From Cyanophora paradoxa CCMP329 (lineage: Eukaryota > Plantae > Glaucophyta): a stretch of DNA of 64,000 nucleotides. The stretch is from positions 28,604 through 92,603 of the forward strand of contig QPMI01000031.1 in the NCBI GenBank assembly GCA_004431415.1, in the 5' to 3' direction. The notes under the pieces are model-generated. The model was not told the DNA's origin. It ran no database searches and worked only from the letters and a program-made list of their open reading frames with translations. This document shows, one piece after another, positions 1-64,000 of this stretch. Numbering within the stretch: position 1 is the first letter of the stretch; every line of letters starts with the position of its first letter. The translations under genes were made by a program, and so were the position numbers.

Positions 1-439
1 CAATTTTTATTTCTTCGTAGTACACGCAAGCATGGAGGATGGGGCTAAAATCACGTGCATGTGCACTTATGAGCGCATAGCCACGTACGTATACGTGTCA
101 GATGGCAATTGCGGACTCGGGCTCAAGCTCATGATCATTACTGATCCCGAGTGCCAGTAACTGATTTCGATCACTGATTACATTACTGAGTACTTATATA
201 GAATATGAATTTGTAATCATAACTAAGCTAGATCGCCTTCATCGTACAGGAACGTACAAGCGGGATCCGGACCCGCTATGTCGTGGAGCTGCGAGAAACG
301 CACGCGGTACCTTAAACTGCACTAAAAGCGAAATCATGCACCACGAACAAAAATCTCTATATTACCTAGAGAGTCCTAGGATCAGAACGATCCGAGCGAT
401 CGCGAAGGATTTCATGCTCAGGTTACTGCTTAAGCTTGA

Positions 440-3400
440 TCAAAGAAAGAACAGAAAGAAAGGAAGAGCTGCGCGGCGTGCACGGCGTGAAATCGAGCTA
501 AGGCGTGAAGTTGGCGGAGGCGTCCAGGGAGGGGCGGGAGCCGGGGGGGCGGGAGCGCGAGGCGGGGCCGCGGCGCCAGCCGGCGCGCGGGGTGTGGGGC
601 GAGTCGGAGGGAGGGAGGCGGCGAGGGCGGCGAGGAAGGCGGCGTGGGGGCGGCGGGGACCCCCCCAGGGCGGCCCCGCATGGGCCTCGAAGAGGCGCAT
701 GCCGCTGGCGCGCCCCGCCTCGGCGGCCTCGCCGAAGCGGCGGCGGGCCTTGGCGGCCGAGCCGCGGAGGGCGAGGCGGCGCCCCTCGAAGTAGAGGGCC
801 GGCGCGCGGCAGACGGGCGCCGCGCGCGCGCCCCGCCGCAGGTCCCGAGGGCGTCGGCGAGGGCCGCTTCGAGGCGGGCGCGCCAGGGGGCGCCGCCCGG
901 CCCCGCCGTCCCCTCCTCGAGGAGGGCGCAGAGGACCTCCGCCAGCGTGCTCACCGGCTGCACCGCGAAGACCCTGCGCCCCGCCCCTCGCCCCTCGCCC
1001 AGGCCCGGCCGGCGGGGCGGGCGGGGCGGGCGGGGCGCACCAGATGAGGACGCGGCCGGCGACGGGGAGGCGCCGGTGGCCGCGCAGGGCCTCCACCCCC
1101 GCCAGCGCCTCCCGCTCCGCCTCCTGCGCGGCGCTGCGTCGGCGGGGCAGGGGCAGGGGCGGGGCGGGGCGGGGCGGGGGCGGGGACCTCGCGGCGGCCC
1201 TGGCGGAGGCGGAGGAGGGCGAGGGCGGCGCGCTGCGCGAGGGCCTCCATCCGGTACGTCTGCGCCCCGGCGCCCGCCCCTCAGCGCGGGCCGGGCCGGG
1301 CCGGGGCGGGGCGGGCGGGGCGGGCCTCGTCCGGGAAGAGGGCGCGGGCCTCCTCCGCCGAGGCCGCCGTCGCCGCGTCGCACACGCCCGCCCACAGGCG
1401 GTTCGACGCCCACCCCAGCAGCGCCCACATCCTGGCCCCGCCCCGCTCGCACCCAGCCTCGCGCGCCCCCGCGGCGCGGCGCAGCGGCGCGGCGGGGGTG
1501 GGCGCACGTGTGAAGCCGGTTGTTCGAGGCGCGCGCGTCGTGCAGCTGCCGGCCGGGGTCAGGGCGGGCTGGGGCGGTCGGGGCGGCGGGCGGGGCGGAC
1601 GGCGGTCTCGTAGGTGTGCTGGGCGCCGGCGGCGTCGCCGGCGAGGTGCAGCTGCAGCGCGTGGAACGACTGCACCTGTGCGCCGCCCCGCCGCCCCGCT
1701 CGCCCCGCGGCGCAGCGCGGGCCTGGGACGCGAGCGAACCTCGCCGAGGGCGCGGTAGTCGCCAATGCCGCGCAGCTGCGCCCGCGCCGCGCGCGTCAGC
1801 CGCGGACGGCGGGGCGGCGGGGCGGGGCGGGCGGGGCGGGCCTTGGGGCGGCAGCGGCGGCGAGGGCGGCGCCCCCCGCGAAGTCGCAGAAGATGATCGC
1901 GACCTGCGCGCCGGCTGCGTCGGGCGGGGCGGGCGGGCGGGGCGGGGCGGGGCGCGCACGGCGAGCTGCTCGGAGCGGAGGTAGCCCAAGGCGCGCTCGC
2001 ACCGCTTCGTCCGGCACCTGCCCCGCCCCGCTCGCCCCGCCGGCGGGGCGGGGCGGGGCCGGGCGGGGCGGGCGGGGCGGGGCGGGGCGGGGCGGGGCGG
2101 GGCGGGCGCACAGCTCGTCGCCGCGGCGGACCCAGGCGAGGGCCTTCTCCGGCGGGAAGCCGGCGACCTGCGGGGCGGGCCAGGGCCCTCAGCCGGGGCA
2201 GGGGCGGCAGGGCGGCGGGCGGCGCACCGCGAGGACGGCGTACACGTGCGCGCAGCTGCCGGCGGGGCGGGGCGGGGCGGGGCGGGGCGGGGCGGGGCGG
2301 GCGCGTCGAGCAGCGGCCGCGCGAGCTGGGGGCGGGCGAGGGCGGCGCACGCGTCGACGTAGAGGGGCGAGGTGGGGTCCGCCGCCGCCAGGTCGTGGTT
2401 CAAGAAGGCTGCCCCCGCTCGGTTAGTTGAACGCGGCCAAGCCGGGGCGGGGCGGGGCGGACCGTAGTACATGGCGGCGAGGGCGTCGCCGGCGTGGATG
2501 AGGTGGTGCGAGTAGATCGTGAGCGCGCTCGTCAGCACCGCCCGCCGCTGCTCCGCCAGGGCCCCCGCGCCCCGCCGCCCGGGCCCCGCCCGCGCCCCTT
2601 CCCCGGCCTGCCCGCCCGCCCCGCCCCGCCGCGTCGGGCCACGCCGGCGGTGCGGAGCGGGGCGGGGCGGGGCGGACCGGGCGGGGCCGGCGCGGGCTTT
2701 GCGGAGGACGTGGGCGACGACGGCGAGGGCCTTGGCGAGGGGCCCCTCGTGGGCGAGCCGCACGCCCAGCAGCCGCAGGCACCGCTCGATCGCCGCCCCG
2801 GCCTCGGCGGGGCGCCCCAGCGAGAAGAGCGCGCGCGCGGCGAGCTGCCAGCGGCGGGCGCGGGCGAGGACGATGGCCTCCTCGGGCCCCGCCTCGGCCG
2901 CCCCGAGCGCGAGGGCGCGCTGCGCCAGCTCGAGCCCCTCGCTGTAGGCCCCCACCGAGAGCGCCCCCGCCGCTGCCGCCGGTTCGGGCGGGAAGCGGGG
3001 CGGGCGGGGCGGGGCGGGGGGCGGGCGGGGGCACCGCAGGCGTCGAGGTGGGGCAGGGCGCGGGCCGGCTGGCCTGCGGCGAGGTGGTGGAAGACGGCGC
3101 CGGCGGCGGCGGCCTGCCCCGCGGCGCCCTCCTTCGAGACGGCGCGCTCGAGGAACTCGGCCGCCCGCCGGTGCACCCGGTCACGGTCCTCGCTCGCCAG
3201 CAGCTGCACCCCGGGCCACCCGCCTCACCGGGGCCGGCGGGGGGCGGGGGGCGGGGCGGGGGGGGGGCCGGGCCTTGTAGAGGACGTCGCGGACGGCGGA
3301 CTGGAGGAAGCGGACCTCGAGGATGCCCATCGAGCGCTCCGAGGCGGCCAGCACGCCGTGCCGCTCCAGCGCCTGCAGCGCCCCCGCCACCCCGCTCCCG

Positions 3401-6400
3401 TCCGCGTACCCCTCAAGCGCGAACGCCGCGAGGCCCGCCTCGAAGCGGGGGCCCAGGGCGGAGCAGAGCTTGAGGACGAGGGCCGGCGTGGGCGGGAGGC
3501 GGTCCAGGCGCGCCACCAGCAGCCGCTCCATGCTGCGCCCCCGCCCCTCAGCGAGGCCGGGTCGCCGAGGCCGAGGCGGAGGCGGGGCGGGCCTGTCGGG
3601 GAGGGGGATGGCGAGGGGCGCCGCCTGGGGGCCCCCCGGGGCGGCGGGCAGGCGCAGGCGGCCCTCGTGGACAGCGAGCCAGCCGCTCGCCTGCAGGTAC
3701 TCCACCATCTGCCGCCCCCGTCACGGGGCCGGCTGGAGAGGCGGGGCCGGGGGCGGGGGCGAGGGCGGGCCTCCTTGAGGGCGAAGGGGTTGCGGCGGGA
3801 CTTCTCGGCGAGCTCGTCGGGGAGCCAGGGGGGCAGCCCCGCGGCCTCCACCCCCAGCAGCCGCCCCACGAACTCCGCCACCTCTGTCCGCCCCGCCCCC
3901 GCTCAGCGCGCCCCGGCGCGGGGCCGGCGGGGCAAGGCGGGCCAGGGCGCGCCCTCGGCCTCGAGGGGACCCAGCTCCATGACGCTCGTCCGCGGGGACC
4001 CGCGCAGCCGCAGCATCTGCGCCCCGCTCGAGCGTGGCCCGGGCGCGGAGCGGGGCGGGGCGGGGGCGGGGCGGGGGCGGGGCGGCTGGCCTCCTCGGGG
4101 CGACGCGGCGGGACAGGGGCCGCGTGGCGACGAGGAGCGAGGCGGCGCTGTGGGGGCCGGCGTGAGGGGCGGCAGGGCGGGCGGAAGGGCGCGGGGCGCA
4201 CGGGACGGCGGCGAGGTGCGCGAGAAGCTGCAGCGAGGCCGAGTCGAAGGCGTGCCTGCGCCGCTGCCTCGCGAAAGGGCGGGCGGGGCCGGCGGGGCGG
4301 GCGGGCGGGGCGGGCGCACAGGTCGTCGACAAGGAGGGCGGCGCCGGAGCGGGCGACGACCGTCTCCACGAGCGCTGTCAGCAGCCGCAGCAGCCGCGGG
4401 GCCCCCTCGTCCCCCTCCCCCGCCTCCGCCTCTTCCTCTCCCCCCTGCGCCGCACCGGCATCGGCGCTGACCGCGCGGTGCGCGGGGCGCGGCGCGGGGC
4501 GGGGCGGACGGAGGAGGAGGGGCCGGGGAGGCGGGGCGGGGCGGGGCGCGGGCGTCGGCGAGGAAGGCGGCGAGGAGGGCCGCCTCCTCGGCCCCGCCCA
4601 CCCCCAGGCCCTCCAGGAAGGGCGCCAGCTCCGCGCCCCTCCACCGGCCCTCCCGCAGCGCCCGCCTGCGCCGCGCATGCAGCCGGCTCAGGCGACGCCC
4701 ACCGCACCCCGTCGCATCGCGTCGCGGCGCACGGCGTGTCGGCGCCCCGCGGCGTGCACTCGCCCCGCGGCGTCTCCTCTACCGCCGCCCCGTTCCTGCA
4801 CGCCGAGGTCGGGGGCGCAGCGAGCGCAGCGAGAGGGGCGACGCGGGGACGGCGCGCACGCGGCGTCGGCGCCGTTTGTCCACCTCTCGGGCCCCCGCAC
4901 CGCCTCCTGCTTCCCCGAGCCGCCCGCCGCCGCCCGCGGCACCAGCGCGCGCAGCAGCTGCGGCCCGCGTCGGCGCCCCCGGGCCACGTCGAGGGCGGGC
5001 CGGGGCGGGGCGGGGCGGGGCGGGCCTGGCGGAGGGGCTGGTAGGGGTGCGGGGCGAGGGGGTCGGCCTCGAGGAAGAGGCAGGGGAGGGCGGCCGCCTC
5101 GGCCAGCCGCAGGGCCTCGGTCAGCAGCAGCGACTTCCCCGCCCCCGCCTCCCCCTCCACGAAGAGCACGCCCGCCCCGCGCCCGCCCTCCCGCACCCGC
5201 GCGGCTGCCAGGAAGCCCGCCACCCGCCCCAGCGCCTCCCGCCGGCACAGCAGCAGCCCGTCCGCCCCCGCCGCCGCCCCCGCAGCGCCCGCTCCGTCTC
5301 CCCCCGGCCGGCCCGCCCCCGCCGGCCCGCCGGCGCCGGCGCCACTGCCCATGGCGGCGACGGCGCGGCGGAAGGAGCGGCCGACGGGGGCGGTGCGGGC
5401 GGCGCGCCCGCGGAGCGCGAAGGCTGCGACGGGCCCGTCGGCGCCCTTGATGGCGAGCGGCGGCAGCGCCTCCAGCCGCACGCGCGCCCCCGCCGCCTCG
5501 GCCGTCGCCGCGTCCACCCAGATGGCCCCTGCGGCCACCCCTCGGGCGGGGGCGGGGGCGGCGGGGGCGGGGGCGGGGCGCACCGTCGGCCTTGGCCATG
5601 AGCCTGGCGGCCATGTTGCAGGGTGCCCGAGCACGTTGTAGTCGCACCGCTGCTCGTCCCCCAGCAGCCCCGCGAACACCCTGCCCGCGCGACCCGGCCC
5701 GCCGTGGGCGACCCGCGCGCCGCCGAGGCGCCGGCGGCTGCGAGCGCGGCGCACCGGCCGGTCGTGACGCCGATGGAGGCCGGCCCGCACTGCCGCGCCG
5801 CGAACTGCTCCCGGATGTGGAGCGCCGCCAGGCACGCCCGCAGGGGGTCGTCGCTGCCGCCCCGCCGCCCTCGGCCGGAGCGGCGGCGCAGGCGGCCCGC
5901 GGGGCGGGGCGGGGCGCACCTGTGGGCGGCCCCGGCGAGCCCCCACGTGAGGAGGCAGATGAAGCCTTCTGCGGGGGGCGGCGCGCGTCGGGCGGGGCGC
6001 GGGCGACGGGGCGGGCGGGGCGCGGGGCGGGGCGGGGCGGGCGGGCACTGTCGTCGCAGAAGCAGGAGCGGAGGACGCCCTGCAGGAGCGCGTGAGGGCC
6101 CGGGCGGGCGGGCGGGCGGGGCGGGGCGGGGCGGGGCGGGGCGTGCCTCGGAGATGGCGGCGGCCTCGAGGACGGCGGCGACGGCGCGGTGGAGGGCGGC
6201 GAGGGCCTCCGCGGGGAAGCCGGCGGCCCAGGGGCCCTGCCCCGCGAACCCGTCGACGCGGACGAAGGCGGAGGTGCACATGCGGAGCTCGGCGAGGAAG
6301 CGGCCGTCCCCCGCCAGCTGCCCCGCCACGTCCTCCGGCAGCAGGCCCCGCAGCGCCCCCTCCACCGCTGCGCCCCCCGCCAGCGCCGGCCGCTGCGGGC

Positions 6401-7621
6401 CCAGCAGCCCCGCCCCGCCCCGCGCCGCCCACGAGGCCGGCCGCCGCGAGGAGGGCGACTCGTCGCCGGCGGCGGGGGTGCGCGGGGAGCGACCGGAGCC
6501 GCCCAGGGAGTTGCCGAGGGAGAGGGAGAAGCGGAGGGAGCGGGCGCGGGTGCGAGCGGGCCGGCCGGGGTGCCGGGGAGGTCGGCGGGCGGGGCCCGAA
6601 GACGGCGAAGCCGGCGTCGGCGCGGGCGCCGGGCGGGGCGTGGCGGGCGAGCTCGGGGCGAGGGCCGCCTCGCCGGGCCCCGCCAGCGCCAGGCCGGCCG
6701 CGAGGCGCCCCAGCGGCTCGCCCACGACCGCCAGCTCCGAGCGGGCCCCGCCGCCCCGGCGCCCCCGCCGAGGCGCAGCGCGTACAGCTCCCCCGCCGCC
6801 ACCGCCACGTGCACGCCCAGCCTGCACGCCCCGCCCCGCCCCGCGTCGCCCCCGCGCCCCCGCGCCGCCGCGCCGCCGCCGCCCGCGGCGGCCCGGCGCA
6901 CCTGGTCTCTGGCTCGCGGCTGGAGGGCGTCGGGGGCGACTCGAGGGCGGCCTCACGGTCGCTGGCGGGCTCCTCGCGGGCCGGCCCCTCGATCGCCTCC
7001 GCCGCCAGCCGCTGCGCCGCCACGCACGCCTCCTCCAGGCCCCCGCCCCCGCCCCGCGTACACCAGCACCAGGATCGCGTCCCCTGCCCCCGCCCCGTCA
7101 CGGCCCCGCCCGCCGCGCCCGGGGCGGGCGGGGGGCACACCGAGGAAGCGGATCACGTCCCCGCCGTGCTTGCGCGCGATGCGGATGGCCCGGCTGAGGC
7201 TCCCGTTCAGCGCCCGGCTCAGCGCCTCCGCGCCCTGCGCGGCCGGCCGGCTCAGGGCGGCGGCCCCGCGGCGGCGGCGGCGCGGCGCGGGCTGGGCCAC
7301 CTGGCGGGCGGCGGTGCGCCGGCTCTCTTCGTCGCCGTCGCCCTGGGCGGCCTGGATGAGGCGCTGCGCCGCCTTGACGCTCCCGACGACGTCGACGAGG
7401 ACGACGGCGGCGTGGAAGCGGGTCGAGGAGGGCGACTCAAGCAGGGAGCCGGCCTCCACCCGTCCCCGCGCGTCTTTCGTCGAGTCCGAGCACGCCCAGA
7501 CGGCCAGGTCGGGGAGGAAGTGGACGGGGTGGAGTTGCAGGCGGCCATCCTCCTCATCCTCCGCAATCCCCGGGCTTGGAGGGCTCAGCCCCGCGGGGCT
7601 CGGCGGCTCTAGCTCTGTCAT
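440..7621 (-). CDS. Soluble adenylyl cyclase type 10-like protein (two class III cyclase domains + STAND/AAA P-loop + TPR-like tail); multi-exon
   Basis: Exon peptides: VVLVDVVGS...GAEALSRALNG...HGGDVIRFLG|DAIL (cyclase 1); FLAELRMCTSAFVRVDG, SIGVTTGRVFAGLLGDEQRCDYNVLG..NMAARLM, PPLAIKG (cyclase 2); Walker A GEAGAGKS; RNPFALKEMV; RLDRLP..ALVLKLCSALG. Short GT/GC-AG introns, e.g. GTGTGCC...GGGCAG around 7085-7140. Confidence 0.88.
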
Positions 7622-8043
7622 TCCGCCGGACCACAGCGCACAGCGCCGCCCGAGGCGATGCTAATGCAATTGCCAGGCGAGGTCATGCCGCTGAATGCAA
7701 GGATGCGAGGTCGAGGTCGTGCCGAGCTCGAGAGGAGGCGAGGATGCTAACTGCAAAAAGAAGCATTTACATGTCCTTGATGCGCGCCAGCTCGATTCAC
7801 CGTTGCGGCTTTGCTGCTCGACCCGAGCCGACTGCAAGTGTTCTTGCTGGATGGGGCTGGATTCCAGTGTCACCCGATCCGCTGAAGCGCAGGCGACTGT
7901 ACCGTCACCGCCGAATGGCTGCTGTGGGCCTGTGGCGCAAGAGTGCTCCCGCGTGCGAGCTGTCCAAGCGACCAACTTTGCGTACCCCCCGCTCGTGCGA
8001 AAAAAAGCTGGTCCAGCGAGCTCGCTGGAAGCGCCCGCGTCGC

Positions 8044-9702
8044 ATGGAACTGGAGGATGAGGAGGCGGCGCACGACGCGCATGACGTGCTCGAGCACTTC
8101 GGAGCGCACGGCGTCCCCGAGCACATCATGGAGCCGCCGCTGGCGCTCGCGGAGGGAGAAAGCGGACGTACGAGGGCGAGGAAGGTCCTCCGAGCGACGT
8201 CGCACCTTCGCCCTGCCCCCCTCCGTGTAAGAACCGCCGCGCGCAGATCTCGGAGCACTCGAAAGCGTACGAGAAGACGCGCGCGATGCTCTACAGCGCA
8301 GTCGCGAACCATCCCACCTTCCTGTGCGTGGAGGGGCGCAGGCGGGCGGGCGCCGGCGTGCGGGCGGGCGGCCGACGAGGGCCGCGCAGGGCGCAGCGGC
8401 TGCAGTTGCTGGGGGAGACCCCGAGCGTGAAGAGGCTGAGCAAGGAGAAGATCCTGCGCATCGCGCTGGCGATCGGCATGGACCTGGAGCCGTACCGGCC
8501 CTTCGCGGGCCCCATGCAGAAGCACAAGGTGGCGCTCCCCGAGGGCCTCGCCCCGCCCCCGGCGGCGGCGCGGGAGGCGCGCGGCGCCGGCGGCGTCTCG
8601 GCGCGGAAGAGCGCGTACCTGGCGGACCGGGAGGCGCTGCGCTCGTACGTCTCCTCGCACCCCGAGTTCAGGCGGCACCGCCCCGCCTTCCTGGGGCCCC
8701 ACTACCGCGAGGCGCGCCCCCCGCGCCCCGCCCCGCGCGCCCCGCGCGCCCCGCGCCCCCGGGACGAGCGGGAGCGGGCGGGCGGGGCAGGTGGGGAAGC
8801 TGCCGAAGGAGCGGCTGCTGCACGTGGCGCACAAGCTCCGCGTCGACCTCTCCGACTTCGTCCACTACGCCGGCACCCTCCCCGCCGGCCCGCCCCGCCC
8901 CGCCCCGCCCCGCCCCGCACCACCAGACCGGGCCCGCAGACTACTACGCCCTCTGCGACGAGCTCCGCAACGCCCTCACCCACAGGGTGCCCGCCCCGCC
9001 CCGCCCCCGCCCCCGCCCCCGCCCCGGCCGGGCCGACGCGGGGCGCCCCGCCGACGCTGGCGCCCCCGCAGGAGGACGACGAGCTCGCCGCCCTCGCCCC
9101 GCCCCGGGCCCCGCCCCCGTGCGCCCCCGCCCGCCTCGGCGCCCGCCCCCCGCCCCCGCCCCGCCCCGCCCCGACGCCCCGGCAGGCGGGCGCCGGCCCC
9201 TCGGCGGCGCCTGCGCTGCTGCCGGGCGCCCCGCCGGCGGCGTACGGGGCCTTCTTCGAGGCGCCCTCCCCCGCCTCCCCTTCCCCGTCCGCCCCGCCCT
9301 GCCCGCCCCCGCCCCGTCCCGCCCGCGGCCCCTCCTCGAGCCGCCCGCGCAGGACCACTCCTACGGCGCCATCGGCTTCCCCGACGCCGGGGCGCACCTG
9401 CACGGTGCGCCCGCCGCCGCCGCCTGCCCCGCCCGCCGCCTCACCGCGCCCCGCAGAGGCGGCGTCGCTCGCATTCGGGGGGCACGCGCCCCCGGCCGCC
9501 CCCTCCCCGACGACCTCTGCTTCCTCCCCCGGGGCCCGCCCCGTACCCCGAGACCCTCCGCACCCCCACCCTCCCCTCCCAGGCGCCCGGCCCCGACGCC
9601 GCCGCCGGGGCGCTGCTCCGCGGCATCGCCGGGGACCCGCACGCGTACCCCGACGCCCTTTGGACCCCCCTGGGGCCCCCGCCCCCCTCCGGTCACGGCT
9701 AG
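8044..9702 (+). CDS. Hypothetical multi-exon protein with two internal helical repeats
   Basis: Spliced peptides show two similar units, LSKEKILRIALAIGMDLEPY and LPKERLLHVAHKLRVDLSDF. Codon-like GC3 bias. Divergent from the cyclase gene. 3' end approximate. Confidence 0.6.
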
Positions 9703-9819
9703 CGAGCCGGCCAGACGTCTCAAACGAGTCTAGATCTCATCGTGTTCCGTGCCAGCTCGGATCGCGCACGCGGGGCCGGCGGGGGCCGGCGGGGGGCGCG
9801 GGCGCGGGGCCGGGGCGGG

Positions 9820-12642
9820 CTACTTCTTGGCGCCGCGCTTCTTCGCCGCGCCTGACCGGAGCGAGGCGCTGATGCCGGCCGGGGAGGCCGGGGCCGCCGC
9901 CGCCGCCGCCGCCGCCGGCTTGCTGCTTGCCCGCTTCTTCGCCTCGGGCGCCGCCGCCGCCGCCTCCACCGCCTCCGCGCCCTTCTCCGCCGCCTTGCGC
10001 TTCCCCGCCCCCTTCCCCTTCGGCGCCTCCGCCTCCGCCGCCTCCGCCGCCGCCTCCGCCGTCGCCTCCGCCTTCGCCGCCTTGCCCTTCTTCGCCGCCG
10101 GCGCGGCTGGGGCCGGGGCCGCCTGCTGCAGCGGGGCGGGCGTCAGCGCGGGCCCGCGCTGTGAGGGGCGGGGGCGGGAGAGCGAGTGCCTCCTTGCGGG
10201 GGGCGGCGGCGTCGGCGGCGTAGCCCGGGAAGTCGTAGTCGACGCCGGCGGCGGCGAGCCGCTTGCGCGCCGCCGCCTCCTTCTTCACCAGCTTCGCCCG
10301 CATCTTCTCCACCTCCTCCCGCTCCGCTCCTGCACGGGCGCCCCGCCGTCAGCACGCTTCGCCGCGCCGCCCGCCGCGCCGCGCGGCGGCGCGCACCGCG
10401 TTGTGCCGCGCGATCGCCAGCTTCCGCCACGGTACCTGTCGCCCCGGCCGTCAGCGCGCGCCCGCCGGACGCGGGCGAGGAGGGCCATAAAGCGAGGCGG
10501 GGGGAAAGAGGGAGGAGGGGAAACGGTGGGCGTCAGAGTGAGCTGTGGTATTAGTTCGTTCAGCGTTTGTGTCACGAAGGGGAATCCAGTTTCATCACGC
10601 GGCCCGAGAAATTGGAAAGGGGGAATGAATGGAAAGCCGGGATCAGAGTGAGCTGTGGTATTGGTTCGTTCAGCAGGTGCGTCACGAAGGGGAATCCAGT
10701 TTCATCACGTCGGCCGGAGGAGGCGAAAAGGGACCGGCCCTTCCTAGAGAGCGGGCGGGGCTGGGCGGGGCTGGGCGGGGCGGGGCGCACCCGCTTGAAC
10801 TTCCTGTTGGCGCCGACGAAGGTCTTGGGGTGGACGCGCTCCGGGGGCACCAGCTTGGCCGTCAGCAGGCGCCTGGGGGGGGTCAGGCCGGGCGGGCTGG
10901 AGGGGGCGGGGCGGGCCGGGGCGGGGCGGGGCGGGGCGGGGCGGACCCGAAGAGGAGGTACTTGTCCATGGTCTCGGCGACGATGCGGGCGACCTCCGCG
11001 CTCGCGAACTCCACGAACGCGAACCCCCGCGACTTCCCCGTCTGCAGGGGGGCGTTGGGGGCGCCTGGGCGCTCCGGGGGCCCCGGCCCCGCCCGCCCCG
11101 CGCACCTTCTTCGAGCGCGAGAGCCGCAGCCGCGTCACCCGCCCGAACTGCGCGAAGAACCTGCGCGCGGCCCGCCCCGGCGCTCGGCCCCGGCCCCGGC
11201 GGCGCGGGCGGGGACGCGGGCCGGGGGGCGGACCCGCGCATCTGGTCCTCAAAGAAGCCGTAGGGGATGTGCCCCAGGTAGACCACCCCGGGCTCCCCGT
11301 CCTCCTCCCCGTCCTCCTCCCCGCCCTTGCGCTTCTTGGACTTGGCCTTCTTCTTCTTCGCGGGGAGGGCCGCCACGCGCGCCTCCAGCTCGGCCCTCTT
11401 CGCGTCGCTGAGGAGGACCGAGGGGCCGGCCGCCGCCTCGGGCTCCGCGTCCGAGCCCGCCCCGTCGTCCCCCTCGAAGACGGCCCCCACCTCCCCCTCC
11501 TCCTCCTCGTCGCTGTCCTGCGCCCGCCGGCATCGGCCCCGGCCCCCGCCGAGCCCCGCGGGCCGGGGGGCGGGCGGGCGAGCAGGCGCACGGCGGGGAG
11601 CTGGATCACGTCCTCGTCCTCCTCGTCCGCCGCCTGCCGCCGCTTCCCCTTGCCCTTGCCCGCCGCAGCCGCCTTGCCCTCCCCCGCGCCCCCGCCCGCC
11701 TTGCCCGCCTTGCCCGCCTTCCCGCCCTTCGCCTTTGCCGCCGCCTTCTCCGCAGGCGCCGGGGACTGCGGCGGGGCGTGAGGGGTCGAGGGCGCGAGGA
11801 GGGCGGGCCGCGCTCGCCTCGGGCTTGTGCTTCTTGGGGGGGGACGCCTCGCCCTTCTTGCCCTTGGCCGGGGCCCGTGCCGGGGCCTTCTCGGGCTCCT
11901 CCGCCCGCGCCCGCTTCTTCGTGGCCGGCGCCGGCGCCGCCTCGGGGGTCGCCTGCGCGCCCGGCCCCGCTCGCGCTCCGCCCGCGCGACGCCCGCAGCC
12001 GGGATCAACGTACGGGCTTCGCGGGAGCCGCCGCGGGCTTCTCCTTCTTCTCCTTCTGCGCCGCCCGTTTGCGAGGGCGGGCGGCGCTGGTCCGGCCCGA
12101 GGCGCCCGCACCTTGCCCTTGCCCGCCTTGGCGTCTTTGCCCGCAGCGACCGCGGCTGCGTGACCGTGAGGCCGAGAGCATGCGTTAGCTAAGCGCGATC
12201 CGTACCTTCCGGTTCCTTGGGCGCCTCCTTCGCAGTGGCCTGGGGGAAACGAGACACATCGGCGGCGCCGCGAACGAGCTGAGGGGGAAGCGCGTAGCGA
12301 ACCGGCTTGGCTTCCTGCTTGCGTTTCTTGGGGGCTGCCTCGGACTCTGATCGCGCGGCCCGGTAAGCGACACGCGTCAGCATCGTGATCGGCGATCGCA
12401 CTCTTCGCCGCGGGCTTGCCCTGCGCGCCCCGCGGATCCCCGTCAGCCGAGCCAGATCATCCGGCGTCGCAGCTACCGCGACGCACCGCGTCCGCCGCCT
12501 CCGCCTCGCTCAGCCTGCGCTTCGGCGCTGCACCGGACCGGTCGGTCAGCGGAGGCCGCGTCGAAAGCATGCGAGTGCCACGAGCACGCAGGCTAACGGC
12601 ACACGGACCGTCCTTGTCCGCGGGAGCCTTGCGCGGCGCCAT
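9820..12642 (-). CDS. NOP15: Nop15/NIFK (MKI67IP)-like nucleolar RRM protein with Lys/Ala-rich N- and C-termini; multi-exon
   Basis: [18 protein letters not shown]|[18 protein letters not shown]|[31 protein letters not shown]|[27 protein letters not shown] ... [16 protein letters not shown]. Start MAPRKAP at 12642, stop TAG at 9820. Confidence 0.85.
10531..10600 (-). ncRNA. Intronic box C/D snoRNA, copy 1 (U29/snR71-like D guide plus a second LSU rRNA guide)
   Basis: Minus strand reads GTGATGA (box C)...GGATTCCCCTT-C-GTGA (guide + D')...CTAATACCACAGCTCAC-T-CTGA (guide + box D), with a GGGC/GCCC terminal stem. Guides are antisense to conserved LSU rRNA AAGGGGAAUCC and GUGAGCUG(GG). Confidence 0.85.
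10641..10710 (-). ncRNA. Intronic box C/D snoRNA, copy 2 (paralog of copy 1)
   Basis: Boxes C, D' and D and both core guides are identical to copy 1 while the central spacer and flanks differ. GCCG/CGGC terminal stem. Confidence 0.85.
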
Positions 12643-12937
12643 CCCAGAACTGTTTGCGTACCCCCCCTTCGCCGGCTCAGACGGCTCTGTCGGCGGCTCA
12701 CTTCGGACCAGCTTAAGCTTCAACGCAAAGAAGCGGGGCAAAAGCGCGCACCATGAATCAGCCTCCTGCACGCGATGCGTACAGACGCGGCGTTGACGTA
12801 TGCGGCATGCGCATGCGGCTAGCGCCTTGCAATCATTTGATCATGAATTGACTCGAGCTTGCGGCTAGCGCTGCGCATGCGCCTTCAGTGCCAGCCAGTG
12901 CGCGCGCCATGCGCCTTATAAAAAGCTTCAGCTAGCA

Positions 12938-13162
12938 CTCGATGAAGGTACGCGCTCCTCCCGGCCGGCCGCTCGCCGACGCCCGATCCCGGCCGAGGCC
13001 CGCTCGCCCTTGCTGACTCGCGGTTCCAGATCTTTGCCTGCTTCGAGGCGTGCAGCCCCGCGCGACTTCGCCTCGCGATCCTCGATGAAGGTACGCGCTC
13101 CTCCCGGCCGGCCGCTCGCCGGCACCCGATCCCGGCCGAGGCCCGCTCGCCCTTGCTGACTC
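12938..13162. repeat. Direct repeat, two copies of ~82 bp (12938-13019, 13081-13162)
   Basis: CTCGATGAAGGTACGCGCTCCTCCCGGCCGG...CCCTTGCTGACTC occurs twice. Confidence 0.85.
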
Positions 13163-13449
13163 ACGGCCCCAGATCTCGCATGCGGGCGACTGGCAGCACA
13201 AGCTGCGACGTTCGATGTGGATGCGCATTGGCGACCGCCGCCCTCCAGCGCTCCCTTGCTCCCCCGGCGCTACGGGCAGGAGCGCTGCGACCGCTGACGA
13301 GGCTAATTGTAGTGTCTGGTTTAGTTTCAGTTATTGAATGTTTAGTGCGTTTAGATGTAGAACAGCGCTTCTCGTATGTGCAATGCGAGTTCGGATGCAT
13401 CGGACTGCGTGCTGGGGGCGGCCGTGGCCGCGGTGCTGGGGGTAGCGGA

Positions 13450-13671
13450 GCCTGATTCAGCCTGATATAAACCTGATATTAAAGCCTGATTGAAGCCTGA
13501 TTCAGCCTGCTTTAAGCCTGATTCAAGCCTGTCTCGGCCTGTTTAAAATCAGGTTTAGTCCTCCGAAATAAGGCTGAGCCTGTTTCGCCAAGCCTGATCA
13601 TGACTCGGCCTGATTGAAGCCTGTTTCAGATCAGGTTGAGACAGGCCCCGGCGACCCCCTTTTTACTAGTG
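13450..13671 (-). mobile_element. CACTA/EnSpm-like transposon terminus with subterminal repeats (solo end)
   Basis: Minus strand begins CACTAGTAAAAAGGGGG at 13671, preceded on the plus strand by an array of ~11-12-bp AGCCTGATT-type repeats. No partner end seen. Confidence 0.55.
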
Positions 13672-15212
13672 TAGCCAGTACTAGTGCGCCACGTGCACGC
13701 CTTTAGTTTGCTGCTTACTCAACCTTGCAATTACCTTCGAATTATGATATCGATTTGTGTGATATCGATTTGATATCGCAGGCGGCGGCCGCTCGGAGCA
13801 GCTGGTGCTCACGGCGTCGCCCGGCCCTGGCCCCGGTGCGCGCCCCCCCTCTTCTCTAGCTATAGCCTCTTCTAAGACTCCCCTCCCCTCCGCTCCGTTT
13901 TTCTAAGGGCATCGGGCTCCTCCGCCCCCGCTCCGGATCCCCCTCCCCTCTCATGTCGATATCTTCTTGAATTCGAAAGACTAGTGGAGTAGACTACGAG
14001 CCTCGCAGGGCAGCCAGACTCTGTCGAGTTCTGTGGAACGAGTTTTGCGGCACGAGACTGCGCGTAACGGGCTGGACCGCCGGGCTAGCGCTATAGCTAG
14101 GCTAGGGAAGAGAGAAAAGCTGAGGGGGGGGGGGGGGGGGGGGGGGGGACAAGGAGGAGGATGGAGGAGGGGGGAGGGGGGGAGGGAGCTCATGATCACG
14201 CCAAAGGGAATTTCGAAGCGGGATTGGAGGCGGATCCGGACCAGCCACCACGGCCGCCGCGGACCCCGCCGCGCTCGCGATCGGAGGTTGCGTTTTCGCC
14301 CGCGAACCGCCCCCTATAGCTAGGCCTGCCGATGCACACGCGCGCTTCGTCAGATCTAGCACTGGTGCCTAAGGAAGTTTGTTTCCCGCGGGAAACATTC
14401 ACATGTTTCCCTATAGGTATGGCACCGGGGCGGCCGACCCCAATGGGGACCATCAGGTGGGAAACGTCAGGTGGGAAACATCGCTAAGTTTGAGACCGGG
14501 TAACTTTTTTTTTCGTTTGCCCATTACCCGACCCATCTAGCTGGTTTTTACATCGCCAAACATGCGCAACGTTAACGCGTGTACTCTTTATACACATGTA
14601 CAACTCAAGCTAACGAGCTAGCTAAGATCCTAGCGAGCTAGCTAAGATCCTAGCGAGTTAGCTAGCTAAGATCCGAGCTAGCTAGGCCAGGATCCGATGA
14701 TCTTCTGCTTGCTGGGCTGCATCGTACGCGTGCTGTGCTAACGCTGCGAGGCGAGCAATATATATCATAGTATAGCTAGCTATAGCGCTGCTCTAGATCT
14801 CCTACTCAGTACTTGCTGCGCGCAGCTGCAGCTGCAGCTGCAGCGGATCATGATCATGACTCATGACCGCGTGCCATACGCATGCCAACGCTGCGCATGC
14901 CAACGCAATAATTAGCTATATTACTAGTGCAGCTTGCTATGATAGCAATTGCAAGTTCAAAGCACCTCATGATCATGATATTGACCGGCCACGGGCGGCT
15001 GCAGCTGGCTGAGACCAGTAGAAGAAAACTGCGTGTATACATTCGTACAAAGCCATTACGCAATCGGTTTTAATAATCATGTATAAACGTATATTGCAGA
15101 GACATCTGATTGAGCGGAAAATTGAGCGAAGGCCCGCGAGCGAGTAAGCCGGCGCAGTGGGGCTTCCCCAACGCGGGTGCCTGCTAGCACTGCACGTGGC
15201 TGGTCCCAAAAC

Positions 15213-15700
15213 TCGCGCGGCCGACGCTCCGTAGTCCAGCCCGACCGAACTCCAAACCCAGCGAACATCGACCGCCCAGCCGCGGCCCCATGCCCGCCAC
15301 CTCAGCGGAGACAGCAGCCACACCGTCGGATGCGCCCCCGGACGCACCGACGCCCCGCCCGCTGCTCACGGTCGCCTTTTTGAATGTCGAAAGCCTTGCA
15401 GGCATACCTCGGCGCATCTGGCTCACCGGATGGCTCAAGCGTACCAAAGTGGACGTCCTCGGCATCGTTGACCACCGGCTCAATCCGAAGCAGATCGCGG
15501 CCCTTACGCAGCGCATCGAATCATCGTGGCGCGTGCTCATCCCGCCCGCCGCAGAGCTTAAACCCAACGTCTGGAGCCGAGGCACCGGTTTCCTCGTCCG
15601 CAAAGCCATCCCGGCCCTCCCCGGTGCTACAGCCACGCTCGTGCCCCTCCCGCCCACGCCGGGCCTGCGGCCGCACGATGCTTCACTACTTCGCCTCTCC
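15213..15700 (+). repeat. 488-bp direct repeat, copy 1 (LINE 5' UTR and start of the endonuclease ORF)
   Basis: Apparently identical to 26975-27462 (offset 11762). ORFs at 15290 and 27052 translate identically up to ...SLLRLS. Confidence 0.95.
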
Positions 15701-15952
15701 CCAAGTTTCAAACTGAACGGAGTTTGCGTCACGCCCCGCCCATTGTTAACTTCTTCCGCCAATGAAATTAGCCCAGCGCAAACTTGAGCTCGAACTTGGC
15801 CTCGTACACAGTGGCGTACACACGCGGCCACAACGGTCACAGTAACGGTCAGCAGGCCGGCTTGCTAGTCAGCTTCCCTCGGCTAGGCCGGACTAGCTAG
15901 CTTCCCGCCATCGCGCACGCCCGAGCGCGAGCATTCCTGCACGCCGCCGTGC

Positions 15953-17880
15953 ATGAAGCAGTCAAAGCGAAAGGAACCCAGCCTCTGGGATGACGGCTTC
16001 GACGAGGCCCGACGTCGGCACCGCTGGCACGGCAAGCGACCCGACAGCAGCAGCTCGTGGGCCGGCAAGGGCAACATGAAGCGTGTCAACAAGATCACTC
16101 AGCAGGCGCGCAAGGCGAAGGAGCCCAAGCTCCCTGACCTCGACATCCTCAAGGGCGAGCACCCCGCGGCAACGGTCCGCTGCCTGGACACCAGCGGCCG
16201 CGCCTACCACGTTCGCCTTGGCGACTTCGTCATCTGTTCAGTTAGCTCAGACACCCAGCTGTGTCCAGAACTCAGCGTCGTTCGCCCGAAGCCCTTCCAT
16301 TTCCCGCGCCCAGGTGAAACGATTTTGGCGCGAGTCGAGGGCGAGTTCCCAACACAGACGAAGGCGAAGCGCGGCGACTTCAACTACTCCGTCAACGGCG
16401 TCATCCTTCGGCGCTTCGTGCGCCCGGAGGACTCCGATGTGAAGGACTGCGGGCTCGGCAGCGTGATCATCAAGGCAGACGGGGAGCAGGCAGCCGTGGC
16501 CATCGCAAACCACCTCATCTACTACTCGAACGTGACGGTCCGCCCGCCGCGCCCGCGCCCCGTTCCAGCGTCCGATGCCCGTGCGCGCAGGTTCACGCAC
16601 CCGCGAAGGTGGTGGCCGCGGACGAGTACAAAGCCCTCAACCACGCCGATCCCCACATCTACGTCTGTAAGCAAATCATGACGTTCCCGGGCGACGGCTC
16701 CTTCCAGTTCGACGTCGCCCTCGCCTTCAACGCGAGGCTCAAGCGAGTGGCGAAGAAGAAGATGGCGTGCTTCCTCCGGCCGCTGTCGAGGCCGGAGGAG
16801 CGCGTGGAGGCGATTGGCTACCTTCAGGACGCCGCCGCGAACGCCCTCAAGCGCCGGAAGACCGGGACGCAGCTTGTCAACGTCAAGATCCCGGTGGCCG
16901 GGCCGGCAATGTTGGTCTGCGGCTCTTATGACTCGTTCGAAGTTCTTTTTCCTATCCTCTAACGGTGCGCATCGCAGGAGAACATCGTGGCGCAGGTCGC
17001 GCACGTCGCCACGCCCATCGACCCGAAGACGGGCCAGCCGATCCCGGTTGACAAGCTGCCGGCGGCGAATCGCTTCGTTATCGAGCTTCCGGACCGCGAG
17101 ACCGCTGCTGGTGGAAGCCGCTTCCTTTTTCCCGCTCGCTGTTCTTTTTCCGACCTCTTTGCAGCTGTTCTCGGTCCCTCCGGCGTGGCGCAAGCGTCCA
17201 AGCGCGTCTGCAAGCGGGACGCGGACGGGAAGGCGATCCGGAAGCACAGCGAGATGCAGACCGTCACCGTCGAGAAGGCGTACGGCGGCTTAATCGTGCC
17301 GCGCCACACGGGCTCCCATGACGTCGTCCAGTTCGACGAGCGTGCGCCCGGCCCGCCCTCGCCGCGCCGCTCGCTTACGAAGCTCTGCTCCTTGGGCGCG
17401 GCAGGTCCCGGTCGGATCGTGGCCACGAAGCGCTCGGGCAGGAAAGGTGGGCACGTCACGCTCGAGCTTCCGAGCTACGAGTACGGCCCCGACGGCGAGC
17501 GCATCGCCAGCCTCGCGGGGCCCCTCGCGGCTGTCCCCGTGAAGCGCCCGCGCCGGTGCCGCGCCGGCGCCAACACCGTCGCCAAGGCGCCGCCTGTCCC
17601 CGAAGCAGCCCCTTCAGAACCTGCCGCCGCCGCCCTGCCGGCCCCCGCCGCCGCCGCCCTGCCGGCCCCCGCCGTCGCCGCCCCGCCGGCCCCGCCGCCG
17701 CCGCCCTGCCGGCCGCCGCCGCCGCCGCCCGCCCGCCCCCGCCCCGCCGGTCGCCGCCCTGTCGGCCCCTGCTGCTGCTGCCCCACCGGCCGCTGCCGCC
17801 CTACCTGCCCCCGCCGCATCCGCCTCGGTCCCCAAGTGCGCCCCCTCCCCTCGCCCCCGCTCGGCTACTTGCTCGCCTAA
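15953..17880 (+). CDS. BAH-domain-containing protein, multi-exon, Pro/Ala-rich C-terminus
   Basis: YHVRLGDFVIC...TILARVEGEF...ILRRFVRPED...LIYYSN|VVAADEYKAL..HIYVCKQ follows the BAH pattern (GDxV, ARI/V, F-x-RPE, V..EY, Y/FxC). Recognised by eye. Confidence 0.6.
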
Positions 17881-17993
17881 TCCTGCAGCAGGAAGGATCG
17901 CGCGGCACAGCTCGCGGCCGCGGTGGCGGCGCGCAAGAGGGCAAAGTCGTGAAGCTGCTACTGAGAATCGCACTATCTAGGTTACAAGGTGCG

Positions 17994-20900
17994 CTATGTC
18001 TGGTCCAAATCCATTTCGTCTATTTCCCCCTCCGCTAGATCGTCTGCTAGAACCTCTGCTAGGGCCCTATCATCGAAATCGAGCATGTTGGCGCCCTCAT
18101 CCTCCGCCTCCATCTCCTCCTCCGCCTCCTCCTCTGCCTCGGCGTCGTACTCGGCGGTCTCCTCCTCCTCCTCCTCCTCGTCCCCGCTCTCCTCGGGCAC
18201 CTCGTCCTCCGGCACCGGATCCCCTCCTGCAGCTCAATATCCTCGTCGATCTCCTCCTCGTCCGCAGGCAGGGGCACCGCTGCCACCTCCTCGCCCCCGG
18301 CGGCGCCGCCGCCGCCCCTTCGCCCTGCATAGCCGCTGACCGGTGGGACGGGCCGCAGGTCGGGGGATGAAGGGCCCATCTGGCCAGGCCTTGGCGGCGA
18401 CGGGCGCGTCGTACTCGGCGTGGGCAGCGTCCTTCCCGCCGGCGCTCGCCTCCGTCATGTTCCGCATCCACAGCGCCAGGCGCCGCCGCTGGTGCGTCAT
18501 GATCTGCTTGAGCATGTCGAGGTCCTTGTTCCACCCGCCACCGAGAGACGTGACGGTGTGTCGCAGGCGCCGAAGGAGGCCCATGTAGGACTCGATGACC
18601 TCGCAGCTCCAACGGCCGGGCGCGTTCGTGTTGTCGACGCGCGCCCAGAACGCGAGGTGCGCAAGCGTCGAGTGCATGTAGCGTGTGAAGATCTTCCATA
18701 ACGGGAAGTGTGTCTCCATCAGGCCCTGGAGCTCGGCGACGGCCTCGATAACTTGCTGCCGCGCCTCCTCGTCGGGCTTCATGTTCCGCTCGTACTGGTA
18801 GATGATCTGGCGGAGCTGCCAAATCTCGTGCATGCCCCTCGTCTTCTCGCTCCAGCTCTCCTTACTGTCGCCGAAGCAGATGCTGAAGAGGGTGTCGGGC
18901 GCCTCGGGGTCCTCCAGGATCTTCTTGGCGGTGTTGGCGGAGATCTTCTGGAAGAACTTGTAGGTGGCCCCGTTCTCGGTCTTCTCGAACTTGATGTTCC
19001 GCGCGTATTTATCGCGAAGATGACGCTGCAGGTCTTCGATGCGCTTCTGCTGGTCCTCGGAGGCACCACAGGCGAGGGCGAGGAAGAAGTAGACGAAGAA
19101 CCCGGCCACCCAGCTCTTGATGCCGTGCAGGGCGTCGTCGAGCCGGACCTGAGGTGCGCGTTGGCGTCCGCTGAGGCGAGGTGTCGCGGGCTTCTCACCT
19201 CGACGGCAGCGACGGGCAGCATGCTGTTCGGGAGCGGCTGCAGGAGGGCGTTGGCGTCGTGCTCGGGGGTGCGGATTCTCTGTTCGCTGGCTGGAGGGAG
19301 GCCGTCCCGATCCCGCGGCCCTGCTGCGCGCACGACTTCGACCGCCGAGCAATCGGACCTGCAGTAACGTGAGCCCCATGCCGAATCTCAGCGCGTGTGA
19401 CTCGGCGAACTGACCCGCGTCGGTGGACAGAATCGCAGTGCGGGCACAGGTCGAAGCCGAGGAGGACGCGGAGGAACTTGTAGTCGCCCGTCACCAAGAA
19501 TTCGACCTCGACGGGCTTGTCGTGCTCGTACCCGGGGATCAGGGTGAGCGGGTTCTCGTTCAGGTACTCGACCATGTCGGCGAGGGGCTTGATGCGTGGG
19601 CGCAGGTTCTCCTCGCTGTCGCTACCGCCGAAGAGCATTAGGGGCAGGAGGGCGTAGCAGCTCTGAACGCCCTTCAGCGGGTGGTACGCCTGCGTCCCGT
19701 CCTCCTCGATGACGTAGTAGCCGTCGACGATTGCCACGATGCAGGTCATGCCGTCGGTCGTGGAGACGCTCTTCCCGCGGAACGCGATCGTCCCGTCGCC
19801 CGCCAGGCGGACTCGAGGTCTGATCTTCTTCCCCCTGTGCTTGTGCAGCGGGACGAAAGCGCTGATGAGGGCCGACAGGGCGGGCGTCGGCGTGACAGCT
19901 CTGCGGGGCGGCGGCGCTGCCGCCTCTCCGCCCGCCGCCGGCGCTGCCGCCTCTCCGCCCGCCGCCGGCGCTGCGCTCGACGGAGGCACAAAGAGCTCGA
20001 GCATGACGCCCGGCTTGCCCTTGTTCTCCTCGTCGCCGACGCCCGCCGCTGTTTCGACGATCTGCACGATCTGCACCGCTCGGTGAGCCTCGTCCCTCAC
20101 CCCCGCCCCGCGCGCGCGCGCCGCGCCTTCTCGAGGTCATCGTTGACCTTGCCCCGTAGCTTCGTGATGCAGTGCTTCGACGGGAGGAAGGCTCGCAGCC
20201 CCACGAAGTGCTTCTTCAGGGCCTTCTTGAGGAGCTTCGTGAACTCAAAGTACGTCGCCTGCCCGGGTCGGTTTAGAACGGGATGGGGGGTTAAAACATT
20301 CGAGAAAGGGCGCACGTCCGAGATGCAGTGGCGGTCCTTCCACTCTAGAATCTCGCAGTCGGGAAGGTGTCCCGCAGCTTCCTGCAGGCGATGCTCATCG
20401 CCTTCTTCACTTGCAGCTGACCCGATTTGCTCGTTTCCAGGGCTCGTTGGGCCTGCGGACGGTGGTTCAGAAAGGTGCTCTTCTCCAACGATTTTGTAGC
20501 CTATTAAAGTACGATTCTCGGTAGCTCTTTTTATGTATAATAACGCGCACTGCGTGTGGCCCGATGATGCTCACGAGGCGGCGTGCCTCCGCCTCCAGCG
20601 CCTCCCTCCTCTTCTGATAGGCGCCCTCCTCCTCTCCTTTGTTCCTGGGGCGCCCTGGATAAGCATGCATATGCCTGCGCGCGCGCCGCCCCGCCTTGTA
20701 CCTCGCGAAGTTCTTTTTAAACATGGGGAGGCGGATCTGGATGTCCGGACTCGCAGCGTTTAGAATCGTCGAGAGCAGCATGCGGAGGAACCGCGTGCGC
20801 CGCTGCCTGGACGTATCCGAGCATCCCTTCCCAGGGACCTGCCTAGCTATGCGCGAGATGGTCGCTGCACGCTGTGCCGAAGTCCGCGGGACCTTGGCGC

Positions 20901-21571
20901 GCTTCGACTGGTGCTCCTCCCTAAGCTTCTTGTTCTCCGCCTCAAGCACTGCGATGCGCTCGTCGCGCGCTTTGAGCGTCGCCTTGCGGACGATCCGCTC
21001 CTCAGGCGGCACATCTTCCTTGCCGCGAGCGCGTTTCGGGGCGGTGCCGGGGCCGGGGGCCGGCCGCGGCGCCGGGCTCGGCGCCTCATTAAGAACTGCA
21101 TTCGTCTGCTCGCGGCCGGGCAGAGAGCATACACTCGTAAGCGCGGGCAAGTCAAGTCATGACATCGAATTTGAATGAGCGGCATACCACGTCGGCGCCG
21201 AACGCGCGACGACCGCGCTGCTGCTGCTGCTCTGGGCTAATCTGAGGCGATTGCGGGCTCGCTGGAGCCGATGGCGACCCGGGTGGCGAAGCTGGAGGGC
21301 TCTGCAGGATGCACTGGAGGAACACAGCCACTGCGGTGGCCTCTTGAAGCGCCGCCGTGCAAGCTAAGCTATGCGGATACAATGGAGACGCAATGCCGCG
21401 CGCCTCCAGTTCCAGGTGGGCGTTTCGGCTGTGGGTGAGCACTGCGATGATCCGCATAAGCGCCTGGTACGCGACCGACGCGTCCGCCATCTCTAAAACG
21501 ACTGCTGCGGGCGCTGGAAACGTTTGGGGCGCGGGCTGGGCCGCGGGACGGGGCGCGATGGGTCGCTGCAT
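17994..21571 (-). CDS. RAG1/Transib-like DDE transposase with CCHH zinc motif and acidic tail; multi-exon
   Basis: RLAGDG (first Asp, ~19795), VTGDYKFL (second Asp, ~19483), CPHC, DDALHG, TRYMHSTLAHL, GRWSCEVIESYMGLLRR (Glu, ~18591). Collinear with RAG1 ESCDG, YDEK..CTLC, IDALHC, NYFHKTLAHV, GAWASEGNESGNKLFRR. Confidence 0.85.
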
Positions 21572-21973
21572 CGCGCGGGCGGGTTCAAAACTCGGAAAAA
21601 AAGATCGCGTGTACCTCCCCTGCCATCTGCGGAAGCGGCAGCTCCGAGCGCCGCGAGCAAGCATACACATCCGCGACAGTTAGGCGCCGAAGAGCAGCAG
21701 GCGAGCCCAGCATGCGCGATAATGCGCAATTGCGATGCATAGCTACCTTAGGCGAAGCGGCTGGTCCACCCGCGCGGTCCTTGCCGGCCGCGATGCTCGC
21801 TCGTCGATATGGGTATGACGCGCTAAGCAAGGGGAGCATGCCCAGACTGGGTACGCAAACTGCTGAACGTCCAACTCCAGCTGAACGCCCTGCAGCTGGT
21901 GGGCCTGAAGCAGCCTCAAGCGTTAGCTATGTCGCATCGACAGTGTAGCTATGTTAGCTGTGGAGCGAAGCAT

Positions 21974-22706
21974 ATGCCCGCTGACTACGTGTCCGAGGAG
22001 GAGGACCAGGAGGAGACCATCAACGCGCCGTGCAATCGCCCAATGACTTCGTCTGTCATCGAGATCAACAGCAGCGACTCGGAGAGCGATGGACCAGCGG
22101 CAGCGCGCCGAGCGCAGGGCGCGCATGAAGGCGGACGAGGAGCGCGCGCTCGAGGAGGAGGATGAGATCAGGCGGCGCCACCAGGCAGCTTTGGAGGTCA
22201 ACCTCGCAATAGAGCGCGACTCGGTGAGGCCATACAAGCTGGCCGAGCTCAAGCAGTTGCTGGAGTACGCGCGCGCGTGGATGCGCGAGCACGAGCAGCT
22301 GTACGAGCAGTTCGAGGTCGCGCTGGCGCACAACAACCTCCTCGAGGCCATTAACCTGCGGTCGGAGATCCGCAAGCACCGCAGCACGGCGCGCTTCTGC
22401 GGGCAGGACCCCCTCGGGCTCTACGAGGAGGCGGCCTTCAAGCCTCTCTATGACAACGTGACGGCCTTGCAGCGGCGGGCGGGGCAGATGGAGCATTTCG
22501 GCGACAATCTCTTCAAGTGCGCGGAGCACTTCCAGCGGGTGCGCATCCGGCAGCAGCAGGCGGCGGCGGCGGCGGCGGCGGAGGCGGCGGAGGCGGCGGC
22601 GGAGGCGGACGGGGCTGCTGCTGCTGCTCGGTGCAAGCGCCGCCGCCTGCGTCGCGGCGACGGCGTGCTCGTCTCGCGGCCGGACGATGCCGACGACGAA
22701 GCGTAG
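21974..22706 (+). CDS. Hypothetical helical/coiled-coil protein, divergent from the transposase
   Basis: ORF 22089-22706 has protein-like, charged helical composition; probable short upstream exon MPADYVSEEED. Confidence 0.55.
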
Positions 22707-22708
22707 CG

Positions 22709-22990
22709 CCGTTAGCCGCCCCCGCCCCGCCGTTAGCCGCCCCCGCCCCGCCGGCCCCGCCCCCGCCCCGCCGGCCCCCGCCCCGCCCCGCCGGCCCCCG
22801 CCCCGCCCCGCCCGCCCCGCCCCCGCCCCGCCCCGCCCCGCCCCGCCCCCGCCCGCCCCCGCCCCGCCCGCCCCGCCCCGCCCCCGCCCGCCGCCCCGCC
22901 CCGCCCCGCCCCGCCCCGCCCGCCCCGCCCCGCCCCGCCGGCCCCCGCCCCCGCCCCGCCGGCCCCCGCCCCCGCCCCGCCGGTCGCCGC
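22709..22990. repeat. (CCCCG)n low-complexity tract
   Basis: About 280 bp of CCCCG/CCCG units. Confidence 0.9.
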
Positions 22991-24583
22991 CCTGCCGGCG
23001 ACGGCGTCCTCGTCTCGCGGCCGGACGATGTCTGCAGCTAGAGTCACCAGCTGCAGTCTGCACCTGGCTTGAATACGACAGATTTACTAGTTATTCTGCT
23101 ATCGTGCGCGCACCGTGGCACCGTGGCACCGTGGCACTCAGTGACTACCGAGAGTGGCGGGCGGGCTGGCGGGGCGGGCTGACAGGGCGGGGCGCCTGGC
23201 GGGACAGTCGGGGGCCTCCGGGACACTCTGGCAGTCCGGGGGCCTCGGGAGCCTATTTTCGCGCCATACAAGGCCTCCCCCGACCCTGCAGCTGCATAGG
23301 AGGCCTTATATAGTGCTTTAAAAAGGTTCTCTAAGCTTTTTTCGATGTCTCCCAGCTCCTGGGGCGATGGGCCCAATTTGGAAGGGCCAAAAGTCAGCAG
23401 AAGACTAGCTGTAACGTAGTGTATAGGCGTATGATGAGTCATATGGTATGACGGGTTAAATGGGCCCATCGCGGGGGCTTTGTGCAGGGCACTAAATAAC
23501 GCCGTGTGACGCCTCTACATCTTGAATAAAAAGTTCTAATCAAGATACGAGGCTGCCGTGCTTCAATCGCAAGCCTCGGAGTGCAGATTCCCTGGCAGAT
23601 CAAAAATTGCGAACGCGATACCGGGGTCGCCGCGCGCTCGCAGCCTTGCGAAACCTTGAGAGCGGATAAGATTGCCGCCGACAGCGAGCCCAGCTCCCCG
23701 CTCGCAGTGCAGCCGCGCGCTTAAGGCGCCGGCCAGCCACTTGGCCCGGCTGCAGCTGCTCCGGCACGGGCGGCCTCAGCCAGCCGGCACCATGCTATCG
23801 CAGCTTCAGCCATGAGCCTCGGAGAGGGCGGAAGTCTCCGAGGCTCGGTCCGCGATCCAGGGCAGGCGTGCGTATGTTCCAAGTTCGCGGGCGAGGGCGT
23901 GCGCCTCGCCGAATCGTTGTCGCGGCGTGCGCCTCGCCAGGTGTACTACAGTGCCACAGTGCCACGTTGTCGAAAGCGCGAGCCGCTCAGTCAGCCGAGT
24001 TTCCTCCGCTGGCCAACCGGGTACGCATACGCCCGGCCCGGCCCGGCATGCCACGAGAGCGCCCGCGGCGCTTCACGCGGTCTTCCTTCATCTCCGTGAC
24101 CCGCTTCTGCGAGACGAGGTCGGTGGGGGCAGCGGCTGCTTGCCGCAGTGCATGGATTGCCAGCCCCAGGTGCGAGGCCTTGACTCATCCCGAGCTTCCC
24201 GAGCAGATTACCAGGCGCGCCGGCGTAGCTCAGCGCCGATTGGGTCTGGCACGGTCCGCCTTTGCGGCCGACCCCGGTTCCGTGCCCAAGCCGTTCCGAC
24301 CTTCCCGAGCAGATTACCAGGCGCGCCGGGCGCACCTAGCTCAGCGTCGCCGAGCTTATAGGCTAGGCTTGCTCGGAGGCTCCGGATGCACGCACAGTTA
24401 GCCAACCCAGCCGCGCCCCGCGTCCCCGCCCGGCTGTCGTGTGGGCGACGCATGCGCAAAAGGAACACAAATTTTTCTCATCCGATGAGAGCTCTAGCTA
24501 TGCAGGACGAAGCGAGCGGGCCGGGGCTAGCGCCCGATGGCGGGCGCCTCGAAAGGCGACGTCTCCGGCGGCACAGCAGCGTG

Positions 24584-26281
24584 TAGCTGCTGGACCGCGG
24601 CGACCCACCCTGCGACCCTAGGCCCCGGGGTTCCCGCATGAGCACGTCCCTCATGTAGAGATACTCGATAACGGCCTCCAGCTCCTCCACCTCCTTTATG
24701 TACATGCGCTCCTCCTTCCGCCACACCTTCGCCTCACGCTCCAACTCCAAGTCCCAATTCCTCTTCATCCTTGAGACCTGCGCCGCGCCGCGTTACGCGC
24801 CAGCGGGCGCACGCACGCGTGTGGGCAATCGCGGACCTTGTTTTCCAAGTCATCCACCTTCGTCTGCAGCGCAGCGTTCTGGTTCTGCAGCTCCTCGCAC
24901 TCCTCTTCGAGGTTTTTGACCCGAGTCGCTCTCTGCGGGCGCCGGAGGGACCGCCGTCAGCAGCGCATTGCGGGCGCCGGCGGCGCGGGCGGCGCGGCGG
25001 CCGGCGGGCTCACCAGACTGGCGTTGAGCTGCATCATCTCCTTCTCCAGCTGAGCGATCTTCTCCTCCCGTTGAGCGATCTGCCGCTGCTTCTCCCTGTT
25101 GGCCCACCGCAGATCAGGGAGCTCCCGCTCCAGGGAGCTGCACTTCTGTTGGAGCTCCTCACGCTGCGCCGGTGCACGGAGGAACACGTCGACTTTCGCC
25201 TTCAGTTGATTGGCGAGCTCCGCGCCAGTTAGACCCTTGTCTAGGACATCCTGCGGCCCGAATCAGCGAGGCAAGCTGCGGGCGAAGCGCACGGCGGCGT
25301 GAAACGGCGCGCGCACACGCTGCTGAAGGTACTCGATCGCTTCAAGGAGCTTGGACGCCATGCGAACCGCATCGGAAACCCGCTTGCAGCCGGTGAGCCT
25401 CCGATAGAGTGCGGCGTCCTCCTCCTCGATGCGAAAGCGGTGCCGCCCGGGCTTGTCCCAGGGGTGAATCGATCTTCCTCCTCGCCCGTCATCTCGACAT
25501 CGCACTTGCGCCGCTTGCACTGCTGCTTGGTGGACGTGGCGGGCTTCTTCGGGGCTGGCTTCTTCGCGGCTGAGCTGGCAGGCGACGGCGCGACAGAGGG
25601 ATCGTCCATATACCGCTCCATGGCAACGAAGGGATCCTCATATTGCTCGCTCGGTGCCGCCGCGGGCGAAGGCTGGGAGGTCGCCGCCGCTGCCCGCTTG
25701 CGACTCACGCGCTTAGGCATGTCCACGGGGGTCGCTGGCGAGGCCGCTGCCGCCGGCGGCTGCGTGCGTGGAGGCGTGGCCGGCTGATCATGCGAAGGCT
25801 GCGATTGCGAGGGCGCAGCTACTACCCGCTTGCGACGCGGGCGATCAGGCGTGTACACGGGGGTCGCTGATGAGGCAGCTGCGACAGGCGGCGTACACGG
25901 CTGTACAGGCGTACCCCCCCCCAAAGGCGTCCCTGGCGTCTCACAGCAGCCGCTGCCGGGGCTCTGCTCGAGCTCTGAGCGTACTGGCGAGACTTGTGGG
26001 GAGTCGCTCCCGCCCGCCGGCTCCGCCGCGGGAGGCGCCAGCGCGACCGCGGCCGTCGCATGCGCAGCTGGCGCTGCATGCGCAGGCTGAACGACTTGCT
26101 CGCTCAAAGCTGCGTCGCCAAAGTCGTCTGGATTCACGTCCTCGCCGAGGTCGTCCTGGCTGCCGCAGGTGCTGCCGCCAATCTGGCCGTGCCGCGGCCT
26201 GCCATCGCTGGCGCCGCCCAGCCACGCTCTAATGGAACCGAACGCTGAGCCGACCTTGGCAGACAGCACAGAGAGCGGCAT
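24584..26281 (-). CDS. Hypothetical multi-exon protein with disordered N-half and coiled-coil C-half
   Basis: MPLSVLSAKVG... at 26281; later exons ELQQKCSSLERELPDL...IAQLEKEMMQL, LEEECEELQNQNAALQTKVDDLENK, MKRNWDLELERE. 3' end approximate. Confidence 0.55.
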
Positions 26282-26974
26282 CTCGATCGCCGAACGCTAA
26301 GCTATAAGCGCTTTTGCTTTTCCCGCGCAAGTCCGTGGCTGGCCGCAATCTAGCTGCAGCTGGCCGTGGCTTGGAAGGGGGGGGAGATGGCTTGGGGGGG
26401 ATATAGAATTTGGTCTAGCCAGCTCGAACTCGAACTCAGCCGGCTGATAGCCGCCGTGACACGGCCGTGTTCAAAATTCAAATTCCATCCATTGTTAAAG
26501 CTCGCGAACTAGCGGGATGTCCAAAAGGTCGCGCCGTTTTCGGCCCGTCGAGGTCCGTCCGGGGCCGTCTGCGACATGCGAAACAGCTCCTTACCGGCGC
26601 GGCGGCGGCGGCGAGCTACTATGATACTTATACAAAAATCCCAACACTAATACTGTTACCGATGCAGATCTCTCAGATGAGGTTAACGTTCACGAGGTCG
26701 AGGTCTCGGGTCCAACGGGTCCGAGCAACCAGTCTCTGGAACTTGCAAATGAACTTCGCTGAGCAGGAACTGGGGCTACGCTAGTGAAACGAAACGAAAC
26801 GCGTACGGTGTACAAACAATCTAGCTATAGGCAAATGCGAACACCTCAAGTAAACACTCTGTCAACCATACGCGATCTAATACATGTACAGCCGCACACA
26901 AATGCAATAGAAACTCTGATCTAGAGCTTAAAGCCTTGAAGCTTGCTTCTTTGCACTTTGGAGGGGCCTTACTA

Positions 26975-27462
26975 TCGCGCGGCCGACGCTCCGTAGTCCA
27001 GCCCGACCGAACTCCAAACCCAGCGAACATCGACCGCCCAGCCGCGGCCCCATGCCCGCCACCTCAGCGGAGACAGCAGCCACACCGTCGGATGCGCCCC
27101 CGGACGCACCGACGCCCCGCCCGCTGCTCACGGTCGCCTTTTTGAATGTCGAAAGCCTTGCAGGCATACCTCGGCGCATCTGGCTCACCGGATGGCTCAA
27201 GCGTACCAAAGTGGACGTCCTCGGCATCGTTGACCACCGGCTCAATCCGAAGCAGATCGCGGCCCTTACGCAGCGCATCGAATCATCGTGGCGCGTGCTC
27301 ATCCCGCCCGCCGCAGAGCTTAAACCCAACGTCTGGAGCCGAGGCACCGGTTTCCTCGTCCGCAAAGCCATCCCGGCCCTCCCCGGTGCTACAGCCACGC
27401 TCGTGCCCCTCCCGCCCACGCCGGGCCTGCGGCCGCACGATGCTTCACTACTTCGCCTCTCC
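26975..27462 (+). repeat. 488-bp direct repeat, copy 2
   Basis: Matches 15213-15700 and continues into the rest of the LINE ORF. Confidence 0.95.
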
Positions 27463-30400
27463 AGCGACACCAACGCATACAGCATTATCTGCCTCTACGC
27501 CCCTAATGACGCGGCCTCGCAGAAGCGCCTGGCGGCAGGCGTCACCCAGGCGATCGAATCGCTCCAGCTTCCCCCGAACGACGCCCTCATTCTAGGCGGC
27601 GACCTAAACGCCTACGCGCTCCCGCATTTAGAAAGCCGCCGCCGTGCCGGCGCACCGCCCCCCTTCGGGCACTGGTCCGATCTCATGGCTGACTTGGACC
27701 TGTTCGACGAACATCGCCGCAGGCGGCCGCGAGACCGCATATACACGCGCTGGCACCGCAAGACGAACCGCTTCGACCAGAACGCGGCGCGACTGGACTA
27801 CGTCCTCCTCTCAGCCGACCTCTGCGTCGCGGCGGAGCGCGTCGGTATCCTTCGCACGGCGGGCGCGGCCCCGCGCCCTGACCACGACGCGGTCTACGCG
27901 CGGCTCCATACGGACGCCGTCATCGCGCCCCGGGCGGCCCGCTTCAGGCTCCACGACCGCATCCTCCACTTCCCGCCGTTCCAGCGGTCCGTGCGGGCCT
28001 GCACGGCCGAAGCGCTAACTCGCCAGCCGGCTCTCTGCACCGTGGAGTGGCAGCGCTGGCTCGACGAGCTCTTCGCTGAATACAGGGAGATCGCCCGCCG
28101 TACCCGCCCCAGGCTGACTCGGAGGTCCGAGACGCCCGCGAAGTGATCGCAGGCCTCTGGCGCGACGCGGAACAAGCGCTCCAAGACGCGGAGGTAGACA
28201 CCACCGAAGAAGACTACGCGGTCGCCGATATGGGCTACCTGACCATCCAGGAAGCAGCGCTCGACGCCGCAGACGCGGCTCTTAGCTCCCGCAAGCACCT
28301 AGAACGCTCCCTCGCGCACGCGCACACAGTCCCCCCCGAGCTCGCCCGTCATATTAAGTACTCCTCGGCCGACAACCGTATGCGCTCGCTGCAGCCGTAC
28401 CCCCGCGAGAGGGTACCCCGGCGGCCACGACGGAGGAAGACATGGCGGCGCACGCCTGCGCATACTACACGGAGCTCCTCGCGGCCCAACGCCCGCTTCC
28501 CCCCGACCTCCCGGCGGCCACGCCGCCCTCGGCTCCGGCGGCCCCGGCCCGCCGCCAAGAACCACGGGCAACGGAGCATTCCAATGCTCGCCCAGGCACC
28601 ACCACGGGGTCGGAGCCTGAAGGCGCTCGCCCGTACCAGGGAACGGCTAGGCCGAACCCGCAGACCACGGGGCCCGAGCCGGAAGGCGCTCGCCCGTCCT
28701 TGGAACCGGGAGCCTCGGGCCCCGTGGACGTGACGCCGGAAGCCACCGCCGCTTTCCCGGCGGTCGTCGAGAAGCTGCGCGCTGCCCACCTTCTCACCCC
28801 CGCCGACCCCCTCACGTGTGAGGAAGCCGAGCTCTTGTCCCGCTGCCTCGATACAGCGCCCCCGCCCTTGCACCCCCCGATGTGCGCCCCCTATACGGTT
28901 GGCGAGATCGAGGAAAGCCTAAAAGAGATGAATAAGTCGACAGCGCCGGGCGAGGACGGCCTCTCTGTAAAGTTCTATCTCACGTTCTGGAACATCCTCG
29001 GCCCGATAGTCACAGAAAGCTATAACTGCGCGCGCGCGCTGGGCACCCTATCGGAGCGCCAACGCACGGGGCTAATCCAACTGCTCTATAAGAAAGGAGA
29101 CCGCGATAAAATCCAGAACTGGCGCCCAATCACCCTCCTGCAAATAGACCGCCGCCTCTTCGGAGCGGTTCTCGCGAAGCGCATAGCGCCCGCCTGCCAG
29201 CACACTATCAGCTCCGTCCAAACGGGCTTTATGCCGGACCGCACCGGGGCAGACAACGTCTGGCAGATGCAAGCCGTCATCCGTCACGCGGACCGTACGG
29301 ACCAGCATGTCGTGATACTAAACACCGACTTCGAGAAAGCGTATGACCGCGTAGAACACCTCTATGCGCTCCGGGTCCTAGCGGTCCAGGGCTTCCCGCC
29401 CGAATTCCTCGCCGACGTCCGAGCTATCACGAAAGGCGCTAGATCAAAAGTTATGATCAACGGGCAGATCTTCCCAACCATCATCCCGGTTACGCGCAGC
29501 GCTCTCCAGGGCGACCCATTCGCATGCATGTTCTTCAACACGCAGCAGGAGCCCACCACGCGAGACATCCTCGCGGACCCCGAAATCACAGGCGTACCCG
29601 CCCCTCGGGACCCCGGGATCGAATCCAAGCTGGTCCAATACGCCGACGACGCAGCGCACTCGCTCAAGATCAATCCCCGCAGCCCAGACCCTGGCCTGCC
29701 CGTTAAGAAAACCATAGCTAAGTACCAGAAAGCAGGGAAGTACAACGGCTCCTCGCTCAATCTCGGCAAAACCGAAGGCATGCTCGCGGGAGCCGCAGCA
29801 CCGACAAAGCGGCCCGGCCACCCAATCACCCTCCCAGCATGGACCCAAGCGATTCCGATCCGCTGGGTCAAGTCCACGTCCACGCTCGGTATCCCGCTCG
29901 GCCCGAGGGGCGAATTTGACGCCCGCCCTTACTGGGCTAAGCGTGTAGACGGGATGCGCAGCCGGAGAGCTCGCTGGAACCTGCGCGCGATGCGCGTCCA
30001 CCAACGCGTCTACGTAGCCACGGCCATCGTGGCGTCTGTTAATATGTACGCGGCCGCGTTCCTTCCGTGCCCCCCGTCGGCCCTCCAAGCCATTAAGGAC
30101 GAATACTGGGCAGCAATATGGCCCTCGTCCGCAGATGCACCCGCCCGGAAGCGCAGCGCGCGCGGCCGGATATCACGAGCGAAAGCTGTCCTCCCACCGT
30201 CCAACGGCGGCCTCGGAGCACTCGACCTTGAGAGCCGCCTCCTGGCGCAAGCAGGCACGTACATTCGAGCGCTCTGTGACCCCTCCTTCGCGGTTTGGAA
30301 GCTTTTCGCCGCAGAAGAGATGCAGGAACTAGTGCCCAAGAAATACGCGGCGGCCGCGCAGGCCCTCGGCCTCAACGCGCTGGGCGCCGACCTCCGCTTC

Positions 30401-32057
30401 CGCCCGTATGCAGCCCTCCTCCCTGCTCAGGGGCCCCTCGCACCAGCGGTGCGCATCCTCACGCTCCTACGACCCCCGGAATCGGGCCCGACCCCCTCCG
30501 GTGCCCGCCGCACCGCGCAATCGCGTCCCTGCCGCTCACGCGGGATCGCCTCAGGGCGGAGCCGCTCTGGCTCAACCCGGTGCTCGCCCCGCCTGGCCAA
30601 ACCTGGGGCATAGGCAAAATTGATGAAGCCCTCGCCGCCCGGCTCACTGCCGCCCACCAGATCACCGGCCCCGCGCCCCAAGACCTCTCCCAGGCCGCGT
30701 ACACGCGCCTGAATGAAATCCGCGCCCAGGTCCGCCTTCGCGCAGCCCAGCTCGGCCTCGCCCCTCTCGACACGCCCCCCCAAGCTATCCTCCCCGGGCC
30801 GACCCTCGGATATGGCTGATCGCAGCCCCAGCAGAAGCTGGCGCTGGCCCCAGAAGGCCGCGCTCAGGCCCGATCATCTTCGCGACCCCAGGCACCCCGC
30901 CGCTGGGCTGCACGACCAGCACAATGCCCGACGGCACCATAGTAGGCCCGCCCGGCCCCCCCGCGCCCCTCCCAGCCGCCCCCGCGCTCCTCCCCCGCGC
31001 CCTGATCATCGCCGTCCCACCGGGGTCGGCGAAACAAAAAGCCCGGTGGCCAGACGGCCGCGCCGTGACCGCGGGCCGCCTCGACCGCGCCCCCTGGATC
31101 CACACCGGGCTCCTCTACCGGACCCCGACCGGCCCCCGCCCCTGGCTCCACTACCGCATCTCGGCGGGCTACCGCGCCCTCCGGGCCCAGCCCCCCCGCC
31201 CGGCCCCCGGCCCTCTCGCCCGCTTCGGCCCCCCGCCCCCCGGCAAATGCTGGACCCAGGTGTGGGGCGCGGGCACGCAACATGCCCACCTGTCCCCGTG
31301 GAACCGCGAGACCTGGCTCTGGGCCACCCACGCTTGCCTCCCCGCCGGCCAATTCCTTTTCCATATTGGGGCTCGCCCGACCCCGTTCTGCTGCGCCTGC
31401 CCCGGCTCCGATGTACCCCCCGATACCTCGGACCATGCAGTCTTCTACTGCGAGCCCGCGCGCGCGGCCTGGGAGGAACTGCTCGATAGGTGGAACGATT
31501 TCTACGGCACCTCTATCCCCCTCGAATGCGCGCACGCCCTCACCGGATTCCTAGCCGTCCCAGAAGAGCTTAAAAAGCGCCGCACCGGCTCCGCACGCCA
31601 GAGACGCGAATTCCGCATGCCTCGTAGCCTGCTAGCGGCCCTGGCGGGCCTCATGATCAGCGCTGCATGGTCAGCCCACGTCCGCGCCATCCAGGACAAC
31701 GCCCCCGACAGCACCGACAACACGCCCCGCCGCCCTACCAAGAAATCGATCTGGCAAGCATTTGAGCGCGCAGTCTGGGCCCGCACCCTCCTAGAGCAGA
31801 GCAAGATCGAGCTCGCCACCCGGGGCCTCCCCCAGGACGCGACGCAGCCAACTTTAGACCCGGACACAGTGGCCTGGAACTGGGAGCCGGCCGACCCCGA
31901 CGCGCCCCCGGACGCCCCGGCACCCCCACTCCCCCAGGCGCTCTGGACGGCAGACAGCTTCATTGCCACAGCCCACCGCTCAGCACACGAAACAACCCTC
32001 ACCCGCGGGCCCCTCCTCGACCCGCCGCCGGACTCAGACCCCGACAGCGACGACTGA
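27052..32057 (+). CDS. LINE ORF2: APE endonuclease + reverse transcriptase + C-terminal zinc-binding domain (frameshifted near 28140, 28420, 30500 and 30850)
   Basis: EN: FLNVESL, LYAPN, LGGDLN, RLDYVL, DHDAV. RT: APGEDGL, NWRPITLLQID, QTGFMP, DFEKAYDRV, LQGDP, YADD. C-terminal CCAC...DHAVFYC. Confidence 0.93.
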
Positions 32058-32078
32058 GGCCGCGGCGCCCGGACGCCG

Positions 32079-32873
32079 TCACTCCCAGGGGCACTTCAGC
32101 CCCGCCGGCCGCTCATGCGCGATCGCCTCCAGCCCGTTCGCGGCCGTCCCATCACCTTCCTGCGGACGGGGCAGAACAATGAGAGAAACAACGGGACCAG
32201 CTGCAGAGCCCCGCTGCGCACCAGGAAGTCCATCGCTTGATCGACGGTGAGGAACCGCCGAGAGTCCCGACCCCGGACCCCCGGCACCCGCCACACCTGG
32301 GCCAGAGCGCACTCCCGCCCCGGATAGGTCTCCGTCTGATCCCTGAGCGTAGCGCGAGAAGACGGCCCCCAGCGTGACCGGCGACACCGCGTCATAAGCG
32401 CTGACGAAATCCGCAGCACACAGCGCGCGAGGCGCAGCTGCGCACCAGATCGAGTAAATCCCGGGCCGAATCCCATGGCGCACTGCATAAAACGCCAGCG
32501 TACTCTTCTTCGCGACCTGCGAGCACCCAGGATAGGGCAGCTCGTAGAAGTACGCCCGTACTACGCCATCACGAAACATCGCGGCCGCGGCACGCAGATG
32601 CCCGCGGAGCGTCCTCAACATCGGGAAAGCCGCAGGCACGACCTCGCCAGGGCTCGAGCCGGCGCTCCCAACTACGACAGCGTCGTCCGCAAAACCGCTT
32701 AGAACCTCGCCATCGCTCAACTCGGCTGCAGCCGGGGTCGCAGAAACGCGGTCTTCGCCAACCGCAGCCCGCTTCGCCGAAGGCTCACCCGCGGACGACT
32801 CACTCCCGCTACGCTCCCGCTTGCAATCCGCCTCGCAGCCGGGGCCCGGCGCTCCCTCGGGCATATCCGCCAT
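32079..32873 (-). CDS. Small protein with an RNase H1 N-terminal hybrid-binding (caulimovirus viroplasmin-like) domain, antisense inside the LINE
   Basis: Spliced FYAVRHGIRPGIYSIW|DQTETYPGRECALAQVWRVPG...RRFLTVDQAMDFL matches the HBD pattern FYAVxxGxxxGxxxxWxEC..QV...P....F.T...A..F. GT-AG intron ~32344-32444. 3' end uncertain. Confidence 0.75.
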   Translation of the reverse strand: MADMPEGAPGPGCEADCKRERSGSESSAGEPSAKRAAVGEDRVSATPAAAELSDGEVLSGFADDAVVVGSAGSSPGEVVPAAFPMLRTLRGHLRAAAAMFRDGVVRAYFYELPYPGCSQVAKKSTLAFYAVRHGIRPGIYSIWCAAAPRALCAADFVSAYDAVSPVTLGAVFSRYAQGSDGDLSGAGVRSGPGVAGAGGPGSGLSAVPHRRSSDGLPGAQRGSAAGPVVSLIVLPRPQEGDGTAANGLEAIAHERPAGLKCPWE

Positions 32874-33011
32874 CGCTCCAATGCAAACTAGACCCCACCC
32901 CCCCCCTCGGGGGGTACAAGCCCCTCAATCATGGCCTAGTCCCAGATCCCCCCCTAGATCCCCATACCGGGGACCCCGGCGCTCATTCCCGCCAAGGCAC
33001 CCCGTTGCGAC

Positions 33012-35193
33012 GATGGCGTTCGTCGCCCCGCCCTTCCCGCTGCGCCTACGGGCCTCATCAAGCCCTTCCTCGTCAACGCCGCAAGGCCGGTCTCGCCCAA
33101 GGCTGTCGTCGCCGCCGCCGCCGCGGCCCGCACGTCGACGTCGTCTCCACCCGCGTCGCCGAAGCCCGCGCGCCAATCCTCCTCTAAGTCGAACGAGAGA
33201 CTGAAGGAGAAGCAAGCCGCGCAAGCGCCGCCGCCGCCGGCGCCGGCCGAGGCCGGCCCGTCCAAGGGAACTAAGGTGAATCCCGTGCTGGCCGCGCCGA
33301 GCCCGGCGCTCACGTCCCCAAACAGGGCCGTGGGCGTCCGAAAAACTCCAGCCAGCCCAAGCGCGCCTCGCCGCGGACGCAGAAGAAGGCGACGGCCCCA
33401 ACGGCGCCGGCTCATGACGAGGACCAGGCGAGGCCCATCCCTCATACCCGAGCATCGCGCGCACTAAACAGAGATTATACGCAGCCCGATGAGCGGCAGC
33501 CGCTCCTCCAGGAGGCGCTGCCCGTGCCTAAGCCGCTGCCGACCAAGGCCCCGCCGGCGCCCCGCAACACCAAGCGCGGCAAGATGCTCACAGACCGGTC
33601 GAAGCGCACTCTCGTGCTGTCAAAGCTCAAGGCCGACGCCGCCGTCCTTTACGACAAGGAGCTAGTGCGCGCACCCGCCCCGAAGGCCGCGCCTCTAAAA
33701 CCTGATCCCCGGCCCGGAACCGCGCTCGCAGTACAATAAGCTGATGAAGTTCGGCGACGGCGTCGATTTCACCAAGTTCCCGGACCTCGTCGAGGCGGAT
33801 GGCACGCTGCGGCAGGACTACCTCGAGATCATCGCGAACAAGGCCCTCGAGGCGATCGGCTGGCTCGAGCGCGCCAGCCCCGTCATGACGGAGGTCTACC
33901 TGATCGGCCGCCACAAGAAGGTGGCCCTCCTCCACCTCACCGACATCGAGGTCTCGATGGAAATGAACCGCGAGCTCCGCACCCGCTTCCCCGACGCGCG
34001 CGGCTGCCTCGCCGAGATCGAGCTCGCCCTCGGCCACGCGCACCGCACGCTCAAGGTACGCCGTCGCGCGCGCCGAGTGCGCGCACGTGCCGACGCTGGG
34101 CCCCGGCCCGCAGATCCGCTTCTGCCAGGACCTCTCCGTCGCGAGCCGCCACGCGGTCTACGCCGGCCTCACCGACGAGCAGCGCGAGCTGGGCTGGTCC
34201 TACCGCATCTTCTGCGGCATCCCGGGCGTCTACACCGACGAAGCCTTCGACGAGATGGCCCGGGTCCGCATGCCGAGCCTCCGCTAGCCCAGATAAAGAA
34301 AGATAAAACCGAGCCTAGCAATGGCCCAACCGCCGCGCGACCCCGCCTAAGCCCCGGCCCGTCTGCACAGTCGGTCTGGCTCGAGCCCGCCGTCGTCGAC
34401 GGCAAGATCAAGACCGTGAACCTCACGGCCGACAAGCCCCGCCGCTTCAAGCGCGACGGTGACAACATCGCCGTCCTGGGCAAGGAGATGGAGCCCGTGC
34501 CGGACTCCGACGACTCCGAGGGCGAGGAGCAGGAAGTCCGCGCCCCCACTATACCCCGCCCGACGGCCCGGTACCCCTCCGCTCACACACGCGAGGCAGA
34601 CGCTCTACCCCGACTCGGTGGCCCTCGAGGCCACCAAGAACAGCAAGAAGATCTCCCGGGAGCACCGCATCAACTACCCCGACGGGGTGGGCGGCCGCGC
34701 GTCCTACCGCCCCGGCCACTCCACGGGCGCACGCCGGCTCAACCGCCTCAGCGCCCTCAACGAGGACAAGACCCCCGAGGAGGCCGCCCAGATCGCGGCG
34801 GACCTCGCCGCCCAGTCCCGCAAGCGCGCGATTGAGCGCTTCGGCCCCGACGCCGTCAAGAAGCGCAAGGGCGGCGCCGCCGCCCCGCCCCCGCCGCCGG
34901 GGCCGCCGCCGCCCCCTCCGCCGACGCCTCCGCCGCCGCCGCGGCCGCCGCCGCCGCCGCTGCCGTCGCCGCCGCCGCCGCCGCCGCCGCCGCCCCGGCG
35001 CAGGCCGCCGCCCCGCGCCCGCCCCGGGCCCGGCTCCCGCCCCGGCCCCGGGCCGGCCACCATCTCGCTCACCAACTACCAGGCGGCCCAGCGTGTGCTT
35101 GCCGAGCTCACCTCGGCCCTCGGGGGCCCCGCCGCCATCGAGGCCCTCCTGGCCGGCCGCCGGGCGGCCGCCGCCGACAACGCGGCAGCGTAG
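33012..35193 (+). CDS. Hypothetical multi-exon protein in the 3' part of the LINE (possible ORF1-like protein)
   Basis: Exons join across GT-AG introns (e.g. RTLK|IRFCQDL, EQE|TLYPDSV) with strong GC3 bias. Start uncertain. Confidence 0.6.
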
Positions 35194-36062
35194 ACCTCCC
35201 CCCTCTTTTCGATCCCAACGGCCTCGGCCCTTTCGCCCTTTCGGCCTCAGTCTCCTTTTTCACTTTTCTCTCTTTACAATTCGCGGTAGCACGACTGCCA
35301 AAGAAGGGGGCCTCATGACGAGCCCACCGCCCCCCTCTCTGAGTTAGATAGCTCCATGAAGCAATGTCACCTCCCTACCCCGCCCCCGCGCAAAGCCCTG
35401 CCCACCTGCGGGCCCGCCCCCTCCTAAAGCTTTTCCCCCGGCCCAGAAGCTAGTGACAGACTAGCCCCACGGCCGGTACCCCCGCCACGCCCCTCTGTCC
35501 CCCGAACACACTAGGGCGCCCACCCCGCTCGCAACCGACCGCCCCCGCAGCCCCCCCCGATAATGCCTCTCACCAGGACCACATACTCCCCGCGCCCCAC
35601 ACGCCATAAAAAGAAGGGGGCGCGCCCGCTACCCTAGCCCGCGCCGCCCCCACCCCCCCCTCCCCACCCCTCTTCCCCGCCCGATAAGATTGGCCTCCTC
35701 GGCGCCGACGACCCCCCGCACCTACACTCAAGAACACGACAAACGACCCCCTACCACGCCTCCACCCACAAGAGAAACGCTCAGCTGTAGCGTCGAGGCG
35801 CCTATCCCTGTGTTCCGGCCTCAGGTTATGCTCTGACCCAGAGTTCGGCCTATTCCGAACCGGTAGTGCGTACGATGATGTTACTGAACAAATACAATCG
35901 CCACCGCCCTTGATATGGGCTTTGTGAAAAAAAAAAACGTATATTGCAGATCTAGAGCGAGCTCGCACTCGGACCTGAACACATACAGAGCGGATGTAGA
36001 GCCGGCGCCGACCTGTGGAAAAGGAAGCCGTATCATCAGTGGACTGCAGCAGGAGGTAGATC

Positions 36063-36065
<3 letters not shown>

Positions 36066-36129
<64 letters not shown>
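36066..36129. repeat. (TA)n microsatellite
   Basis: About 32 TA units. Confidence 0.98.
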
Positions 36130-36131
<2 letters not shown>

Positions 36132-37123
36132 CTAGCGCTGGCGCCGGCTCTCTAATTTGTATCTAGAATGATAGCATTAATATTGATACATATAGCAACG
36201 ATAGAATGCAAATGTTACCAACGGATCTCGATTCTCGATCGGCGGTTGAATTCGAATTTCAAAATTTAGATTGCCTATTTCATCTAATTATATAACGCCA
36301 GATCCGTACTATAGCTATGATAGTACAGCTGCAACTCTAGATCTAGTACTATAGGTATAGCTAGTGCAGCTGCAAATCATGAATGAATCACCTTGTCCGA
36401 GGCCTAGGACCGTTCAGTTGAGGCGCCGCCCGGAGAAAAGCACTGCGAGCGTATTTGCAAGTCAGTTCCGGTTTATAAAGATCTAGAGTGCTACGAATAC
36501 AGCCACGATCTAGGCTTGATCTGCGCAGACCAGGGGACATGCAAAGATGAAGCCTATTAGCAGTCGTTGACCATGAGGGGCTGCGGGGCTCTAGAACTCA
36601 ACGAGTCTAGATCCTGGCATTATCTTTAAGAATTCAACATTGACGTCTGAAAACGTGACACCTTGACGTCTGAAACCGTGACTCGGTGATCATGACCCAT
36701 GGCCGGCACCTAGCTAGCACCTTCGGCAAGATAGATACACTGGGAGCCAGGAATTAAGTTTACCACATGGTAAACTTGCAACTTCACTCACTTAGGGCTG
36801 ACTTTACCACACCTGTCTTTACCCCACCTAGGAAAGCCGCGCGGGGGAGCACTGCTGCCGTGCTAAATGTGCTTAGCTAGGCATAAGTGCATGGGATCCA
36901 TTGAGCGCCGATGGCCCGGTAGCTTCTGTGGTCCGTCGTGGATGCGAGCACAACTCGTCAAGAGAGCGACGCATGCGGGCTGCCTTGACTGGTTCAAGTG
37001 TTCTAAAAGGTCGTTTAGAGACGATTTGCAGCTTTTAAGGGGAGGTTGTTGGGCGGCCCGACCTCGGCCAACTTCACCCAGGCCCGACCATTATGAGCTG
37101 GGGCGCAGCGCACAGCGCTTTGA

Positions 37124-37622
37124 ATGCGGTAAGCATTGATTTCAGCTACGTTACAACCGAAGTACGGCTGCCACATCGGTGCTCTTGAGACCGATGGCTG
37201 CCAATGGTTGCGTACCGAACGCTCAGACCGAGCGCCGCCGAGGTAGCCGGCGGTGCTAACGCCTCTAGCTAGCTAGATCGCGTGCTCTAGCTAGTTCTCC
37301 GACCGCCGGGTGCCGCCGTTGGAGCCTTGCTGGTGCGGTGGTCGGACGGGTACCCCCTGCGAGTAGTTCCCCCGGGCAAAGTCGCCGGGGCAAAGTCGCC
37401 GGGGCAAACTTGCCGGGGCGAAGTCGCGGTTTCCGGAGCGCAGGATCTGGAGCTGTGTTCTGCTAGCGTCCAAGTGCTGTCGGCGTGGCAAGCGGTCAAA
37501 GTGCTGTCGGCGTGGAAGCGTGGCACGTGGCGCTCGAAAAGGTGCGCCGGAGGCCTTCTTTCCGCACCCATAGCGGCCTTGCGCGTGCGTCCGTGCGGCC
37601 TCCCTTGACAGGAGCGTCTCTC
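37124..37622. repeat. Dispersed module, copy 1 (others at 39806-40312, ~43470-43802, partial 46788-46882); putative bidirectional promoter
   Basis: Tandem 14-bp CCGGGGCAAAGTCG units and two AAGTGCTGTCGGCGTGG units. In the other three copies it lies between divergent genes. Confidence 0.8.
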
Positions 37623-37699
37623 GCGCGGGGCAGCTCCGACAGCGGAGTAGGCAGTCGGCTGCTTCTTCAGGCGCGGCGGTCTCGGCGATCGCTACTGCG

Positions 37700-38830
37700 A
37701 TGTCGGCGGAGCCAAACCGCTCCGTCGAGGTGAGCGTTTTCGCGGACTTGCGGTACTACCCGTGGGGCATCCAGGACCCTGAAGAGACGCAAGGTACTTG
37801 TCGCTTTTGCGACCAGGATGCCATACCATAGAAAACCCCTGTGCAGTTCCTGTGCGAGGCATGGCTGTGCGATTCACGATCAATGTTTCGGAGTCGTGGC
37901 CGGAAGCGTTAGTGGCCGATGTGTGCCGTGAGTATTTCGTGCCCAAATCCAATGTAGCGCTGTATTGGTACAACCCAGAAACCAATGGATTCGAGCGGCC
38001 GGTGCGAAAGTTCCTTGCGTCTGACGATGATTTCTGATGCGGCTTCCGCGAATTCACGCGTGCGCGTGCATGCGCACAGACATCGAAACCACAGGGACCA
38101 TCTCCAGGCGATCTCTTCTACCTCACGGGCGACCAATTTCCGCCGGGAGCGGAGCCCGCACGATACCTGGCAAGATTGGCCGCCCGTTTCTCAAAGGCAC
38201 CAGCGACGGCAGCGACGCAGAACAGCGATGCTCTAGATATAACTTCGCTCGTGCCGCCACCGCTCGACACGCGCGGACTCCTTTGTCTGCGCGCGACGCC
38301 ACCAGTCGAGAATATTAATGAAGGAAACAGCTCCGTAGCGGTGCATGTTGTAGCGGACGATTGGAGAATTATGTCAGGTGCCCATTTATCCCGTTTCAGA
38401 GACATTTCTTACAGAATTAATGGGCCTGTGCAGATCTTGTGCAAGTCAATGATCCGGATTCGGGGTCGTGGCCGGACGCGCTGCTGGCGCGGGCGTGCAG
38501 CGAGTTTCTCGTACCGAAAAACAATGTAGCGCTGTATTGGTTCAACCCAGAAACCAGTGGATTCGAGCGGCCGGTGCAAGCTTTCTTTGCGTCTGACGAT
38601 GATTTCTGATGCGGCTTCCGGATCCGCGAATTCACGCGTGCGCGTGCATGTGCACAGACATCGAAACCTCAGGGACCATCACCGGGTGATTTCTTCTACC
38701 TCGCGGGCGACCAGTTCCCGCGGGGATCCGGAGAACGAGCGCAGGCCTCGAACTACCTGTCGCGAATGCGAGCCATGATTGCTCTGGAAAACATCCGCTC
38801 AATGGCGACGTATAGTGCTAGCTAGCTTCA
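37700..38830 (+). CDS. Paralog of the H3-tail family with two tandem copies of the C-terminal domain and no recognisable H3 tail (possibly degenerate)
   Basis: VALYWYNPETNGFERP|TSKPQGPSPGDLFYL and VALYWFNPETSGFERP|TSKPQGPSPGDFFYL, with the same intron position as the other family members. Confidence 0.55.
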
Positions 38831-39169
38831 TTATTCCTGATGCACTACGCGTACGGCGCCGGCTTCGTCTCGAATACGAATTCGACCAGCATGTATATTC
38901 TCTAGTGGTTTTCGCATACATGGCTCTCTAGAGAATTCGAACTCTTCGATTTATGCGACCGCTAGCGCTCCGCGGCAGCGTTGTCCCAAGGCCGATACGC
39001 TCATTTGCGGCAAAGGATTCGAATTAAGAAAAATACAGCAATCTCTGCGCAGACGAATTCGAATCTCTGTTCCGCTCAGCGGCTAGCTATAGCGTGCATG
39101 GCGCCGGCGGCCACGACTTCGAATAAGATGCAGCTGTCGGGCCGCTAGGGGCCTTGAAACGGGCAATAG

Positions 39170-39807
39170 CTAGGATCCGAAAACGGTCGCCAGGAAGGGC
39201 GCGTGCTCGACTTCTGGGATCACCGAATCCCTCGCGACGTAGTACAGATCATCCGGGGATGGCCCTGGACTCGACCTCTGTGCACGCGCAAGCGTGAATT
39301 CGCGAATGCCGCATCATGATCAGAAATCGAGGGAAGACGGAAAGATATCTTGCACCGGCTCGAAGTACTCGGCAAAGAACTCGAGGTAAATGAAGCACCG
39401 ACTTGCTGGGTCGTATCGATACATCATCAGCGCATCAGGGTGCGCGTGGTATGTGCTGCGGACGAGTTCACGGTACGCAGCCTCCAGAAGATCTGTCTGC
39501 CACGTCTCTGAAACATAGATCTTCAATCTAACAGGCCCTGCGCTGTTTAGATTAGGGCACAAGCTTAAGGCATCGATGCAACCGTGGTCGCACCTGTCAT
39601 ATCAGTGATGCCCACCGGAAGGGGCCGGCAGTCCCCGAGAACGCGCACCTCGACAGAGCTGCCCGCGTTCTCGAGCCGCGATCGCGGCGCGTACAGAGCA
39701 ATCAGCGCTTCCGACTCGGCGACCTGCTCTTCTGTTGGCTCTGGTACTGGTGGCGCCGACCGCGGCTTCCGTGAAGTAACGAGCTGTTTTCGAATACGTT
39801 TCCCCAT
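39170..39807 (-). CDS. H3-tail-mimic family, copy A (3 exons)
   Basis: MGKRIRKQLVTSRK...PTEEQVAESEALIALYAPR...VEVRVLGDCRP|GPVRLKIYVSETW...YRYDPASRCF|PGPSPDDLYYVAR. Introns 39538-39593 and 39278-39355. Confidence 0.7.
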
Positions 39808-40316
39808 GCGGTAAGCATCGATCTCAGCTACTTTACAAACGAACTACGAGCGCCAAGTTGGTGGTCTCGAGCTCGAGACCGATGGCCGCGTACCGAACGC
39901 TCAGACCGAGCGCCGCCGAGGTAGCCGGCGGTGCTAAAGCCTCTAGCTAGCTAGATCGCGTGCTCTAGCTAGTTCTCCGACCGCCGGGTGCCGCCGTTGG
40001 AGCCTTGCTAGTGTGGTGGTCGGACGGGTACCCCCTGCGCGTAGTTCCCCCGGGCAAAGTCGCCGGGGCAAAGTCGCCGGGGCAAACTTGCCGGGGCGAA
40101 GTCGCGGTTTCCGGAGCGCCGGATCTGGAGCTGTGTTCTGCTAGCGTCCGAAGTGCTGTCGGCGTGGCAAGCGGTCAAAGTGCTGTCGGCGTGGAAGCGT
40201 GGCACGTGGCGCTCGAAAAGGTGCGCCGGATGCCTTCTTTCCGCATCCATGGCCATGGCGGGGTTAAGCTGCGCGTGCGTCCGTGCGGCCTCCCTTGACA
40301 GATGCGTCTCTCAGGG

Positions 40317-41200
40317 ATGGATGCACACGAGGAGACGAAACGCGAGTTCGAAGAGAGCGGCCAGGAGCGTGCGGAGAAACGCCAGCTGGAGACTTTCCAA
40401 GACGCCGGGGCGAACTTTCCGGAGCGAAGTCGCATGAGCGCTATTAAGCGCCCGCGTGCCGGAGATGCGTATGATGCGAAGGACGCAAAGGATGAAGTAC
40501 GCGCGGTCACACTTCATATCGCTACATCCAGCGTGCGTCTGCTCGCTCGCGCTTCGAATTCTTTGCTCGCTCGGCCACAAATTTAAACCACGCGCGCAGG
40601 AGATGCCCGTGGTCACTCTCGAAATCTCCAGCCCCGCCTGCATCGTCGTGCGGCCCGCCCGCCGGCGCCCTCTTGCTCGTTTTCTCAGACCAGCCGGCTT
40701 GCCATTGGCACAGGACCCGGAGCAGAGCACCTTCAAGCCCAAGCAGCGGCTGCCGGCAGAGGGGCTGGCCATCATCGAGGCCACCCTGCGTGCCCACCAG
40801 CCCCGCACGGTCGCATTGCGGCTTGAGAAGTGCGCGCGGCTCCCGAGCGCCGCCTCGTGCACTAAGTGCAGCCCGCAGCGCCCGCCTCGAGGACATTCCG
40901 GCATCGCTGCAGGATATCCTCGTCGAGAAGGTTGCGCACATCCACCTCGTCGGCGAGACCACGCTGCACCCGTTCCCAGAGGAGAACGCAGAGTCGGCCC
41001 TCGTCTATGCTACTATGTCGGACCTTCGCAAGCGTGGGCTGCTCACGATGACCATGTCGCCCGAGGTGCGGCACGGCCATGGCCAGCTAGCGCCCTCCCT
41101 TTCCTCGACCCCGCCCATCTGCAACCCAGGTACCCTGGCTCGTGGACCCCCTCAAGTTCGTTTGCGGCAAGTTGCCACCCTACAACAAGATTTTCCAACG
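40317..41200 (+). CDS. Hypothetical multi-exon protein, divergent partner of copy A
   Basis: Start MDAHEETKREFEES is homologous to MNAHEETKRKLEES at 43807. Downstream exons are protein-like; end uncertain. Confidence 0.45.
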
Positions 41201-42815
41201 GTTTAACACCTTCATGGAGCACATCTACGGCCCCTTCCTGTGAAATCAATCAGGGCAGGCACTCGTTATGCACTACGGCGCCGACATGTAATGCGCTACC
41301 TCAGTAGCTCTGAAACCCTGACTTCAATTAAATAGTGCACGCCTCCGCCTCGCCTATCGCCGGAGTCGACATTAGCAGTTGACGACGCTCAAATGGCAGG
41401 CGCGCGCTTTAGGCGAGAAAGCGCCATCGCTGAGCTACATGAAGCTCTCCACGCGTACATTCATGGGTTGCCGCTGCCCACAAGGGAGCCGACAAGTCGA
41501 CAACCGGCATCTTCGATGACAGGTGCATGCACATGCAGTTTTGCGGTCAAACCAGAATTGAGGAGAAACAGATCAAAAACCAAACCAGAACCAAGCTCGC
41601 CAAGATGTTCGAACCAGGGTGAAAGTGTCCAAATGGATTCCTGGTGCGAGGGTATCCGGGATTAGCTATGTGTCACTTGCAGTGATGTGTTCGGCATCGA
41701 TACCGGTATATTCGGATCCAGGGTATTGATTGAGTTTCCAGCTCAATCGCGAGCGTCTGCAGCTGGCATGGCTTATGTGAAGGCAGCACAGAAAACCCAT
41801 CGTGACATTCTTGTGCATGGTACACTCAAGATCTAAATATCGCGCGCAGTGATGTGTTCGGCATCGATACCGGTATATTCGGATCCAGGGTATTGATTGA
41901 GTTTCCAGCTAAATCGTGCGCACACATACATATGTTATTGAGTCCGTTCTGCTAATCCTTATAATCTCTGCGAAATGCACTTGCAGTTTGCGAAATGCGA
42001 GAGCGCAATCCCAAGTTCTTCGAGAGCCTTGAAACAAAGTAGTTTGAATTACACAGCTCTCTCGTCAAGAACTGCTCCACGTGCACCAGCACAAGACGAG
42101 AAGCACATGTTGGTGTCGCATGCAGGTAAAAACCATTGCACGTTAATCAACACATGAATTAATTGAATGTATACGCAGGGTTTCTATTCGCTGTTCCCTC
42201 TTATGCAGTACGTACACTACCAGGAATCTCGATAAATATAGCCAGCGAACAGATCTAGAGCGAAGCTTACAGACGGTATATCTTTCCAATAGACTATTAC
42301 CATCCGGACTTAAGCATTTCCTTGCCTCCCCAAAACTCTATTGCTAGAATAGTTATAGCAATCAGAAGGTCAGGTACATATGCACGCAGACATGCAGCTT
42401 GTTAAAGATCCGGCCGCGGAGGTAAGGCTCCTAGGAAACGGTACAGGTAGAATTTGTAATGTAGAACTTAGGTAAGGCTTGGTAGCCCGAGTGTATACGT
42501 AGTGGTATCCTGTTCGTGTCGTAGATTTGTTGTGTAATATGATGTGTTAAATATATTTGAATCGTTGTGTAAAGTTTCGGATTTCCAAAATTCGTGCTGC
42601 ACTACGGCGCCGGCTTCGACTTGGATCCGAGACGAATGCGACCAGCATGACTACTATATAGTTCACGTCTCCTGCTACTCAGAATTCGAATTCGAGAAAA
42701 CAATACAGCAATCTCTGTGCAGAAGAATCTGTGTTTGGCTAGTGCGCATGGCGTCGGCGACCACGAATAAGATGCAGCTGCGGACCCGTACTAGGTCCTA
42801 GGGGATTTGCACTGG

Positions 42816-43444
42816 CTAGGATCCGGAAACGGTCGCCAGGAAGGGCACGTGCTCGATTTTCGGGACCACCTCATGCCTCGCGACGTAGAACAAATCATCC
42901 GGGAATGGCCCTGTACTCGACGCCTGTGCACATGCACGCGTGAATTCGGGAATGCCGCATCAGAAATCAAGGTAAGAAGCAAAGATCGCTTGCACCGGCG
43001 GCTCGAAGCAACGGCTTTCTGGATCGTACCAATAGAGCGCAAGCCCGCTAACATTGCCTACAGAGTTGCATTCGCAGTCCAGGTCGAAGTAAGCCTGGAT
43101 CAGAAGGTCTGTCTGCCACGACATAGAAACATCTATCCTGACGCGCACTGGCCCTGCCTGTTGAGATCAGGGCACACAATCAGGGGCAACGATGCCGGGT
43201 TGCAATTGCACGTGTGCACCCGTCTTTTCAGTGACGCGTAGCGGGGAAGGCCGGCAGTCACCGAGAACCCGCACCTCGACTGAGCTGCCCCGTGCACGAG
43301 CCGCGGTCGTGGCGCGTATAGAGCAATCAGCACTTCCGACTCTGCGATCTGCTCTGCTGTCGGCGGCATGCGCAGCTGTCCCGCTGTCACTCCTGACTTC
43401 CTTGCAGCTTTGGTAGCGAGCTGTTTTCGAGGTACTTTCTGCAT
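42816..43444 (-). CDS. H3-tail-mimic family, copy B (apparent frameshift near 43290)
   Basis: MQKVPRKQLATKAARKS gives 14/15 identity to H3 K14-S28, followed by the family domain. Confidence 0.72.
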
Positions 43445-43806
43445 TCTGGAACGCAGTCCGACAGCGAGCGAACCGAGCGCCGCCGTCTTTGGAGCCTTGC
43501 TGGTGCGTGGTCGAACGAGTACCCCCGGCAGGAAGTTCCCCCGGGCAAAGCCGCCGGGGCAAAGTCGCCGGGGCAAAGTCGCCGGAGCACTGTCGCGGTT
43601 TCCGGAGCGCCGGATCTGGAGCTGTGTTCTGCTAGCGTCCGAAGTGCTGTCGGCGGGGCAAGCGGTCAAAGTGCTGTCGGCGTGGAAGCGTGGCACGTGG
43701 CGCTCGAAAAGGTGCGCCGGATGCCTTCTTTCCGCATGCGCACCCATATATAGCGGCCTTGCGCGTGCGTCCGTGCGGCCTCCCTTGACAGTAGCGTCTC
43801 TCAGGG

Positions 43807-44697
43807 ATGAATGCACACGAGGAGACGAAACGCAAACTCGAAGAGAGCGAACAGGAGGTTGATTATGAGCTTGAGACGGAGGAAAGCGGCCCGGCGCGTG
43901 CGGAGAAACGTGCGCGAGATGAGGCGTCGCGGCGGCAGCTCGAGAAGCAAGCGTCAGCGGAAGCGGTGGCGGAGATTCATCGACGTCTGCGGAAGGCTGA
44001 GGAGCGGGCTGCAGCCGCCAAGAACGACGCAAGAGCTCTCAGCGACGACGAAGAAGTGGAAGAGCGGCCAAAGGAGGTTCCGTGTCGTACCTGTGTCGAG
44101 AACCCATCATCCCCACTGTGCATATGCGCCATCATCCTGGGTATCGAAAGTGCCAGCACTTTGCACGAACTCCCTATGGACGTTCGGCCCTTCGCTAATT
44201 TGGCGCTTCGGATTGCCAAGCTCCACCGGCAGTCGCGGGCCTTCGACATCCTCCCCCAGTCGGGCGAGGACAGCGATCGCGAAGGAGAAGGTGAGGACAC
44301 GAATTACTGCACCACCCTGATTGAATCTCTGCCGTCGGAGGGGGAGGGGAATCTGGACCTGAACAGTGCGCATGGCCTTCTGTTTTAATTTACCCCGAGA
44401 AATTTTGCTTTCACAGAGCCAGTGATCATGAGCACAGGGGGACTCTGGGAGGACATCTGTATGGTCACCCTCGAAGGTTTTCAAGTGGTGAAGAGCCCGC
44501 TGCGCATGTTTCAGCTCTGTGATGGTGGTTTCCGCGTTTGCGATCCTCTTCATCCGTCCGTGGATGAAGCGCTTCGCGACCTCTGCGGACTCTGCCTCAG
44601 CAACAGCGACCTCGAGTTCTTTAGGGACATTTCCAAGCGCCTGAAAGAAAAGCAGGCCACTGAACAAGCACGCAAGCACATTTTGCATGACTTTTGA
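43807..44697 (+). CDS. Hypothetical 2-exon protein, divergent partner of copy B
   Basis: ORFs 43807-44388 and 44422-44697 join across a GT-AG intron. Charged N-terminus and a CxxC...CxC cluster. Confidence 0.55.
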
Positions 44698-45083
44698 CAT
44701 CTTGCATGTACCTTTGAACAAGCACGCAATAGTATACTGCAGCTGAAGCTTGAGCACCTCAACCTCGGAACCAACCTCAACGGGGCCGGGGCAGGGGGGG
44801 GCACGTAATTGTATTCGGAAACTTTAACTCTTCGATGGTTTTCGCATACATAGTTCTCTGGAGAATTCCAACTCTTCGATTTATGCGATCGCGGCCGCGG
44901 CAGCCATGCCCCAAGGCGCTCTGAATTCGAATTCGAGAAGACAATACTGCTACCAATCTCTGTGCACAAGAATCTCTGTTCGGCTAGCTTGCATGGCGCC
45001 GGCGGCCACCGCTAGCGTGCATGGCGCCGGCGTGCAATTCGAATAAGATGCAGCTGTCGGACCGCTAGGGGCCTTGACACTGG

Positions 45084-45723
45084 CTAGGATCCTGTAACGG
45101 TTGCCAGGAAGGGTGCATGCTCGACTTCCGGGATGATTTCCTTCATTGCCACGTAGAACAGGTCATCCGGGGATGGCCCTGGACTCGACGCCTGTGCACA
45201 TGCACGCGTGAATTCGGGAATGCCGCATCAGAAATCGAGGTAAGAAGCAAAGATCGCTTGCACCAGCGGCTCGAAGCACCGGCTAGCTGGGTCGTACCGA
45301 TAGAGCGACAGCTCGCGGCGATCAATGGGCACCGGTGTGCAGCGCAATTCCCGGTACGCTTGGGCCAGAAGATCTTTCTCCCACGTCTTTGAAACATACA
45401 GCTTGATTCGCACAGGCCCTGCGCGGTTGCAATTAGGGCGCACTGGCAGAGCAACGATGAACCGGACACATGTGCACCTGTCATTTCAGTGACGCGTGGC
45501 CGAGAAGGGCGGCAGTCCCGAGAACGCGCACCTCGACAGAGCTGCCCTCGAGCTCGTTCTCGAGCCGCGGTAAACGTCGCGGCGTGTATAGAGCAATCAG
45601 CGCTTCCGACTCTGCGACCTGCTCCGCTGTTGGCTCTGGATCGGGTACGAATCGTGAAGTAGGCGGTGCTTTCTTTGGTCTGGGTCTAGTGCCGAGAACT
45701 TTGCGGGGAGCTTTGCTTGACAT
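45084..45723 (-). CDS. H3-tail-mimic family, copy C (possible frameshift)
   Basis: MSSKAPRKVLGT...PTAEQVAESEALIALY...VEVRVLG; GPVRIKLYVSKTW...LYRYDPASRCFEPL. Confidence 0.65.
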
Positions 45724-46051
45724 TGCTTCTAGAGATGCGCGGCCGCAACGTTAACCCCAATGCCTTAATGTTTACCCCCCGGTGGGATTACCCCCTGGGC
45801 ATACTGACCGTGACTTCGTTCGCGATTCAGCTCTGTGATGGTGGTTTCCGCGTTCGCGATCCTCTTCATCCGTCCGTGGATGAAGCGCTTCGCGACCTTC
45901 GCGAAATCAATGCCGATACATTAAATCGCGACGAAAATTCGAATTGACAAAACGAAGTACAGCATTCCCTGTTCAAATATCGTGCATGGCGTCGGCGGCC
46001 ATGAATTCCAATAAGATGCAGCTGTCGGGCCGCTAGGGGCCTTGGCACTGG

Positions 46052-46682
46052 CTAGGATCCGGAAACGGTCGCCAGGAAGGGCGCGTGCTCGACATCCGGT
46101 ATTACCGAATTCCTCGCCACGTAGACCAGGTCATCCGCGAATGGCCCCAGCGGACTCGACGCCTGTGCACATGTTCGCGTGAATTCGCGAATACCGGATC
46201 AGAAATCGAGGTAAGAAGCAAAGATCGCTTGCACCAGCGGCTCGAAGCACCGGCTAGCTGGGTCATACCGATACAGATCCAAAGTGCGGAAATCGATTAC
46301 GTACGCATGACAGTTCAGGTCCATGTACGCACGGGCCCGAAGAACTCTCTGCCACGACATTCGAAAGTTTGAAATATCTATCGTGACTCGCACAGGCCCT
46401 GCGCTGTTGCGATTAGGGCTGTTGCGAGGCAAAGATGCAACCGGGTTGGACCTGTCATTGAAGTGACGCGTAGCGGGGAAGGCCGGCAGTCACCGAGAAC
46501 GCGAACCTCGATAGAGCTGCCCTCGTTCTCGAGCCGCGGTCGCGGCGTGATAGAGCAATCAGCGCTTCCGACTCTGCGATCTGCTCTGCTGTCGGCTGTC
46601 GGGACTCTGTCGCTGCTGACTTCCGTGAAGCTTTGGAAGCGAGCTGCTTGCTGCTTGCTGCTGCTTCGTCGCCGCGCTGCAT
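46052..46682 (-). CDS. H3-tail-mimic family, copy D (possibly pseudogene)
   Basis: KQLASKASRKSA...PTAEQIAESEALIAL plus the family domain, with frameshifts. Confidence 0.6.
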
Positions 46683-46989
46683 GTTCGAAATCCGCAGGAA
46701 TGCGCAGGCGCACCGTGATCTACTGCGCGCAGGCATGCGCAGGCATGAAATCATGAGCGCCAGACTCGATCTACTCAATCTGCTGGGTGCCGCTTTTGGA
46801 GCCTTGCTGGTGCAGTGGTCGGACGGGTACCCCCCGGCAAAGTAGTTCCCCCGGGCAAAGTCGCCGGGGCAAAGTCGCCGGGGACACTTGGAGCGAAGAC
46901 GCGAGGAAAGCTCCAGTACGCAAATTTAGAGGTATGCAAACCCGCCCGAACCGTGGAATCAACCATTTGAACGCACTGCCGCATACGCA

Positions 46990-49687
46990 GGTCAAAACCT
47001 CGTCCGGAGCGCCCTGCAGCGGAGCACCTCGGGTTTAAAGCTCCGGTTCTCACAAGTAGAGGTAGGCAAACCTGCAGATCCGTGGAATCAACCATTTGAA
47101 CGCAGCGCGGCACACGCAGGTCGAAACCTCGGCCGAAACCTCTTGCAACTCCGAGCTCAAGCGGGTACTTGGGGAGAAGCGAGAAGCTCCCGCAGTAATG
47201 CACACGCAAAGGCTGTTCACTCGAGCCCACGCACTTGCAGATGTGCGCCCGTGCCTGTGCTGTGTGAATGCACGTGGACTTGCAGCTGAGTGTGCAACAG
47301 GTTGAGAACACGTTCAGAGCCCTCCTTTTGGATTCGAAGAACACTCCGCTCTTCATTCGTCCGAAGTGGCTTTTCGGTTCGCCGAAGGAGCAGGGAATAT
47401 CGTTCCTTGGAATCGCGTCACCCAATTTCCGGATATGCATTGACAGTACCTTCCTCGCATCGGACAACCACAGAGCAACTTTGGTGCCTCTGTTTGATCC
47501 AAGCATCGTCTACTGCGGGGTGTGGAGTAACAGCACGGAGCACGTCGAAAGGATTCGTAAAACTCTTGATATCCAGTGGCCGTCACTTCGGGCGATCGAA
47601 ATCGACGACCTAGCCACCGCAGCGAAGCTGGACGGAACCTTGCAGAAAGACAGAAGACAAAAAGGTCTCAAATCCGGAATCCAGGATCTTTCTACGGAAT
47701 TTTTGCGTAAGGCGTTCGAGAAACCTGAGGATTTCAGATTCTTCGGGACTGGCTGGGACAGCGCCGAAGTGGACGAGACGAGGCTGGCCTTCGCTTTTCG
47801 GGAATTGGAAACAGGCATCGGGATTATCAAAGTCATTTTAAAAAGGGTGGGGTTGAAGCTGACTTCTGCAAAGTTTTCGCTATCACTATCTATCGCTCTC
47901 GCAAACTTCCGCTATCGTTTAGTATCCGGAGACGAGCAGGAGGTTTGTCCTCGACGTCTGTGATAAAGAGGTGAGCTTGCTTTACTTCTGCTTTTTCAAC
48001 CCGGCTGTTCTGCTGTTAATTATAATCGCAGGATGCACGTGTTGCTCTGGAGCTGAGCAAGTCTGAATGCGTCGACGGTGGAAAAGATGCATCCGCTCCG
48101 ACACTGACACCTTCGATGCAAAAAGAAAAGGATGCTTCGAACAAACCTTTCCCTCCCATTTCATTCGTCCCAGCGCAAGGTGCCTCAAATCTCCAGTCGG
48201 AATGGTCTTCAACCTATGGAGGCTGTCACAAACACACTGGTGACACGATGAAAGACAGTCTATCTATCCCTCGGATAAGTTGAATTCCGGCTCGCAGGTA
48301 CCGGTTCTCAGAATGCCGAACTTCGGGATCCGGAGGAGATTCGATGCTTGCAGCAGCAGGTGAAATCACTTCAGGATGATAACGCCTTACTTCGACAAGC
48401 GAAAGAGCGCGTCGACGGTAAATGCCTTTTTTGCGTTCAGCTATAACTGCTTTCAGTTAATTAGTATCCGCGCGTAATCCCCCGCTGCAGCCCCCGACTG
48501 CAGCGGCTGCAAGGAAAACGCTTTCCTGGTCGCCCAGCTGCAGCGGCTGCAAGGTCGAATCGCTCAGGGGCGCCTTCGTTCATTCTTCTTTTGAAACGTC
48601 TGCAGGCCTCCAGAATGAGAATGCTTCCCTGCTCGCCCAGCTGCAACGGCTGCAAGGTCGAATCGCTCAGGGGCGCCTTCGTTCATTCTTCTTTTGAAAC
48701 GTCTGCAGGCGTCCAGCATGAAAATGCTTCCCTGCTCGCCCAGCTGCAACGGCTGCAAGGTCAAATCGCTCAGGGGCGCCTTCGTTCATTCTTCTTTTGA
48801 AACGTCTGCAGGCGTCCAGAATGAGAATGCTTCCCTGCTCGCCCAGCTGCAACGGCTGCAAGGTCAAATCGCTCAGGGGCGCCTTCTTTCATTCTTCGTT
48901 CGAAACGTCTGCAGGCATCCAGAATGAGAATGCTTCCCTGCTCGCCCAACTGCAGCGGCTGCAAGGTCGAATCGCTCAGGGGCGCCTTCTTCCAGTCTCC
49001 TCTTGAAACGTCTGCAGGCGTCCAGAATGAGAATGCTTCCCTGGTCGCCCAACTGCAGTGGCTGAAAGGTCAAATTGCTCGGGGGCGCCTTCTTTCATTC
49101 TTCGTTTGAAACGTCTGCAGGCATCCAGAATGAGAATGCTTCCCTGGTCGCCCAGCTGCAGCGGACCAATGGTGTTTTTTTAGACTGCTTTTCGATTTAG
49201 GTCTCGATTTGACCGTTTCCCGTGCGTGTAGCTGTGAATGCAGCTCCCCAAGCGCAACTGCAGCGGCTGACCGGTTTCCACTTCGCCGTTTTCTCGGAAT
49301 TGGGATTTCTGAGTGACTGATAATGACTGCAGCTATGAATGCGGGTCTCCAATCTCAGAAGAAAGCTCTTCGTGGTACGCTATCTCACTCCTTCGCGGTA
49401 CATTCAATTTCCGGCCTTGAGTATGGGTATCTTAGATGAAGTCACGACGCTTCGTGGTACGGCGGTTTTCCTCCCCGATGATTTTATGAACGTCGCGGTA
49501 CATTTATGTTTACACCTCGTTCGCGATTCTTTGTAAATGTCAGCTGAAATTGCGACACTGCGAGGTATGGCGGTTCCCCTCGGATGCATTTTTATTTACT
49601 CCGATGCTGATATTGTGATCAGCAAAAATCGACGACCTGGAGGATGCTGAATTCCAGCGCCTGTTCGAAGGCGTGCTCAATATTTAG
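46990..49687 (+). CDS. Degenerate DnaQ/WRN-type 3'-5' exonuclease-like domain + coiled coil built from repeated mini-exons
   Basis: EIDDLATAA...SGIQDLSTEFLRKAFEKP....GWDSAEVDETRLAFAFRELE resembles the WRN-exo/RNase D C-half (DL..GL..L...L.K...S.W....L...Q..YAA.DA) with exoIII Y/D replaced. Start uncertain. Confidence 0.5.
48510..49165 (+). repeat. Tandem 103-bp exon+intron repeat (~6.5 units)
   Basis: GTCTGCAGGC recurs at 48598, 48701, 48804, 48907, 49010 and 49113. Each unit is a 51-nt exon (GVQNENASLLAQLQRLQ) plus a 52-nt GT-AG intron. Confidence 0.92.
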
Positions 49688-49908
49688 ACGTGTGATCTTC
49701 GTTTAAATCACAATTGAATTTCAGTATTGCACTGAACCTGCTGTTCAAATACGATTTAATCGGGAAGCTTCCACACAGTGCATACTCAGGCCACGGTCAT
49801 AGAGGAAGGAGGGGGGGGGAAGAGAAGGGGGGGGGAGTGCCGAACTTACCGCGGCCGGCAAAAAAAGCCGGCTTGGCGTGCAGTGCTGCCACAACTCGAA
49901 GCTGCTGG

Positions 49909-50540
49909 ATGGCGAAAGTGAAAGAGAGAGCGCGTATGTCTACAGGCGGAAAAGCTCCTCGAAAGAACCTCGCACAGCGGCCGCGGCCGCCGACAGCGGA
50001 GCAGGTCGCGGAGTCGGAAGCACTGAATGCTCTTTACGCGCCACGACCGCGGCCCGAGAACGAAGGCAGCTTTGTTGACGTACACATTCTCGGCGACTGC
50101 CGGCCTGCCCCGCTACGCGTCACTGCAATGACAGGTGCAAATGTACACCGATTCACCGTTGCTCTGCCAGTGTGCCGTGAACTCAACAGCGCATGCGCAG
50201 GGCCTGTGCGAGTCACGATCCGTGCTTCGGACTCGAATGCGTGGAAGAGCGAGCTACTGGACCTGGCGTTCGAGGAGCTGCACTGCAGTACGCATGTGCA
50301 CCTCGAGGAGCTGGTGCTGTATCGATCTCGGTACGACCAAGCAGGCTGGTACTTCGAGCTTCCGGTGCAAGCGATTGTTGCGTCTTACGGTGATTTCTGA
50401 TGCGGATCTCGCGAATTCACGGGTGCGCGTGCACAGGCGTCGAGTCCGGGGCCATCCCGGGAGATCTGTATTACGTCGCGAGGAGGGATATCATCCCGGA
50501 AGTCGAGCATGTACCTTTCCTGGCGATCAATCAGGAATAG
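49909..50540 (+). CDS. H3-tail-mimic family, copy E, carrying K9M (1-bp frameshift near 50458 in the last exon)
   Basis: [22 protein letters not shown] aligns ungapped to H3 [21 protein letters not shown] with Met at position 9 (ATG 49936-49938). Introns 50135-50200 and 50365-50436. Confidence 0.78.
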
Positions 50541-50639
50541 TTGCAAGTGCCGGCATCCCTTCCCTAGTCCGGATTTCGTAGCCAAAAATACGCGGATGTA
50601 TTATACGTATACGCGGCGGCACGGATACAACAGGAGCGC

Positions 50640-51749
50640 CTAATTGCCAGCGCTGTAGTGCAACACGAGCGCCTCAAATTCTCTCCTACGGCGCTCTATG
50701 TAGTCTCCATCTAAATCTAGATCTAGAGGGTTGCCTCGCATTTCGCGCTCTGCGAAGTCCAGCAACCAGATCCCGCACTAGCGAGCGTGGTCAGCCGTTG
50801 CCACTGGCCACGGGCGGGAGTGAAAACAGCACTAACCTGATGGCCGTCATGCTGCACTGCTCGCTGTACCGATTGGATGACGTCAATTTCATGTTTCAAG
50901 AGAATTCTTGCGAGCTTGCGCGGAGCCTTCGCGCCAATGCTGTCGTAGTATCTGCAGACCTTGCCGTCGATAACCAAGAGTGTCCAGTGTCGTCGGTTGT
51001 TGACGGGGACGAGAGCGCGTGTGCTGGTGCCATTCAAGTGCTCGAGTAACGCTTCTATGTAGGATTCAGCGTCGTGGAGGGCGAGCGGATGTGCGATGAA
51101 CCAATTCTGTGTGACTGCCTCCTTGGCCGCCGCCGCGCGGATGCAAACGAGCGCGCTCTCGATTGCGCTCGATGACAGCCACAAATCCCGGCTGCAGCTG
51201 AAGCTGAGCTGATGCCGAACTAGATCTGCGCTAACGATCTTCGGCCGCGCCTTGACTGTGCCCAGCTCCTCCAACTCAGAAGAGGGCTCTGGGTCACCAC
51301 ACTGCAGCTGTCTTTGCCGCCGTATGCGCTTCTTTAAAACTACAGGAGAGGGCTTCGGATCTGAATCATCACATTGCATATCCCGCCGGCGCTTCGCTGC
51401 CTTCGCGGAGGCCATCTGCGAGGATCCGGAGAACGGACGACCTAGGCCTGCAGGGGAACAAGCCCGCATGAGTTCCAGCGGCGAACTGTAAAGGCAGAGC
51501 ACGAAGCGGGCGTGCACATTCACGAATGCCGAAGTCGACGGCTATATCTATCAACGTTCAACGTTCAGCGCCGTTGATCATGACAGGCCACGCGGCGCCC
51601 GAGTCCACGTCAGCGAGGCTGCCGGCGATGGCTAAGCCTCCGGCTAGCTGTTTTACGCGCTCTAGCTCGATCTCCGACCACCGGTCACCGCCTGAAAGCT
51701 TCGAGACTTGCTGGCGGCATTGAGCGCACGTGTACCCCACTAGTCCCAT
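50640..51749 (-). CDS. Ulp1/SENP-like C48 cysteine protease (SUMO/NEDD8 deconjugase)
   Basis: WLSSSAI...LVPVNNRRHWTLLVID...YYDSIG...QHDGHQ|CGIWLL gives intact His-Asp-Gln-Cys catalytic motifs once the intron at ~50778-50836 is removed. 5' exon uncertain. Confidence 0.85.
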
Positions 51750-51906
51750 CCCGGGCCGTCCGGGCCGTCCCGGACGAGACCAAGATCCAGCAATCTAGCG
51801 TCTGCACAAGGCAGCGCGGCGCGAGCTCGAGGAGCGCGACTCCCCAGTTTCCAGTTTTCCGACAGGATCTAGCGACTCTCGGAAGTTTCGAGGCGCGCTC
51901 GCTCTA

Positions 51907-52542
51907 ATGGCGAAGACAAAACAAAAGGCGCGAAAGTACAACGGATCGATTCCTCAGAAGAAAATGCCTACCAAAGCTTCAAGAAAGCGGAAGTCAGAGC
52001 CGGAGCCCGACCCGTCAAAGAAGCAGGTGCCCGAGAACGAGGGCAGCTCTAAAACTGTCGAGGTGCGCGTTCTCGGCGACTGCCGGCCTGCCCCGCTACG
52101 CGTCACTTCAATGACAGGTGCATGCCCGGTTGCATCGTTGCTTCTGCTAGTGTGCCGTGATCTCAACAGCGCATGCGCAGGGCCTGTGCGAGTCACGATC
52201 CGTGCTTCGGACTCGAATGCGTGGAAGAGCGAGCTACTGGACCTGGCGTTCTTGGAGCTGCACTGCAGTACGCATGTGGATGACCGCGGCACTCTGGCGG
52301 TGCATTGGTACGACCCAGCAAGCCGAACCTTCCAGTCGTTGGTGCAAGCGATCTTTGCGTCGTATACGTACGGTGATTTCTGCTGCGGATCTCGCGAATT
52401 CACGGGTGCGCGTGCACAGGCGTCAAGGGCGCAGGGGCCATCCCCGGATGATCTGTTTTACATTACGAGGAATACAGTTGATCCGGCCGTCGAGCATGTA
52501 CCTTTCCTGGCGGATCCGGACGCAGTGATAGAGCTTGACTAG
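51907..52542 (+). CDS. H3-tail-mimic family, copy F (K4, K9 and K27 equivalents retained)
   Basis: MAKTKQKARKYNGSIPQKKMPTKASRKR resembles H3 1-27, followed by an intact family domain. Confidence 0.75.
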   Translation: MAKTKQKARKYNGSIPQKKMPTKASRKRKSEPEPDPSKKQVPENEGSSKTVEVRVLGDCRPAPLRVTSMTGACPVASLLLLVCRDLNSACAGPVRVTIRASDSNAWKSELLDLAFLELHCSTHVDDRGTLAVHWYDPASRTFQSLVQAIFASYTYGDFCCGSREFTGARAQASRAQGPSPDDLFYITRNTVDPAVEHVPFLADPDAVIELD

Positions 52543-52647
52543 CCCATGGCCGTGGCTGGAATTGCGTTTGCATGTTCGTGCTCTCATGTATGAATTGTTC
52601 ACTTCGAGTGACTGTCTAGCTGAAATGATTGACAATTGCATGATCGA

Positions 52648-54750
52648 TTACACGATAATAATGCATTTCGAGAGGGACTGCATCTCTAAGATACGATTTT
52701 TTATCGTCTTGATCTCATTGTCGACATTATCGCTCTGTGCTTTGATCAGAGCGTTCTTCTGGCGCACATGATCGAGAAGTGACGCAAGCGCTGTTTCAAG
52801 AACGTCGAAGGACGTCGCTTGCAATTGCTGGTTGAGTGTTCCTAGGGCACGCGTTGCGTCGTAGTTGACATCGGTTTGAGCACCAGAAATCATGAGTGCC
52901 ATCTGCGCAGCAGGAAGCTCATTTATGGCACCACAAATCTGGAAACTGCAAAAAAGAACGTCTGCGAAAGAGAGGTGCAGACGAACCTTCTTATTAAGCT
53001 CATGTAGCTGTGCGAGGAGGTTAACAATACACCTTATTCTCTCTCCAAGTGCCCGGTCGAAGACAACTTCGTTGCGCAAGTAGATATCTACAAGATGCAG
53101 CTTTTCTAAGGATGGCGCCTTCTCGAACGCCCCGACCACACACTGAGCAACATATTCTGGGATTGCGCGCATTGCATCTGTTCGCTGTTCATAGCCAGTC
53201 ACTCCAACCAGGCGGAGGGTTTCCAGAGATGAGCACTGCGAAGCGATCTTCGTGATGGAGGTGACCAGCCAGTTGCGCTCGACACGTAAGACTTGTGCTC
53301 CATGAGCGTCAGAGGGTGCAAGCGGAAGGATCAGCTCGCGAAGGCTGCTGAATCGTAATGTCTTTGCGAGTTCCGCGAGACGATTCGGTGATAATTTACG
53401 GAGCTGTGCCACGGTTGCATGTGGAACTGTGCATGCCACCAGGTCCAGCGTGATAAGAGATTGACACTTCCGCGCTGCTGATAAGATTTGCTCGTAATCA
53501 CGCCCGTCCTCCAGCGTGAAGCGCAACGTTTGCGTGAAATTGCTTAGATACCGTTCCATCTTATTTATATTCGTGCTGTCGCTCTTAATGATGCAATTGA
53601 TGAACGAAATATGTTTGAGACAGCACGAGTCGGGAGAGCAGAAGAACTGGACGACTGGATGCGAAGCTGGGCGGATGCGAGTTGCTGTGAATTCGACATG
53701 GAGCTCCTCCGTGCATTCCCCCGCCGTATGATGCAATACCAGAGATGCCGGCCGCGGTGGGGCCATTGACGAGTCATTTTGGATGTCCCGAGGCTCGTCA
53801 GATATCTGCAATCCAAATCAGGCTGCTCGAATATAAATAGTGGCAGGTCGTGCACATTGAAAATCATGGACGCGGGCGCTGGACGAAAGAGTCCTGGGGT
53901 TTTCAGCTCTAGGCCTTCGCTTGTTAGACATCCTTTGATGATGACTTTCTTGGCACTGAAAGCCCAGTAGGAGAAGGAACCCGCAGCTTCTTGAAACATG
54001 ATGGTTTCTTGGTCGACACATAGCTCTTCGACCGTCCCAAATGACGTGTCATCAGGCCCGCAGTCACGAAAGCTGCAAATTATGAAAAACTGTTTGTCAG
54101 CTTCTGGTTCTGAATGGATTACGTAAACGAATACGTAGCGAATTTGGACTTACTGAACGGGCCCCCGAATACCTGCGTTGGTAACAGAGTTCGATACGGC
54201 TCGATGCTGGCTATTTCCTCCGTTTCACGGTGTGCGCGAAGGCTTGCGCTTGCCTTGTCGTCCAGAATAAGACGGCGAGGCGCCGTCTTCAAGATAAGGT
54301 GGACCCAGTCAAAATGAATGGCCTCAAGGTCGTCGGAACCACACCCTGTGCAGATTCCTAGGCACCGCTTGGGCTTCTCAAAGAAACGCTGTATGCTGTC
54401 CAGGAGGATTGCAAGTTTCTTAAACGTCTTTGGCTGCTTCCATAATTCCGAGGCAAAGCTGGAGGAAGCGAATTTGATGCTACCGCCATGCTCTAGGATC
54501 CACTTCGCGCGAATCCACACCCTTTCAAGCAGGAGAGCCGGAATTGTGTCAAGAAAGATGGTCGCGGTGCGGACGCGCTTCAAGCCATTGCCCTGTTCCA
54601 CGAGAATCCTGTAGAAGCGCCGGCTGCTACTCCACAGAGCTCGCACGGACTCGAGGCGTTCATTAGGAACCATGCTGGCAATTATGGCGATGGCATCGTC
54701 TGGAAGATCATTTATCGTTATGGTTGCCTTTCTTGTCGATTCGAGCCTGT
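52648..54750 (-). CDS. F-box / LRR-like protein, multi-exon
   Basis: TINDLPDDAIAIIASM...LWSSSRRFYRIL (F-box); LITLDL, LRELIL, LETLRL, LEKLHL (LRR-like). Confidence 0.7.
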
Positions 54751-56364
54751 GCGGCGAATGTTAGAGAGGGGTTCTTTCGCTTGCTTTGCCTCCGAATGAA
54801 TATGCGTACCGCTCATCTACTTCTGGTACGGTGGCGACGTCTTTAGTAGATCCATGTGTAGGTTCGAATCCCCGCCGCAGGCTCCATACTGCAAGCCGAT
54901 TCCCTGCATTATGTGAGCCGATTTGGTCCGCGAATGCGCGTCAACGTGCATGCGCACTGCAGCTGCGCATTTGTCGGCCCAGCACGTTTTGGTGTCTTCC
55001 CAGAGTCAGCGGCCAGATCCAGACTCTCGTCCCTGCGCGCGCAGAGGACAACAATCAAGGCACGATAAACGCACCCACGCCAATATTAATACGACGCACG
55101 AGCGTTTCCTTCGTCTACGCTGCATCGCAAGTTTGAAATTTCTCAGAGGGGTACGGTAAGGATACGGTTAGGGGGTTCTAAATGGGGAAGGGGTACGAGC
55201 TACGGGATTTGCGCGGGAAGCCGTCGTTTTACTCGGAAACGCGTATTACAAGCTTTAAGTATGTCGCAGCTTGAAGACCCCATGGCCGGCCTGGTATCGC
55301 AGTCGAATCAAAGCTCTGAAGATAAGGTGCGTCGCACTCAGCGGCCAGCGGATAAGCTGCTGGCTTAAGCTAACCGGCCACGCATGCGCATGCGCAGTGC
55401 ACGACGGTGAAGCGGGCGCGGGAGGAGATCAATGGCGAGCGTGCGAGCAAAAGGCAAACTTCGGGCACAGGGAACTCCAGCGAAAAAAGGCCCTTAAGCT
55501 TGCTAAACAGTGAGCACCTGGTGCGAACACTACTCCACTCTAGATCTACGACTCGGCGAAAAGTATTCTTCATAACACGGTTTGAACGCTCGCACTTTTA
55601 GAAACAGTTTGAACACGCGCTTGATTTCACGTACGGGCTTCCCTTCACATTTCACAAGTTGATGGTGCGAATCAAATAGTAGTGATGAGTTTTCCTTGAC
55701 CGTCGGACGTCTGTGCGAACGAGTGCATGTACAGCACGACAACCAGCGGAACATTATGCGGCAGCTTCGAAGTGATGTGATGGCGCTATCAGCTAATGTG
55801 AGCCGTGGCCCGCACTCACTGATGGTCAACTCTCTGAAATGCTCGAATTCCAGGTCAGTTCTGTAATCGAAAAGGAGATCGCTGATATAAACCAACCGGT
55901 CGCCTCCGAAGAGTGTGTGCTCATGTTAAACTCTCAGCAACTGGAAAAGCTATTTCAAAGCCTCAAGAATGCTGTTATTTGTGAGATCGAATGCTGTCAA
56001 AAGCGAATGGTAAAGACAGATTTGGTGATTATATAGTCATGCCGACGTCTGTCAGTTCACGTGCGTGCACGACAGATCAAAAGGGAATTCGACGAATTCA
56101 ACCATCTTGAGAGGGAAATCGAAACCGTGAATGTGTCAATCTTAAGTCTGCAACGTCAGGCACTATCGTCGCTTAAGACCGAGGGCGGAAGTCAGGAATG
56201 AAGTAAGAAGAGATCCCATGTGCGAACATGCGACTTTGTCTTTGTATTATTTGTTGCGAGCAAGCAAAAGCTAGCTGAGTATGTAACTTGGCATATTGTA
56301 GCGCTAGCCAAGCGAGCTCGATAATCTTACATACTGCACACTGCACCAATTCCCTCGCTGCATT

Positions 56365-58606
56365 TTATTGATCGTGGAGAAAAGCAGTTGAATTAGAGGA
56401 TAAAAAATCGCGTAGACCCTTGTTGGTATCTATGAATTGCCCCTGGGCCAGGAATGACGTGCCGCCTCGTATTTCGACTCTCCAAAAGCAATAAAGCCGA
56501 GAAAGCGTATTTTGATGTTCGCAGAGCATGTTGACGGCTTGCGTAAGCTCCTCCAGACCAACTCTGGTACGCACAGCGATGTTAAGTTCAACATGAGCCA
56601 GTCTTGGACCCGACTCCAACAGCGCCTTCTTTCATTGATCAGAAACACGGAATCGCATTTGAATGAGTGAAACAGCGAACCCGCAAGATTTCTGCCGGAT
56701 GTGGAAAGAAGCCTTCGATGCTGAGCAGGCGAACTTTCGTTCGCATTGACCGAAGGAGGGCCATAAAACTGTCTTGGTGAAGTGTTCGGCTTTCTACATT
56801 CTGATGGTAGCGAGTGCCTAGATCTCGTACAAGCAGATCACATTGTTCGAGCGCCGGGAGTTGCTCCAAGTTCGCTCGGATTTCTTCGAAAGATACACCG
56901 ATTGCTCTGTGCACGTCTTCTGCTGGATAACTCCGCGTCTGCTGAATTGTGGGTGGAACGATGGCCCGGCACGAATGCACAGATACGCACTTCGATATGA
57001 ATTCTAACATTTTTAAGCATCGGGAGCGGTCGCAAAATTTTGAAGTGGGTCTCGCAGCCGATCTGACGTTGCCGAAGTAAGCAACTCGAACACCGAACAA
57101 CAATGCCGAATCGCACCTGAATCTCGAGACTTTCGAGGTTAGCCATTGTGCTGATACGCTCGACCGTCGACCCAGTGCTTTTATACGCAACTATCAACGC
57201 TCGCACACTTTCCGGATTGAGCGTCGAGAGCGCTGTGTCCTCCCGAACTGTGCATGATAAGCGTTGCGGGGAGAGTTTGACTATCGCGTCCTGCAGTAGA
57301 TATCGATGTCAGTAAACACTATCTGCGCTGATGGGATATTACGTGCATCTGATGCATACGTACCGCCTGATCAGCTGACAGGAAAGGCGGTGTTAACTCA
57401 ATGGTCCTCTGGCCCGCATGCTCGCATCGTACCATGGACAACTCGCGGAGCCCTTTCAAATTGACCTCAGCGGCTGCACGGAGAAAGATGGCGGCAAAGC
57501 GTTCGTATGCGGTCACTGATAACCGGCCTTCTGGATAGTTCCGCAGCGCCTTCGTGAATGCGCGTGCGACATCTAGAGTGCTGACAAATTGTTCGCTGAC
57601 TTCGTCATACAACACGTGTTCACATTTCTCCCAGTAGTCCCAGCCCTCGAAAATGACATGCACAGAATTCCGCAGAAGCTTCGCCTTTGCCACGTCCTCG
57701 ATCACATCTGAGCTCGAGGCCAGTTAGAACACCGGTTTTTTGAAGTGGAATTGATGCAATTGTCGCGATGTCTGTGCAAATTTCGCGCACCAAATATTGA
57801 CCTCAGAATACTGAAGCATAGCTTGAATGCAAATTTCCTCTCTGTTCGGTGCGAGTAGAGCATGTCGGGGAACTGCTCGAACCGGTCATGCCAAAATGAG
57901 CTGACGATGACGTTCTCGCAGCCCGCGAGTTTCTTTTCTCTGAACAGAGCTCTGACTGCGCTGAGGAGCTCGTTGGCTGCGGGCCCATTTCCACAAGATC
58001 GGAACCGTTCAGCCGGAGCACAGGCCAGTTCTTATCTTTGAGAAGCTGCGTGAAGCGTTTGTTGATGCTGAAGAACTGGTGTTTGCACGCTTCGGAGAGA
58101 TCATCGTAGACGAGCTCTAAGATGCGAACGAGGAGGCTATCCGGCATCTGGTCGAAGGGGCGGGTTGCTGCTCTGCATGCGCATGCTCCTGCTCATGATC
58201 ACGGTTTGCGCTGATGCATCGCTCAGCATCAGCGCCAGCTTGCCCGAAAGGGGGTGGTTCGCAAGCGCTGGCACCTCTCTGTCGCTGGCTCCGCGCCCGC
58301 AGCTTGGAGCAAGTTTGAAGCGGCTGCCGTGTCTTGTGCAACCGGCTGCTCTGCCCACTGCAGCAGCCGCTGATCATGAAGCTGAAGGACCTCCGCTTCT
58401 GCAGCGGACGCCAGCTGCAAGTCTGCTCCTGGGGTGTCTGCAGCTGCGCAACCAAGCTCGCAACCAAGCAACACAAAGATGTGAGAGTACGCACCTTGTA
58501 ACGCTGCAGCCCTATTAGTCGCATGTTCAGGATCGCTCTCCTCCTCGTTCACACGCGCGCGTTTCGAGTCGTGCGCGTCTCGCGCGGCGTTCGCCGCGCA
58601 ATCCAT
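56365..58606 (-). CDS. F-box protein, multi-exon
   Basis: FDQMPDSLLVRILELV...FFSINKRFTQLL (F-box-like), with several downstream protein-like exons. Confidence 0.6.
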
Positions 58607-58729
58607 CGCCGGTTGCAATGCTGCGCTACCGCGCTACCGCGCTACCGCACGAGCTACCGCTGAGCGGCTAGTTGCAACGGAAGGAGGGTACACGGCTCTC
58701 AGCCACGCCCAGCTCGCAGCACGCGAGCG

Positions 58730-60613
58730 ATGGCGGAACGCTCAGCGAAGCGAGCACGTGCAGAAGCGCCAGTGGAATCTGGCGCGGTGCTTCGTTCCAT
58801 CTCCGACCTGCCCGACGGCGTCCTTGGCAGTGTTTTCAAGTCAGTCTCGCTGGTGCAAGCCTGGCCGCTTCGAGAAGTGTGTAGGTGCGTCCAGGCTCGC
58901 TCGCCGAGTCGACTTGGACCCTCCGGATCCAACCCGCGCTGCCACGCAGGCGTTGGAGGAGCGTGATCGAGGGCACAGCGTGGGACTGTATCGAGCTGCG
59001 GTCGAATGAGGATTTCGTGTTTCAGCATCTCGTGTCGCTGCTCCGGAGCGAGAAGATCAAGCTCGCTTGCGGCGCGCATACGCGGGTCACCGTTGGAATG
59101 CATGCGCAGAGCGAGAGCAATTTCGGCTTTGTCGCATTGGCCTCTGCCGTGCTGGCGGCCTGCAACAAGGACGGCAAGGTGGCAGAGGCAGACGTGTGCT
59201 TCTTGGCAGAACACATCAACAGCCTCGACAGCGTCGTGCATGCTTTCATCCTGGCAACCCTCGCAGCTCTCCGGCCGCAGCGTGCGGCGCGCAGCGCTCT
59301 GGAGAAGCTTGCCATTCGCCTAGAGACGCTGGAGTACGAGTTCTTTCGGATACTCCTAAGGGCGACCTTGTCAACCTACGTATTGACCAGAGGCAAAAGG
59401 CAACCGCTGAGGACTTGCAAGCGTCCTTGGAGTCGTTGAGCAGTATTCGGTCCCTCAAGCTGATGCCGAACGCGTTTCCCCTGGACAGCACAGCAGCAGC
59501 AGCGATCGCCAGCAGCCTCCCAACCTTCAGTCTATCCACTTCTCGGCAAACGACTGCAGCGTGCTTGCAGTCCTCGCGACCTTATCAGCTCTGCGTGACG
59601 TTGTCATCAACTGGTTCACCCCTGAAAGATTCCCACGGACCCTTCAGAGATCGGCGACGCCTTCTCGACTCTAGCTGCTGGCCCTGCTGGAAAGTCGCTG
59701 CGATCAATTGTCCTCGATCCTGATCCCGTGTGAGTGCTCTGGCAACTGCGTGCGGTTTGCCAAAAAGCCCAGGTCGGCCGATTCCTCGACGCAGTAAATT
59801 TTTCTTTCCGCTCAACAACACTGGTCTACACTCCATCGCGAAATTTCCTTTCCTCGAGGAAATATGTATCGACGTGCGCGTCCATATGAGCTAAGTTATG
59901 CTCTCGTCACTAACTCCTAACTGCGTGACGCAGCTGAGCAGTGACAAACTGGAGTCTGCCGACCTGGCGGCATTCCAGTCGACAAGCTTGCGAGATGTGA
60001 GTGTGAGACTTCACGTTGTGAAGCGTGCAATGGTCGAGCGCTTGGGAGCGCTCGAGTCCGCCATTGCGAGGTTCTCGAAGCTGTCTTCACTGACATTAAA
60101 TCTGGCAATCCCGAAGGCGGTGCAGACGGTGCACCGGCTCTAGATCTGTGCAGTCATTCCCGCACTGATGATGATCTCTCGGATCTGCACAGACATGCAC
60201 CCGCGGATGATGAGGCTATTTCACGCTTCCTCCGCACGTGCAAGTCGTCTCTGCGCGGATTGTTCCTCTATCTCAGGCGGCCTCTCAGCGCGTCGGAGGC
60301 AGAGTCTATATCTCTCTGCACAGAGCTGAAGTCCCTGGATGTGTCCTGCAATATTCGCTCCGTCGCAGAGATCGGGCCGCTGCAGGTGCGGCGCCGGCGT
60401 ATGCATTATGAAGCAAAGAAGTTTATTTATTTAGCAAAGCAAAGAAGTTCATTTATTTATACTTCCTCTACAGGGACTGGACGTGTGCCTCGACAAAGTA
60501 CCGTCCGCGAAATTTCACATTGCGATTTCGCGAGAGCCACGAGAGCCGGGCTACGAGAGCGTCGTCAAGCAGCTGCTGCAGGATTTTTTGCCGCGCGCCA
60601 CGATATCGACTAG
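58730..60613 (+). CDS. F-box / LRR protein, multi-exon
   Basis: SISDLPDGVLGSVFKSVSLVQAWPLREVCR|RWRSVI (F-box); LEKLAI, IRSLKL, LSSLTL, LKSLDV repeats. Confidence 0.75.
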
Positions 60614-60629
60614 TATTCTTACGTATAGC

Positions 60630-62100
60630 TAGTGTACAATGAGCAATCATGACTCCGGGGAAATTGAAGCCGGGCCCGGGGCTCATGAATGATATCGATA
60701 ATGATCATCATGGCATCGGACCACGACTTGCGATCGGAGCAGGCAGGGCAGCCAGGCCCGGGGCTTATGATCATATCATGACTCATGACGAGCCCAGACC
60801 CGGGCCTCATGATCAGCTCTTGCTCCCACACTAGGCAAGCCAGGCACGCCGCCCAAGGTCCCGTCAGCTCCGCCCCAAGTTCCCCGCTGGCTCAGCCCAA
60901 GACCCCCGGCCGCCCTGTGCGCCCGCGTAACCCCCCCCCCCCCCCCGAAGCCGGTCCGCGTACCCCCCATCCCCCCAGGCATGCGGCCCCGCCCCCCAGC
61001 GCCCGCCAAGGCCCCCCGACCCTGCCTGGTGCCGACTCCCCCGCCAAGATCCCCCTTCCCATTCCACCCCCCGACCCCCAGCGCCCGCCAAGGCCCCCCC
61101 GACCCTGCCTGGTGCCGACTCCCCGCCAAGACCCCCCTTCCATTCCACCATCCCCGGGGGGCTAGTTAGAACTCGGAAGGCAGTTTGGGTAGGTCCAGCC
61201 CTCCTAGCAACGAATGTCCTGGCCCGGCTATATAATAGCCTATATTTACCAGCGTTCAGGTCGCATTTGTGGTCTCTGCCAATACAACAATGCCCCGTAT
61301 GGCTATTTGGAAAAAAGCTAGTGTACAATGAGCAATCATAACTCCGGAGAAATTGAAGCCGGGCCGGGGCTCATGAATGATATCGATAATGATCATCGGA
61401 CCGTACCACGACTTGCGATCGTGACATCGGCTACAGTTGAAGGCAGGCCTAGGGCAGCCAGGCCGGGGCTTATATGATCATATCATGACTCATCATGGCA
61501 TGACGAGCCCAGGCCCGGGCCTCATGATCAGCACCGTACATGCGCGTGGCACGGCGGCAGTGGCAGAGGCGAGGACTCCAGGAGCTAGAGCCCTCAGGGC
61601 GCCCGGCCTCGGAGGCGCCGGCCCCGGGGCGAGGTACCGGTGGGATCACAGCTGCAGGCCCTGAGGCAGGGCAGCCAGGTCCGGGGCTCATGATCATGTC
61701 ATGTCTCGTAATGAGCACTGACTCAGTGAACATGTGGCAGTGCGGCATTGGCAGACTTTGAGATCTTTAGGAAGCCTTGAAGGGAGCCCGCGGAGGCCCC
61801 TGGGGCCCAGGCGGGGAAAATGTGACTTCCGCTGCAGGGAGGGCAACCAAGCCCGGGCCCGGGCCTCATGATCATGAGCATGATTCGTGATCAGCACCGT
61901 ACATGCGCGTGGCACGGCGGCAGTGGCAGAGGCAAGTAGCCCCGGGGCGCCGGCGGCGAGGTGCGATCACATGTACAGCCGCTGAGCTGCAGGAAGGGCA
62001 GCCATGCCCGGGGCCCGGGCTCATGATCAAGATCACGACCCGTGCCCGGCCATCGGAACGTTAACTCCAGTACATGATCATGATTGGTCCTAGTACACTG
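60630..62100. mobile_element. Non-autonomous TIR element (MITE-like) with a duplicated left end (60630 and 61319)
   Basis: Left TAGTGTACAATGAGCAATCATGA versus right end reverse complement CAGTGTACTAGGACCAATCATGA. Internal GGCCCGGGCCTCATGATCA-type repeats. No TSD found. Confidence 0.6.
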
Positions 62101-62102
62101 TT

Positions 62103-64000
62103 CTAAGAAGCCGGAAGACATTCATTACACGACGGCATCATGCAAGTCATTTCTCCGTAAAGTCCTCTTAACATAGCTGCATATGTATCCCGAAAATGAA
62201 AATCACACGAGCGCTGCGCCGCCTGCTGACGGAAGTCCAGAAGACGGCATTTCTCGTTTCCCTCCGTGTACACGACGTAGCCGCAGGCATTTCGTCCAGT
62301 ATGGCCTCCGCACAAACACTCCGAAATCGTCCAGTATGGGAGAATGTGAAGCAGACGCGCGGCATAGTCGTCGGTGACACTACCGCGGCAACGACTGAAA
62401 GCAATACTGCACTCTGCCAGCACGTCCGGCTTGCATCGCGCCAAAGGAATCAGCTCTTGCATCCAAATATCCAATGGAACAGATGCATCGCTCTCCTGCG
62501 GGGAAGACAGGGCTTCCGAAAGCGGCTGATAACCTATCGGCCATTCTGTTGAGAGCTTGGAAGGTCTAAAGTTTTCGAAAACGACATGGATTCGTTGAAG
62601 ACGTTTGCATGTCGAGAGAGCAATCGCGACCGGTTCTCCAAAAGGTTCACCCACGTAACAAAACTCACGCAACGTGTTCCTTGCTGCAAAGATGAGTTCG
62701 GCAAGTGCCACCGAAACATAATCTCGAGCTCCAACAAGGTGAAGGCTGACACTCTTTAACTGGGAACTGAGATGGCGAGAGCTGAGGGCATCACTCCATG
62801 CAGACAGGCATTCTTGCTGATTCTCATGGGCAATAAACCTTCATTCGGCTCCGCCATGTCATCGTATATGCGACGGAAGCGCAGATGAAACGTGAGGCGG
62901 AGATGTAGGAGAGACGGTATATTTGAAGAAAGTGACGCAAGTCGATTAGATTCATGGTGATTCAAAATCACATAACTCATGCTCTGAAGTGATCTGCTGA
63001 ACGGAATCTTGCATGTTGATTGGGAAAGTAATCCAGATTTCGCTTCGCCAGCCATGTGCAAGGAACATGAAATGCACAAGATTCCTGAACTCAGGTCAGA
63101 GAACGTGCTTAATGTTTGAAAAATACTTTCAGACCAGTTTAGCAATCGCAGAAATATCGTTGCAATCGAAGACGACCCATGCTTCAAGGCCATAAGAGAC
63201 GACGAAATACCAAATCCAGTCTGCGGGGGCCGGAACCGCCGAAAATGACATTTGGAAGTGTTCGCGATGAGCTCGCGATTTCTTTGTCCGAGTCTTCAGT
63301 GTCGGACAGATAATCGATCACACCAAAATCGAGGCTATGATCGCAGTGAACATCCCCTTTCGCATTGGAAAGTCGAGCACTGCGCACGTGGAAGTTCAGA
63401 TAATGAACGTATGACACCAGTAATAATCCAACGAAGCTACCAAGAGTTTTCAAATTGACACTGCCACTGCTAGCAATAGGTGGAGAGTTTTCGCGCCGTA
63501 AAAAGGAACGTTTTCACCCGAATCTCCAGTTCCTGTGCAAATAAGACTTGTTGTTGAGTGGGATGCATTCAAAGCACTGCAGGTTTGGAAGGGCAGCGAC
63601 GAGCTGTGAAGGAGTTCGAGCGGTGACATTCTGCAGAGGAACACGAAGACAGACGAGTGCCCGCGTTGCAGCTCCAATTCGTAGAAATCATCCAGCTCGA
63701 AAAATCCGCCGATGCCATGTGAACGCAAATCAAGCGACTGAAGGCGATGCAAACTCTGCATAAAAGATAGGAAGGTGTTGAAATGTTGCATCGATGGAAT
63801 CGATGCGCTGAAATTGGACGGCTCGGTAAAATCGCAGCTGAGATGTGGCACCGAATCAGTTTCAGTATGTCGAAGATACTCCTCGAAGTGCCGGATATTA
63901 CGATGCTCACAAATGTCAAGACGAACAGCCGAGAGACCGTTCCCGAGTGTTTCGATTACAGCGGAGCGGAATGCGTGGGAGTCTGGAACAGAACACTCGA
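62103..64000 (-). CDS. Partial LRR-like (probably F-box/LRR family) multi-exon gene, 5' end outside the window
   Basis: Exon peptides LQSLDLRSH, LLHLRLTF and LQRIHVVF in stacked minus-strand ORFs. Confidence 0.45.

Follow-up and report, generated by a model that had tools for sequence, protein, structure and literature searches.

Captured histone H3 tails joined to a predicted ubiquitin-like domain in a gene cluster of the glaucophyte Cyanophora paradoxa

Histone mimicry has been described in viruses and in cells. Influenza H3N2 NS1 (ARSK), SARS-CoV-2 ORF8 (ARKS) and adenovirus protein VII (PMC10208167) carry an H3-tail-like sequence on a non-histone protein that is proposed to engage host chromatin factors. 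These are motifs of four to five residues on single proteins, whereas at the locus described here 15-27 residues are evidently captured from an H3 gene and varied across six paralogs on one carrier domain. Cellular H3 N-terminal mimicry proteins (PMC8166343) and EZHIP (PMC6513997) are large host proteins with short motifs and no ubiquitin-fold carrier. Two of our paralogs would, like cellular mimics, start with Ala1 and keep K4, and one of these has Met at a methylated lysine position, although binding has been shown for the cellular proteins and is only inferred here. In purpose, the nearest parallel may be the VANC/KIU anti-silencing proteins of VANDAL (Mutator-like) transposons (PMC5735166, PMC13317346), which are rapidly evolving element cargo associated with a Ulp1 domain and in presumed conflict with host silencing. 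VANC binds DNA motifs, removes DNA methylation and has DUF1985/DUF287 domains. We found neither of these domains at our locus, where there is instead an H3 tail and a predicted beta-grasp domain, and no transposase was found in the window. Finally, integral ubiquitin-fold domains (RA/RBD, FERM F0/F1, PB1, PKD ULD, RAWUL) share the predicted beta-grasp topology and the absence of a C-terminal Gly-Gly, but show no sequence similarity to our domain (4-18% identity in structural alignments), and no subclass is assigned. Literature searches on this architecture and its context found no description of it.

We examined a window of 64,000 nucleotides of C. paradoxa CCMP329 (contig QPMI01000031.1, positions 28,604 to 92,603); all coordinates below are those of the window. 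The published assembly of this alga is PacBio-based and haploid (PMC6704402). The left part of the window is GC-rich (78% GC, with short GC-rich introns), and from 36 kb on it is a GC-poor, palindrome-rich island (54-56% GC) that runs off the window. An earlier note, made from the sequence alone, had reported in this island six three-exon paralogs, each presenting a different version of the H3 tail fused to an unrecognised domain of about 100 aa. That observation is confirmed: all six genes, here called copies A to F, are where they had been placed (Table 1). The domain is closer to 110 aa, and the note did not mention the frameshifts described below or a seventh gene, gene X, which has two tandem copies of the domain. 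From gene X to copy F the cluster spans 14,843 nt. The interpretation offered by the note, a panel of K4/K9/K14/K27-centred decoys on a possible ubiquitin-like fold belonging to no described family, is supported only in part, as set out below.

Table 1. Features of the cluster and its surroundings (window coordinates)
Feature	Position	Strand	Predicted protein	Exons or introns	Description
Copy A	39170-39807	-	167 aa, intact	exons 39807-39594, 39537-39356, 39277-39170	tail resembles H3 13-30
Copy B	42816-43444	-	163 aa	introns 43219-43154, 42995-42924	tail 14/15 identical to H3 14-28 (43438-43394), with KVPRKQLATKAARKS at 43394-43438; window lacks one base behind 43287
Copy C	45084-45723	-	169 aa	introns 45477-45419, 45263-45192	tail KAPRK at 45714; window lacks one base behind 45516
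Copy D	46052-46682	-	168 aa	introns 46451-46399, 46234-46163	tail resembles H3 18-29; window lacks one base behind 46549
Copy E	49909-50540	+	164 aa	introns 50135-50200, 50365-50436	start Met in register with H3 Met; H3 1-21 with Met at K9 (ATG 49936); 1-nt frameshift near 50457, in a C run
Copy F	51907-52542	+	164 aa spliced, also open unspliced (211 aa)	introns 52118-52180, 52342-52419	whole H3 1-27 recognisable
Gene X	37700-38825	+	284 aa model	same intron positions	two tandem copies of the domain, no H3 tail; outgroup to A-F
Shared upstream element	39806-40312 (also 37124-37622, 43473-43802, 46782-46903, partly 51614-51738)				86-91% identical; upstream of A, B, D and X; lies between head-to-head gene pairs and holds the 5' end of the + strand partner transcript
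Ulp1/SENP-type protease-like gene	50723-51415	-			between E and F
Exonuclease-like gene	47268-49700	+		spliced at 48239-48296	3'-5' exonuclease-like domain plus 103-nt exon/intron repeats (coiled coil), between D and E; transcribed
Partner gene	43807-44697	+			head-to-head with B; paralog at 40317 head-to-head with A; no Pfam match

DNA alignment and a splice-site search gave the same layout in all copies, with two GT-AG introns at homologous positions: a phase-1 intron after the VEVRVLGDCRP motif region and a phase-0 intron before the GPSPDDLFYV motif. Exon 2 keeps its frame in all copies, while intron 1 varies freely in length (53-66 nt). Gene X is the outgroup of A-F with 100/100 support. 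Copies B, C, D and E each lack one base in the window, which could suggest decaying H3 fragments in pseudogenes. However, when contigs of four sequencing runs were aligned to 42750-48700, a stretch that leaves out E, contigs of a DNA-like short-read run (X2) carried one extra base at full depth exactly where the frames of B, C and D break. These three frameshifts are assembly errors, with the caveat that contigs drop rare variants and a real deletion in a minority copy is not strictly excluded. Spliced models were built with N/X at the four breaks, and all six proteins then have near-equal lengths.

Evidence for transcription comes from a few contigs of low depth (2-15), and none of the listed runs is on record as RNA. 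A contig of run X15 matches exon 3 with the two differences that mark copy A and continues with 30 bases identical to A exon 3 joined to exon 2, such that intron 39278-39355 is removed at the predicted sites. Run X6 carries SMART cDNA adapters, and one of its contigs covers 45536-45781, the 5' part of copy C, with the template-switch end about 55 nt above the ATG. X6 contigs over B and D are unspliced, but X6 is also unspliced at the 48239-48296 intron that X15 shows spliced, so this says little. An X6 contig with the template-switch adapter places the 5' end of a partner transcript in the shared upstream element, and RNA-type contigs of run X1 cover 43824-44024 and 44365-44530 in the partner gene of B.

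We next wanted to assess whether the N-termini truly derive from H3. All six match H3 1-38 better than 5000 shuffles (p 0.0002-0.001; gene X, p 0.23) and are the top six loci of a six-frame scan of the island, and E and B hit solved H3 chains at E 3e-4 and 9e-4. Placed in H3 register, both E and F start at the H3 Met, and A, C and D keep 10-11 residues within 13-30. The simplest history is one capture of H3 1 to about 31 followed by N-terminal truncations at new start codons. The proposed panel centred on K4, K9, K14 and K27 is not supported as stated. K4 survives only in E and F, K9 only in F, where it is followed by Tyr rather than Ser, and a full ARKS site only in B. Four of the six copies have lost residues 1-11 or replaced them, and what all six share is part of K14-K27, with K18, and L20 or M, common to all.

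The H3 residues have been retained at the protein level while codons drift. Where two paralogs both keep the H3 residue, 35 of 88 codon pairs differ synonymously. In neutral simulations at 0.25 changes per site, about half the pairwise dS, the chance that B keeps its 14/15 is 0.003 and that E keeps S10-K18 9/9 is 0.01, although E 1-21 as a whole is not better kept than neutral (p 0.15-0.33). Overall dN/dS is 0.59 (0.46-0.73), with 0.60 in the domain and 0.43 (0.22-0.79) in the tail, which is poorly aligned and near saturation. No stop occurs in eight domain copies, an outcome seen in 0 of 2000 neutral simulations. Selection is therefore real but loose, and the proteins diverge fast (51-68% identity in the domain). 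Together with the tested frameshifts and the spliced RNA, these results largely refute the pseudogene reading, which we consider very unlikely despite the low expression.

The C-terminal domain has no Pfam, PDB or protein-database match. Searches with F or E, exact look-ups, and searches of viral and metagenome contigs and of PDB sequences returned no homologue. A profile of exon 2 only (62 positions) gave four hits among 1.84 billion proteins, all of them summed weak repeats in tape-measure, RHS, Kelch and ankyrin proteins. These searches used contiguous rather than spliced references, which lowers their sensitivity. There is no sequence match to a Pfam Ubl family, only weak feature hits (0.81-0.83), and no Pfam histone match; the proteins are predicted to have an alpha/beta fold rather than a histone fold. 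We modeled copy F with both introns left in frame. Both models give strand-strand-helix-strand-strand-strand. Mean pLDDT is low (52.7), the exon 2 core reaches 76-80, and most of intron 2 stays near 30. The top 50 matches in both VIA (best Z 7.2, rmsd 2.5 Å over 80 residues) and Foldseek (best E 0.024) are all beta-grasp domains, and an Atlas search gives RA, PB1, FERM and other ubiquitin-like clusters at TM 0.41-0.48. No single score is decisive, and the first strand of the model came from intron 1 residues, but the uniform hit list supports the beta-grasp fold that the note had inferred. None of the proteins ends in Gly-Gly, indicating an interaction or carrier module rather than a conjugated modifier.

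The surroundings of the cluster are suggestive of mobile-element cargo. The protease-like gene matches SENP2 (E 0.0014), while its Peptidase_C48 match (E 0.087) is below the cut-off; a Ulp1-type neighbor is also a feature of VANC/KIU cargo (PMC13317346). LRR- and F-box-like genes follow, recognized by eye and without Pfam support. However, we found no transposase, helicase, capsid gene or enclosing termini in the window. A CACTA-like end at 13671 faces away from the cluster, and no Helitron 3' end was found except a doubtful one at 51743. Alternatively, these could be host chromatin regulators or adaptors, like cellular H3-mimic proteins or EZHIP, expanded by segmental duplication in a gene-rich, GC-poor compartment. 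Spliceosomal introns, transcription, purifying selection, the fact that no mobility gene was seen in the window and the 34.7 Mb of duplicated sequence in the C. paradoxa assembly (PMC6704402) fit this view. We nevertheless think it unlikely, given the absence of a homologue in any collection searched, the GC3 of the tails (0.40-0.56 against 0.87 in a host gene), the high dN, and neighbors typical of element cargo.

In the model that we tentatively favor, an ancestral small gene for a ubiquitin-fold domain captured the coding sequence of the H3 N-terminal tail and was amplified to six copies inside a GC-poor block, probably a large mobile element. What the data establish is the capture and fusion, the amplification, the intact frames, purifying selection and some transcription, along with a probable ubiquitin fold; everything that concerns function is inference from sequence. 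The proteins would enter the nucleus through the tail, where the free tail would compete with nucleosomal H3 for host writers, erasers or readers of K14/K18/K23/K27 (and K4/K9 in E and F). The domain, predicted to be non-conjugatable, would act as a stable carrier or as an adaptor to ubiquitin/SUMO machinery such as the neighboring Ulp1-type protease. The benefit would be weaker silencing of the block itself, and divergence among copies would reflect an arms race. In line with this model, C. paradoxa silences repeats by CpG methylation (PMC12344493), and E and F would expose Ala1 after Met removal, as PHD readers need (PMC8166343). Weighing against it, A and C keep only about 10 H3 residues and no intact ARKS site, and gene X has the domain without any tail.

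The strongest alternative, which we hold possible but less likely, is that the tail is kept only as a ready-made nuclear import signal, or basic DNA-binding patch, and that the active part is the fast-evolving domain. The note had itself named a basic N-terminus serving only as an NLS as grounds for refutation, and this case is not excluded. Importins bind H3 11-27, with K14 and K23 in two pockets (PMC7752055, PMC5677370), which is the very part that most copies keep. Every copy keeps K14 or a basic residue at 23, and K18, and the tails of A and C have drifted towards generic K/R/P. On the other hand, near-exact retention of non-basic residues (QLAT in B, STGG in E) and of residues 1-9 in E and F is more than a generic import signal needs, and six diverging versions are not needed for import. 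The two readings are not exclusive.

Copy E raises the possibility of a natural K9M 'oncohistone' inhibitor of H3K9 methyltransferases, since Met sits exactly at K9 in an otherwise H3-like 1-21 sequence and K-to-M-like inhibition is known for EZHIP (PMC6513997). We consider this role improbable. One base change (AAG to ATG) suffices and creates an in-frame start codon, and A, B and C all begin at new Met codons 1-3 residues before K14. A bolder and doubtful version of the model has a giant mobile element encoding a diversifying set of free H3-tail decoys, including such an inhibitor, that together with an element-borne SUMO protease blunts host heterochromatin, which would be an undescribed transposon anti-silencing strategy. 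How selfish DNA resists histone-based silencing is known from few cases, and known histone mimics are short convergent motifs. An expressed, selected family carrying long captured H3 tails on a small soluble domain would be a direct, testable example of tail titration as an anti-silencing tool, in a lineage near the root of plants, and its six natural variants would be ready-made probes for which H3 sites matter. Even under the import-signal reading, this is an undescribed orphan family with a predicted ubiquitin fold and a clear case of exon capture from a histone gene.

Intron 2 is better conserved (86%) than the exons (66-80%), which we cannot yet explain. Its length is always a multiple of 3, with an in-frame UGA in 7 of 8 copies (TGC in F), raising the possibility of selenocysteine or read-through. 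This was rejected as the main form because the segment is spliced out in copy A and no SECIS was found by Rfam or pattern in A, B, C, E and X. A search for conserved RNA structure in intron 2 gave no compensatory pairs, with z near 0 in five of six. A fusion of copy E to the upstream exonuclease-like gene need not be invoked, as E has its own Met in H3 register. A KAPRK motif also occurs in the Ulp1-like protein, where it aligns with a K..R stretch of SENP2, and we take it as chance.

A 14-bp direct repeat flanks a 20.8-kb stretch that ends in poly(A), and is a candidate target-site duplication of one insertion. This insertion would hold the LINE and the genes provisionally labelled BAH and RAG1/Transib-like. 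Two segments inside this stretch are identical to each other at 100%. If this is a single insertion, the GC-poor island may begin near 12-13 kb. A CACTA-like terminus (CACTAGT) with subterminal AGCCTGA repeats was also observed, but it faces left, away from the cluster.

Coordinates of features in and around the cluster of H3-tail genes
Position	Strand	Feature
13449-13671		CACTA-like terminus; CACTAGT at 13671, - strand
15087-15100 and 35937-35950		14-bp direct repeat
15101-35937		Candidate insertion
15213-15700 and 26975-27462		Identical segments
36000-53000		Stretch with frequent palindromic hexamers
37700-38825	+	Tail-less gene with two domain copies
42418-42447	+	Isolated GGKAPRKR
42924-42995		Intron 2, one example
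43878-45028		cDNA-library contig
48520-49164		103-nt tandem repeats
60627-62090		Dispersed palindrome-rich repeats

Intron 2 of all copies is more conserved than the flanking exons (86% against 66-80%). Its length is always 72 + 6n, and it is open for reading except for one UGA, which is TGC in copy F of the H3-tail paralogs. Intron 2 is spliced in copy A. It may be an intronised exon piece, a binding site or the product of gene conversion. The tail-less gene encodes two tandem copies of the predicted ubiquitin-fold domain and occupies the partner-gene position of the shared promoter. Between the partner gene of copy A and copy B, an isolated GGKAPRKR lies in a short frame without a start codon, which could be a remnant of another H3-tail copy or chance. 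A cDNA-library contig spans the + strand partner gene unspliced and runs into the 3' flank of copy C, and may represent antisense read-through or DNA.

Behind an exonuclease-like domain, 6.3 tandem copies of a 103-nt unit, consisting of exon plus intron, encode a coiled-coil heptad-like repeat. Dispersed repeats rich in the palindrome core TCATGATCA were found between F-box/LRR-like genes. Across the 36000-53000 stretch, palindromic hexamers are about twice as frequent as in shuffles, and many indels are 6-nt duplications that create palindromes.

Follow-up and report, generated by a model that had tools for sequence, protein, structure and literature searches.

The gene that starts at position 49,909 of the window (the whole 64,000-nucleotide stretch of DNA analysed) raises the question of why a protein without a histone fold should begin like histone H3, and whether the methionine that it carries in place of lysine 9 could make it an inhibitor of H3K9 methyltransferases. 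The start of the gene had been described as H3 1–21-like, as having Met in position 9 and as lacking a histone fold behind it, and alignment, phmmer and Pfam confirmed this description. The gene, hereafter copy E, was aligned without gaps to a wild-type H3 tail, for which the tail of the contaminant locus L123 served as the reference (tail and next 60 residues read). It was identical to H3 at 15 of 21 positions (A1, K4, A7, R8, S10–K18, L20 and A21) and departed from it by R2K, T3V, Q5E, T6R, K9M and Q19N. Apart from M9, residues 7–18 were those of H3, including K14. In a phmmer search against PDB sequences, copy E matched H3 tails over residues 1–24 (E = 3e-4) and nothing past residue ~24–33, and Pfam found none of the histone fold that lies behind the tail of an oncohistone or H3 variant. 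The stretch A7–A21 kept 13 of 15 H3 residues while the 5' part of E and the other copies of the gene drifted, which suggests selection on that stretch.

Self-comparison of the window revealed five further tailed paralogs within 12 kb of E, so that the caveat of a single K-to-M change in one copy was correct for the methionine, present in one of six copies, but not for the gene, which is not alone. Copies A, B, C and D lie on the minus strand, E and F on the plus strand, and two intron positions are common to the family (Table 1). Local duplication is shown by the intron positions shared among the six tailed copies, together with the tail-less relative. These fusions of an H3 tail form a tandem gene family that had not been described, and in one member the K9M context is genuine; the genes appear to be lineage-specific chimeras. 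The Pro-rich, acidic linker of E is common to A–D and mostly deleted in F. In the tail-less gene, the linker that joins its two domains (38176–38200, plus strand) bears a faint likeness to H3 24–32, with Phe near K27, which may be due to chance. An upstream element with a 14-bp repeat, ~90% identical between copies, precedes A, B and D (39806–40312, 43473–43857 and 46782–46903); a further copy at 37124–37622 has no gene body behind it.

The tails differ in which part of H3 they retain. K18 was present in all six tailed copies (copy D having been anchored on this residue), L20 in five, K14 and R17 in four each, K23 in just two or three and K9 in one. Position 9 was Met in E and Lys in F, and was lost or untranslated in the other four. 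Judged by these six sequences, the constant part of the family is H3 14–20 and not K9M, since K18 is kept in six copies and L20 in five, while K9 is mostly changed or lost. Pooled pairwise dN/dS, calculated from pairs that are not independent, was 0.66 in exon 2 and lower, 0.38, in exon 3. The exon 2 lengths of all domain copies were congruent modulo 3, exon indels were in frame, and splice sites were kept throughout. By these measures, exons 2 and 3 are under coding constraint. The original prediction proposed a search for paralogs and for purifying selection; six tailed copies were found and the dN/dS of the domain is below 1. M9 itself is not conserved in the family, and F, the nearest paralog, has Lys.

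Table 1. Features of the tailed gene family, its tail-less relative and their surroundings (positions are those of the window; A to F are the tailed copies).
Feature	Position	Strand	Remarks
Lower-GC island holding the family	36131..64000		GC 0.49–0.60 vs 0.59–0.83 leftward; left edge at (TA)32 run
Tail-less relative with two tandem domain copies (H, G)	37700..38825	+	Found by self-comparison
Paralog A	39170..39807	-	Tail from about H3 12–14 to ~22; no frameshift
Paralog B	42816..43444	-	Near-perfect H3 14–28, K27 kept; -1 shift in exon 1 G run
Paralog C	45084..45723	-	H3 14–20 core (mainly 13/14–22); -1 shift in exon 1 G run
Relic of H3 codons 7–12	45725..45742	-	Just upstream of the start codon of C, out of frame; ATC at codon 9
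Paralog D	46052..46682	-	H3 18–29 retained; -1 shift in exon 1, outside homopolymer
Copy E, start Met and H3 1–21-like tail	49909..49974	+	15/21 identical to H3
Copy E, Met codon at H3 position 9 (after Met removal)	49936..49938	+	ATG; single change from AAG, the codon of copy F
Copy E, remainder of exon 1	49975..50134	+	Pro-rich acidic linker, then first strand(s) of the orphan domain
Copy E, intron 1	50135..50200	+	GT-AG; 53–66 nt in paralogs, not always 3n, stops in some copies
Copy E, exon 2	50201..50364	+	Orphan-domain core: strand, helix, two strands
Copy E, probable intron 2	50365..50436	+	GT-AG; in-frame TGA 50398–50400; second GT at 50390
Copy E, exon 3	50437..50540	+	Last domain strand and short C-terminus; C run 50456–50458
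Ulp1/SENP-like protease gene	50643..51523	-	Between E and F; Pfam C48 E = 0.018 (below cut-off), SENP2 E = 8e-4
Paralog F	51907..52542	+	Diverged H3 1–27 tail, K9 kept; frame open through both introns

Intron 2 had unusual properties. It was a multiple of three long in all eight domain copies (72–84 nt), its indels were always multiples of 6 nt, and its conservation (86%) exceeded that of intron 1 (69%) and of exon 2 (~65%). The in-frame TGA was present in seven domain copies and replaced by TGC in F. Recent intronization, a retained-intron isoform or read-through are possible explanations. An in-frame UGA opposite Cys in a homolog is a feature of selenoproteins, and this feature was found here. 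Selenocysteine read-through was nevertheless considered less likely than an intron: no SECIS element was detected in the 3' UTR with Rfam or with a simple pattern-and-fold scan, the GT-AG borders occur in all copies, and the stretch was left unmodelled in the first AlphaFold model. No conserved RNA structure was found in the intron 2 stretch.

Frameshifts of -1 occurred in four of the six tailed copies (B, C, D and E), three of them as homopolymer shortenings, while A and F were open. The C run in the last exon of E has three C where the paralogs have four. This shift is probably a homopolymer assembly error, because G runs in B and C are likewise one base short, and the overall pattern suggests errors of a long-read assembly. 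In addition, use of the donor GT at 50390 would leave the frame of E open even with the shortened C run. The 1-bp frameshift that had been raised as a caveat is therefore present in the sequence, but it weighs little.

The domain behind the tail was an orphan at the sequence level. No homologs were detected in Pfam, PDB sequences, metagenome contigs, viral contigs or exact look-ups, nor by a word-index search covering proteins of 116–369 amino acids. A profile search of 1.8 billion proteins returned two matches, both rejected as spurious sums of short repeats: an ORF of seven tandem repeats and a SIR2-TPR protein. The searches were made with exons and stop-free pieces, and structure prediction was carried out on the continuous unspliced frame of F aligned with stop-free pieces of the paralogs. 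Model 1 (mean pLDDT 54) consisted of a strand, a helix, two strands, an unmodelled stretch at intron 2 and two further strands, and its best Foldseek TM-scores were to the ubiquitin-fold domain (UFD) of UBA3. For model 2 (mean pLDDT 41), the top Foldseek ranks were held by the plexin RBD, RA, FERM F1 and TBCB. Both are low-confidence models of unspliced frames, and in both the order strand-helix-strand-strand-strand was the one expected for a beta-grasp, a fold in which a mixed five-stranded sheet holds one helix. The top matches of both were mostly ubiquitin-fold domains, the best with E = 0.2 and none significant. A viral fold search gave no match. Through their agreement the models give a lead to, rather than proof of, a beta-grasp (ubiquitin-like) fold. 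The predicted domain resembles known beta-grasp domains (RA, plexin RBD, UBA3 UFD, PB1 and ubiquitin-like) in the predicted order of secondary structure and in the top Foldseek ranks, and differs from them in having no significant structural or sequence match. As for features of ubiquitin-type modifiers, there was neither a C-terminal di-glycine nor a match to ubiquitin-family sequence profiles.

The family lies in a lower-GC island whose right edge falls outside the window. The window is eukaryotic and not of human origin. Its part to the left of the island is very GC-rich with short GT-AG introns, and includes what we take, by eye, to be a Nop15-like gene. As to the proposal that the island is mobile or accessory, no viral or transposase hallmark was present among about 20 island ORFs or pieces, and the only long inverted repeats of the island are the paralogs themselves. 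In the Ulp1/SENP-like gene between E and F, the His and Asp are located in a long ORF, and a short exon of its own, after an intron at 50836–50778, carries the putative catalytic Cys; the 5' end is undefined, and the triad is apparently complete. A further homolog search with this ORF returned no match. The gene upstream of E (48520–49164, plus strand) contains a 103-bp tandem repeat in 6.3 copies, which looks as if an exon-intron unit coding for 17 residues of coiled coil had been duplicated. Several orphan ORFs at 52648–64000 appeared F-box- or LRR-like by eye, with no Pfam support. A LINE-type element was found at 27052–30613 (plus strand), with an endonuclease-like ORF, a reverse transcriptase (Pfam E = 3e-19) and frameshifts, and a 488-bp fragment at 15213–15700 was identical to its 5' part.

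Copy E is not unique in its K9M motif. An exact DNA scan of metagenomes for the 12-residue motif identified six contigs representing five independent loci, three of them non-histone or truncated fusions, and none of the five was homologous to E beyond the tail. Locus L004 (5006–7300, GCA_001563815.1) encodes a near-canonical, intact H3 with K9M in a compact, intronless four-histone cluster; its H2A and H2B are divergent, an ankyrin-repeat gene adjoins, and the source may be a protist or a large virus. An intron-containing H3 variant on a single contig (L007, 2708–3088, minus strand, Ga0265303_10033604) carries K9M and K27M with K36 kept, and has a Pfam histone fold (E = 1e-26). With K-to-M at both repressive sites in one natural gene, it is possibly more striking than E. 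In L005 (875–1657) and L003, found in several assemblies, a K9M tail and an internally deleted histone fold are fused to an unrelated ORF, and all five members of this cluster that retain the N-terminus have K9M. The ORF of L006 (650–3289, minus strand) has a ubiquitin domain and, ~270 residues on, an internal near-perfect H3 2–18 motif with K9M. It directly follows a BRCT-PARP-VIT-VWA (PARP4-like) ORF, with which it probably forms one spliced gene. Short non-histone ORFs of a gene-dense eukaryote (L008, 1341–1586, plus strand; cluster P0012–P0026; L125 and L126) end in an H3 7–21-like motif, in which position 9 was Leu in 13, Met in two and Lys in none of the 15 members listed, which are >90% identical and hence not independent. 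In a control set of 121 H3-like motifs from viral contigs and eukaryotic contaminants of prokaryote assemblies, position 9 was Lys in 117, His in two, Arg in one, Ala in one and Met in none. Against a background variation at K9 of ~3% (4/121), finding Met at five loci of a much larger collection does not have to mean enrichment. A natural class of K9 decoys is possible on these sequences. Wild-type H3 tails were also observed on ORFs without a nearby histone fold in viral_contigs (L026 and L031), so tail capture occurs on giant-virus-binned contigs as well.

Any role for M9 presupposes that the residue is real and translated in its context. A base-calling error would fit an assembly that appears to carry indel errors; M9, however, is a substitution outside a homopolymer, and the relic of H3 codons upstream of paralog C shares its T at the second position of codon 9. 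For this reason M9 is probably real, and an error very improbable. The relic matched codons 7–12 of E at 13 of 18 bases (shuffle p = 0.002, in a test chosen after the data were seen), and four of 1234 island windows were as good. At the same place, paralog D reads Arg-Ile-Ser (ATT at codon 9), by eye only. The A-to-T change may thus predate several duplications, and a hydrophobic residue at this position may be old. The 3' half of E, though, is nearest to F (84–85%), which has Lys9, so that an old change would require mosaic ancestry or two origins. Since Met is one of the eight non-synonymous outcomes a single step away from AAG, M9 can also arise by drift. Translation might instead begin at the position-9 ATG, giving a product that starts at S10 and has no R8-M9 context. 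The family does tolerate losing residues 1–11, as A, B and C begin just upstream of K14. Yet the ATG at 49909–49911 that opens the frame is the first after ~260 bases (49647–49908) without any ATG, has G at +4 and is homologous to the start of F; in B, C and D, the start codon is found downstream of the relic of codon 9 and is probably no homolog of M9. We regard this start as improbable. The idea that M9 was the ancestral start codon of A–D was dropped on the same observation for B, C and D, with A being ambiguous.

Inhibition by E is chemically plausible because nothing is missing from its SET-contact core, R8-M9-S10-T11; it also keeps G12 and K14. The preference of Clr4 is for R at position -1, S at +1 and T at +2 (PMC7700585), and E has all three around a Met at the target-lysine position of a non-histone protein. 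In the crystal structure of G9a with H3K9M, the Met fills the aromatic channel and residues 3–12 are ordered (PMC5030085). The original prediction listed the kept residues (K4, R8, S10–K18) correctly but left out the changed T3, Q5 and T6, all of which lie inside this ordered stretch. The K9M effect in fission yeast is dose-dependent (PMC5030085, PMC8167812) and requires K14 ubiquitylation in cis, being abolished by K14R in cis; K14ub tightens the binding of Clr4 to K9M about fourfold, from 1.42 to 0.34 µM (PMC8167812). As E keeps K14 and has a possible ubiquitin-like fold ~35 residues downstream, a built-in K14ub mimic can be speculated on. Copy E might then be a selected decoy of SUV39/Clr4/G9a-type methyltransferases, as proposed earlier: Met9 would enter the lysine channel in a SAM-dependent manner, K14 would be ubiquitylated or the beta-grasp would stand in for this, and the island would escape heterochromatin. 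The real K9M context, the intact Clr4-read residues and K14, and the effect of K14ub on Clr4 speak for such a role, as do the relic ATC (C) and ATT (D) at codon 9, the five unrelated metagenome loci (with one family having only Leu or Met at position 9 and one H3 having K9M and K27M) and the precedent of EZHIP, in which a K-to-M peptide with disordered flanks is enough. They are opposed by the confinement of M9 to one copy of six, with Lys in the sister copy F, by tails that erode everywhere, by the single base needed for K-to-M and by the three changes within the G9a-ordered residues. Moreover, the dose-dependent effect is known for nucleosomal H3, which a protein without the fold cannot become, the ubiquitin-like fold is unproven and shows no ubiquitin sequence similarity, and the island ORFs examined had no transposase or viral hallmark. 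We consider a selected decoy unlikely. The broader proposition that E belongs to a class of natural H3K9 decoys that arose more than once (non-histone proteins with an H3 tail and Met, Leu or Ile at position 9), and that the beta-grasp of E imitates K14-linked ubiquitin to give a one-piece K9M-K14ub mimic trapping Clr4/SUV39, is more doubtful still. Alternatively, the array might consist of decaying duplicated pseudogenes, with M9 due to neutral drift in an unexpressed copy. The -1 shifts of B, C, D and E (that of D lying outside a homopolymer), the wildly differing tails, the 5'-only fragment at 37.1 kb and the failure to find homologs in any database searched would fit decay. Three of these four shifts, however, are homopolymer shortenings such as long-read assemblies typically contain, the frames of A and F are open, splice sites are kept, exon indels are in frame and dN/dS is below 1; decay of the whole array is likewise unlikely.

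The reading that we favour, with about even chances of being correct, is that the tail serves a beta-grasp-like domain for import and docking, in a lineage-specific chimeric family. H3 14–20 is a docking site for enzymes of the acetyl and ubiquitin pathways. It also falls within H3 1–28, which is an import signal in yeast whose key lysines are K14 and K23 (PMC5677370). A small, probably beta-grasp domain would have been extended at its N-terminus by the 5' end of an H3 gene, and local duplication would then have amplified the fusion. The borrowed tail would act as a basic peptide for nuclear import and for docking of chromatin factors, centred on H3 14–20, and, to judge from the surviving residues, would carry the domain to the nucleus and to proteins that read or modify K14 and K18. 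Four copies lost positions 1–13, on which constraint would be loose, and K9 is also exchanged for R, H or A in 4 of the 121 H3-like motifs of the control set. One A-to-T change turned K9 of E into Met, and the resulting peptide could bind an H3K9 methyltransferase, although M9 appears more likely to be a tolerated variant than the reason for the gene's existence. The conservation of A7–A21 in E, the Ile9 relics in C and D, the recurrence of K9M in unrelated non-histone ORFs, the best Foldseek E-value of only 0.2 and the patchy retention of K23 count against the import and docking function. Even if nothing is inhibited, the cluster documents how a captured histone tail on an orphan domain was cut back to different segments. 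It amounts to a set of natural deletions, and the part they indicate as useful is H3 14–20.

Histone mimicry is known from viruses, for example in influenza NS1. In the literature searched, coverage of which was incomplete, no natural non-histone K9M mimic was found, and the literal motif occurred there in only two papers, in one of them as a synthetic peptide. Should H3K9 methyltransferases indeed be inhibited by E or by the unrelated metagenome proteins, these would be for K9 what EZHIP is for K27, and accessory DNA would have a simple way to evade silencing. The H3TMs (PMC8166343) share with E an H3-like N-terminus on a non-histone protein, a removable Met, a basic residue 2 and K4; they are short convergent motifs around K4, whereas the E family has a 21–27-residue piece that looks captured from an H3 gene and was duplicated. 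Engineered H3K9M, as used in S. pombe and in the G9a structure, is identical to E at residues 7–18, including K14. Copy E differs from it in the absence of a histone fold and hence of nucleosome incorporation, in R2K, T3V, Q5E and T6R, and in being natural and fused to another domain. EZHIP (CXorf67) is likewise a non-histone carrier with Met at the target lysine, Arg at -1 and flexible flanks, and its K-to-M peptide, in a disordered carrier, inhibits in cells; its 12-residue motif is absolutely conserved and its inhibition of PRC2 has been demonstrated (10.1101/585729). The motif of E is copied from H3 itself, would target K9, and is known from sequence in one of six paralogs. No orthologs of E were found in other species by the profile search of proteins or in metagenome contigs, and the paralogs do not show the EZHIP pattern of a Met kept while the rest diverges. 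Because conservation within the family fails in this way, we do not class E as an EZHIP-like inhibitor, despite the similar chemistry.
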